The position numbers were made by a program, and so were the translations under genes. Shown piece by piece: positions 1-32,000 of a DNA stretch of 32,000 nucleotides (positions are counted from its first letter, which is position 1; the number at the start of each line of letters is the position of its first letter). Below the pieces are notes generated by a model. The model saw only the letters and a list, made by a program, of their open reading frames with translations. It had not been told where the DNA came from and did no database searches. The DNA is from Candidatus Nanohalobium constans (GTDB taxonomy: Archaea; Nanohalarchaeota; Nanosalinia; Nanosalinales; Nanosalinaceae), in contig NZ_CP040089.1 in assembly GCF_009617975.1 (NCBI RefSeq), positions 330,001 to 362,000 of the forward strand. The letters run 5' to 3'.

Positions 1-7309: not shown

Positions 7310-8377
7310 TCACTTCATCACTTCTAGTCCTAGGTCGTTGACATCTCCGGTGACTTCTTTTTCGTCTTCTTCGTTGATGTCTCCGAGGACGTATGGACTT
7401 TCTACTCCCGTGATGATGGAGATGACCTGGATTTTTCCTTGTAGGCTGTCTTTGACTCTTGCGCCCCAGATTGTCTGTGCTTGGTTGTTGAGTTTGGTTT
7501 TGACGTGTTGTCCTACCTCGTTGATCTCGTTCAGGGTCAGGTCGTTTCCTCCTGCTACGTGTAGGAGTGCTCCGTTTGCTCCGTCGAAGTCTACATCGAG
7601 TAGTGGGTTGGAGAGTGCTTCGTGGATTGCTTCTTTTCCTTTGTTGTTTGTATCTGACTCGCCGTATCCTACTACTGCTACTCCTCCATCGTTCATGATT
7701 GCCTGGACATCTGCGTAATCTAGGTTGACGAGTGAAGGCTTGCTGATTGTTTCTGTGATTCCTTTGATCATTGTGGTGATGAGTTCGTCTGCTACGCCGA
7801 ATGCTTGGTCGAGTGGCATGTCTCCTGCGATTTCAAGGAGTTTGTCGTTTTCGATTACAATTGCTGTGTCTACATGTTGTCTTAGTTTGTAGAGTCCGTC
7901 CTCTGCTTTGCTCATTCGTGCTCCTTCGATTTCGAACGGCATTGTTACTGTTCCGATTACTATGCAGTCTTCTTTCTTTGCGATTTCTGCGAGGACTGGT
8001 GAGACTCCTGTTCCTGTTCCTCCTCCCATTCCTGCGGTGAGGAATACCATGTCAGCGTCTTTGAATAGGTTGCGTAGTTCGGCACGGTTTTCTTCTGCTG
8101 CTCGTGCTCCTTTTTCTGGTTGTCCTCCTGCTCCGAGTCCTTTGGTGAGGTCTCGTCCGACTAGTATTTTTCTATCGGCTGAGGACATCTGAAGATGCTG
8201 CTTATCGGTATTGATAGCAACAGTTTCAGCCCCTTCAACATCTTTGTTCTGGATGCGTGTAACCTGGTTGTTTCCAGCACCTCCTGCCCCTACTACCAGG
8301 ATCTTGGCATCTTTAACGTCGTCAAGATTTTCAGGGGTTTTACCTTCGTTTTCAGCGTTGTCTATTATAGATTCCAT
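7310..8377 (-). CDS. ftsZ: cell division GTPase FtsZ
   Basis: VGAGGAGNN N-terminal motif and tubulin signature GMGGGTGTG. 355 aa. Confidence 0.95.
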   Translation of the reverse strand: MESIIDNAENEGKTPENLDDVKDAKILVVGAGGAGNNQVTRIQNKDVEGAETVAINTDKQHLQMSSADRKILVGRDLTKGLGAGGQPEKGARAAEENRAELRNLFKDADMVFLTAGMGGGTGTGVSPVLAEIAKKEDCIVIGTVTMPFEIEGARMSKAEDGLYKLRQHVDTAIVIENDKLLEIAGDMPLDQAFGVADELITTMIKGITETISKPSLVNLDYADVQAIMNDGGVAVVGYGESDTNNKGKEAIHEALSNPLLDVDFDGANGALLHVAGGNDLTLNEINEVGQHVKTKLNNQAQTIWGARVKDSLQGKIQVISIITGVESPYVLGDINEEDEKEVTGDVNDLGLEVMK

Positions 8378-8407
8378 TAAACAATCAGCCTGCTTGTTAG
8401 CATTACC

Positions 8408-8416
8408 TTTTTAAAT
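8408..8416 (-). promoter_or_regulatory. TATA-like box for ftsZ
   Basis: The minus strand reads ATTTAAAAA, 31-39 nt upstream of the ftsZ ATG at 8377. Confidence 0.35.
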
Positions 8417-8444
8417 CGAGAGACCTAATTCTCCTATAGAAGTT

Positions 8445-8612
8445 GTGAGTCTTGCCCAAGACTCGATTCACATGCAAATACGATTGTTTGAACTTTGCCC
8501 AAAGTTCGAACCTAATACGATACTAAACTTCATTTGCCCGTTTCAAACTCGTGCCCGCGAGTTCGAAACAAATCTGATCTGTCATTTCATTCTCGTCCGC
8601 CCAAGGACGAAA
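8445..8612. repeat. Array of four related hairpins, each with a GCCC-containing loop
   Basis: H1 8447-8464 GAGTCTT-GCCC-AAGACTC. H2 8486-8511 GTTTGAACTTT-GCCC-AAAGTTCGAAC. H3 8540-8569 GTTTCAAACTCG-TGCCCG-CGAGTTCGAAAC. H4 8593-8610 TCGTCC-GCCCAA-GGACGA. There is an extra TTTGCCC at 8533-8539, and AATACGAT is repeated at 8477 and 8514. Confidence 0.6.
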
Positions 8613-8781
8613 ATTACTTGTTATCTAAACATTTTCTAGCCTCGTTTATAAATCTTCCGAATTCTGCCTTGATTGTTCGCACTGTTTAGAACAGTTCACA
8701 GATAGAGAAAAAACACTTCACAGACATTCACCGATGTTTCTGCAGTCGAATTCAAAAAACTTCGCTGACACAATTCTTAAC

Positions 8782-9060
8782 ATGGTAGATACTGAGGAAG
8801 TCAAACAAGTAGCAGAAAACGCACGCATCAAAATAAGTGACGAAGAAGCAGAAGACTTTACAGAAGACTTCCAGGAAATCCTAGGTATGTTCGAAACACT
8901 CGACCAGGTAGACACAGAAGATGTTGAACCAAGCTTCCATCCGGTAGAGACAGAATCAAAGCAGAGAGAAGACCAAAAAGAAGAAACACTGGAAAAAGAA
9001 GATGTCTTCCAGAATACAGAGAATGAGGAAGACGGTTATTTCAAGGGACCGAGCGTATAA
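8782..9060 (+). CDS. gatC: Asp/Glu-tRNA amidotransferase subunit C
   Basis: ...ARIKISDEEAEDF...LDQVDTEDVEPSFHP...REDQ...GYFKGPSV matches the GatC pattern. The ATG at 8782 gives the usual length of about 92 aa. The track's 8734 start adds a non-conserved extension. Confidence 0.8.
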   Translation: MVDTEEVKQVAENARIKISDEEAEDFTEDFQEILGMFETLDQVDTEDVEPSFHPVETESKQREDQKEETLEKEDVFQNTENEEDGYFKGPSV

Positions 9061-9099
9061 TCCTAAATCTTATTTCTATCATTCTCTAACCTTGACTTC

Positions 9100-9591
9100 A
9101 TGAAGATTGGAGTAATCTCAGATACACACGACAACTTGAGTTTGACTAGGAAAGCAGTGGAATTCTTCGAAGCTGAGAAAGTTGAGGCAGTTATTCACTG
9201 TGGAGACATGATTGCACCTTTCACTGCAGAACTCTTCGACGCAGACTTTGATTTCTATGCAGTCAGAGGAAATAATGATGGAGAGTGGAGTCTGAAAGAG
9301 ACAGTTGAACAGTTTGGAGAGTTCTACAATAATATCGCAGACTTAGAGTTTTCTGGTAAGAAGATAGCTGTTTATCACGGTACTGAAGAAGAAATTGTAG
9401 AAGGGTTAGTTGAGAAGGATTACGATTATGTTTTCCGAGGTCACACTCATCGTAAAAAAGTGGAGAGTCATGGAGACACTACTGAGTTAAATCCGGGCGG
9501 CATCAAGCTGCTGGGACAGGAGGAAGAGTTCAATTTTGCGGTTGTTGATTTAGAAGAAGATGAAATAGGGTTTCATGAGATAATTGATTAG
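9100..9591 (+). CDS. MJ0936/YfcE-family metallophosphoesterase
   Basis: Motifs ISDTHDN, HCGD, RGNNDG, GHTH in canonical order. 163 aa. Confidence 0.85.
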   Translation: MKIGVISDTHDNLSLTRKAVEFFEAEKVEAVIHCGDMIAPFTAELFDADFDFYAVRGNNDGEWSLKETVEQFGEFYNNIADLEFSGKKIAVYHGTEEEIVEGLVEKDYDYVFRGHTHRKKVESHGDTTELNPGGIKLLGQEEEFNFAVVDLEEDEIGFHEIID

Positions 9592-10253
9592 GATTTCTTT
9601 TTGCTAGAAACATGTCTTCCTCTCTGGCTGACTGTGTAGAGGTATTGGATTTCTTGGGGTGTTAGTACATGGTTGTAGATTCGGACCTCTGATACTGAGC
9701 CTTTAAACAGGTCACTGCTGTTTAAACCTCCGAGTTCAGTGTTGTTAGTCGATGAGTAAAGCTTAGATATTGAGTTGTCCGTTCCTTCGAGTTTACCGTT
9801 TTTGAAAACCCGCATCTCTGATCCAGTCCAAGACAGAGTATAGTGGTTCCAAGTGCTTTTAGGTGCTGAGATGGCAACGGCAGCATTACTGGATCCATCA
9901 GATGTATAGAAGTCAAGATCTCCGCCTGCCCATCTAATAGTGTATGTAAAAGAATTGTTGCTTGTTTTAGAATCGTCTCCCTGTCCTATAACATTGCTGA
10001 AATCGGTTATATCGCTGCCTGGTCGAGCCCAAAAGGAAACAGTAAAAGAACTGTTATCCTGGTTAAATCCTGTTGAGACATAATCATTGCTCCCATCAAA
10101 ACTGTATGCGTTTTGTCCTGTGGGTCCTATCGTTGCTCCAACCACTGTGCTATCTCCACCGTTGTTGACTGAACCATGTTTTTCGTTCCCGCTGTGGTCG
10201 TATGCTGTACTTCCTGATTCTTCGTTTAACGGCCAGTATCCGATTAAAACCAT
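9588..10253 (-). CDS. LamG (concanavalin A-like jelly-roll) protein, one domain, no signal peptide
   Basis: YWPLNEESGSTAYDHSGNEKHG...AYSFDGSNDYVSTG...FTVSFWARP...FKGSVSEVRIYNHVLTPQEIQYLY. TAATG junction with the upstream gene. Confidence 0.8.
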   Translation of the reverse strand: MVLIGYWPLNEESGSTAYDHSGNEKHGSVNNGGDSTVVGATIGPTGQNAYSFDGSNDYVSTGFNQDNSSFTVSFWARPGSDITDFSNVIGQGDDSKTSNNSFTYTIRWAGGDLDFYTSDGSSNAAVAISAPKSTWNHYTLSWTGSEMRVFKNGKLEGTDNSISKLYSSTNNTELGGLNSSDLFKGSVSEVRIYNHVLTPQEIQYLYTVSQRGRHVSSKKKS

Positions 10254-11599
10254 TATTGGTCACCTTTAGCGTTTACAGTCATTTTTCTCATGTCTCGTCC
10301 TCTGGTTCCCCATTGGTAGAGTTGGAATACTTCGTGAGGTTTTAGTGCTCGTTTGTAGATTCTGAGGTCGTCAATGTCGCCTGTGAAGTAGTTTCCGGAT
10401 GAGGTAGTGGTGTCAAATGTTCCGATGTTTAAGGGTTCTGAGGTTGATAATTTTCCTACAGCGGATATGTCTGCGGTGCCAGATAATGCGCCGTCAATGA
10501 ATAACAGGGTTTGGTTGCTTGATTTATCTACTACGAATGTGAAATGATGCCACGATGAATCGGCTATTTTTTTGTTTGAGGAAAGATCCACCTTATTTGA
10601 GCCATCATCCACTCTACAGTTCAGTGTATTATCGGAGTTAGCTCTCACAGAATATGTCTGATCGGCAAATCCCAGGAAATACTCAAACTCGCCTGACTGA
10701 GTGTATCTGAACCATCCAGACAAGGTAAAATCGGAATCTGATGGATAAAGCGATGAATCATTAGATACCTGCACATACTCATCAGATCCGTTAAACTGCA
10801 TAGCTTTCCCTCTAATCGAATTTGAGGTATACCCTGAGCTTGTGCCGCTTCCTCCATCATTACTTCCCCAAGAATCATTTACTGTGTCGTCAAATGTCCA
10901 TCTTGAGACTGCACCTGAATCGGAACTGTCATGTAAGCTTTGGTCTGTGTAGTCGCCGCTCCCCCATTCGTACAGTTTTTGTACTTCTTGAGGTGTTAGG
11001 GTTCGGTTGTAGAATCTTACGTCGCATATTTCTCCTGAGGCAGGGAAGCTTGCTGGTCGGTTTCCTATTCTGAATCTCCCGTTAAGTGAGAAATCTGAGT
11101 GGGATGAAATATCGCTTTGATCCACAAGTTCTCCATCCATATACAGATTAATCCTGTTCTCAGTCAGAGAGAAACAGAAGTGATGCCATTCATCAAAATA
11201 GTTTCCAGAGTCCTTAACCTCGGCAAAATTACTGTTGCCGTCATCGTAGTGAACTTGTGCTGCACCGGTATCAGATGTTCTAACAAACAAATAGGGTGTA
11301 TCGCCACTATCGGTGCTAGACAAAAACAAAATGTATCGATAATCGCTTGAGTCCATCTTAGCCCAGACAGAGAATGTCGAATTTTTGATGCTGTATTTTG
11401 AAGGCAGATTTATTCGAACATGCTGATCATTGGAATTATCGAAGCTATAAGCAGTTAGTCCTCCTTTACCTGCTACTCCTTGTGTAGGATATGTGGAGGT
11501 TGTGGATCCATCGCCAAGTGTTCCATGGTTGCCGTTTCCTGAAAGGTCGTTTGCTCGTCCATTGTTTTCATGTAGTGGCCACCATCCTGTAAGATTCAT
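10253..11599 (-). CDS. LamG protein, two tandem domains, no signal peptide
   Basis: Domain 1: WWPLHENNGRANDLSGNGNHG...AYSFDNSNDQHV...CDVRFYNRTLTPQEVQKLYEWG. Domain 2: RWTFDDTVNDSWGSNDG...AMQFNGSDEYVQV...IDDLRIYKRALKPHEVFQLYQWG. ATGA overlap with the upstream gene. Confidence 0.8.
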   Translation of the reverse strand: MNLTGWWPLHENNGRANDLSGNGNHGTLGDGSTTSTYPTQGVAGKGGLTAYSFDNSNDQHVRINLPSKYSIKNSTFSVWAKMDSSDYRYILFLSSTDSGDTPYLFVRTSDTGAAQVHYDDGNSNFAEVKDSGNYFDEWHHFCFSLTENRINLYMDGELVDQSDISSHSDFSLNGRFRIGNRPASFPASGEICDVRFYNRTLTPQEVQKLYEWGSGDYTDQSLHDSSDSGAVSRWTFDDTVNDSWGSNDGGSGTSSGYTSNSIRGKAMQFNGSDEYVQVSNDSSLYPSDSDFTLSGWFRYTQSGEFEYFLGFADQTYSVRANSDNTLNCRVDDGSNKVDLSSNKKIADSSWHHFTFVVDKSSNQTLLFIDGALSGTADISAVGKLSTSEPLNIGTFDTTTSSGNYFTGDIDDLRIYKRALKPHEVFQLYQWGTRGRDMRKMTVNAKGDQ

Positions 11600-13038
11600 T
11601 GCAGTGTATCACCTCTGCTGATTCTGTAAGCGCCTTTGTTGTACAGTTTTTCGATTTGGATTGGGTTGAGGACTTGGTTGTAGATTCGGACATCGTCAAC
11701 GTACCCTTTGTAGTGTGCGTTTCCGGTGTTGGATCCTATTGTTGAGGCTGCGGACAGGTCAGATACAGTGTTCTGTGTTTGAGACTGCTGATTCTCAAGA
11801 ATGCCATCTACATATATGGATGTAGTGCTGCCATCACTTGTCGAAACTACGTGATGCCAGTTACCGTCATTGACAGTTGTCTGAGATGAGATAATATCTG
11901 CAGAGCTGCCGGTATACGTTACACTGAATTTTCCGTTCCCATCTCTATTGACTCTGTGAACCCAGACTCCCTCTATCGATAGAGGGACAACATTTGTGCC
12001 TGTAGTCTCTGTTTTAATCCATTTGGAGATAGTTACGCTGCCGTCGCCGCTATCAAAGGCATTCTGCGGTAGTTCTACTTGGTCGTCACTTCCATCAAAC
12101 TCCTTTGCCTGATCATAGACCCCGTCAACAAATCCGGTGCTTGTACTGTCGGTGCCATCATTTTCTCCCCATGAATCATTTACTGAACCGTTTAATTTGT
12201 ATCTGCTGATTCCGCCCTGATTCTGACTAGGAACTTCTTGCCCAGTCCTTTTTATTCCACTTTGTACACCATTTCCGGAGTTGTACAATGCTTGTATTTC
12301 TGGTTCTGAAAGTGCTCGGTCGTAGATTCGTATATCGTCTATTTTTCCGTCATGGTAGGAACTTGGTCCGCTGCTTCCTTCTATAGCTCCTATCGCATCT
12401 ATTCTTCCTGATACTCCTTCGGTGTTGGAGGAGTTGGATTTTTTTACTTCTAGGGTATTGTTGATGTAGAGTTTTACATCTGGGTTGTCTCTTACTGCTA
12501 CTATGTGATACCAGGTTGATGCACTGGGAGATCTTCCGTTCAGCGTTGAGTTGTCTGATGATCCGAAATGAGTATATGTCAGTGAGTCTGTGCTGTTATC
12601 ATATCTTATGCTGATATTATTATTTGATAATGGGCATAGGAAGACTCTTTCTGAGGTCAGGTCACCGCAGTTTATCCATGCAGATATTGTATACTCGCCT
12701 CTCAGTGGAGGGATCTCGGTTTTTAGATTTACATAATCATCTGTTCCGTCGAAGCTTAGTGCGTTGTTCCCTGTATTGGAGTTGGCAGACCACATGTCAG
12801 AAGCAGAAGTGTTTGTTCCGTTGGTTCCTGGGTTAATCTGTCCATGATTTCCAGTGGCTCCGTCCAGCAAAACCTCTCCCTGCCCTTTCTCCATGGGGTA
12901 GTATGCTACTAATCCTCTGGTCAGGCTTCCGTGTTGATATCCTTGACTTAGTTTTCCGTTAGTGTCTATTCCGTCAGAGATTCCGGATGAGTCCTGTTCA
13001 TCTTTGAAGTCGTTGCTGTTCCATTTTAGTTTTACCAT
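11596..13038 (-). CDS. LamG protein, two tandem domains, no signal peptide
   Basis: Domain 1: AYYPMEKGQGEVLLDGATGNHG...ALSFDGTDDYVNL...IDDIRIYDRALSEPEIQALYNSG. Domain 2: RYKLNGSVNDSWGENDG...AKEFDGSDDQVEL...VDDVRIYNQVLNPIQIEKLYNKG. Confidence 0.8.
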   Translation of the reverse strand: MVKLKWNSNDFKDEQDSSGISDGIDTNGKLSQGYQHGSLTRGLVAYYPMEKGQGEVLLDGATGNHGQINPGTNGTNTSASDMWSANSNTGNNALSFDGTDDYVNLKTEIPPLRGEYTISAWINCGDLTSERVFLCPLSNNNISIRYDNSTDSLTYTHFGSSDNSTLNGRSPSASTWYHIVAVRDNPDVKLYINNTLEVKKSNSSNTEGVSGRIDAIGAIEGSSGPSSYHDGKIDDIRIYDRALSEPEIQALYNSGNGVQSGIKRTGQEVPSQNQGGISRYKLNGSVNDSWGENDGTDSTSTGFVDGVYDQAKEFDGSDDQVELPQNAFDSGDGSVTISKWIKTETTGTNVVPLSIEGVWVHRVNRDGNGKFSVTYTGSSADIISSQTTVNDGNWHHVVSTSDGSTTSIYVDGILENQQSQTQNTVSDLSAASTIGSNTGNAHYKGYVDDVRIYNQVLNPIQIEKLYNKGAYRISRGDTLQ

Positions 13039-13042
13039 TTTT

Positions 13043-13525
13043 CTACACTGAGAGTTCTATTGAGTTGATTTCTGCGGTTTTCTCCATGTTGGAGTTGGTT
13101 AGGGTTGTTTTGATCCAGTACTTGTTTCCTGTGCCGCCTTGTATGTTGCTTAGTGTGGTTGTGTTGGTTCCGTCGTTGATTGTTATTGTTTCTGTGTTGT
13201 CGGCTGTTCCGCTTCCGGTTGTGTCTTCGAATATTGTTATTTCTGCTGTCTGGCTGTTCAGTGTTGCGTCTACTGTTGCTGTAGGTCCGGTTGATGGTCC
13301 GGTTGTGGATATTGCCAGGATGTCGTTTGCTGTTTTGACTTTTACTGGTGTTGCATCTGAGTTTGAAGGGTCTACAAGGTTGAGTCCGCCGATCTCTGAA
13401 CCTACTTTGATTTTCAAGGACGGTGTTTCGGAGAAGTCGCTGAGTTGGTATACTGGCAGCTTTACTGGTGTTCCTGCTGATGTTTTCAAGCCGATTTCTC
13501 CGATTTTTCCCATTTTTTGGATCAC
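13043..13525 (-). CDS. hypothetical Thr/Ser-rich protein (160 aa), no signal peptide
   Basis: An ORF packed 4 nt upstream of the LamG gene and 7 nt downstream of the Tat-signal gene. The overlapping plus-strand ORFs (13065-13577, 13468-13899) look like shadow frames. No family recognised. Confidence 0.6.
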   Translation of the reverse strand: MIQKMGKIGEIGLKTSAGTPVKLPVYQLSDFSETPSLKIKVGSEIGGLNLVDPSNSDATPVKVKTANDILAISTTGPSTGPTATVDATLNSQTAEITIFEDTTGSGTADNTETITINDGTNTTTLSNIQGGTGNKYWIKTTLTNSNMEKTAEINSIELSV

Positions 13526-13532
13526 TTGTTAT

Positions 13533-13859
13533 TTATGCGCTGGAGTCGTACCAGATTTCTCCTTCTTCCGGATTTGAAGGGTCACCGTTCACTGTTGGCA
13601 GTTTCAATGTATCTGAGGATGACATGTCGGCGTTTGAGTTCATGACTACTTCTGTGTCAAACGTTGCTGGTCCACCGTCGGTTATATCGAACTCTGTGTT
13701 GCTGTCAGTTCCAAAGAACTTCAGGTCACTGCTTTTTATGTCGACTGCTGATGCAGGAAGCATTGAGAATGCTCCTACACCTGCTAATCCGAGCCCGGCT
13801 TTTTTCAGGAATTTTCTCCTGCTTATGTTTCCTTCAGCTTCTTCGTTTTCTTGTTTCAT
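13533..13859 (-). CDS. small secreted protein with a twin-arginine (Tat) signal peptide
   Basis: The N-terminus ...NISRRKFLKKAGLGLAGVGAFSMLPASAVD contains the consensus SRRxFLK, an h-region and an AxA-like site. The mature part is about 70 aa and ends LKLPTVNGDPSNPEEGEIWYDSSA. Confidence 0.75.
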   Translation of the reverse strand: MKQENEEAEGNISRRKFLKKAGLGLAGVGAFSMLPASAVDIKSSDLKFFGTDSNTEFDITDGGPATFDTEVVMNSNADMSSSDTLKLPTVNGDPSNPEEGEIWYDSSA

Positions 13860-13913
13860 AAATATCTTATACCTTTTTGTTGTGTTTTTCTTTGTTTAAT
13901 ATTCTTCCGTTTG

Positions 13914-14738
13914 TCAGCAGGTCTCGCCAAGACAGACAGGAGCATTTACTGGTTTAACCTCAGTTGTGTTTAATGTTCCGTCCATTGAATTGTTTTCTGT
14001 GTTCACATAGCCTTCTAAACTGCCTGTTGAGATGCTGCAGTTGTTGCCAAGACAGTTAAAGTCGATGCTATCTGTTTGAAGTGTTCCGGTCATGTTGTCT
14101 CCGGAACGGTTTACATACTTTTCAGTTCCACTTAGTTCAGAACCACTTGTCGAACTACATCCTTCTCCGATACAGATTGGTGTGCCGTCGCCTGATCGAA
14201 GAGATGACTGTATGTCCAGTGATTCCATCTCACCGCCTGATGTCAAGAGCTTCTCTATAACAACTTGGACTATCTTGATAGGTCCTTGAATCTGCCCAGA
14301 AGCTTCCAGATCTGTCAATCCTCCGGCGTCGTAAATTACACTTAAATCATAAGTGTTGCTCCCTTCAGAGCGTTCTACATTACTTAAGGTTATAGTGTCA
14401 GAGGCTCCGATAGGGACAGAAATTTGAGAGCTGTTTGAAGTCTTTAGAGTATTATTTGATGGATCAGAAATCTTTACTTCATTAACAGTTACATCCTCAG
14501 AAGCTGCAGCCCGTACACGCATCTGCAGATTTCCCTCTGAGGTAACACCGAAATCAGTTACCTCAATCTTTGAATCGGAAAGCCCAGAAACAGCCTCAAC
14601 GCCTCCTTGACTCTGGATAACTGAGAAAATCGCTCCGCCTACAACCGCAACTACAACAAGCATCCATCCATAAGTAGTCAAGTACTCAATCGCAGACTGT
14701 CCTTTACTAACTTCTCGACCTATAAAACCAGAAAACAT
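13914..14738 (-). CDS. archaeal type IV pilin-like protein (class III signal peptide) with a Cys-loop / GDxMxGxL C-terminal region
   Basis: The N-terminus ...REVSKG|QSAIEYLTTYGWMLVVVAVVGGAIF is a class III signal with Gln at +1. The C-terminus has PICIGEGC, KYVNRSGDNMTGTL, NCLGNNC, GYVNTENNSMDGTL, VCLGETC. Paralogue of 23458-24249. Confidence 0.75.
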   Translation of the reverse strand: MFSGFIGREVSKGQSAIEYLTTYGWMLVVVAVVGGAIFSVIQSQGGVEAVSGLSDSKIEVTDFGVTSEGNLQMRVRAAASEDVTVNEVKISDPSNNTLKTSNSSQISVPIGASDTITLSNVERSEGSNTYDLSVIYDAGGLTDLEASGQIQGPIKIVQVVIEKLLTSGGEMESLDIQSSLRSGDGTPICIGEGCSSTSGSELSGTEKYVNRSGDNMTGTLQTDSIDFNCLGNNCSISTGSLEGYVNTENNSMDGTLNTTEVKPVNAPVCLGETC

Positions 14739-14773
14739 AATGTATAAACTGAGAAAAGCTCATTAATAAAATC

Positions 14774-14783
14774 TATATATTTT
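14774..14783 (+). promoter_or_regulatory. TATA-like box (TATATATTT) ahead of the small zinc-ribbon ORF
   Basis: A/T-rich box about 27-36 nt upstream of the ATG at 14810. The same AT-rich block (14761-14770 on the minus strand, ATTTTATTAA) could serve the divergent pilin-like gene. Confidence 0.35.
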
Positions 14784-14809
14784 CAGTAAAAAGGTCTATC
14801 TCGATAGAT

Positions 14810-14935
14810 ATGAAACTAAAATGCCCTGAATGCGGAGGACAAATGACATTCAAAGGATACCGCCCGCTATTCCCAGAATGCACGGAGTGCGGTAAAAACT
14901 TCCATGTCAAAGACTGCAAAAACACACAGAAATAA
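14810..14935 (+). CDS. 41-aa zinc-ribbon protein (below the ORF-track size cut-off)
   Basis: Hand translation gives MKLKCPECGGQMTFKGYRPLFPECTECGKNFHVKDCKNTQK*. It has CPxC...CxxC knuckles, a TATA-like box upstream, and fills an otherwise empty 254-nt gap. Confidence 0.5.
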   Translation: MKLKCPECGGQMTFKGYRPLFPECTECGKNFHVKDCKNTQK

Positions 14936-14992
14936 ACCTGGACGCATCCTGACTGAAAAATACTTTTAACTTTCAGAGCCGGAACCGGTGTT

Positions 14993-17900
14993 ATGACAGG
15001 CTACGATCCGGACAAAATTGAAGCAACTGTTTCAAAACAGTGGCAGGAAAACAATACGCGGCAAAAAGTTTTAGACAGAAACGAAGGAAACGAAAGATTC
15101 TACTTCCTAGACGGTCCTCCTTATGCATCAGGAAACATCCACATGGGAACCGGACTCAACAAAATACTGAAAGACTTCTACCTGCGTTTCCATAGAAAGC
15201 TGGGATTCAATGTGCATTCTCAGCCAGGATATGATACTCACGGCCTTCCGATCGAGAACAAAGTAGAAGAGGAGAAAGGCTTTAACTCTAAGAAAGAAAT
15301 TGAAGACTTCGGAGTTGAGAATTTCATCAAGGAATGTCAGAACTTTGTTGATGGACACATCGATCAGATGAACGATGACTTTGAAGATATTGGAATATGG
15401 ATGGACTGGGAGAACCCGTATGTAACCTATCACGATTATTATATTGAAGGAGCTTGGCAGACATTCAAGGAAGCGTATCAGAAAGGGTATCTCTACGAGG
15501 ACCAGTATCCAGTCCATATCTGTACTCGGTGTGAAACGGCTGTAGCATACAATGAAATCGAATATACTAAGCTAGATGATCCTGAAGTCTATGTTGCGAT
15601 GCCGGTCAAAGACTCTGATGAGGAGTTCCTGATCTGGACAACAACACCGTGGACTCTTCCGGCTAACGCAGCGATCATGGTACATCCAGGACATGAATAC
15701 TCTTTAGTCAAGTTTAATGATAGGAAAATCTGGATGGCTTCCGAGCTCCGAGACCAGATAATGGAGAAGTTCGGAATTGAGGAAGACGAATTTGAGGTCT
15801 TGAAAGAGATTGAAGGCTCAGAATTAGAGGGTAGAGAATATAATCATCCTCTGGAAGATATCGTTCCTGCTCAAGAAGATGTTCAGGGCAGAGTAATCCT
15901 GTCAGAAAGATATGTCGACCTAGAAGGCGGCACAGGACTCGTTCACTCCGCACCAGGCCACGGTAAAGAAGACTATGAAGTAGGGCAGGAGAACGATGTC
16001 AAACAGATTTCCCCTGTAGACCTGAAAGGAGAATTTACTGAAGAAGCCGGAAAGTATGAAGGTACTCATGTCAAGGATGCAGATCCTCAGATTATGGAAG
16101 ATCTAGGAGAAAATCTTCTCTACTCTGGAGAGATTAACCACGAGTATCCAAAATGCTGGAGATGTGACACGCCGCTTCTACAGCTCTCAATCCCACAGTG
16201 GTTCTTCGGAGCAACGCAGTTTAGAGACGAACTTGTAGATTACAATGAGGAGGTTAACTGGGTTCCGGACTGGGCTGGTCAGAAGTTCCATGAGTGGCTT
16301 GAACAGCTAGGTGATTGGCCGGTTTCCAGACAGCGTTACTGGGGAATCCCGCTTCCGATCTGGGAATGCCAGGACTGCGACCACACAAAGGTAATCGGTG
16401 ATAGAGACGAACTGCCGGAAGTACCGGATGACCTTCACCGACCTTACATTGACGATGTAGAGCTGGATTGTGAGGAATGTGGAGGCACTATGGAGAGGAT
16501 TCCTGATGTACTAGATGTATGGTTTGACTCTGGTGTAGCTCCTTGGGCTTCACTGAAGAACCCGGAGATAGACTTCTCGTTTGAGGATGTCGATACGGTT
16601 GATCTGGAGCTCGAAGGATTTGATCAAATCCGTGGATGGTGGAACAGCCAGTTCATCACTTCCCACATGACTTATGATCAGAAGCCGTTCGACAATGTCA
16701 TCTACCACGGAAAAGTCATGTTGGATGGAAAGGAAATGAGTAAGTCGAAAGGAATAGTTGTCTCGCCTGAAGAAGCAGTGGAAAAGTACGGTAGGGATAT
16801 TCTCAGATTCTTCATTCTCTCCGGGAATCCTGCGGACGATTTGAACTTTACATGGGATAAGATGGAGGAAAACATGGAGTTCCTCAACATCCTCTGGAAC
16901 ACATACAACTACAAAGACACATACACAGGGGAAACAGAAAGACCAGAGAATCTAGAGATTGAGGACAGATGGATCCTGTCTAGGTTCAACTCTGTGCTTG
17001 AAGAAGTAAGAGAACAGTGCACAGAGCCGAACTACCAGGCATACAAAGCAGCACAAACTCTAGAGGACTTCACAAAAAACGATCTGTCTCGTGGATACAT
17101 CAAGATGATTAGAGACAGACTAAAAGATGGAGAAAACCAGGAAGCTGCATCCTGGACTCTTAGAAAGGTTACAGATGATCTTCTAAGACTGCTCTCACCG
17201 TTCACGCCTTATCTTGCCGAGTATCTGCATGAGGGCGAAGACTCAATCCATATGCAGGATCTGCCAGAAGTAAATGATGAACTCCTAGACAGAGACCTAG
17301 AAAGAGGCATGGGAATCTTCCAGGATGTCGAGGAAGCAGCGGCTCGTCTCAGACAGGACCAAGGAATAAAATTAAGGCATCCTGTCAAAAGAGTAACTGT
17401 TTCAGGAAGTGAAGAAGTAGAGCAGGCTGTACAAGATCTTGAAGAACTGCTGAAGGAGAATCTCAATGCCAAAGAAGTGGTATTTGAGAAAGTTGAGCTT
17501 GACTATGAGGTCAAACTTGACTATGCTGAGGCAGGTCCGGTCCTAGGTGGTAAAGTTTCAGACGCTGAAGAAGAACTCGCTGATTTAGATCATGCAGAGG
17601 TTGCTGAGAAAGTCGAGGCAAGTGAATCTGTCGAGCTTGCTGGTGAAGAACTTGGTTCAGAAATGTTTGATGTAAGAACCCATGTGCCAGAAGGAATGGA
17701 AGGTGAGGAGTTCTCCGATGGAACAGTTTACATAGATCAGGAAAGGACAGAAGAGCTTCTTGACGAAGCGTTCGTCGCTGAAGTGATAAGAGATATCCAG
17801 CAGAAAAGAAAGGAAGCTGAGCTTGAAGTTGAGGATCAGGTAGAGCTTTCTTTCAGTGGTGATACAGAGCCTCTCGAACAGCATGAAGAGGAGATCCGGA

Positions 17901-18013
17901 GCAGGGTTAACCTCTCCGAGCTTGGCTTTGGTGGTGAGGACTTGGATTACTCCGGCAGCGTTGAGTTTGAGGGGCGTAAAATCGAATTCAGTTTCTCCGA
18001 TCCTGTAGAGTAG
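14993..18013 (+). CDS. ileS: isoleucyl-tRNA synthetase
   Basis: PYASGNIHMGTG (HIGH-type), KMSKSKG, an editing-domain-sized insertion, and Zn-knuckle cysteines (CTRCETAV, CWRCDTPL). 1006 aa. Confidence 0.95.
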   Translation: MTGYDPDKIEATVSKQWQENNTRQKVLDRNEGNERFYFLDGPPYASGNIHMGTGLNKILKDFYLRFHRKLGFNVHSQPGYDTHGLPIENKVEEEKGFNSKKEIEDFGVENFIKECQNFVDGHIDQMNDDFEDIGIWMDWENPYVTYHDYYIEGAWQTFKEAYQKGYLYEDQYPVHICTRCETAVAYNEIEYTKLDDPEVYVAMPVKDSDEEFLIWTTTPWTLPANAAIMVHPGHEYSLVKFNDRKIWMASELRDQIMEKFGIEEDEFEVLKEIEGSELEGREYNHPLEDIVPAQEDVQGRVILSERYVDLEGGTGLVHSAPGHGKEDYEVGQENDVKQISPVDLKGEFTEEAGKYEGTHVKDADPQIMEDLGENLLYSGEINHEYPKCWRCDTPLLQLSIPQWFFGATQFRDELVDYNEEVNWVPDWAGQKFHEWLEQLGDWPVSRQRYWGIPLPIWECQDCDHTKVIGDRDELPEVPDDLHRPYIDDVELDCEECGGTMERIPDVLDVWFDSGVAPWASLKNPEIDFSFEDVDTVDLELEGFDQIRGWWNSQFITSHMTYDQKPFDNVIYHGKVMLDGKEMSKSKGIVVSPEEAVEKYGRDILRFFILSGNPADDLNFTWDKMEENMEFLNILWNTYNYKDTYTGETERPENLEIEDRWILSRFNSVLEEVREQCTEPNYQAYKAAQTLEDFTKNDLSRGYIKMIRDRLKDGENQEAASWTLRKVTDDLLRLLSPFTPYLAEYLHEGEDSIHMQDLPEVNDELLDRDLERGMGIFQDVEEAAARLRQDQGIKLRHPVKRVTVSGSEEVEQAVQDLEELLKENLNAKEVVFEKVELDYEVKLDYAEAGPVLGGKVSDAEEELADLDHAEVAEKVEASESVELAGEELGSEMFDVRTHVPEGMEGEEFSDGTVYIDQERTEELLDEAFVAEVIRDIQQKRKEAELEVEDQVELSFSGDTEPLEQHEEEIRSRVNLSELGFGGEDLDYSGSVEFEGRKIEFSFSDPVE

Positions 18014-18070
18014 ATTGGGGGTAACCTTGGTACCCTCTCATTAAATCGTTTGAGTTCGGAGTGATTGATT

Positions 18071-19177
18071 ATGCAAGTCGAAAAATTGAAGCCAGCAGTA
18101 GAGTTTCTGGAAAAATCCGAAGAAACAGAAGATATAGGGATCATCCACCACTGGGATATGGACGGCACAGCCTCCTCAGTAATTATCTCCAAAATACTGG
18201 AAGAAGTAAGAGGAGAGCCAGCCCAATGGGTATCCATCCCGGAAGAAAGAGCCTACCATCTATCCGAGAAAGATCATGAGAAGATTGAGAATCTGGACAA
18301 GTTGATCGTCCTAGATTTCAACTTGGAAGCAGATGAGATGGAACAGCTCCTAGAAGACTACGATCTAGAAATATTGATGGTTGATCATCACAGCTTCGGT
18401 AGAAAGCCGGAAGGAGTAAGCTTCGTCAACCCGCGAGAGTTCGATGCGGAAATCTATGTTCCATGCAGCAAAATCTGCCTCGATATATCCGAGGAATTCG
18501 GATTAAAAGACGAACTGCGGTGGATTGCTGGAATGGGGGTTATACAGGACTTTGGAGTCGACTCATGTCCTGAACTATTTGACAACTTAGAGGAAGAGTA
18601 CGATAAGTATCTGCCGGATGAAAAGACGCAGCAACAACTAGCTAAGAACTGTGAATACGGAAGATACTCCTCAATTCTGAACATCAAGCCGTACAGGGAT
18701 TCAAAACACTTTGCAAAACTAGCCTATGAGGCACTGATGAAGTCCGACAGCTTGATGGAGATCGAGGCGCAGGAGGAATACCGTCAGGTCTATGAAGTCT
18801 ACCTGGAGATGCAGGACGAGTTTAACGAAGTATTGGAGAACTATGAAGAGGAAAGAGAAGTAGATAGAGACCAGTGTGTAATCTTCTTCGAACTTGACAG
18901 CGAGTTTAACATTAACTCCAGTATTGCGACAAATATGTCGACGAAGACGCCTGAGTGGATTCACCTAGTTGTACAGAGAGACGAAGACGAGGTAAACATC
19001 TCCGGAAGATGTCAGTCCGGTCGTGTAGATCTCGGAAAACTCCTTCAGGAAGCATTACCAGAGAAAGCGGTTGAAGAAGGTGCTGAAGGCGGTGGTCACA
19101 GAAAGGCGGCTGGAGCCTCAATGAAGCCCGACTATTATCCGGAGTTCAAGTCGAACTTCCTGCAGTTGGTGGAGTAA
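18071..19177 (+). CDS. DHH/DHHA1-family phosphoesterase (RecJ/NrnA-like)
   Basis: Motifs HHWDMDG, MVDHH and C-terminal GGGHRKAAG. The ATG at 18071 is more likely than the track's TTG at 18065. Confidence 0.8.
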   Translation: MQVEKLKPAVEFLEKSEETEDIGIIHHWDMDGTASSVIISKILEEVRGEPAQWVSIPEERAYHLSEKDHEKIENLDKLIVLDFNLEADEMEQLLEDYDLEILMVDHHSFGRKPEGVSFVNPREFDAEIYVPCSKICLDISEEFGLKDELRWIAGMGVIQDFGVDSCPELFDNLEEEYDKYLPDEKTQQQLAKNCEYGRYSSILNIKPYRDSKHFAKLAYEALMKSDSLMEIEAQEEYRQVYEVYLEMQDEFNEVLENYEEEREVDRDQCVIFFELDSEFNINSSIATNMSTKTPEWIHLVVQRDEDEVNISGRCQSGRVDLGKLLQEALPEKAVEEGAEGGGHRKAAGASMKPDYYPEFKSNFLQLVE

Positions 19178-19216
19178 GTGCGAAGATTGAAAAGTCTGAA
19201 GTAGTACATGTGTTAC

Positions 19217-19447
19217 ATGTCTAGGACTATTCGTGGTATTGATGATGAAACCTTCCGTGAGTTTAAGGCGAAGGCTCAGAAGGAAGGTAGAACTATTGGT
19301 GATGCGGTAACAGAGGCTATGTCTCAGTGGTTGAATGAGACGAAGGAAGATGTTTCTTTAGATGATATGGATGCATGGGACTGGGGAGAAGGAACTGAGA
19401 AACTAAGTGAGGAACACGAGGACGAACTATATGGCGAAACTGCTTGA
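19217..19447 (+). CDS. vapB: ribbon-helix-helix antitoxin (VapB-like)
   Basis: MSRTIRGIDDETFREFKAKAQKEGRTIGDAVTEAMSQWL is a beta-strand plus two-helix RHH pattern. An acidic tail follows. The gene overlaps the PIN gene by 17 nt. Confidence 0.7.
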   Translation: MSRTIRGIDDETFREFKAKAQKEGRTIGDAVTEAMSQWLNETKEDVSLDDMDAWDWGEGTEKLSEEHEDELYGETA

Positions 19448-19802
19448 TACAAGCTTCCTAATAGCCTATCACAATAAGAGAGACGAACATCATGATAGAG
19501 CTAGAGAGCTAAGGCCGGAAAAGATTGTGGTCAACGATTACATATACGCTGAAGTTTTAGATACCATTTACTCTTCCCAGGGAAAAAAGAAAGCAGTAAA
19601 TTACTCCAAGTTTCTAGAAAAATCAGCGAAAGTCATCCCAGTAACGCAACCAATAATGAAGAAAACGGTTCAAAATTTTCAGGAAAAAGATCTCAGCTTC
19701 ACAGACGCCTCAATAGCAGCCACTGCACAAAAACTAAATATGGATATAGTTTCCTTTGACAAAGACTTCGACCAATTCAAGGATGTAGAAAGGATTCACT
19801 GA
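19431..19802 (+). CDS. vapC: PIN-domain toxin (VapC-like)
   Basis: MAKLLDTSFLIA..., SFTDASIAA and VSFDKDF supply the conserved acidic residues of PIN domains. The start at 19431 fits better than the track's 19407. Confidence 0.8.
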   Translation: MAKLLDTSFLIAYHNKRDEHHDRARELRPEKIVVNDYIYAEVLDTIYSSQGKKKAVNYSKFLEKSAKVIPVTQPIMKKTVQNFQEKDLSFTDASIAATAQKLNMDIVSFDKDFDQFKDVERIH

Positions 19803-19819
19803 ACAATTTCCAAAAACTG

Positions 19820-19826
19820 TTTAAAC
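19820..19826 (+). promoter_or_regulatory. TATA-like box TTTAAAC
   Basis: Lies 25-31 nt upstream of the ATG at 19851. The same TTTAAACC octamer recurs at 2422 and 31792. Confidence 0.35.
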
Positions 19827-19850
19827 CCGAGAACCTAATCATTGGTTGTT

Positions 19851-20003
19851 ATGAGTCGAGACAAGGCAAAGAAGCAGAAGCAAAAAGCAGCAGACATGCT
19901 AGGTTTAAGCGACGAACGAGCTGAAGAAATCTTCGAAGAAACAGAAAGCCGAACACAGAAAAAGAAGAAAGAACTACAGGAAAAAGCAGAAAGAGAAGAA
20001 TAA
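19851..20003 (+). CDS. 50-aa highly charged small protein (below the ORF-track cut-off)
   Basis: Hand translation gives MSRDKAKKQKQKAADMLGLSDERAEEIFEETESRTQKKKKELQEKAEREE*. A TATA-like box sits at the right distance. The competing minus-strand ORF 19835-20053 is Cys/Ser/Phe-rich and unlike the rest of this acidic proteome. Confidence 0.4.
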   Translation: MSRDKAKKQKQKAADMLGLSDERAEEIFEETESRTQKKKKELQEKAEREE

Positions 20004-20030
20004 GTCCTTACACTTTTTCTATACTTTCCT

Positions 20031-20375
20031 TTAACAACCCAACATTTCCTCATTATCTTTGTATTCTACTGTCTCCGATTCAACAGCTTTAATCGAACTC
20101 GATGGCGTTTCTCCATCCCTGTGGATACAGATTATCGGAAGGCCAAAACTATCAGCCCAACCCAGCTCAATACCAAGACCGGTAGATGGTTGAGACACCT
20201 CAGCTACCATCAAATCAGCCTCATCCTGAAGAAAACTCTTTGAATCAAATAATTCGTCAGAGCCATCATGTGGAAACACCAAGTTATGTCTTTCAGATAA
20301 CTTGCTGTTCCTCAATGGCTCGTACAGGTTCCCTCTAAAATCCATGCTGGATGAATGCCCGATATAAATCTTCAT
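20031..20375 (-). CDS. nucleoside 2-deoxyribosyltransferase-superfamily protein, DNPH1/Rcl-like
   Basis: MKIYIGHS... and MVAEVSQPSTGLGIELGWADSFGLPIICIHR resemble the DNPH1 VVAEVTQPSLGVGYELG...PILCL block. The ATG at 20375 forms an ATGA overlap with the cysS stop. Confidence 0.55.
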   Translation of the reverse strand: MKIYIGHSSSMDFRGNLYEPLRNSKLSERHNLVFPHDGSDELFDSKSFLQDEADLMVAEVSQPSTGLGIELGWADSFGLPIICIHRDGETPSSSIKAVESETVEYKDNEEMLGC

Positions 20376-21802
20376 TTCAGCCACTTGCTGCCTTCATCCG
20401 TATCCTCAACTTCGAAACCAAGATTTTGAAGCTGGTCACGGATGTAATCGGAGGTTTCCCAGTCCTCTTCCTCACGGGCCTCATCACGAATCTCCATCAA
20501 TAGATCGGCCATCTCGGCTTCAGATTCAGAAGTATTAGGAGTGATATCTACTCCTAAAATCTGGAAGAGTTGGATAACTGTGTTCGCTGCGGCAGGAGAA
20601 ACTTCTTCATCATCTTCCCTCACTGAATTTAGGTCAGAGACTGTCTCCATCAAGTACTGCTTCGCCTTAGCAGTGTTCAGGTCGTCATCCATAAACTCCT
20701 CAAACTGTTCCTTGATTTCTTCTTCAGTATTGTCTGTCTCAGGAACTCCAACTTTTTGAACCATTCTGCGAGCCTTACCTAACTCTTTCTCGGCCTTCTC
20801 CAATCCTTCGTGGGAGAAACTAGTCTCGCTTCTGTAATGGGAGGACACAAGATGAAGCCGGATGGCATCTCCTGAGTACTCATTCAACAGTTCTCTAACA
20901 GTATAGAAATTCCCTTCACTCTTACTCATTTTCTCACCTTCTACCTGAATAAATTCATTGTGAAGCCAGTACCGTGCCTGACCTTCTCCGGTTGCTGCGA
21001 AGCATTGTGCTCTTTCGTTTGGATGGTGTGGGAAGATGTGGTCCTTTCCGCCTGCGTGGATGTCGAACTCGTCTCCCAAGTATTTCTGTCCCATCACTGA
21101 ACATTCTAGATGCCAGCCAGGATAACCGGTTGATTCGACGATTTCACTATTGATTTCGAACTTGGCTGTCCATTCCATCAAGTGACCGCTTCCTTCAGAA
21201 TTTAACCATAGGGCAAAATCATACTGGTTCTTCTTTTTCTCATCTTCCTCTACACGGCTTTCAGCCTCATCCTTCAACTGTTCAATATCTTTGTTAGCCA
21301 TTTCTCCGTACGGATAGTCTTCCGCAAACTTCTCAACATCGAAGTAGAGATTCCCATCGACTTCGTAGGCATAGCCGTTGTCTATTATCTTTTGAACATA
21401 CTCAATCATCTCATTGATATGTCCTGTGGCTCTCGGCACTATATCCTGTCTTTTGATGTTCAGTGCCTTTGTGTCTTCGAAGTATCTTTCGATCTGGTCT
21501 TCAACCAGTTCCATAGGCTCTAGACCCATTTCTTTCGCCCGTTTCTCTACTTTATCTTCCCCCTGATCGCCGTCGTCAGTTAGATGACCAACATCTGTTA
21601 TGTTCTGGACGTGTCTTACGTTGTAGCCTTTCCATCGGAGGTATCGAGTTAAGGTGTCCCATGCGACATATGCTCTTGCGTTTCCGATGTGAAGGTCGTC
21701 GTAAATCGTCTGACCGCAGCTGTAGAACTTTACCTCTCCTTCAGTTATTGGTTTGAACTCTTCTTTCTCTCTGGTCAAGGTGTTAAACAGTTTCAAAGTC
21801 AT
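20372..21802 (-). CDS. cysS: cysteinyl-tRNA synthetase
   Basis: HIGNARAY (HIGH) and KMSKSEGN (KMSKS). 476 aa. Confidence 0.95.
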   Translation of the reverse strand: MTLKLFNTLTREKEEFKPITEGEVKFYSCGQTIYDDLHIGNARAYVAWDTLTRYLRWKGYNVRHVQNITDVGHLTDDGDQGEDKVEKRAKEMGLEPMELVEDQIERYFEDTKALNIKRQDIVPRATGHINEMIEYVQKIIDNGYAYEVDGNLYFDVEKFAEDYPYGEMANKDIEQLKDEAESRVEEDEKKKNQYDFALWLNSEGSGHLMEWTAKFEINSEIVESTGYPGWHLECSVMGQKYLGDEFDIHAGGKDHIFPHHPNERAQCFAATGEGQARYWLHNEFIQVEGEKMSKSEGNFYTVRELLNEYSGDAIRLHLVSSHYRSETSFSHEGLEKAEKELGKARRMVQKVGVPETDNTEEEIKEQFEEFMDDDLNTAKAKQYLMETVSDLNSVREDDEEVSPAAANTVIQLFQILGVDITPNTSESEAEMADLLMEIRDEAREEEDWETSDYIRDQLQNLGFEVEDTDEGSKWLK

Positions 21803-21844
21803 GGGTTCATCAGCTGCTGTGTATTGACTTGAACTGGTTGAGAG

Positions 21845-22333
21845 TTAAAAATCATAATGCACGATCTGTCCAAAACCCAGTTCATGCCAGAAATCAACCT
21901 TTTCATACTCTGGAACATTTAGTGAAAGAAAAATGCCATGAGTTACAGCTAGGGAATTTCCTTCAGCCATCTCAATAAACTCGTGGAATCTTTCTCTCAT
22001 TTCTTCCTGATCTTCCCAGTCGGCCTTTTTGCCGCCGTTGAGGTAATCTTCAACCAGGTTAACATATCGATCGTGGTCCTCTACAAAGCCTTCTCCACTT
22101 CTGTCAACCTCACAAAGCAATTCAGTTTTCACAAGTTCGGCATCGGCTTTTTCAGCAATCCTTCTAGCTGTCTTAACAGCTTTCCGCTCTGTGCTTGTAT
22201 AGACAATATCGATGTCAAAATTATTCTCTCTGACAAACTTCTGCATCTCTTTCCTGCCTTTTTCGGACAGCCTCCACTCTGAAACAGGAGTTCCAGGTTC
22301 TAATTCTGTTTGGAAATGCCTGAGAAACTTCAT
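21845..22333 (-). CDS. histidine phosphatase (phosphoglycerate mutase-like) family protein
   Basis: MKFLRHFQTE (RHG-type catalytic motif), YTSTERKAVKTA, AVTHG. The start at 22333 avoids overlap with the upstream Nudix stop at 22338. Confidence 0.65.
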   Translation of the reverse strand: MKFLRHFQTELEPGTPVSEWRLSEKGRKEMQKFVRENNFDIDIVYTSTERKAVKTARRIAEKADAELVKTELLCEVDRSGEGFVEDHDRYVNLVEDYLNGGKKADWEDQEEMRERFHEFIEMAEGNSLAVTHGIFLSLNVPEYEKVDFWHELGFGQIVHYDF

Positions 22334-22337
22334 AAGC

Positions 22338-22799
22338 CTAGTAAGGAGCTTTCTCAATTCTTTTCAGGAATTTCTCCACTTCTTCCCGGTTCTTCACTTT
22401 TTTGCATGACTCAGGGTCTAGACTGTCTTTCAGTTTTTCTGGGTTGACCCATTTGACCTCTTCTAAATCGTCCATTGCTTCTGCATCTTTATTCTCAGCT
22501 TCGACATGGTACATGATTTGAACCGGTTTGTCTATTGTATCTCTCCAGGTGTTGGCAGTCGCATCCACGATCTGATGGACTTCTACATCAAGTCCTGTCT
22601 CCTCTTTAATCTCGCGGACTACTCCTTCTTCTGGTTCCTCATCCTCGTCTAGATGTCCTCCTGGAAAGTGCCATTCGCCGCTTATAGGATGGCCTTCAAC
22701 CTCTTTCTTTTTCCCTAGCAGTATTTCTCCTTGGCATGTTATTATCCCGTTTACGACTACTCTGTGTTGCGCTGTCATGCCTAAATCTTTCCGAGGCAA
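22338..22799 (-). CDS. Nudix hydrolase
   Basis: Nudix box GGHLDEDEEPEEGVVREIKEETGL. Confidence 0.85.
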   Translation of the reverse strand: MPRKDLGMTAQHRVVVNGIITCQGEILLGKKKEVEGHPISGEWHFPGGHLDEDEEPEEGVVREIKEETGLDVEVHQIVDATANTWRDTIDKPVQIMYHVEAENKDAEAMDDLEEVKWVNPEKLKDSLDPESCKKVKNREEVEKFLKRIEKAPY

Positions 22800-22832
22800 C
22801 TTCTTTAACCCTTCCCTGACGAAAACTTTTCC

Positions 22833-23417
22833 ATGTTCACAGGACTGGTAGAAGAAACCGGAAAAATACGGGAAGTCAGAGAAACAGGTGAAGGAAAAAG
22901 GATAACAGTCGAAGCGGAAGAAGTTGTGGAAGATGTCTCTAAGGGAGATTCTATCAGCGTCAGCGGTGCATGCCTCACCGTAGAAGAATTCTCTGATTCA
23001 ACTCTGGATTTTTTCCTAGCTGAAGAAACTCTGGATAAGACCTGGTTCTCCGATATTTCTGAAGAGGATGAAGTAAACCTGGAGAGAAGCTTGAAAGCCG
23101 GTGACCGGATGGGAGGCCACCAGGTACAAGGCCATGTGGAGGCAGTAGCAGAAGTCCTCGAAGTAGAAGAACTTGAAGAAGGATGGAACATGAGTTTCGG
23201 GCTGCCTGAGAGCATGAGTAACTATGTTGTTGAGAAAGGTTTCATCACGGTGGAAGGTATCTCTCTGACGACTACTGAGGTGACTGAGGATTCTTTCTGT
23301 GTGACTATCATCCCGGAGACTTGGGAGGTCACTAATCTTTCCGAGAAAGAGGAGGGTGACGAAGTGAATTTGGAGTCGGATCCGATTGGTCGTTATGTTG
23401 AGAAGATGGTTGGATGA
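22833..23417 (+). CDS. ribE: riboflavin synthase, bacterial/eukaryotic alpha-chain type
   Basis: MFTGLVEETGKI N-terminus, two lumazine-binding half-domains, GGHQVQGHVE. 194 aa. The antisense ORF 22805-23215 is a shadow. Confidence 0.9.
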   Translation: MFTGLVEETGKIREVRETGEGKRITVEAEEVVEDVSKGDSISVSGACLTVEEFSDSTLDFFLAEETLDKTWFSDISEEDEVNLERSLKAGDRMGGHQVQGHVEAVAEVLEVEELEEGWNMSFGLPESMSNYVVEKGFITVEGISLTTTEVTEDSFCVTIIPETWEVTNLSEKEEGDEVNLESDPIGRYVEKMVG

Positions 23418-23457
23418 CTGAGTTAAATAAACGAGTGAATCTAATTCTAGGTTGTTG

Positions 23458-24249
23458 ATGAGTAGTAGGCTTGGACAGTCGGGTGTTGAGTACTTAGCTA
23501 CTTATGGCTGGATGGCTGTAGCAGTCACAGTTGCAGGGGCGGCACTTTATCCGAGTTTGAATACTGGTTGTAATGTTCAGCTTGACGGCGATATCAGAAC
23601 CGGAGGGTTGGCAATTGAACAAGTTGGAGCTGATAAGAACGGCACATTGAAGGTTATTTTCGACAGTGATACTAGGGAGAAACTTCAGGTGGAGTCTATA
23701 AGGCTTGAAGGGAGTGAGGACAGCTTGACTGTTGTACAGCCTCGGGAAATCTCTCCTGGCGGGGAAATTGCGTATAAAATAGGAGATGTCGAGAGAACAT
23801 CGGGCTGTGATACTTTTGATGCAGAGATAACCTTTGATAAAGGACCTCTTCAGAGCCAGAAGAAACAAATTGAGATATCTGCACCTTATGAACTGGTTAA
23901 AAGATTTCTTTCTCTTATCCGTACAAGAGGCGATAGTATTGAGCACCTTGAAGTAGATGCTTCAGTAAAACCAACGAATGAAACGATATGTGTAGGTTTA
24001 GGGTGTGGTATAACTGAAGGAGGCAACGCAACCGAGCCTGAAAAATATCTTAATTACAGTGGGGACAGCATGAGGGGTACTCTGAGAACAAACCGTTTTG
24101 ATTCGGTCTGCTACGGCGTGAAATGTGAGGAAAAAGGTGGAGACATTGAGGGATATGTTAACTCTAACGAAAGCTTCATGGCAGGCACACTTCGGTTGAC
24201 CGAACTGATGCCCAAAAATGATGATGAAAAGAAGATCCTGCTAAAGTAG
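23458..24249 (+). CDS. archaeal type IV pilin-like protein (class III signal peptide) with a Cys-loop / GDxMxGxL C-terminal region
   Basis: MSSRLG|QSGVEYLATYGWMAVAVTVAGAALY. The C-terminus has ICVGLGC, KYLNYSGDSMRGTL, VCYGVKC, GYVNSNESFMAGTL, collinear with 13914-14738. The ATG at 23458 is preferred to the TTG at 23452. TTAAATAAA lies at 23424-23432. Confidence 0.7.
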   Translation: MSSRLGQSGVEYLATYGWMAVAVTVAGAALYPSLNTGCNVQLDGDIRTGGLAIEQVGADKNGTLKVIFDSDTREKLQVESIRLEGSEDSLTVVQPREISPGGEIAYKIGDVERTSGCDTFDAEITFDKGPLQSQKKQIEISAPYELVKRFLSLIRTRGDSIEHLEVDASVKPTNETICVGLGCGITEGGNATEPEKYLNYSGDSMRGTLRTNRFDSVCYGVKCEEKGGDIEGYVNSNESFMAGTLRLTELMPKNDDEKKILLK

Positions 24250-24321
24250 CTACCGACACTTTCCTTCTCAAAAAGTATAAAATGTGTACAAAAACAAATT
24301 ACTCACAAGTGTATACTTAAG

Positions 24322-26016
24322 ATGCGTAAACTACTGATTTCAGCACTCATTTTAGCAACAGTAACATCGGCTTCAGCTGAGATAGACTTCAGATCAGACC
24401 AGCCGATAGACTTCTACAACCACATTGATTTGAACGACAACGAGATAAGACAGTTTTTTAACCAATCCTGCGGAGAAGACCAAGCAGTAAAAGACGTATA
24501 TAATAACGGATCATTCGAATGTGCGCCAGCAGGAGGATTAGACACTGCAGTAGAAGTTAACAATACTTTGATTAAGAATATTGACGCCAACGGCTACCAG
24601 ATAACTAATCTAGCCGATCCTGCATCCGTAACAGGAGACTCAGCTGCCAGGTGGAAAGACGTAGTCAGTATCGAAGGAGACACATTAAAAGGAAACCTCA
24701 ACCTGAACGGATACAACATTTCAGATGTAGATACACTTAAATTTCAGTCAGGATTCAGTATAAACGGCTCTCTGAATACTTCAGGAGGAAATGTAAACCT
24801 TGATAACGGTAGTATAAGCGATGTCTACGCAATTGACGGCGGAGGCGACGAAATCGACGTACTAGATCCAGTAGACCTGAACGGCAACCAACTGAGAAAC
24901 TCAGAAGGAAGACTTGAAATAGACGGTGCAGTATACCTGCCATCAGGGAACCTAGACATGGCAGGCAACAACCTCATAAACCCGGGAAACGTAGACGGAG
25001 TAGACCTAGACAATCCTGCAGAATCCCTGACGATAAAAAACAACAGATACCAAATAATAGCAAGCTCAATAGGTAACAACAAGCTAAATAACTCTCAAAG
25101 AATAACTGTAGATGGCTTAACAAGCACAGCAAATATCAACGCCACAGGAAACATATTGAAAGAAGTAAACAGCGTAGAAGGCTCAGGAAACCTTACACTC
25201 AGGTCAGAAGCATCAAACGGAGTGGTATTAGAGAAAGAAGATGGAACCCAAATACTGACGGCAGGAACAGCAAATGAAGAAGTGGCAATTCCCAACGGCG
25301 ATCTCGACATCGAAAACAACGGTTTAACGATAAGAGGAGGGGATGGAACAGATTACACACTCGGTCAGTTTGGCAACGGAATTGAAATATCCCGACAAGG
25401 TTCTGGAAACTCCGAACTAAATATAGAGCCAGGAGTCACAGAACTAGGATCCTCAAAGATTGAAATTGTAAGGGGAAACCTCGATCTTCAGGGCAACTCG
25501 ATTGTTGATTCCACCTCAAGCAATTCAATACCAATAGGAGATGGAACAGATGACTCAGTAACAATAAATGCCGGGGGCACAGGGCAGTACACAGTAAACA
25601 CAGGGGATAACTCAGGAAGCACAAAAAAGAGGCTTCAGATAACAGCAGACTCCAGCAAATCAGATATAGATATCCAGAATGCAAACCTAGATCTAAACAG
25701 CAATAAAATCAAAAACTACTATGGGTCAGCCTGTCCATCAGGAGAAACAGTAGTAAACATCAACAATGACGGCACATTTGACTGTGTCAGCATCGCAAAC
25801 GACGTATCGGATGTATACGTCAACAGGTCAGGAGACTCCCTGAAAGGAAATCTAGACATGCGCGGCAACGAACTACAAGATGTAGGGAAAGCAGGAATCA
25901 ACACAGCTAATCCACAAGAAGACCTAGATGTCGACGGAACAGCATCAGTACAAAACGCAGGAACAGAAATGAAAGTAGACTCAAACGGAAACGTAGTGGT
26001 GAGCCTAGGACAATGA
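24322..26016 (+). CDS. secreted fibre/beta-helix-like repeat protein (564 aa)
   Basis: Sec-type signal MRKLLISALILATVTSASA. Many GNL(D/N)(L/M)xGNxIxN repeats. Two Cys-bracketed modules and YVNRSGDSLKGNLDMRGNELQDVG. Confidence 0.75.
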   Translation: MRKLLISALILATVTSASAEIDFRSDQPIDFYNHIDLNDNEIRQFFNQSCGEDQAVKDVYNNGSFECAPAGGLDTAVEVNNTLIKNIDANGYQITNLADPASVTGDSAARWKDVVSIEGDTLKGNLNLNGYNISDVDTLKFQSGFSINGSLNTSGGNVNLDNGSISDVYAIDGGGDEIDVLDPVDLNGNQLRNSEGRLEIDGAVYLPSGNLDMAGNNLINPGNVDGVDLDNPAESLTIKNNRYQIIASSIGNNKLNNSQRITVDGLTSTANINATGNILKEVNSVEGSGNLTLRSEASNGVVLEKEDGTQILTAGTANEEVAIPNGDLDIENNGLTIRGGDGTDYTLGQFGNGIEISRQGSGNSELNIEPGVTELGSSKIEIVRGNLDLQGNSIVDSTSSNSIPIGDGTDDSVTINAGGTGQYTVNTGDNSGSTKKRLQITADSSKSDIDIQNANLDLNSNKIKNYYGSACPSGETVVNINNDGTFDCVSIANDVSDVYVNRSGDSLKGNLDMRGNELQDVGKAGINTANPQEDLDVDGTASVQNAGTEMKVDSNGNVVVSLGQ

Positions 26017-29000
26017 AAAACAAGAAAACAATTCTAACCTTAGCTTTAATCGCACTAACAGCAACAGTAACTGCCAGCGATTACATAATAGAAGACAGCA
26101 ACGGCGACAACCTCTTCGTAGTCAACGAAACAGGAGAAAAACAAATCCAGAACGGCAACCTATACCTCAACGGAAACAAGATAACTGATCAAGAAGGCAC
26201 ACTCACCTTAGACGGGGGGAACGTAGAAATACCTAACGGAAACCTAGATATCTCAAACAACGTCAAAGCTAACAGCTTCAATCTGAAGTCATCAAATTAT
26301 GCTATACGATATGATAGTGGAACCGACTCAATACAGTTCAGAGATACTCAAAACGGAGATAACGAACTATGGATAAGAAGAAACGGAGATGTCCAAATTC
26401 CCAACGGCAACCTAAACATGAACGAAAACCGGATAAATAACGTTGGAAGACTGGACCTAGGCTGGGCTAACCTAACAGACTATCCAAACGGCTGCGGTCC
26501 CGAAGAAGCAGTAAGAGTAATCGGCGACACACTAGACTGCGTCTCACTAGATCCAAGCGGATCAGTAGGCGGAGGCGGAGAAAAAGGAGAAATCGCCTTC
26601 TACATAGACGGAGAAAACATCACAGGCAGCAACAACCTATACTGGAACAACTCACAAACAAGACTAGGACTAGCAACAAGTAATCCCTCAGCAACCCTAG
26701 ATGTAAACGGAGACGCCCAAGTAAACGGTCAATTAAACCTAAAATCCAACGAAATAACCGGAATAACAAACCTAGAAGGAACAAACATCGTAAACAACAA
26801 CCAGATATCCTCAGGAGCAATATCAAAAAACAAGCTCTCAACCAATTCAGTGGGTATAAACGAACTTGACTCAACCACAGCAGGAGACGGACTATCTGGA
26901 GGAAGCGGATCAGCCCTATCAGTAAACACCGGAACAGGAATCACAACCAACTCCGACAAAGTACAAATAGACACAACCCTAGTACCACGTAAAAACACTG
27001 ACGAAACAATAACAGCAAACCAATGGACATACCAAAACGATGTACAGATAAGAGGAAACCTCGACGTCTGGGGAAATGTACAGAACACAGACGTATCCAA
27101 CCTAAACATCAACGGATCACTCCTACCACCATCAGGATACACCGACACATTCAACGTAGGAAGCTCCAGCCGAAGATGGAAAACAGGATACTTCCAAGAC
27201 ATAACCCTAGGAAACAACGCAATAGACAACTCAGAAATCACAAACACAGACATAACAATCAACGCAAACTCAGGTCTATCAGGAGGAGGAACAACCAACC
27301 TAGGAGGAAGCACAGGACTAAGCCACGCAGACACATCAAATATAGGAAACATCGACAACTCCGGAGGAACCATCATCCAAGACCTCAACTTTGACGGCTA
27401 CGGACACGTCACAGGACAAAACAGCTACAACCTAGACAACCGATACTACACAGAAACAGAATCCGACAGTAACTTTGTGGATGAGAGCGGAGATACAATG
27501 ACTGGACCTCTGAACATATCTGATAATGAAATTGAAGATGCTAGAGGTATAAGCTTCAGTAACAATGGTGATTCTGGCTATATTAGAGAATATAGTGGAG
27601 GAGCTTTAGCTATAAATAGTCAGGGTAATGCTCTTCGCCTACAAGATGATAATTCTCAATTGGTAAGTATAGAAAGTAGTCTAAATATGAATTCTAATCT
27701 AATCAATAATTTCTTCGGCAGTAACTGTGCCTCTGATGAAGTAGTTGAAAGTGTTAACTCGGATGGTACCTACAACTGTAAATCAATCACTGGAACAGCC
27801 GATGACACATACGTAAATGAAGGTGGAGACACCATGACGGGAGCCCTTGATATGAGCGGCAATAATGTACAGAATGTAGGAACGATAAACGCCTCAACAA
27901 TCCAAGAAAACGGAAACGACATCGGCGGTCTATTCGTTGATGAATCAGGAGACTCAATGAGCGGAAGCCTCAACATGCAAGGACATCATGTAGACAATCT
28001 GAACTATCTTGACTTGAATTCTGAAGGACAAATTCAGACAGATGGAACAGACGCAATCAGATTCGATGGCAGTCAGAACATTGAGATTCCAAACGGAAAC
28101 CTAAATATCCGTAACGGAGGCATGATTAGTTTCACTAACGATGATTATATTGGACATGAGGGGAACGATATTAGGATGGAAACAGGTAGGAATATGAGGC
28201 TGGTTATAGACGGTGAAGGTGGTGGCGAGAGTTACCATGATTTAGAGGTGAGAAATTCTAATGGAGATAATTTGCTGGATGTGAGCCCGAATGGAAATAT
28301 TCAGATTCCTAATGGCTATCTGGACATGAACTCTAATGATATCAGGAACCTGGAGACTCCTGATTCTGGGACTGATGCTGCTACGAAGGATTATGTTGAT
28401 GCTCAGACTGGAGATGCTGAATCCGGGGCTACGCAGACTTTAAGCCAGGTGCTGTCTGAAGGTAATGATGCTGGTAGTCAGGCTATAACGAGTATTGGTT
28501 CTGGTAATATTGATATTGATGGTAGTGGTTCTGGTAATATCCAGTTGAATAATGAGGAGGTTAGAGGTGGTAGTATTACACAGTCGAACAACTTGATTGC
28601 TGGTTCTTACAGTACTGGTGAGTCCAGTGTTGATGGCGGTGATGTCTGGGTTGAGAACGATGTAGAGGTCGGTGGAGATATTGTTGGTTCTGGAGCGGAT
28701 GTTGCCGAGAAGATCAACAATGAATCCCAGCTAGAACCTGGTACGGTGGTAACTATCTCAGGTAATAACAGTGTTGACAAGACTCAAGGAAAACATGATA
28801 GAATGGTTGCAGGAGTAGTTTCAACCGATCCAGCAATGGTGATGGCTAAGGAAAGAGACGGGGTACCGATCGCTATGACTGGAACAGTACCGGTCAAAGT
28901 CACGATGGAGAACGGAGAAATTAAACCAGGAGACATGTTAACAACATCCTCCGCTGCCGGTAAGGCTATGAAGTGTCAAGACCTGACAAAATGCACAGGC

Positions 29001-29072
29001 TCAATCATAGGAAAAGCATTAGAACCAGCAGAAAAAACCTCTAAAATCAATATGCTTATCTCGATGAGTTAA
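26013..29072 (+). CDS. secreted giant fibre protein (1019 aa) with a tail-fibre-like tip
   Basis: ATGA overlap with the upstream gene. Signal MKNKKTILTLALIALTATVTASD. Three GDxMxGxL motifs. IRNLETPDSGTDAATKDYVD. C-terminal block GVVSTDPAMVMAKERDGVPIAMTGTVPVKVTMENGEIKPGDMLTTSSAAGKAMK. Confidence 0.75.
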   Translation: MKNKKTILTLALIALTATVTASDYIIEDSNGDNLFVVNETGEKQIQNGNLYLNGNKITDQEGTLTLDGGNVEIPNGNLDISNNVKANSFNLKSSNYAIRYDSGTDSIQFRDTQNGDNELWIRRNGDVQIPNGNLNMNENRINNVGRLDLGWANLTDYPNGCGPEEAVRVIGDTLDCVSLDPSGSVGGGGEKGEIAFYIDGENITGSNNLYWNNSQTRLGLATSNPSATLDVNGDAQVNGQLNLKSNEITGITNLEGTNIVNNNQISSGAISKNKLSTNSVGINELDSTTAGDGLSGGSGSALSVNTGTGITTNSDKVQIDTTLVPRKNTDETITANQWTYQNDVQIRGNLDVWGNVQNTDVSNLNINGSLLPPSGYTDTFNVGSSSRRWKTGYFQDITLGNNAIDNSEITNTDITINANSGLSGGGTTNLGGSTGLSHADTSNIGNIDNSGGTIIQDLNFDGYGHVTGQNSYNLDNRYYTETESDSNFVDESGDTMTGPLNISDNEIEDARGISFSNNGDSGYIREYSGGALAINSQGNALRLQDDNSQLVSIESSLNMNSNLINNFFGSNCASDEVVESVNSDGTYNCKSITGTADDTYVNEGGDTMTGALDMSGNNVQNVGTINASTIQENGNDIGGLFVDESGDSMSGSLNMQGHHVDNLNYLDLNSEGQIQTDGTDAIRFDGSQNIEIPNGNLNIRNGGMISFTNDDYIGHEGNDIRMETGRNMRLVIDGEGGGESYHDLEVRNSNGDNLLDVSPNGNIQIPNGYLDMNSNDIRNLETPDSGTDAATKDYVDAQTGDAESGATQTLSQVLSEGNDAGSQAITSIGSGNIDIDGSGSGNIQLNNEEVRGGSITQSNNLIAGSYSTGESSVDGGDVWVENDVEVGGDIVGSGADVAEKINNESQLEPGTVVTISGNNSVDKTQGKHDRMVAGVVSTDPAMVMAKERDGVPIAMTGTVPVKVTMENGEIKPGDMLTTSSAAGKAMKCQDLTKCTGSIIGKALEPAEKTSKINMLISMS

Positions 29073-29075
29073 AAA

Positions 29076-30272
29076 ATGAAATACGGGGTCTTAGAGGCAG
29101 CAACCGCAGCAGCAATAATCGCCACATCAGTCTCACTGCTGTACACGCCGCCAGAACCGAGCTGGGAGACAGAAGTAGTAGCCAACGATACTTATGGGAA
29201 GTTTGTGGAAGTAGATTCTTATGGAAGCAATGTAGGAATTGCATATGTAGACTCGATTGACACAGGGTTGAGGCTGGCAGAGAAAAGCTACTCGACCTCA
29301 ATCACCGATTTCTCAGCTCAGAGAAAGGGGAACTGGGATACACAGGTAATAGATAATAGATCAGAGACAGGGATGTATCCATCACTGGAGTCAAAGAGCG
29401 GTCAACCGTCGATTTCATACCAAGATGGAGACCTAGGAAATGAAAAACTGTACTACGCAAATAGGCAGAACGGTGAATGGAACAGGACAGAAGTCGATAA
29501 TGTTGTAGGAGGTGGAACCTCCGTAGGAATGTACTCCTCACTCAACTTCCACCAAAGCAAACCTGTAATATTTTACCACTCACCTTCTCAAGGGCTGAAA
29601 ATGGCTGAGAAAAAACAGGAATGGAGCAAAGAAATACTTGAGGACGGACAGGGATGGTATACAGAGACATCGAAATGCGGGAACACGATAAAAGTAGCCT
29701 ATACAGGCAGAAACTCTGAACAGTTAAAGATAGGAGAATACGACGGAGGTTGGAGTTCAGAAAACACCTCAACCAAGATAAAATCAGACCTCGACATCGA
29801 CACAGATCAACGATGCGATGAACAACTAGCATACCTAGACACCGAAACAGAACAGATAACCTACAAAGACCAAGATTCAAGGACATTCGGTGATGCATTC
29901 TTCACAAGACTAGCTCTTACATCAAAAGGAAATACTACACATCTAGTATACCACGATGAAGGAACAGGTCTAAAATATGCAAAGAAAAAAGATGGAGAAT
30001 GGACGACCAAAACAATAAAACAAGGCTCAGAAACAGGAGAGTACAACGACATAGAAATCGACCACATAGGAAACATCCACACGGCTTACACAAGCCAAAA
30101 AAAAGTATACCACACAGTATACAACAAAGGAACCACACAAAAGATACAGTCAAAAACTGATGAAGTGAAGATTGGACTAGGATTGATATCAGCACTACTA
30201 CTCATATTCACAGCAATTAGACAGGAAGTAATAGCTAAAATAATCCAGAAAATAGGTGAGATCCAGAGATGA
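29076..30272 (+). CDS. membrane protein with about seven propeller-like repeats, hydrophobic helices at both ends
   Basis: Starts 4 nt after the fibre gene. N-terminal AATAAAIIATSVSLLY and C-terminal IGLGLISALLLIFTAI. Seven repeats of about 45-50 aa, of the type TGMYPSLESKSGQPSISYQDGDLGNEKLYYANRQNGEWNRTEVD. Confidence 0.7.
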   Translation: MKYGVLEAATAAAIIATSVSLLYTPPEPSWETEVVANDTYGKFVEVDSYGSNVGIAYVDSIDTGLRLAEKSYSTSITDFSAQRKGNWDTQVIDNRSETGMYPSLESKSGQPSISYQDGDLGNEKLYYANRQNGEWNRTEVDNVVGGGTSVGMYSSLNFHQSKPVIFYHSPSQGLKMAEKKQEWSKEILEDGQGWYTETSKCGNTIKVAYTGRNSEQLKIGEYDGGWSSENTSTKIKSDLDIDTDQRCDEQLAYLDTETEQITYKDQDSRTFGDAFFTRLALTSKGNTTHLVYHDEGTGLKYAKKKDGEWTTKTIKQGSETGEYNDIEIDHIGNIHTAYTSQKKVYHTVYNKGTTQKIQSKTDEVKIGLGLISALLLIFTAIRQEVIAKIIQKIGEIQR

Positions 30273-30297
30273 AAGATAAGGTGGTCGGGTAGAATAC

Positions 30298-30303
30298 TTT
30301 TTT
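30298..30303 (+). terminator. T6 tract after the fibre/propeller operon
   Basis: ACTTTTTTG lies 26 nt after the stop at 30272 and is followed by a 226-nt gap. Confidence 0.35.
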
Positions 30304-30498
30304 GATCAGAATTGTTCAAACGAGCAGTGTTATCTGGGAATAAGGATCAGATATTTGAGCAAGTATTAATTTTATCATTGACTCAGGAATTAATAGTCCT
30401 TATCAGCAAATAAAAAATAGTGAAGTTATCATCTTTGTTTGTTTCAGTCAAATGAGATATCATGGGATTTTTTATCCTAAATCTTCAAATTTAAGTCT

Positions 30499-31065
30499 GT
30501 GGTAGATAGAAAGCTGAAGAGATGGGTTGAGCAGCAGTTGGATAAAGGGGAATCACGTGAAGTAATACAGAAAGCTTTAGAGAATAAGGGCTATGATCCT
30601 TCGATAGTAGATGAAGTTGAAGAAGAGGAGGTTAGTTCAAGTATCTCCATCAATTCTGAGGATAAAATCAGAAAAATATCTTTAGGTGTAGAGAAGGGTA
30701 TTGAAGGAGCATCTGAAATCCGTGTTAAACAAGTGATAATCCTTTCGACCATATTAACAGCTTTATTTCTAGGATTATACTTTCAGCCATTTGCCACAGA
30801 CAAAAAAACATCAGAAGAACCTGCAACAGTAACCTTGGGAAAAGTCTCTGCCAATCCGGCAACAGCTACAATCAACCGTACTGATGCTGTTAAATTCAGG
30901 AACAATGCGTCACATTCGTTCAAGGTAAGTTTTGACAGGAATATCTCTTCTTTCAGCATTCAACCCGGTAGTTCTGTGGTCAGGAATTTTAACAGAACCA
31001 CTTATTATGATGCCGACCCATTGGATGATGGACGTACAATTAAGGGAAGTATCTATACTCCTTGA
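30499..31065 (+). CDS. bitopic membrane protein: small N-terminal helical domain, TM helix, cupredoxin-like C-terminal domain
   Basis: The GTG start is supported by alignment with the paralogue (VDRKLKRWVEQQLDKGESREVIQKALENKGYDPSIVDEV against EDSNIRKWIEKELRNGENPRELKEALLEEGYKPSIVDEV). TM helix VIILSTILTALFLGLYF. TTTTTTATCC lies about 25-33 nt upstream. Confidence 0.6.
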   Translation: MVDRKLKRWVEQQLDKGESREVIQKALENKGYDPSIVDEVEEEEVSSSISINSEDKIRKISLGVEKGIEGASEIRVKQVIILSTILTALFLGLYFQPFATDKKTSEEPATVTLGKVSANPATATINRTDAVKFRNNASHSFKVSFDRNISSFSIQPGSSVVRNFNRTTYYDADPLDDGRTIKGSIYTP

Positions 31066-31109
31066 ACACAAGGAACTATTTTTTATTCGAACTTTGACAC
31101 AAAAGAATT

Positions 31110-31748
31110 ATGGAGGATTCAAACATCCGGAAATGGATCGAAAAAGAATTGAGAAACGGAGAGAATCCTCGTGAACTCAAGGAAGCACTTCTGGAAGAAG
31201 GCTACAAACCATCAATAGTAGACGAAGTAAAACAAGAAACAAACCATGAAAAAACGACAAACAATACAGAAGAAATTAAACAAAAAATACAGAAAAGCGA
31301 AACAATAACCGAAAAACTCGAAAAAGAGATAAAGAAAGAATGGAAACCAAGGCTAGCTATAATCATAGTCATAGCAACAGTAGCAACAGGAACAATTCTA
31401 GCAACACCAATAACAAACACAATAAACAACACAGATAAACCTATCCAGGAAAAAACCGGGCAGACCGACCAAACAGAAAAACAAAACAAGGCAGGAAACA
31501 CCACCACAATCAAACTCTCTAATGGTGTAGCCAAGCCATCAAGACCATCAATAACGCCAGAAGAAAACATAAAATTCCAAAACAAAGAAAACTACAAAAT
31601 GAAGATAGTATTCGAATCAGAAAAAGAAAACCTGCAGATACCCGCCCAAGACTCCAAAACAACAAACCTTAACTCACTGACATACTACACTGCAAAACCC
31701 GCAGAAACCACTGCAGAACAAATATCAGGATCCATAATAGTCCAGTAA
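31110..31748 (+). CDS. paralogue of 30499-31065 (N-terminal helical domain, TM, cupredoxin-like domain)
   Basis: Same architecture. TM helix LAIIIVIATVATGTILA. C-terminal ...IKFQNKENYKMKIVF...LTYYTAKPAETTAEQISGSIIVQ. ATTTTTTATT lies about 25-33 nt upstream. Confidence 0.65.
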   Translation: MEDSNIRKWIEKELRNGENPRELKEALLEEGYKPSIVDEVKQETNHEKTTNNTEEIKQKIQKSETITEKLEKEIKKEWKPRLAIIIVIATVATGTILATPITNTINNTDKPIQEKTGQTDQTEKQNKAGNTTTIKLSNGVAKPSRPSITPEENIKFQNKENYKMKIVFESEKENLQIPAQDSKTTNLNSLTYYTAKPAETTAEQISGSIIVQ

Positions 31749-31834
31749 AAACACTCTCAACCATCAAACACCTCCAACTCAAGAAAAATAGTTTAAACCA
31801 GCAACCAAAAAACATTCAACAGGAACAGATATCC

Positions 31835-32000
31835 TTGAAACCAAAAAGTACAAAGATACTTACAACACTTTTCTCACTTCTAATACTGACAGGAATAGCC
31901 ACAGCCACCGACCTACAAAACATAGAATCAATAACACCTCTAGGATCACAAAACATTAATGTCAACGGAACACTAGACCTAAACAATAACAACCCAATCC
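31835..32000 (+). CDS. start of another secreted fibre-repeat protein (3' end outside the window)
   Basis: Hand translation from the TTG at 31835 gives (M)KPKSTKILTTLFSLLILTGIATATDLQNIESITPLGSQNINVNGTLDLNNNNPI. It has a signal peptide and the first GxLDLNxN repeat. TTTAAACC lies at 31792-31799. The start codon is uncertain. Confidence 0.45.
   Translation, partial: MKPKSTKILTTLFSLLILTGIATATDLQNIESITPLGSQNINVNGTLDLNNNNPI

Follow-up and report, generated by a model that had tools for sequence, protein, structure and literature searches.

Six minus-strand ORFs lie tightly packed at positions 9588-14738 of the window, the whole 32,000-nt stretch of DNA from Candidatus Nanohalobium constans, a tiny salt-loving symbiotic archaeon, and the ORF listing places all six exactly where an earlier sequence-only reading had put them. 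In gene order they encode a pilin-like head protein of 274 aa (13914..14738, from ORF and sequence), a 108-aa protein with a twin-arginine signal (Tat-mini; 13533..13859, from its ORF and NCBIfam model TIGR01409), an all-beta, signal-less protein (p156; 13043..13513, with its start taken from the deposited protein and orthologues), and three proteins matching Pfam PF13385 (Laminin_G_3), namely the signal-less LamG480 with two LamG domains (11596..13038, E 9e-49), LamG448 with two (10253..11599, E 5e-51) and LamG221 with one (9588..10253, E 1e-22). The cluster is flanked by FtsZ, GatC, a phosphoesterase and IleRS.

As read from the sequence, 54 nt separate the pilin stop from the Tat-mini ATG, 4 nt separate the stop of the p156 frame from the LamG480 ATG, and the reported ATGA overlap of LamG480 and LamG448 (11596-11599) and TAATG junction of LamG448 and LamG221 (10251-10255) are both present. 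The p156 frame had been given as 160 aa from a GTG at 13525, for which the claimed 7-nt gap after the Tat-mini stop is correct, but its start is most likely the ATG at 13513 because this is the start of the deposited protein and of every orthologue, which makes the protein 156 aa long and the gap 19 nt. Intergenic T-runs are absent, as had been claimed; the sole sense-strand run of at least five T falls inside LamG448, near 11326, and no terminator-like sites were found within the intergenic gaps of the six-gene cluster. A TATA-like element lies about 40 nt upstream of Tat-mini, which may therefore have a separate promoter.

Export signals and domains of the six products

N-terminal signals were screened by the Kyte-Doolittle hydropathy maximum of each protein, for which genuine signals within the window give values of 1.6-2.9. 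Among the six products, export signals are confined to the head protein (class III) and Tat-mini, in agreement with the sequence-only reading. The N-terminal maximum of p156 is 0.80, and the LamG proteins, which lack a hydrophobic N-terminus, reach only 0.02-0.31 (LamG448 0.13, LamG221 0.31). Since the listed ORFs are already maximal, the LamG genes have no upstream starts from which longer, signal-bearing N-termini could arise.

The head protein carries the class-III-type signal that had been pointed out (KG/QSAIEYL, within SKG/QSAIEYLTTYGWMLVVVAVVGGAIF), followed by a hydrophobic stretch with a maximum of 2.85 at residue 27. No pilin model in Pfam or NCBIfam matches it, and it has no other match in Pfam or NCBIfam and none in the PDB. 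Its C-terminal part contains tail-fibre-like GDNMTGTL and NSMDGTL motifs and three CxGxxC pairs, and in a comparison of five sequences this fibre segment showed similarity (E 1e-5) to a Sec-signal protein encoded ahead of a Tat-mini in L014. A paralogue of the head protein is encoded in the window at 23452-24249 (E 2e-44).

The N-terminal half of p156 (about residues 1-72; 13298-13513, minus strand) forms what we call the PVY module (VKLPVY...LNLVDPS...PVKVKT), and the C-terminal half (about residues 78-156; 13046-13282, minus strand) is a beta-sandwich, present in two copies in Nanosalina P0009. Among 810 ORFs, the PVY module was found again (33.8 bits, E 1e-9) at the C-terminal end of a 1402-aa protein of L014 that lacks a signal and is encoded downstream of another Tat-mini. 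AlphaFold2 modelled p156 as all-beta at low confidence (pLDDT 59.6). Foldseek returned no significant PDB match, and sequence searches found no relative in the PDB or among 2.9 million viral contigs.

The five LamG domains claimed for the three remaining proteins were recovered, each closing with a signature of the RIY(N/D)xxLxxxE(I/V)xxLY type. LamG480 has a conserved, non-hydrophobic N-terminal extension of about 45 aa (MVKLKWNSNDF...LSQGY..LTRGLVAYYP; 12904-13038, minus strand) and a conserved C-tail, LamG448 begins at the first strand of a LamG domain (MNLTGWWPLHENNG), and LamG221 begins MVLIGYWPLNEESG. In the orthogroup alignments, basic and conserved C-tails close both LamG448 (YQWGTRGRDMRK..V) and LamG221 (YLYTVSQRGRHVSSKKKS). 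The LamG480 orthologues in L001, L003, L002 and L011 have conserved ends and variable cores, and relative to L001 the LamG genes are only 46-48% identical whereas the housekeeping neighbours are 82-94% identical. Fast-evolving cores between conserved termini would be expected of exposed binding modules held by conserved contacts, and LamG480 finds its best PDB sequence matches among extracellular LamG proteins.

Amino acid composition points the same way. The LamG proteins and p156 contain 10-13% D+E and 29-35% S+T+N, and the LamG proteins carry 1.6-1.9 N-glycosylation sequons per 100 residues (LamG480: 12.3%, 29.6% and 1.9, respectively), whereas cytoplasmic neighbours have 17-30% D+E and 9-19% S+T+N; the signal-bearing proteins of the window resemble the LamG proteins and p156 instead. 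By this measure the four proteins look like exported rather than cytoplasmic ones, an argument weakened by the fact that LamG domains may be S-, T- and N-rich by nature.

The Tat mini-protein and its relatives

The twin-arginine signal proposed for the 108-aa protein passes the NCBIfam model TIGR01409 (TAT_signal_seq) with 22.3 bits against a cut-off of 16.7. It carries SRRKFLKKAGLG and ASA/V and spans residues 1-38 (SRRKFLKKAGLGLAGVGAFSMLPASA/V; 13746-13859, minus strand), leaving a mature part of about 70 aa (13536-13745, minus strand) whose last 15 residues form a half-hairpin motif, PSNPEEGEIWYDSSA (13536..13580, minus strand). Tat-mini is 100% identical to a Ca. Nanohalobium constans protein annotated as a Tat-signal protein, and among its orthologues the signal is nearly invariant and the mature part divergent. 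AlphaFold2 gave three short strands and otherwise coil for the mature protein, at low confidence (pLDDT 70, pTM 0.29).

Tat-mini belongs to a family of Tat-signal stubs with at least 177 cluster representatives and a conserved mature N-terminus (ALDIRSxxLxFYG). Its half-hairpin corresponds to the first half of an aPxxPxxGDLWYDT...KVWNGsxW repeat in the giant fibre proteins P0014, which has a Tail Collar domain, and P0085, which has DUF7360/DUF2793. The stubs of class A (about 22 members) end 2-6 residues past the GxIWYD half-hairpin, and those of class B (about 13) continue into a second strand and a further domain. Short class-A members directly precede genes for large, beta-rich, signal-less proteins in six non-orthologous contexts. 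Examples of the downstream product are a beta-propeller in L012, a protein of at least 666 aa in L015, and glycine-rich proteins in L016 and in two contexts of L014. L009 counts against an escort role, as a class-A member there is followed by RNase J. In four class-B members (P0110, P0119, P0134 and P0053), the stub is fused to a LamG domain homologous to those of LamG480 and LamG448 (E 1e-9 to 5e-5, among 150 listed family representatives). With repeat HMMs, a split beta-hairpin between the C-terminal strand of Tat-mini and the N-terminus of LamG480 or p156 scored no higher than random N-termini.

Conservation of the module and linkage to tatAC

Missing co-occurrence of Tat-mini with the LamG genes in relatives would have spoken against the earlier reading, but Tat-mini, p156 and signal-less LamG genes were found together in five nanohaloarchaeal lineages (the window, L001, L003-L006, Nanosalina L002 and L011). 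All five share the gene order Tat-mini, p156, LamG480-type although p156 identity falls to 35% (range 35-76%), p156 always follows Tat-mini, and every LamG orthologue is signal-less. The module stands in different housekeeping contexts in each lineage. The head protein is 80% identical in L001 and 61% in L003, and in L002 and L011 no such gene lies ahead of the module; the pilin-like gene is not a module member in every lineage. What had been read as a six-gene operon is thus sound as six adjacent ORFs, but the conserved core comprises only Tat-mini, p156 and the LamG genes.

Genes for the Tat translocase recur beside the module. The tatA-tatC pair directly follows it in L003-L005 and lies between its LamG genes in Nanosalina L002, and in L009 the pair is flanked by two Tat-signal genes, the downstream one a member of the Tat-mini family. 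The genes flanking tatA-tatC differ in each of the linked cases, and the module-adjacent tatAC may have its own promoter. No tatAC genes were found in the 32,000-nt window; the TatC gene of N. constans (P0199) is located elsewhere in the genome, and TatC is patchily distributed across the phylum (PMC9765267).

Proposed export route and likeness to known systems

Four signal-less proteins follow one Tat-signal protein and so probably exit in a folded state, carried by this small protein. Based on these data, we propose, with confidence and doubt in roughly equal measure, that the locus encodes a multi-subunit LamG surface adhesin exported folded by Tat hitchhiking. The earlier suggestion that Tat-mini is a carrier or anchor for the LamG proteins draws strength from synteny, the tatAC linkage, the stub-LamG fusions and composition, but not from the split-hairpin sequence test, and a carrier function deduced purely from gene neighbourhood appears partly supported. 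In the fused nanohaloarchaeal members, Tat signal, stub, full hairpin and LamG domain form single polypeptides of 374-402 aa that share with Tat-mini the signal and stub (SRRxFLKKxGxG...PASALxI(R/K)S) and carry LamG domains homologous to those of the cluster, whereas the stub of the window stops after the first hairpin strand, and separate genes encode LamG.

DMSO reductase is one Tat hitchhiker complex. Others are the E. coli hydrogenase-2 HybO-HybC, hydrogenase-1 and the formate dehydrogenases, and the passage of signal-less partners through Tat in this manner is an established mechanism (PMC10924467). In these complexes one subunit has the RR signal and signal-less partners from adjacent genes are bound in the cytoplasm (PMC10924467), as we propose here. 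They are, however, redox enzymes that are made to fold by the insertion of a cofactor, with the signal on a large catalytic or electron-transfer subunit, whereas the cargo of the cluster would be cofactor-less and lectin-like and its signal is on a 70-aa stub with seemingly no other role. The load also speaks against the proposal: up to four cargo proteins totalling about 140 kDa would depend on a single mature protein of 70 aa, whereas the known complexes are cofactor enzymes and involve one or two partners.

The sequence-only reading knew of no described system of such composition, yet Tat-fimbriae (tafi) are related in concept, though not in sequence (PMC11821415, PMC12337348). These Tat-dependent filaments of halophilic archaea, known in Haloarcula hispanica and Natrinema sp. 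J7-2, consist of TafA/TafE pilins, a TafC tip ending in a LamG domain, the peptidase TafD and the anchor TafF (PMC11821415, PMC12337348), and relatives have been reported from Halobacteriales, Archaeoglobales, Thermococcales and Sulfolobales, Nanohaloarchaeota not being among them (PMC12337348). The cluster shares with tafi a halophilic archaeal host, small beta-rich subunits encoded side by side, a LamG/ConA-like module as the presumed adhesive end and, as far as the genes suggest, a Tat-dependent surface structure. We tested the cluster for tafi membership and rejected it, detecting no TafA, TafE, TafD or TafF homologues in it.

That the cluster is a divergent donor-strand-exchange pilus of the tafi type, with Tat-mini and/or p156 as pilins and the LamG proteins as TafC-equivalent tips, seems to us improbable. 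The precedent of a Tat-dependent filament with a LamG-ending tip (PMC11821415, PMC12337348) would favour it, p156 is of pilin size and all-beta, conservation of the mature N-terminus across the Tat-mini family is what a donor strand would show, and each of the three LamG proteins is hit by the NCBIfam TafC model (E 1e-20 to 6e-9); these matches, however, are limited to model positions 148-367 of 373, which represent LamG, stay at 35-74 bits where the cut-off is 410, and involve proteins without the Tat signal and pilin-like N-domain that define TafC. Every structural subunit of tafi has a Tat signal and LamG is fused to a pilin-like domain, whereas the cluster has a single 108-aa signal protein and five LamG domains on three signal-less proteins. 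None of the Taf models matches Tat-mini or p156 even with E relaxed to 10, the p156 profile has no PDB hit at E up to 0.1 and its two weak matches carry no pilin label, p156 has no signal, the roughly 70-aa mature Tat-mini is too small for a complete pilin fold, and the cluster lacks signal peptidase I (TafD) and a C-terminally anchored TafF-like gene. A somewhat stronger competitor, albeit still unlikely, is that Tat-mini stands alone as a small surface protein, such as a fibre stub or anchor, and that the LamG proteins and p156 exit by a different, unrecognised route such as vesicles, lysis or a DPANN-specific pathway, their neighbourhood reflecting co-regulation or assembly outside rather than co-export. 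The failed split-hairpin test, the pilin-like and Sec-signal proteins nearby (several export routes at these loci), the possible internal promoter and separate tatA promoters, and the fact that the fibre repeat is matched by Tat-mini alone, perhaps a minor component of the fibre, all favour this view, which nevertheless needs an unrecognised route for at least six signal-less families, each directly after a Tat-signal mini-gene, and leaves the recurring tatAC linkage and the Tat-stub-LamG fusions unexplained.

Likeness to phage tail fibres extends to the C-terminal PSNPxxGxIWYD of Tat-mini, the first half of the repeat of tail-fibre proteins with DUF2793/DUF7360 repeats and a Tail Collar domain, and to the GDxMTGxL fibre motifs of the head protein, but Tat-mini has only half a repeat and the context is cellular and signal-bearing rather than viral. 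A virus or tailocin-like remnant or module, whose tail-fibre or receptor-binding proteins would be signal-less since they assemble in the cytoplasm, could account for matches to PHROGs families of virion structural proteins and tail fibres, with E as low as 1e-30, for the tail-fibre-type motifs of the head protein and the Tat-mini family (Tail Collar, DUF2793/DUF7360 repeats and GDxMTGxL), and for LamG proteins being known in haloarchaeal and Nitrosopumilaceae viruses. We regard it as very unlikely, however, because every PHROGs or phage match depends on the generic LamG domain, with identities of 26-33%, no relative of p156 was found in the viral contigs, capsid, portal, terminase and integrase are absent, FtsZ, GatC, a phosphoesterase and IleRS form the flanks, the module occupies differing housekeeping contexts per lineage with linkage to tatAC, and Tat and class III signals would be senseless for a particle assembled in the cytoplasm. 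Equally hard to credit is a fortuitous arrangement in which the LamG proteins and p156 are cytoplasmic and unrelated to export; they have no signal, transmembrane segment or lipobox, but their composition is that of exported proteins of a salt-in organism, the PDB sequence matches of LamG480 are extracellular, the LamG/p156 cores evolve fast, and their genes stay syntenic with signal-bearing genes and tatAC.

Among previously described proteins of cultivated nanohaloarchaea, the LamG/PKD surface proteins and SPEARE proteins share the organisms and the domain type of the cluster and are likewise proposed to be strain-specific and to mediate host attachment (PMC7443923, PMC10266531). They were treated generally as "secreted or membrane-bound", and we found no mention in these two papers of missing signals, Tat-mini, p156 or the tatAC link. 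For the hitchhiking adhesin, we infer complex formation, co-export, surface location, subunit order and a host-binding role as follows. With the twin-arginine signal on the 108-aa protein only, Tat-mini would associate in the high-salt cytoplasm with the adaptor-like p156 and bind the three signal-less LamG proteins directly or through p156, and TatAC would export the complex by the hitchhiker route. Outside, the fast-evolving LamG cores would be the carbohydrate- or glycoprotein-binding ends, presumably contacting the haloarchaeal host, with the N- and C-terminal LamG tails, the PVY module and the Tat-mini half-hairpin holding the subunits together, and the pilin-like head protein may give membrane or filament attachment. 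If this is true, large folded beta-rich proteins would ride on a small Tat protein to build a surface structure for host contact.

Gene content of the cluster and signals of its products

The six minus-strand reading frames that the sequence-only reading had placed at 9588-14738 were all present where it put them: a pilin-like head gene (13914-14738, 274 aa), the gene of a 108 aa Tat-signal protein called Tat-mini here (13533-13859), the all-beta orphan p156 (13043-13525), and the signal-less LamG480 (11596-13038, 480 aa), LamG448 (10253-11599, 448 aa), and LamG221 (9588-10253, 221 aa). The orphan's reading frame was as claimed but its size was not, the 160 aa counting from a GTG codon while the deposited protein and its orthologues point to the ATG at 13513 and 156 aa. 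The junctions read from the sequence were those described (54, 7 (or 19), and 4 nt, then ATGA, then TAATG), and no T-run lay between the genes, the sole sense-strand T5 run being within LamG448. The cluster is flanked by housekeeping genes (FtsZ, GatC, a metallophosphoesterase, and IleRS). Scans for sigma-70-type promoters and terminators, which have little meaning for an archaeon, gave fewer hits than shuffles. A TATA-like A/T-rich element (GAATATTAAAC, GAATATATACA, GGATATAAAATC) found ~40 nt 5' of the Tat-mini start in the window (13860-13913) and in the related loci L001 and L003 suggests an internal promoter ahead of Tat-mini in three lineages, in which case the pilin gene may be transcribed separately.

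As a Tat signal we took an S/T-R-R-x-F-L-K motif with a moderately hydrophobic h-region, an AxA cleavage site, and a score above cut-off. The signal claimed for the 108 aa protein was borne out by NCBIfam TIGR01409 (22.3 bits against a cut-off of 16.7); it reads SRRKFLKKAGLGLAGVGAFSMLPASA/V (the slash marking the cleavage site), with a hydropathy maximum of 1.59 and a motif invariant in five lineages. The head protein begins SKG/QSAIEYLTTYGWMLVVVAVVGGAIFSVI (hydropathy maximum 2.85) and so has the form of a class III signal, K/R-G before Q/A and a hydrophobic helix of ~20 residues, which is kept in L001, L003, and a paralogue at 23452. The head protein matched no curated model of a pilin or of a class III signal in Pfam or NCBIfam, and no prepilin peptidase or assembly ATPase gene was found within the window; such genes may be located elsewhere in the genome.

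The paralogue (265 aa, GQSGVEYLATYGWM, E 2e-44 to the first) opens a second surface-protein cluster on the plus strand (23452-30272), in which two Sec-signal proteins (564 and 1019 aa) and a further protein of 398 aa come next, with no Pfam match in any of the three. The 1019 aa protein has fibre segments common to many members of the Tat-mini family, and its C-terminal end matches a signal-less 1112 aa protein adjoining tatAC in locus L009. Three further plus-strand features were recorded: a 731 aa reading frame with VWA and CARDB domains starting near the window edge (24-2219), likely another surface or adhesion protein; a PIN-domain protein amid housekeeping genes (19407-19802, E 5e-18), which may be the toxin of a toxin-antitoxin pair; and adjacent paralogous small proteins of 188 and 212 aa (30499-31748) with similar N-termini (MVDRKLKRWVEQQLDKGES... 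and MEDSNIRKWIEKELRNGEN...), around which G+C drops from ~0.43 to 0.37. A relative of the 188 aa protein, the first of this pair, occurs in L009.

The five LamG domains counted in the three LamG proteins were recovered by Pfam PF13385 (Laminin_G_3; protein E 1e-22 to 5e-51), and whole-protein scores of 166, 173, and 81 bits against a gathering cut-off of 27.6 place all three in this superfamily. Their lack of export signals also held, with N-terminal hydropathy maxima of 0.02-0.31 compared with 1.6-2.9 for true signals in the window. Longer N-termini with signals, a possibility raised beforehand, were excluded since the LamG reading frames are already the longest possible and an upstream start cannot add a signal to any of them. 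All LamG orthologues begin directly with the domain or with a conserved, non-hydrophobic extension of the LamG480 type, and alignments defined three LamG orthogroups, whose cores vary while the tails at both termini are conserved. In this salt-in organism, the cytoplasmic proteins of the window contain 17-30% D+E and 9-19% S+T+N and those with recognisable signals 12-16% and 19-31%, compared with 10-13% and 29-35% for the LamG proteins and p156. N-glycosylation sequons occur in the LamG proteins at 1.6-1.9 per 100 residues, and the best PDB sequence matches of LamG480 were extracellular proteins. Composition and, for LamG480, the PDB matches are thus indirect evidence for an extracellular location of the LamG proteins and p156, but the composition of LamG domains may be intrinsically skewed, which weakens the former argument.

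For p156, an AlphaFold2 model built from eight sequences reached a pLDDT of 59.6; Foldseek of this model against PDB returned nothing below E 0.01, the weak matches to this low-confidence structure being CBM36/CBM6-like jelly-rolls (TM ~0.4), and a profile search of PDB chains found none at E up to 0.1. Its N-terminal half, the PVY module, recurs at the C-terminal end of a 1402 aa cargo protein in locus L014 (E 1e-9) and weakly in a beta-propeller of locus L012, a recurrence by which p156 may be an adaptor.

The Tat-stub family and its neighbouring genes

The weak model of mature Tat-mini (pLDDT 70, pTM 0.29) fits a piece that would not fold alone into a compact domain. Tat-mini belongs to a family, the Tat-stub family, which we defined by the signal and mature N-terminus SRRxFLKKxGxGxxGxGAxxxxPASA(L/V)(D/N)(I/V)(K/R)S and for which an exhaustive profile search gave at least 177 cluster representatives at E up to 1e-3. 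The RR motif was present in 133 of the best 150 representatives, and the organism-labelled cluster members (5/5) all came from Ca. Nanohaloarchaea MAGs. A metagenome scan with the family signal region returned mostly generic Tat signals, with at least 2-3 true family loci among the matches listed. Common to all members are SRRxFLKKxGxG...PASALxI(R/K)S and a following xLxFYG, beyond which they diverge, some continuing with Tail Collar domains, fibre motifs, or LamG domains. Most of the family representatives P0011-P0160 also have an acidic, coiled-coil-like leader of 30-60 aa before the RR (median RR position 49), unusual for Tat signals, which may have a part in oligomerisation or in binding a chaperone; in the window, Tat-mini has only 13 residues ahead of RR.

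The C-terminal PSNPxxGxIWYD of Tat-mini corresponds to the opening half of a hairpin repeat (aPxxPxxGDLWYDT...KVWNGsxW) that occurs as tandem copies in giant fibre proteins carrying DUF2793/DUF7360 and Tail Collar domains. Around 22 proteins, the window Tat-mini among them, stop 2-6 residues past this half-hairpin (class A, defined by an end at G-x-(I/M)-W-(Y/F/I)-(D/R)), and around 13 have the second strand and a C-terminal domain (class B). Four class-B proteins (374-402 aa), none of them TafC by NCBIfam, end in a LamG domain homologous to those of LamG480 and LamG448, and by a fusion-type, or Rosetta-stone, argument these fusions indicate that stub and LamG belong together.

Tat-mini and p156 are 100% identical to proteins of Ca. 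Nanohalobium constans. All six genes recur at the equivalent position in the close relative L001, with identities to the window of 94% for GatC, 82% for the phosphoesterase, 80% for the pilin, 76% for p156, 56% for Tat-mini (signal almost identical, mature part divergent), and 46-48% for the LamG genes. In L003-L006 the pilin, Tat-mini, p156, and three LamG genes occur with two extra LamG genes upstream, L011 has Tat-mini, a p158, and a LamG480-type gene, and Candidatus Nanosalina sp. VS9-1 (L002) has Tat-mini, a p156 homologue with a duplicated C-terminal domain, and four LamG genes. The order Tat-mini, p156-type, LamG is therefore kept in L001, L003-L006, L002, and L011, and the check for conserved co-occurrence in relatives came out in favour of the proposed module. 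The inclusion of the head gene in the module fared less evenly, since L001 and L003-L006 have the pilin but the Nanosalina module lacks it. Each Tat gene of L014 has a small Sec-signal fibre protein upstream, and in one of these a fibre segment resembles the C-terminal part of the window pilin-like protein, which lends some support to counting the head gene in the apparatus.

Class-A genes in non-orthologous loci are also followed immediately by genes for signal-less, large, beta-rich proteins. In L012 the class-A stop overlaps the start of a 374 aa beta-propeller gene; L014 holds two systems with glycine-rich proteins of 1402 and 320 aa, one Tat-mini having just 70 aa; and the next gene encodes a protein of at least 666 aa in L015 and a glycine-rich protein in L016. 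L009 is an exception to this pattern. The 70 aa protein of L014 (2440-2652) is extreme in having a mature part of ~35 aa, ending GDLWFREDLA, and beside each Tat system of that locus lies one of two 243 aa paralogues of cytoplasm-type composition (2653-3384 and 9940-10671), which may be dedicated chaperones. A divergent variant in another MAG, L008 (8441-13821 and 14654-19476), adjoins a type IV pilus gene set of pilins, a FlaI-like ATPase, and a FlaJ-like protein; there a Tat-signal 140 aa protein ending GxGVINFKT precedes a 376 aa protein that combines a p156-type beta-domain with another beta-rich region, taken by us for a putative jelly-roll-like domain, and a further Tat-signal protein of 345 aa lies downstream.

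The translocase genes themselves adjoin several of these loci. tatA and tatC lie 40 nt after the last LamG gene in L003-L005 and between LamG genes in Nanosalina, and in the MAG of L009 and L010 tatA-tatC has a Tat-signal gene on either side, one of them a Tat-mini family member. Each of the three cases has different neighbouring genes, which indicates that the linkage outlived rearrangement. Because tatA may be transcribed from promoters of its own, we claim linkage and not co-transcription. Within the window tatAC is absent; TatC of Ca. Nanohalobium constans (P0199) is encoded in the same 973,463-bp genome, a point of weight given the patchy occurrence of TatC across the phylum (PMC9765267). 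The nanohaloarchaeal TatC proteins (~230 aa) form a tight group (45-67% identity), and the next best matches come from bacteria (Flavobacteriales and others, 28-38% identity) and not from haloarchaea.

Comparison with described Tat-dependent systems

The nearest described system is the Tat-fimbria (tafi) of Haloarcula and Natrinema, which is Tat-dependent and has a LamG tip protein (PMC11821415, PMC12337348). Every tafi subunit carries a signal of its own, whereas in the window Tat-mini carries the Tat signal and p156 and the LamG proteins carry none; similarly, TafC is a single protein that combines a LamG domain with a pilin-like N-domain and a Tat signal, whereas the window LamG proteins lack both signal and N-domain. 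The TafC model NF052521 gave them 35-74 bits against a cut-off of 410 and covered only model positions 148-367, no Taf model, the TafA/TafE-type pilins included, matched Tat-mini or the signal-less p156 at E up to 10, and no signal peptidase I (TafD) or membrane anchor (TafF) reading frame lies in or beside 9588-14738, where the neighbours are the phosphoesterase, GatC, and IleRS. The tests of tafi membership failed on each of these points. A viral origin was likewise not supported, p156 having no relative in IMG/VR and the phage matches of the LamG proteins being generic. Tat hitchhiking is established for hydrogenases and formate dehydrogenases (PMC10924467), and the locus is like such complexes in that one subunit bears the signal and signal-less partners are adjacent, a pattern kept in relatives, and in that the genome also encodes a Tat translocase. 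By the tests run, the locus is a member of neither family; it would operate in the manner of a Tat hitchhiker complex and is conceptually akin to tafi. The statement that no system of such composition had been described stands insofar as our search of the literature on Tat hitchhiking of adhesins and on Tat in Nanohaloarchaeota found no description of this arrangement, and is weakened by the likeness to tafi. Strain-specific LamG proteins appear in the nanohaloarchaeal literature as likely attachment factors, with no mention of the arrangement (PMC7443923, PMC10266531).

One candidate contact between Tat-mini and its cargo is a shared hairpin. Tat-mini ends after the first strand of the fibre repeat and the LamG480 start, MVKLKWNSNDF, resembles the second, so the N-terminus of LamG480 or p156 could complete the hairpin; three sequence tests gave this split-hairpin docking no support, and it is speculation only. 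Pfam found no match in chimeric Tat-mini/neighbour sequences; with HMMs built from 54 giant-fibre repeats and from 13 class-B members, the true chimeras did not stand above ~340 random N-termini (ranks 2 to 361); and a strand-2-only HMM matched no neighbour gene. A start M(x)1-5W(N/D/S) recurs in the first large cargo protein, including the unrelated L012 beta-propeller, as a post hoc pattern. The proposal that Tat-mini carries the LamG proteins is partly supported by comparative genomics and not by the hairpin test, in which true pairs ranked no better than random ones.

Implications for host attachment

The best-supported reading of the locus is a Tat hitchhiking system for putative LamG adhesins. 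Tat-mini would bind p156 and the LamG proteins in the cytoplasm, the complex would be exported folded, and the variable LamG cores would then bind host surface glycans. Tentatively, and with somewhat less than even confidence, we extend this to a dedicated Nanohaloarchaeota family of tiny Tat 'escorts' (down to 70 aa) that might serve solely to bring adhesin or fibre proteins (LamG, beta-propeller, glycine-rich) lacking both cofactor and signal through TatAC as pre-folded complexes. The signal would then sit on one gene, and the binding modules, which evolve fast and can be exchanged, on others. Such escorts would give the host-contact apparatus of these DPANN symbionts a general route of export and assembly, and would be the first case of adhesin Tat hitchhiking. 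Ca. Nanohalobium constans is a cultivated ectosymbiont of Halomicrobium (PMC7443923), and this stable co-culture makes the reading directly testable.

Host recognition and attachment are an open question for the DPANN nano-archaea, in which LamG proteins are the usual suspects. To our knowledge, the route by which LamG proteins reach the surface has not been examined so far. If the reading is true, many nanohaloarchaeal proteins predicted to be 'cytoplasmic' would be surface proteins, and secretome predictions based on signal peptides would therefore have serious gaps. The Tat pathway, with its patchy occurrence across the phylum, would be a marker of a particular attachment strategy, and Tat hitchhiking would be widened from redox enzymes to modular adhesins. 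With the signal apart from the cargo, binding modules could be swapped and diversified while the export part stays untouched.

Follow-up and report, generated by a model that had tools for sequence, protein, structure and literature searches.

Two paralogous genes encoding pilin-like proteins, referred to below as A and B, were located in the window, i.e. the whole stretch of DNA analysed (32 kb). Gene A (LC1Nh_0404) occupies positions 13914..14738 on the minus strand, and the translation of its ORF is 274 aa long and matches a protein of Ca. Nanohalobium constans at 100% identity; the locus tag was taken from the supplement of 10.1101/794461. Gene B (LC1Nh_0415) occupies positions 23452..24249 on the plus strand and encodes 265 aa. 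Both ORFs were present where an earlier note on this DNA had placed them, except that the annotated start of B is the TTG at 23452 and the earlier reader took the ATG at 23458. The orientation of A on the minus strand had been left unstated there. The two proteins shared 32% identity over 253 residues (BLASTP, E 1e-41).

A and B are very probably modular type IV pilins, each composed of a leader, a pilin module and a head with Cys loops and GD motifs. Both genes stand alone at a distance from the pilus locus, and each directly precedes genes of secreted proteins: fibres in the case of B, a Tat-signal protein and lectins in the case of A.

Leader and cleavage site

The class III leader of A covers residues 1-13 (14700..14738, minus strand), with the cut predicted between G13 and Q14. 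The N-terminus thus reads MFSGFIGREVSKG/QSAIEYLTTYGWM, where the slash marks the predicted cut, and the cleavage-site context is KG/QSAIEYLTTYGWM. The corresponding boundary of B is MLMSSRLG/QSGVEYLATYGWM. In both proteins a short charged leader and a Gly are followed by a hydrophobic stretch (...SKG/QSAIEYLTTYGWMLVVVAVVGGAIF in A, ...RLG/QSGVEYLATYGWMAVAVTVAGAAL in B), and the class III signal with Gln at +1 that had been quoted for the two N-termini was found as described. Residues K12, G13, Q14, S15, E18, Y19 and L20 of A were invariant or nearly so in the family; G, Q, S, E at +5, Y and L were constant across alignments of 14 and 15 homologues, and the invariants of the family alignment were K-G-Q-S-x-x-E-Y-L-x-T-Y-G-W. 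The residue at -2 of B is Leu, not Lys/Arg. With Gln at +1 and Glu at +5 (QSAIE), A has its Ser at +2, compared with +3 in the QxSxE-type motif. Judged from these residues, the leader of A would be removed ahead of Gln +1 by a prepilin peptidase.

Neither Class_IIIsignal (PF04021) nor Pilin_N (PF07790) of Pfam matched A or B, and up to an E of 1 neither protein matched any family of Pfam or NCBIfam. PF04021 did match LC1Nh_1137, a neighbour of the pilins in the pilus locus, with an E of 8e-4, which is below the cut-off. An A24 prepilin peptidase was not annotated in the published LC1Nh tables, in which two were annotated in the host only; no arCOG, COG1989, PulO, FlaK or A24 identifier was given for LC1Nh in these tables, and GxGDxK-type active-site motifs were absent from 1.2 Mb of homologous loci and from the published LC1Nh protein table. 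The missing A24 annotation counts against the processing of A and B as pilins. An A24 prepilin peptidase has been reported in other Nanohaloarchaeota (PMC9563170), and EppA is limited to clade 1 systems (PMC4858521).

Pilin module and the pilus locus

The pilin module of A comprises residues 14-157 (14268..14699, minus strand) with a helix at 16-44 and a beta-sandwich at 49-156; that of B lies at 23476-23904 (plus strand). In the AlphaFold model of A, a hydrophobic N-terminal helix is joined to the beta-sandwich, the pLDDT of the latter being about 80. The only PDB match of this model with E < 1e-3 in Foldseek was 8fk7_A, an archaeal type IV pilus subunit of Pyrobaculum calidifontis (E 1.9e-5, probability 1.00), which was also the best, though weak, profile match among PDB sequences (E 0.04).

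Residues 12-156 of A were 44% identical to LC1Nh_1133 (E 4e-42). According to the gene tables, LC1Nh_1128-1133 encode, in this order, a pilin, an HTH protein, FlaI, two FlaJ proteins and a pilin. The short pilins LC1Nh_1128 and LC1Nh_1133, to which the module of A and B is homologous, therefore have the genes of an ATPase and of two TadC/FlaJ-like platform proteins next to them. The N-termini of LC1Nh_1135-1138 were also of the G/Q type. A further headless paralogue (P0016, locus L008) is encoded immediately after one T2SSE and two T2SSF genes, with small DUF7266-like proteins next to it. The type IV pilin-like character earlier proposed for A and B was supported by the conserved cleavage motif, the fold match to 8fk7_A and the headless paralogues in pilus loci.

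About two thirds of the pilin family, collected from 87 loci, were headless proteins of 141-190 aa. The same module was found alone or fused to LamG, PKD, DUF285 and FGE/C-type-lectin domains, the C-terminal partners in relatives being PF13385, PF00801/PF18911, PF03382 and PF03781. Pili-like stalks have been observed on the cells, and the chances that A and B are incorporated into a filament are about even.

Head domain

The head of A, delimited by alignments and AlphaFold, comprises residues 158-274 (13917..14267, minus strand). A strand with SGGE is followed by CIGEGC (14157-14174), YVNRSGDNMTGTL (14079-14117), CLGNNC (14037-14054), YVNTENNSMDGTL (13971-14009) and CLGETC (13917-13934), all on the minus strand. 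In the head of B (23905-24246, plus strand) the order is CVGLGC, YLNYSGDSMRGTL, CYGVKC, YVNSNESFMAGTL, and the third Cys loop is missing. The alternation of Cys loops and GD motifs described earlier for both proteins was exact. Overall, the head has about 110 residues with three CxGxxC loops (two in B) alternating with two YVNxSGDxMxGTL motifs, and the Cys and GD positions were invariant or nearly so among 14 full-length and 44 head-only homologues.

The structure prediction called for by the earlier note gave a confident all-beta fold for the A/B head, with a pLDDT of 92.6 and a pTM of 0.85 (AlphaFold, alignment of 44 head sequences). According to this model, the head is an autonomous, separately folding monomeric domain. 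With full-length A and 14 sequences, a pLDDT of about 40 had been obtained, and the head had been considered as an unfoldable segment of fibre type; the 44-sequence alignment overturned this.

Foldseek detected no fold match of the head in the PDB (best E 0.7) or BFVD (best E 0.13), and the Pfam, NCBIfam and PHROG searches with the head were without match. Searched against PDB sequences, A, the two fibres, P0091 and the profile of the head likewise gave no match, and for A, B and the fibres there was no informative match in Pfam, NCBIfam or PHROGs. The head profile had 154 matches among 1.8 billion proteins, and the family formed more than 60 clusters at 50% identity. The Cys-loop head domain is a previously undescribed and unannotated family. 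It was found behind two different pilin N-termini, behind PKD domains and also at the C-terminus of large Sec-signal proteins devoid of a pilin part (P0089, P0155, P0160), which indicates that the head is not intrinsically a pilus element.

Downstream genes

Gene B is followed on the plus strand by two Sec-signal fibre genes. The first (LC1Nh_0416; 24322..26016) encodes 564 aa with two Cys hairpins and two GDxLxGxL motifs, and the mature N-terminus of the protein is EIDFRSDQPIDFY. The second (LC1Nh_0417; 26013..29072) encodes 1019 aa, in which GDxMxGxL occurs three times and a Cys hairpin twice. An anchor of their own is lacking in the fibres. The operon ends with LC1Nh_0418 (29076..30272, plus strand), which follows after an ORF gap of 3 bp and encodes 398 aa with hydrophobic N- and C-terminal segments. 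This protein had no family match in Pfam or NCBIfam and is a possible membrane partner.

Directly downstream of A lies LC1Nh_0403 (13533..13859, minus strand), encoding a protein of 108 aa with a Tat signal (TIGR01409, 22.3 bits, over its cut-off). The mature N-terminus of this protein, VDIKSSDLKFF, is similar to those of the fibres. The rest of the A operon (9588..13513, minus strand) consists of the gene of a protein of 156-160 aa (13043-13513) and those of three lectin-like LamG_3 proteins (11596-13038, 10253-11599 and 9588-10253), all without a signal peptide; the LamG proteins matched Pfam Laminin_G_3 with E values from 1e-22 to 5e-51. The gene order of the A operon, with an ortholog of LC1Nh_0403 in the same position, was kept in locus L001, where tatA and tatC follow. 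In L004, L067 and L090, Tat proteins with ALDIRD or YDIKSS N-termini come after the fibres.

Motif shared by head and fibres

The strict pattern G[DN]xMxGxL occurred five times in the six-frame translation of the 32 kb, all copies lying within three of these genes. The number expected from a rough estimate based on residue frequencies was about 0.06 in 32 kb, and by this estimate the recurrence of the motif in the window exceeds chance. The earlier note had reported the same motif once in the 564-aa fibre and three times in the 1019-aa fibre. The three copies in the latter were found, whereas the 564-aa fibre carries a Leu variant, YVNRSGDSLKGNL, and has a second, overlooked copy, EGDTLKGNL, at 24664-24699.

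Among the ORFs of the window, the head HMM matched the 1019-aa fibre with an E of 8.8e-5. In hhalign, the head and the fibre unit were aligned over 22 columns (probability 96.9%, E 2e-10), and the profile-profile alignments of head and fibres spanned 22-24 columns only, corresponding to the YVNxSGDxMxGxL motif. As in the head, a Cys loop precedes the GD motif in the fibres, with the difference that the fibre loops are 12-20 residues long and not of the CxGxxC type. Of the proposal that the pilin heads share modules with the fibres, the 22-residue YVNxSGDxMxGxL motif was retained; a whole module in common was not. The monomer model of the head, together with a common motif of only 22 residues, argues against the co-assembly of head and fibre in one fibre.

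Two further relations were tried and rejected. The first strand of the head (LDIQSSL) resembles the mature N-termini of the partners (VDIKSSDL, IDFRSDQ), but hhalign aligned the GD motif only (probability 54%). A co-variation of a C-terminal CxGxxC on the pilin with a C-terminal CxGxxC on the fibre was broken by L067 and L058.

Comparison with phages and viruses

The occurrence of GDxMxG in phage tail fibres, stated in the earlier note, was verified in one annotated case: Bacillus phage vB_BspM_AgentSmith has a putative tail fibre with the short (Y)VNxxGDxMxGxL motif that also occurs in the head. The fibres of the window also have other segments in common with phage structural proteins, and the C-terminal domain of LC1Nh_0417 (residues 895-1016) resembled a jumbo-phage virion protein in tblastn against phages. 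Beyond the motif, no relation in sequence or fold was found between the head, which models as a monomeric domain, and phage fibres, and no tail-fibre membership of the head was detected in Pfam, PHROGs, phage tblastn, PDB, BFVD or IMG/VR. The GDxMxGxL motif alone does not establish the head as a tail-fibre member. The GD pattern had 296 matches in viral contigs, only about 3-fold above a rough chance estimate, and these were not used as evidence. A literature search on 'GDTMTG' found no paper.

The motif in an annotated phage tail fibre and the similarity of two segments of the 1019-aa fibre to phage structural proteins (E 4e-5 to 2e-4) would also be expected if the two loci were the remnant of a virus or tailocin with prophage tail-fibre modules. 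This origin is highly improbable: the window has no other viral genes, and IleRS, CysRS, riboflavin synthase and FtsZ are encoded in its flanks. Synteny of the loci extends across Nanohaloarchaeota; no relative of the pilin module or of the head was found in 2.9 million IMG/VR contigs, and BFVD contained no fold match for the head.

Linkage of head-bearing pilins to secreted proteins

A signal-peptide fibre with the conserved mature N-terminus was encoded directly after 11 of the 15 head-bearing pilin genes and after none of the 154 other members of the pilin family (Fisher p = 2e-14). Fibres with an N-terminus of the LC1Nh_0416 type were found downstream of head-bearing pilins only. Genetically, the head-bearing pilin is firmly tied to a secreted fibre or a protein with a Tat signal that is encoded downstream. 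A role of A and B as a tip or adaptor subunit, as earlier suggested, is consistent with this very strong and specific gene linkage. A physical docking of the fibres by the head is possible but doubtful.

A tentative alternative is that the head itself acts as an adhesin or receptor-binding domain and that the neighbouring fibres are independent, co-regulated and physically unlinked to it. Such a head would agree with the autonomous, confidently folded monomer, with the single short motif to which the fibre similarity is reduced and with the large secreted proteins that also end in a head; moreover, on sister pilins the position of the head is taken by LamG, PKD and DGR-diversified C-type-lectin modules. 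However, one kind of protein is encoded downstream with unusual strictness (11/15 vs 0/154), and this linkage spans head subfamilies that are only 30-40% identical, which exceeds the expectation from shared regulation alone.

Detection of the proteins in co-culture

In the published proteomics, A was detected with four peptides in the secretome only, and B was absent from the published proteome. The numbers of peptides in biomass and secretome were 20 and 12 for LC1Nh_0416, 29 and 31 for LC1Nh_0417, and 10 and 19 for LC1Nh_0418. For the three LamG proteins the corresponding values were 9/9, 7/32 and 12/25, the secretome count being at least equal to that of the biomass. Both the fibres and the LamG proteins were thus abundant. 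The 'secretome' fraction includes cytoplasmic proteins, e.g. IleRS.

The distribution of A bears on two other explanations. If the class III-like N-terminus served for export only and A and B were released as soluble factors, the detection of A in the secretome fraction only would be accounted for. This is very unlikely, as a hydrophobic helix of 20-30 residues would be left after cleavage, which is incompatible with a soluble monomer, and the module is homologous to filament subunits; sheared pili would likewise reach the 'secretome'.

Secondly, A and B may be displayed at the membrane, either in a manner similar to the Sulfolobus bindosome or in a very short pseudopilus, and never be part of long pili. 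The surface head would then anchor the secreted fibres or cooperate with them. The stand-alone position of A and B, distant from the pilus locus, and the fibres without an anchor of their own would fit such a display, as would the two hydrophobic termini of the final protein of the B operon; archaeal surface proteins outside pili, e.g. sugar-binding ones, are known with class III signals processed by PibD (PMC4858521). Nevertheless, A and B retain the whole globular domain of the pilins of the pilus locus (44% identity), which goes beyond a mere signal, and the occurrence of A in the secretome and not in the biomass is more readily explained by a shed filament than by an integral membrane anchor. 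Membrane display is considered rather unlikely.

Discussion

The best reading of the data is that A and B are modular pilins which present a new head and act jointly with the secreted proteins encoded downstream. For this explanation as a whole, comprising a pilus subunit, an exposed head and cooperation with secreted partners, a probability of about 0.5 is estimated. A prepilin peptidase would cut the leader ahead of Gln +1, and through the N-terminal helix A and B would enter the pilus that LC1Nh_1130-1132 assemble, where they would probably be rare subunits or tip subunits and would expose their heads. Together with the co-encoded secreted proteins, i.e. the phage-tail-fibre-like fibres of B and the Tat protein and LamG lectins of A, the head would fix the nanohaloarchaeon to Halomicrobium, its host, or to a substrate. 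In this process the head may either dock the partners at the pilus or bind the target beside them. A and B are probably part of the apparatus by which the tiny symbiotic cell holds its host.

A more far-reaching proposal is that the type IV pili of nanohaloarchaea serve as a programmable host-recognition scaffold, in which one conserved pilin module bears interchangeable heads: the DGR-diversified C-type lectin, LamG, PKD, DUF285 and Cys-loop/GD domains. The Cys-loop head would be the tip socket for fibres and for Tat-exported lectin complexes. This proposal is unlikely as it stands; if true, the symbiont would explore and grip its haloarchaeal host by means of a 'pilus-mounted tail fibre'.

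For the question of how DPANN episymbionts recognize their hosts and stay attached to them, the present results give concrete, testable candidates in Ca. Nanohalobium constans, which is among the few DPANN episymbionts culturable with a host. One candidate is the pilin family with its differing ligand-binding heads, DGR-hypervariable proteins included; the other is the new head domain paired with secreted fibres that resemble phage receptor-binding proteins. Modular pilins, characterised so far in few bacteria, are shown here to be widespread in an archaeal phylum. Expression of the loci in co-culture makes antibodies, preparations of pili and structural studies feasible.

Among the known systems, the closest in the same organism are NvpA and NvpB, two DGR variable proteins with the locus tags LC1Nh_0008 and LC1Nh_0123 (10.1101/794461). 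They have the same pilin N-module (KGQSAIEYLTTYGWML and the sandwich; P0039, E 1e-19) and the same architecture of module plus head. Their head has the FGE/C-type-lectin fold and is diversified by a retroelement, whereas the heads of A and B are of the Cys-loop/GD type with no sign of DGR targeting.

The modular pilins of Streptococcus sanguinis, PilB with a vWA module and PilC with an Ig and a ConA-like lectin module (PMC9934059), likewise combine a class III signal and a pilin moiety with an extra folded C-terminal module, and the lectin module of PilC has a counterpart in the LamG (ConA-like) modules on the sister proteins of A and B. By analogy, the role proposed for A and B, the presentation of adhesive modules on a pilus, would be the same. 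In contrast to the bacterial type with Phe/Met at +1 and N-methylation, A and B are archaeal with Gln at +1, their pilin moiety has the major-pilin fold at full size, the head is a new Cys-loop domain, and the genes lie outside the pilus locus ahead of secreted fibre genes. A tip location has been modelled for PilB and PilC.

Several features are shared with known archaeal type IV pilins, such as the P. calidifontis pilus subunit (PDB 8FK7) and the DUF361/EppA-processed pilins of Methanococcus maripaludis. These are the N-terminal hydrophobic helix with the beta-sandwich, the predicted G/Q cleavage context with Glu +5, and paralogues that adjoin VirB11/FlaI-type ATPase and TadC/FlaJ-like genes. 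Unlike these pilins, A and B lack a Class_IIIsignal or Pilin_N match and have an extra head of 110 residues. In the Sulfolobus bindosome, extracellular domains are also exported and anchored via a prepilin-type N-terminus; however, the bindosome proteins lack the globular pilin domain present in A and B, and their partners are ABC transporters instead of fibres and lectins.

The minor-pilin/PilY1 tip complexes of bacterial type IV pili and the DUF2341 proteins, for which a role as tip adhesins has been predicted in pilus loci of archaea (PMC4858521, PMC9934059), follow the concept proposed here, in which a large adhesin that is not a pilin is held at the filament end by a pilin-like subunit. 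No sequence relation of A and B to either was found, and the comparison is one of analogy. In both the DUF2341/PilY1-type systems and the loci of A and B, LamG-like lectins are associated with pilus genes.

Genes A and B and their repeated motifs

LC1Nh is a cultured nanohaloarchaeal (DPANN) ectosymbiont of Halomicrobium, and the product of gene A was 100% identical to a Ca. Nanohalobium constans protein. In the available part of the published gene table, A is LC1Nh_0404 at 13914-14738 (genome 343914-344738) on the minus strand, a detail absent from the earlier note; the window accordingly spans genome positions 330001-362000. Gene B, LC1Nh_0415, is located at 23452-24249 on the plus strand and its annotated start is a TTG, two codons upstream of the ATG chosen in that note. 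The two proteins are full-length paralogues (32% identity, E 1e-41), and the fibres downstream of B are LC1Nh_0416 (564 aa) and LC1Nh_0417 (1019 aa).

The class III-type start with Gln at +1 is present in both A and B as it had been quoted. The alternating pattern of Cys loops and motifs was confirmed as well: A contains three CxGxxC loops interleaved with YVNRSGDNMTGTL and YVNTENNSMDGTL, and B two such loops and two GD motifs. The GDxMxGxL motif reported in both fibres was found three times in the 1019-aa fibre, but the 564-aa fibre has a Leu variant, GDSLKGNL, and a second copy that had been overlooked. In a six-frame translation of the whole window the strict GD motif was confined to these genes, and the Cys and GD positions were invariant among homologues. 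The pattern is therefore real and conserved and not driven by composition.

The pilin module

The N-terminal half of A and B is indeed a type IV pilin module, in agreement with the identity proposed from sequence alone. Across 14 homologues of full length and 15 N-terminal ones, the stretch K-G-Q-S-A-I-E-Y-L-x-T-Y-G-W was invariant or nearly so; it provides a G|Q site with Glu +5, and a hydrophobic helix comes after it. The leader of B is atypical. AlphaFold predicted a helix (residues 16-44) and a beta-sandwich (49-156) for A with a pLDDT of ~80. The sole significant Foldseek match in the PDB was 8fk7_A, the archaeal type IV pilus subunit of Pyrobaculum calidifontis (E 1.9e-5), which was also the top, albeit weak, profile match. 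The curated family models of Pfam and NCBIfam recognised neither A nor B.

A headless paralogue of 156 aa in another complete nanohaloarchaeal genome comes directly after genes encoding an HTH protein, the T2SSE ATPase and a pair of T2SSF platform proteins, and adjoins small DUF7266/DUF7287-like proteins. The pilus locus of LC1Nh, according to the available part of its gene table, consists of a pilin (1128), an HTH protein (1129), a FlaI-type ATPase (1130), two FlaJ/TadC-like proteins (1131 and 1132) and a second pilin (1133); G|Q-type N-termini occur also in LC1Nh_1135-1138 of the same locus. LC1Nh_1133 was 44% identical to residues 12-156 of A (E 4e-42).

The main gap in the pilin reading is the lack of an annotated prepilin peptidase. 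No A24 peptidase is annotated in the accessible LC1Nh tables (10.1101/794461, supplement), and motif and identifier searches of these found none. FlaI/FlaJ-type systems, at least two of them, and numerous G|Q-type pilins are nevertheless encoded by LC1Nh, and two A24 peptidases are listed for the host. Either an A24 peptidase is present among the hypothetical proteins or the pilins of LC1Nh are processed in an unusual manner. Membrane-anchored display of A and B is a rival to their insertion into a pilus, and carries more weight than a class III N-terminus serving for export only.

The head domain

The C-terminal head is, as judged from structure prediction, a new autonomous domain. The structure prediction proposed in the earlier note gave a confident monomer (44-sequence alignment; pLDDT 92.6, pTM 0.85), with five of five models above 92. 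No significant Foldseek match to the head was obtained from the PDB (best E 0.7) or BFVD (best E 0.13), and searches by sequence in the PDB, phage genomes and IMG/VR were empty. With no BFVD fold match and no IMG/VR relatives, the explanation of the loci as a viral remnant is nearly excluded and ranks last, below export only.

At E <= 1e-3, 154 of 1.8 billion cluster representatives matched a head-only profile. The complete head was found C-terminally in about 60 of the 154: following the Q-type pilin module; following another type of archaeal pilin (KGVTPVIATVLL, weak Pilin_N match), in some cases with PKD domains in between; and at the end of large Sec-signal proteins. Due to its occurrence on non-pilin proteins and its predicted folding as a monomer, a binding or docking domain is favoured over co-assembly into a fibre. 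The paired cysteines of a loop were lost together or respaced together in variants (C-x4-C, C-x10-C, C-x12-C), suggesting that each loop would form its own disulfide. In two proteins from the homology searches, P0118 and P0091, a related tandem repeat 'CIGxDC(R/Y)xSWP' was observed, which shows that the CxGxxC loop also occurs as an independent repeat element, apart from the head.

The remaining matches were fibres between 300 and 5300 aa long, in which as many as 22 stretches matched, all at the GD-motif positions of the profile. In the matched fibres and both window fibres the unit is a Cys hairpin of 12-20 residues followed by YVNxSGDxMxGxL; the order of elements is that of the head, with longer loops in the fibres. 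The profile-profile alignment of the head with the fibre unit covered only 22 columns (probability 96.9%, E 2e-10), and that with the neighbouring fibres' N-terminal 145 residues 24 columns. Thus, of the modules supposed to be shared by head and fibres, a short common GD motif was retained but not a shared domain.

The assertion that this motif is common in phage tail fibres held for one annotated case, the tail fibre of Bacillus phage AgentSmith. One GD-repeat protein, P0070, has a Fibritin_C domain. The giants P0068-P0112 (2000-5300 aa) contain dozens of units 'GAGLTDC...LLWD..TGRFSCGTD...RYVN.SGDTMTGAL', which no Pfam family spans; one of the giants is encoded on a 1.01-Mb contig. Two further segments of the 1019-aa fibre were similar to phage structural proteins. 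Residues 895-1016 (28695-29060) shared ~34% identity (E ~5e-5) with a virion structural protein that PA5oct-like Pseudomonas jumbo phages encode and that is annotated 'baseplate wedge subunit and tail pin'; they also matched phrog_22593. Residues 438-532 (27324-27608) matched, through a HADTS..NSGG.VIQD..GHVTG motif, gp35 of Roseobacter phage CRP-118, encoded just upstream of the tail fibre assembly gene of that phage.

Gene linkage and expression

Gene A is the first gene of a tight operon, followed by a 108-aa Tat-signal protein, a 156-160-aa protein and three LamG_3 proteins; this order is kept in the ortholog locus L001 (61% identity), where it continues into tatA and tatC. Gene B heads a second operon, in which the 564-aa and 1019-aa fibres and then a 398-aa protein come next. 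In 1.9 Mb of fetched nanohaloarchaeal loci, a signal-peptide protein with the mature N-terminus [IVM][EDTV]F[RDN][DSH] (e.g. EIDFRSD, EVEFRDD, DMEFRSS, DITFDHS) was encoded directly downstream of 11 of the 15 distinct head-bearing pilin genes and of none of the 154 other family members (Fisher p = 2e-14). The four exceptions were at contig ends or of the A type. Often the next gene encodes a Tat-signal protein whose N-terminus is related (ALDIRD, YDIKSS, VDIKSS). This linkage is strong evidence, at the level of gene order, that the head-bearing pilin and the downstream secreted protein would form a functional unit, though it does not imply physical contact. That the head is an independent adhesin and the fibres are merely co-regulated is a rival which likewise outweighs export only.

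Past the predicted signal cleavage, the Sec and Tat partners of head-bearing pilins all begin with a short motif of similar kind (hydrophobic, D/E, hydrophobic, R/K, D/S, D/S), as in EIDFRSD, VDIKSSD, YIIEDSN and ALDIRDS. It was located at 24379-24420, 26079-26120 and 13722-13757, and in loci L004, L026, L058, L067 and L090-L102. The motif could be a common docking strand; homology to the head was not detectable. The 398-aa protein (29076-30272, plus strand) is hydrophobic in both its N- and its C-terminal segment; its repeated 'G.Y.S' stretches suggest a beta-propeller, and it might anchor the fibres in the membrane. It had no match in Pfam or NCBIfam.

In the accessible part of the published co-culture proteome, the peptide counts in biomass and secretome, respectively, were 0 and 4 for A, 0 and 0 for B, 20 and 12 for fibre 0416, 29 and 31 for fibre 0417, 10 and 19 for the 398-aa protein (0418), 8 and 0 for pilin 1128 (PAI 4), and 3 and 7 for pilin 1133. 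The secretome fraction is not clean, since cytoplasmic proteins were also found in it. The authors of that study describe pili-like stalks on the cells. The LamG proteins 0399, 0400 and 0401 had 9 and 9, 7 and 32, and 12 and 25 peptides, so their secretome counts equalled or exceeded those of the biomass. Neither the three LamG_3 proteins nor the 156-160-aa protein carries a signal peptide, be it in the A operon (9588-13859, minus strand) or in L001 (5199-10387). After A, the only signal encoded in the operon is that of the 108-aa Tat protein, and the L001 operon continues with tatA and tatC; one possibility is that the lectins are exported together through Tat as a folded complex, as 'hitchhikers'.

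One carrier with many heads

Among the homologues matching the first 150 residues of A, about two thirds consist of the module alone (141-190 aa), and the others have it fused to LamG_3, PKD, DUF285 or FGE-sulfatase/C-type-lectin domains. The family is essentially limited to Nanohaloarchaeota, with several paralogues per genome and weaker relatives in Micrarchaeota. The shared carrier with varied domains places A and B among surface-displayed, ligand-binding pilin fusions. Their architecture, a pilin module with a new head, is well supported as that of a modular pilin and resembles PilB and PilC of Streptococcus sanguinis. That A and B would be inserted into a pilus, possibly as tip or adaptor subunits, is suggested by the gene linkage, by their homology to filament subunits and by the analogy to modular pilins and PilY1-type tip complexes.

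LC1Nh_0008 and LC1Nh_0123 (P0039), outside the window, are the two variable proteins of the diversity-generating retroelement (DGR) of LC1Nh, as the available text of La Cono et al. (10.1101/794461) states. Both carry a pilin N-module of the A/B kind (KGQSAIEYLTTYGWML and beta-sandwich) fused to the FGE/C-type-lectin domain, which is the DGR-diversified part. The pilin part is unmentioned in the accessible portions of the preprint and supplement; on this reading, the two proteins would be modular pilins that are hypervariable. Both modular pilins as such and functional proteins with class III signals were already known. New are an archaeal pilin family whose heads, DGR targets among them, are interchangeable, the head domain, and the fixed pairing of that domain with secreted fibres.

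Other genes in the window

LC1Nh_0389 (24-2219, plus strand; its start is probably upstream of the window) encodes a VWA and CARDB surface protein with a C-terminal hydrophobic tail (PGIGFYQLLVLFTAATVLYSAAL) that PGF-CTERM models did not match. Two adjacent paralogous genes at 30499-31065 and 31110-31748 (plus strand), with no family match, have in common a 'KRWVEQQL.KGE...I...L...GY.PSIVDEV' domain at the N-terminus, a single transmembrane segment and a beta-rich C-terminal domain that is similar in the two.

Follow-up and report, generated by a model that had tools for sequence, protein, structure and literature searches.

Gene content of the locus

The window, a 32,000-nt stretch that corresponds to positions 330001-362000 of the genome of Candidatus Nanohalobium constans LC1Nh, contains towards its right-hand end the genes LC1Nh_0415 to LC1Nh_0421, all of which carry the published annotation 'hypothetical'. 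In the ORF list of the window, every ORF listed for this locus lies on the plus strand. The features are as follows, in window coordinates.

23452 (TTG start, GenBank; 265 aa) or 23458 (ATG start, RefSeq; 263 aa) to 24249, plus strand: LC1Nh_0415, type IV pilin-like protein (ORF)
24322-26016, plus strand: LC1Nh_0416, fibre 1, 564 aa (ORF)
26013-29072, plus strand: LC1Nh_0417, fibre 2, 1019 aa (ORF; 100% identity to QGA80318.1)
27318-27557, plus strand: phage tail-fibre module of fibre 2, aa ~436-515 (PHROG matches, metagenome protein identity)
28695-29069, plus strand: C-terminal domain of fibre 2, aa 895-1019, a trimerisation / intramolecular-chaperone domain like that of phi29 gp12 and like Peptidase_G2 (profiles, AF2, Foldseek)
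29076-30272, plus strand: LC1Nh_0418, 7-bladed beta-propeller, 398 aa (ORF, AF2)
30298-30303, plus strand: T6 tract, candidate archaeal oligo-T terminator (direct reading; putative function)
30499-31065, plus strand: LC1Nh_0419, cupredoxin-like bitopic membrane protein, 188 aa (ORF)
31110-31748, plus strand: LC1Nh_0420, paralogue of LC1Nh_0419, 212 aa (ORF)
31835-32000, plus strand: LC1Nh_0421, 5' end of fibre 3 (532 aa in the genome, to window-equivalent 33433)

Direct reading shows that the ORFs of fibres 1 and 2 overlap in the ATGA at 26013-26016. Fibre 2 and the propeller gene are separated by 3 nt, so that the propeller start codon begins at the fourth base after the fibre 2 stop codon, and 26 nt separate the propeller stop codon from the T6 tract. 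A preliminary description of the window had reported these overlaps and the T6 tract, as well as signal peptides and a tandem pair of paralogues, and all of this was borne out when the sequence was re-read. The truncated signal-peptide ORF that it saw at the window edge is real and corresponds to fibre 3. Once the contig is extended to the right, the locus runs on through this fibre into LC1Nh_0422 (Tat-signal protein) and LC1Nh_0423 (a 982-aa LamG lectin), followed by opposite-strand PIN/VapC genes. In the genome of a relative the locus is syntenic and adjoins cysS, a NUDIX gene and ribE.

Fibre proteins and their C-terminal domain

By hydropathy, each fibre protein has a single N-terminal hydrophobic stretch and no other, in agreement with the earlier view that the fibres carry Sec-type signals and lack an obvious membrane anchor. 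Each fibre holds four copies of the repeat G[ND]L[DN][LM]xxNx[IL], compared with 0.15-0.26 on average and no more than 2-3 among 500 shuffled sequences. In fibre 1, the Sec signal peptide (MRKLLISALILATVTSASA/E, with the slash marking the cleavage site) is followed by N/G/S/D-rich repeats and two Cys-hairpin motifs, and the C-terminal ~85 aa are conserved, with a conservation peak at aa 481-564 among the orthologues in loci L002 and L005-L008. Fibre 2, which has one module in common with fibre 1, starts with a Sec signal peptide (..ATVTA/SDY) and a conserved mature N-terminus (DYIIxDSxGNxLFVVNxTGEKQ), after which the middle segments are variable. Fibre 3 combines a Sec signal peptide with two GDxMxGxL motifs, and its orthologues come after the cupredoxin-like gene in L001, L003, L008 and L093.

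The best-conserved part of fibre 2 is its C-terminal domain, with a column identity of 74-77% against 10-16% in the variable segments, and a pairwise identity of 50-84% among nanohaloarchaea. The domain starts at the motif A895-D896-V-A-E899 (28695-28709), where the ordered core of its AF2 model also begins. This A-D-x-A-E motif is nearly invariant in the family alignment, and its D and E are what we take to be the catalytic pair in gp12 of phage phi29 (MEROPS family G2, gp12 structure). Release of phi29 gp12 is reportedly ATP-dependent, and a release of that kind would fail outside a cell, which counts against the explanation that we favour below. The Pfam family Peptidase_G2 was matched by 7 of 23 family members (best 8.2e-7). 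Fibre 2 itself reached none of the Pfam thresholds for it. The family profile matched a PDB chain via GADYAE..GVVS with E = 0.002. Foldseek retrieved the gp12 C-terminal fragment (3gqh_A, 3suc) at a TM of 0.56 and an rmsd of 3.3-3.8, together with trimeric phage decoration proteins at E-values as good as or better than that of gp12. Since fibre 2 stays below the Peptidase_G2 thresholds, the TM is moderate and the decoration proteins score equally well or better, 'trimerisation domain' is a safer name than 'protease'. At least 576 relatives of the domain were found in IMG/VR; in all 41 that were checked it forms the very C-terminal end of a long ORF, in most cases with an [YF]ADLAE-type motif visible at its start. 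It is established that the C-terminal domain of phi29 gp12 acts as an auto-chaperone and is cleaved (PMC3357383, PMC4690869). Self-cleavage of fibre 2 is a prediction, as the published proteomics is not at peptide level. Fibres 1 and 3 are without the chaperone domain, which, as regards their folding, counts against the explanation that we favour below.

Phage tail-fibre ancestry

The module at aa ~436-515 of fibre 2 follows the pattern HxDTS..NSGGT(V/I)IQD..(F/L)DxYGHVTG..LDxRYYTExExDxxFVxxxGDTMTGxL. Metagenome proteins with Peptidase_S74, Mtd_N, Phage_T4_gp36 or Phage_fiber_2 domains contain segments that share 62-69% identity with it. Taken alone, the segment has matches of 4.8e-8 and 3.3e-7 to PHROG 'long tail fiber protein distal subunit', a PHROG long-tail-fibre match was obtained for 16 of 19 homologous segments, and tblastn found a match in Roseobacter phage CRP-118. 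The fibres descend from phage tail fibres, which the preliminary description had overlooked, and appear to have been domesticated.

Such clear homologies could also point to a provirus or tailocin remnant, in which the tail-fibre genes would be leftovers rather than cellular genes, and both the toxin-antitoxin genes at the locus borders and the drop in GC to 0.37 at 30-32 kb would fit this. However, no virion gene (capsid, portal, terminase, sheath, tube or baseplate) or integrase gene was found in the window and the 5 kb beyond it, no tRNA was found, and housekeeping genes adjoin the locus. Whereas the phage relatives begin with a virion-attachment domain (Mtd_N-type), every nanohaloarchaeal orthologue has a cleavable Sec signal peptide in its place. 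Moreover, genomes that range from 34 to 60% GC retain the order fibre-fibre-propeller-cupredoxin-like-fibre, and expression in co-culture is high and constitutive. We consider a remnant very improbable.

A conserved fibre-propeller cassette

The AF2 model of LC1Nh_0418, based on an 11-sequence alignment, contains 28 strands that form seven four-stranded blades (pLDDT 87.6, pTM 0.84), with the propeller domain at aa 30-349 between helices 3-22 and 351-397. This confidently upholds the earlier reading of a propeller-like 7-repeat protein with hydrophobic helices at both ends, which hydropathy places at 3-24 and 361-391. The C-terminal transmembrane helix has a basic tail, and the topology supports an extracytoplasmic propeller. 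This architecture is common to ~30 clusters, and arCOG02510 is the assignment of the published authors. The propeller had been described as the only anchored product, which does not hold, as both cupredoxin-like proteins have a transmembrane helix and the pilin-like protein has its N-terminal helix.

Comparison across relatives shows how tightly the propeller is tied to one type of fibre. A fibre with the C-terminal chaperone domain lies directly upstream of the propeller gene in 12 of the 12 loci that have sequence upstream of the propeller, with a junction that is either a gap of 2-13 nt or a 4-nt overlap. These loci span 34-60% GC, and their propeller profile scores lie between ~150 and 605 bits. 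L007 and L005 have divergent fibres that share this C-terminal domain, but there the next gene, which overlaps by 4 nt, encodes a WD40 propeller exported by Tat instead. The coupling is specific to the fibre that ends in the phi29-gp12-like domain. Genetically it is well supported; we infer its mechanism, including the role of the propeller as a 'base' for the fibres.

The propeller is usually followed by a cupredoxin-like membrane protein and another fibre. LC1Nh_0419 consists of an N-terminal helical cytoplasmic domain of ~45 aa, a transmembrane segment (73-99) and a C-terminal cupredoxin-like beta domain of ~85 aa; LC1Nh_0420 has the same architecture at 30% identity, and hydropathy gives each a single internal transmembrane segment. 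The tandem membrane paralogues of the preliminary description are therefore confirmed, but the label 'cupredoxin-like' comes solely from a marginal profile match to plastocyanin (E = 0.0016), and since neither sequence contains a cysteine, neither protein has a blue-copper site. No peptides of LC1Nh_0419 were reported in the published proteome. Its orthologues come after the propeller in L001, L003, L004, L006, L008 and L093, and a pair of a shorter and a longer gene is also present in L006 and L008. These genes are conserved members of the locus and not a separate afterthought behind a terminator.

Expression

In the published proteome, 20 peptides in biomass and 12 in the secretome were assigned to fibre 1, 29 and 31 to fibre 2, 19 and 21 to fibre 3, and 10 and 19 to the propeller. 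The three fibres, the propeller and the LamG protein together range from 10 to 37 peptides in the two fractions, counts comparable to that of the S-layer protein LC1Nh_0029. Since the secretome also includes cytoplasmic proteins such as RadA, detection there is no proof of a surface location.

Fibres and propeller occur in similar amounts in secretome and biomass, which would also fit tailspike-like enzymes or soluble lectins that are released into the medium and act on host or substrate polysaccharide. The propeller would then be a membrane protein of independent function that binds or hydrolyses glycans. Depolymerases are frequent among the phage tailspikes that bear a chaperone, both phi29 gp12 and the endosialidases have enzymatic activity (PMC3357383, PMC4690869), and the symbiosis is based on polysaccharide use according to published work. 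Foldseek places the propeller closest to a glycoside hydrolase, to fucose lectins and to sialidases (TM 0.45-0.59 query-normalised, up to 0.69 target-normalised), and given these neighbours LC1Nh_0418 could bind glycans rather than fibre. Yet these matches are generic, at ~10% identity and with no conserved active-site signature, no catalytic or carbohydrate-active domain was detected in any fibre, and the contaminated secretome weakens the argument from amounts. Together with the strict gene coupling with start/stop overlap, which argues for a shared complex, this makes secreted enzymes or lectins an improbable explanation.

The pilin-like protein

LC1Nh_0415 has a class-III-signal-like N-terminus (R-L-G-Q/S-G-V-E-Y-L) and a hydrophobic helix of ~20 aa (aa 14-33 by hydropathy), followed by a globular middle and a Cys-rich C-terminus in which the fibre motif Y(V/L)NxSGDxMxGTL occurs twice. 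The sequence GQSxxEYLxTYGWM is invariant in four paralogues/orthologues and gives a Glu at +5 if cleavage takes place after Gly. Only six relatives were found among 5.8 billion proteins searched. These properties raise the possibility that LC1Nh_0415 is a minor pilin handled by FlaI/FlaJ-type machinery and that the fibres are displayed by a filament or stub resembling a type IV pilus, with the propeller as an accessory. The window encodes neither an assembly ATPase nor a platform protein nor a prepilin peptidase; as the preliminary description had supposed, machinery lies elsewhere in the genome, where LC1Nh_0350/0351 encode FlaI/FlaJ and LC1Nh_0941 a second VirB11-type ATPase. Pili-like filaments have been observed on the cells in published work, the GDxMxGTL motif is common to the pilin C-terminus and the fibres, and in the window as well as in L002 and L003 the fibre genes are preceded by pilin-like genes. 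In L005, L007 and L008 a divergent cluster of 4-5 class-III-signal proteins, with one weak DUF7289 match and one LamG fusion among them, flanks the fibre locus.

Against this, neither the whole of LC1Nh_0415 nor its N-terminus alone matched any Pfam, NCBIfam or PHROG profile, none of which thus identifies it as a pilin, and it gave zero peptides where the fibres were abundant. The gene has its own TATA-like element, with a separate one before fibre 1, the fibre signals are Sec rather than class III, and in L001 and L006 a LamG gene, not a pilin gene, lies upstream. What invariably accompanies the fibre is the propeller, while the pilin-like gene is missing from several orthologous loci. The reading 'pilin-led' is supported only in part and overstates the role of the pilin-like protein, and a fibre-bearing pilus seems unlikely to us, though less so than secreted enzymes.

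Candidate function

The explanation that we regard as best, and as probably though by no means certainly correct, is a chromosomal, expressed surface locus of domesticated tail fibres in which the propeller is the membrane-tethered partner of fibre 2 and which likely serves in host binding. The three fibres would be exported unfolded by Sec, and extracellular folding would turn them into elongated fibres of beta structure, probably as trimers. The gp12-type domain of fibre 2 would nucleate trimerisation from the C-terminus and then probably release itself by a cut at the conserved A-D-x-A-E motif that marks its boundary. The propeller, held on the external face of the membrane by its two terminal helices, may capture the last-emerging C-terminal domains beside the translocon, so that three chains could meet despite extracellular dilution, and/or keep completed fibres attached to the cell. 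Further conserved members of the surface module are the cupredoxin-like, pilin-like and Tat-signal proteins and the LamG lectins, and the assembled structure would most likely recognise and bind the envelope of the haloarchaeal host. The locus is thus a strong candidate for the host-attachment device of this tiny, salt-loving ectosymbiotic archaeon, which lives on a larger archaeon. The attachment role put forward in the preliminary description agrees with the genome papers, in which host attachment was proposed for LC1Nh_0417 and the LamG proteins.

The end of the locus mirrors a first surface module on the minus strand of the window, made up of six genes.

9588-14738, minus strand: first surface module
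13914-14738, minus strand: LC1Nh_0404, pilin-like protein
13533-13859, minus strand: LC1Nh_0403, Tat-signal protein
13043-13525, minus strand: LC1Nh_0402
11596-13038, 10253-11599 and 9588-10253, minus strand: LamG lectins LC1Nh_0401, LC1Nh_0400 and LC1Nh_0399

The two had been proposed to be paralogous, and this is what we find: the pilin-like proteins are 31% identical, the small Tat-signal proteins LC1Nh_0403 and LC1Nh_0422 are 42% identical, and LamG lectins close both modules.

Layout and expression of the locus

Every gene from LC1Nh_0415 to LC1Nh_0421 is entered as a 'hypothetical protein' in the annotation table of the genome's authors, in which window base 23452 is genome base 353452, so that the window covers genome bases 330001-362000. 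All of the plus-strand ORFs listed in the preliminary description were present, and direct reading of the sequence showed both junctions that it had noted: the ATGA overlap at 26013-26016 between fibre 1 (LC1Nh_0416, 564 aa) and fibre 2 (LC1Nh_0417, 1019 aa, 26013-29072), and the start of the propeller gene (LC1Nh_0418, 398 aa) close behind fibre 2, after a gap of 3 nt. The product of LC1Nh_0417 is 100% identical to QGA80318.1. Hydropathy analysis gave a single N-terminal hydrophobic stretch for each fibre, in agreement with the earlier claim of Sec-type signals and no obvious membrane anchor. It also placed hydrophobic segments at both ends of the propeller, and one internal transmembrane segment in each of the cupredoxin-like paralogues LC1Nh_0419 (cupA) and LC1Nh_0420 (cupB). 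The fibre repeat G[ND]L[DN][LM]xxNx[IL] recurred far more often than expected from shuffled sequence. The window further contains the housekeeping genes ileS, cysS, ftsZ and RLI and no virion genes, and the tRNA and Rfam scans of it were empty.

Transcription-related features of the locus
23423-23431: TATA-like element, TTAAATAAA, ~25 nt 5' of the pilin gene, read by eye
~45 nt 5' of fibre 1: TATA-like element, read by eye
~25 nt 5' of LC1Nh_0419: TATA-like element, read by eye
30298-30303: T6 tract after the propeller gene
3' of LC1Nh_0419: hairpin and T-run, T-tracts read by eye

The positions of these elements suggest separate transcription units for the pilin gene, for fibre 1, fibre 2 and the propeller together, for cupA, for cupB and for fibre 3 (LC1Nh_0421). 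A scan for sigma-70 promoters and intrinsic terminators returned sites no commoner than in shuffled sequence, as expected for an archaeon. The stretch 30001-32000, which covers the 3' half of cupA, cupB and the start of fibre 3, has a GC content of 0.37 (0.40-0.47 elsewhere in the window) and a strong excess of A over T on the plus strand; cupB contains low-complexity sequence rich in K, N, T and E.

Expression was read from the published proteome of a chitin co-culture (bioRxiv 10.1101/794461, Supplementary Data 2), in which presence in the secretome is no proof of surface exposure because cytoplasmic proteins are found there too.

Peptide counts in the chitin co-culture proteome (biomass; secretome)
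LC1Nh_0415, pilin-like: 0; 0
LC1Nh_0416, fibre 1: 20; 12
LC1Nh_0417, fibre 2: 29; 31
LC1Nh_0418, propeller: 10; 19
LC1Nh_0419 and LC1Nh_0420, cupredoxin-like: 0; 0
LC1Nh_0421, fibre 3: 19; 21
LC1Nh_0422, Tat-signal protein: 6; 4
LC1Nh_0423, LamG lectin: 17; 37
LC1Nh_0029, S-layer protein (comparison): 10; 21

The fibres resemble phage tail fibres

Whole-protein scans of all six products against Pfam, NCBIfam and PHROGs returned nothing usable, apart from an unnamed PHROG at the C-terminus of fibre 2, and the single sequences of fibres 1 and 2 had no match in the PDB. Homologies surfaced only in scans of single domains or of family alignments. A homology search with fibre 2 retrieved ~13 nanohaloarchaeal orthologues and then some 50 metagenome proteins, which carry Peptidase_S74, Mtd_N, BppL_N, Phage_T4_gp36, Phage_fiber_2 or collagen domains and align to two discrete parts of fibre 2, namely aa ~436-515 and the C-terminal ~125 aa. 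The first part, here called the tail-fibre module (27318-27557), is 62-69% identical to phage-like metagenome proteins. When aa 426-515 were scanned alone, they matched PHROG families of the 'long tail fiber protein distal subunit' (4.8e-8 and 3.3e-7), as did 16 of 19 segments homologous to the module; PHROG matches were weaker for aa 570-700 and for fibre 3, and a profile of the module found nothing in the PDB. The module ends in FVxxxGDTMTGxL, a motif that fibres 1 and 3 also contain and of which each pilin-like protein has two copies. In the longer form RYYTExExD..FV..GDTMTGxL, the module is held in common with the distal subunits of phage long tail fibres (T4 gp36/gp37 type, T5 pb1, K1F endosialidase; PHROGs 21722 and 11011; Peptidase_S74, Mtd_N, BppL_N). 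The identity over these ~70 aa is far above that of the rest of fibre 2, which suggests either recent exchange or very strong constraint.

We considered whether the fibres could belong to a prophage or tailocin. This reading was rejected because virion genes were found neither in the window nor in the 5 kb past its right end. A relative with 64% identity carries the locus at the corresponding position, behind cysS, a NUDIX gene and ribE. Furthermore, every archaeal orthologue of fibre 2 has a Sec signal peptide and, behind it, a conserved start of the mature chain (DYIIxDSxGNxLFVVNxTGEKQ), at the position where the phage-like relatives have virion-attachment N-termini of the Mtd_N type. Like fibre 2, chaperone-bearing phage fibres are modular and variable in length and have a C-terminal folding domain; unlike them, fibre 2 has a signal peptide and the DYIIxDS segment in place of a virion-attachment domain and stands in a cellular rather than a viral context. 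The fibres thus appear to be derivatives of phage tail fibres that have been domesticated. An origin from haloviruses is unsupported, since tblastn against cultured phages found jumbo Pseudomonas phages and one Roseobacter phage and no haloarchaeal virus. The isoelectric points of the phage-like relatives did not discriminate between habitats.

A Cys...Cys hairpin of 16-18 residues (C-x3-5-[EQD]-x-V-x-G-x-C, e.g. CPSGETVVNINNDGTFDC) occurs twice in fibre 1 and twice in fibre 2, and the second copy in each protein lies ~10 residues ahead of a GDxMxGxL motif. These are probably disulfide-bonded structural elements of the extracellular protein.

Cys hairpins
24470-24523 (+): fibre 1
25732-25785 (+): fibre 1
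26493-26540 (+): fibre 2
27726-27779 (+): fibre 2

A gp12-like domain ends fibre 2

The C-terminal ~125 aa are the most conserved part of fibre 2, with a column identity of 74-77% compared with 10-16% in the variable segments and pairwise identities of 50-84% among nanohaloarchaea. The domain keeps its extreme C-terminal position (aa 895-1019 of 1019) in nine nanohaloarchaeal orthologues. Pfam Peptidase_G2 (PF11962), the family of the self-cleaving chaperone domain of phi29 gp12, matched 7 of 23 aligned family members (best 8.2e-7); fibre 2 itself did not match it at E ≤ 0.1, nor did the isolated domain at E ≤ 1. The family profile matched one PDB chain through GADYAE...GVVS (E = 0.002). In the AlphaFold2 model of the domain, residues up to 33 were disordered and order began with A-D-V-A-E, with block-mean pLDDT values in the core mostly above 80 and one block at 75. 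Foldseek matched this model to the C-terminal fragment of phi29 gp12 (3gqh_A, TM 0.56/0.55, rmsd 3.3; 3suc, rmsd 3.8), and a series of trimeric phage decoration proteins scored similarly. A36, D37, A39 and E40 are nearly invariant in the alignment of the domain, and the D and E of this A-D-x-A-E motif would be the catalytic pair of MEROPS family G2.

The domain has at least 576 relatives in IMG/VR. In all 41 viral ORFs examined it ends a long ORF, with the stop codon 3-18 residues past the match, and most viral copies checked have a [YF]ADLAE-type motif at the start of the domain; distant archaeal copies have SG(A/G)D(V/L)AE. In gp12, the pre-neck appendage (tailspike) of Bacillus phage phi29 (MEROPS G2; PDB 3SUC, 3GQH), as in fibre 2, the domain forms the very C-terminal end of a long, beta-structured fibre or spike, has a beta-stranded fold and shares the acidic A-D-x-A-E found at the archaeal domain boundary. 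Unlike phi29 gp12, fibre 2 falls below every Pfam threshold for Peptidase_G2, lacks a detectable beta-helix enzyme domain, is Sec-exported and so must fold outside the cell, and is encoded next to a membrane propeller gene. We know of no counterpart of that propeller gene beside phi29 gp12. The gp12 domain is an established auto-chaperone, which drives folding of the trimer and is then cut off (PMC3357383, PMC4690869).

The propeller is probably anchored in the membrane

An AlphaFold2 model of LC1Nh_0418, computed on an alignment of 11 known sequences, had 28 strands forming seven four-stranded blades at aa 30-349 (pLDDT 87.6, pTM 0.84), with a helix on the N-terminal side (3-22) and a long one on the C-terminal side (351-397). 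Foldseek matched the predicted seven-bladed ring to many propellers with a probability of 1.0, which bears out the fold first proposed from its repeats. The PDB matches were generic only, at ~10% identity (a Bacteroides glycoside hydrolase, Photorhabdus fucose lectins, sialidases), and the single sequence gave only chance-level PDB matches (E ≥ 0.23). LC1Nh_0418 shares its fold with Photorhabdus PLL-type lectins and sialidase-like propellers (TM 0.45-0.59 by query, up to 0.69 by target) and differs from them in having no binding-site motif in common, in its probable membrane anchors at both ends and in a blade repeat that belongs to a large family of otherwise unnamed archaeal and bacterial surface repeats. 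An exhaustive profile search found this repeat in thousands of large surface proteins and yielded ~30 clusters (at 50% identity) of 370-460 aa with the same propeller architecture and hydrophobic helices at both ends, none of which has a Pfam family match. There was no sign that the propeller came from a virus along with the fibre, since Foldseek against viral structure models returned generic propellers only.

Because a basic tail follows the C-terminal transmembrane helix, the topology places the propeller outside the membrane. At the other end, the hydrophobic region is ~20 residues long and has no A-x-A site, so that an uncleaved anchor is more likely than a signal peptide, and the earlier description of the protein as doubly anchored is therefore plausible.

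Fibre and propeller genes form a conserved cassette

The comparison covered the window, eight longer related loci (L001-L008) and four short contigs carrying distant propellers (L089, L090, L091/92, L093/94). Wherever the propeller gene was present, in 12 of 12 loci, it came directly after a fibre gene whose product has the gp12-like domain at its end, at a spacing of 2-13 nt or with a 4-nt overlap. These loci span GC contents of 34-60%, and their propeller profile scores run from 605 down to ~150 bits. In most long loci a cupredoxin-like bitopic protein, sometimes encoded by a gene pair, follows 3' of the propeller, now and then behind an inserted LamG gene, and the gene after it is of the fibre 3 type. 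In L007 the transmembrane-anchored propeller is absent; a divergent fibre with the C-terminal domain overlaps by 4 nt a WD40 propeller with a Tat signal (Pfam WD40, 3e-28), which together with two paralogues makes three in tandem. L005 has both types of pair.

Chaperone-domain fibre with a ~430-aa WD40 propeller (4-nt overlap)
L007:14422-18350
L005:18880-20187

From this fixed pairing, the recurring unit can be described as a chaperone-domain fibre plus an extracytoplasmic propeller, and we regard the conservation as strong genetic evidence for a functional link between the two. This link is narrower than the proposed base for the fibres, because it concerns specifically the fibre that carries the C-terminal domain. 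Relatives of low and of high GC alike have the cassette, which may therefore be common to a broader set of small archaea. The WD40 propellers of L005 and L007 have their Tat-type signal behind an unusually long and highly acidic N-terminal extension, as does LC1Nh_0422.

A possible assembly mechanism

In the cytoplasm, phage fibres of the gp12-domain kind fold towards the N-terminus, starting at the C-terminal chaperone domain. We infer that a Sec-exported fibre would instead emerge unfolded and N-terminus first, and that its three chains would otherwise diffuse apart. A propeller tethered beside the translocon could solve this dilution problem by capturing the C-terminal domain, the last part to emerge, and such capture would explain the constant pairing and translational coupling of fibre 2-type and propeller genes. 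Once folded, the domain may cleave itself off at A-D-x-A-E, which would set the mature fibre free, or it may remain in place as the anchor of the fibre. The fibre could also dock through its conserved mature N-terminus, and host specificity may reside in the variable middle segments. The release of phi29 gp12 is reportedly ATP-dependent, and such a dependence would be a problem outside the cell.

We advance only tentatively, as a possibility that we consider rather doubtful, that fibre and extracytoplasmic propeller form a conserved two-gene machine that builds trimeric fibres of the phage type outside a cell, in which a membrane-tethered or Tat-exported propeller docks the C-terminal domains at the Sec exit and templates trimerisation, after which the fibre is retained or self-cleaved, and that this machine is a host-recognition device of nanohaloarchaea and other DPANN archaea, with the variable segments setting host range. 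If true, organisms that lack an outer membrane would have a way of assembling trimeric adhesins that is so far undescribed, the host-recognition device would be the one long sought in these archaea, and host range would be set much as it is by phage fibres. The mechanism offers two things to test: trimerisation with self-cleavage, and a membrane propeller dedicated to the fibre.

Relation to known systems and earlier annotations

Fibre 2 resembles the YadA family of trimeric autotransporters by analogy only, as a long, secreted, probably trimeric, beta-rich adhesion fibre with C-terminal trimerisation. Unlike that family it has no beta-barrel anchor, archaea lack an outer membrane, and its membrane-anchored element would be the separate propeller protein. 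Neither YadA_anchor nor any other Pfam family matched fibre 2, and a faint YadA_head signal appeared only in divergent relatives. We reject this assignment for fibre 2, which has no such anchor and ends in a gp12-like domain. The chaperone-like domain of fibre 2 is of the gp12 type, not of the S74 type. The eukaryotic membrane transcription factor MYRF (PMC3742443) likewise uses a phage C-terminal trimerising, self-cleaving domain in a cellular protein, but there the domain is of the S74 type and serves intracellular signalling.

By what means DPANN archaea find and keep their specific hosts is still an open question in the field; for nanohaloarchaea, the proposed host-attachment candidates have been limited to giant SPEARE proteins and LamG lectins. 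In the study of La Cono et al., LC1Nh_0417 appears as one of the 'strain-specific secreted proteins' and is credited with a PKD domain, and LamG proteins are regarded as likely host-interaction factors. In Ca. Nanohalococcus occultus SVXNc, Reva et al. (2023, PMC10266531) described an operon of LamG genes that includes a 'trimeric autotransporter adhesin-like' protein and one with an R-type pyocin knob, and likewise proposed P0021 as a host-recognition determinant. This surface-protein 'operon' is the orthologous locus L001, and P0021 (1692 aa) is the orthologue of fibre 2, with the same C-terminal domain. Two literature annotations are corrected here: a Pfam scan at E ≤ 0.1 found no PKD domain in LC1Nh_0417, and the 'trimeric autotransporter adhesin' of N. 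occultus lacks the defining features of that family. Reva et al. (2023, PMC10266531) mention no chaperone domain, propeller, cupredoxin-like protein or fixed pairing, and our literature search found no paper on any of these. New here is that phage tail-fibre modules are used by a cell, are exported by Sec and have a propeller as their dedicated partner, in a DPANN system that is in cultivation and open to testing; LC1Nh_0416, 0417, 0418 and 0421 are candidates already expressed in co-culture. A symbiont that carries the same kind of fibre that viruses use for finding cells also offers an evolutionary rationale.

Paralogous modules and pilin-like proteins

The locus continues past the right end of the window, as seen when it was extended with the preprint's annotation table.

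Right flank (past the window)
LC1Nh_0421: fibre 3, 532 aa
LC1Nh_0422: 209 aa, long acidic extension and then a twin-arginine signal
LC1Nh_0423: LamG lectin, 982 aa (LC1Nh_0422/0423, genome 363469-367056)
PIN/VapC genes: after LC1Nh_0423, opposite strand, marking the end of the locus

LC1Nh_0422 and LC1Nh_0403, which lies in the first locus, share 42% identity, and the pilin-like proteins of the two loci share 31%. Each locus thus has a pilin-like protein, a Tat-signal protein and LamG lectins, which confirms and extends the idea of two paralogous surface modules; the fibre-propeller-cupredoxin-like insert is additional in the second. The LamG lectins (9588-13038 (-) and LC1Nh_0423) begin directly at the LamG domain (MxLxGWWxL...) and have no signal peptide, and lectins of this kind still gave 25-37 secretome peptides. 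A gene for a small twin-arginine-signal protein lies beside the LamG lectins in both loci (13533-13859 (-) and LC1Nh_0422), and tatA/tatC lie ~10 genes downstream. One possibility is that the folded lectins are exported by Tat 'hitch-hiking'.

In alignment and hydropathy, the pilin-like proteins had an invariant GQSxxEYLxTYGWM N-terminus with a charged start, Gly at -1, Glu at +5 if cut after Gly, and a hydrophobic helix of ~20 aa. Pilin 1 (KGQSAI) presumably fits the FlaFind-type pattern, and pilin 2 (RLGQSGV) has no charged residue at -2. LC1Nh_0415 shares with archaeal type IV pilins (EppA-/PibD-processed, DUF361-like) the short charged N-terminus, the Gly-Gln, the ~20-residue helix, Glu at +5 of the predicted mature end and assembly genes encoded elsewhere. 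It differs from them in a large C-terminal extension with phage-fibre motifs, in the lack of a profile match and in its absence from the proteome. Whole pilin-like proteins had no match in Pfam, NCBIfam or PHROG, nor had six isolated N-termini in Pfam at E ≤ 10. The window holds no assembly ATPase, platform protein or prepilin peptidase; FlaI/FlaJ and a VirB11-type ATPase were found elsewhere in the genome, and no prepilin peptidase was among its listed annotation entries. What stands of the preliminary interpretation is the coupling of fibre to propeller, the pair of paralogous modules and the location of the machinery elsewhere; the 'pilin-led' reading was not shown, there being no curated profile match and no peptides for LC1Nh_0415. 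The association of the fibre locus with pilin-like proteins is real but loose, since related genomes add a cluster of class-III-signal-like proteins beside the fibre genes. In L005, L007 and L008 this divergently transcribed cluster of 4-5 small proteins adjoins the fibre genes; one member has a weak DUF7289 match and one is a 746-761-aa LamG protein with a pilin-like N-terminus.

Class-III-signal clusters and a pilin-like orthologue
L005:421-3632 (-): cluster
L007:1434-6503 (-): cluster
L008:2611-7737 (-): cluster
L003:4618-5745: pilin-like orthologue, 375 aa, with an inserted PKD-looking segment (..YNWSFGDGNTAKGKTVTHNYSQPGIYN..)

Cupredoxin-like proteins and neighbouring genes

A profile of five cupredoxin-like sequences matched more than 20 plastocyanins, marginally and over the first strands only (best E 0.0016), and two of the five matched Pfam Cupredoxin_1 at E = 0.1. 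LC1Nh_0419 and LC1Nh_0420 contain no cysteine and lack type 1 copper ligands, and the plastocyanin His of 'PHN' aligned with Leu, Phe or Met. A true blue-copper protein is therefore rejected for lack of ligands, and the cupredoxin-like label, taken from sequence, is a weakly supported one.

At the left end of the window, a 5'-truncated ORF (24-2219 (+)) has VWA and CARDB domains and, after PGIGF, a hydrophobic C-terminal tail that resembles a PGF-CTERM archaeosortase signal; its product is probably another surface protein. Toxin-antitoxin genes (PIN/VapC, RHH, ParE) repeatedly border or lie inside surface-protein loci in several genomes.

Toxin-antitoxin genes
19407-19802 (+): window
LC1Nh_0424-0427: past the window
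L002:267-763
L005:12555-13149
L007:19840-21918
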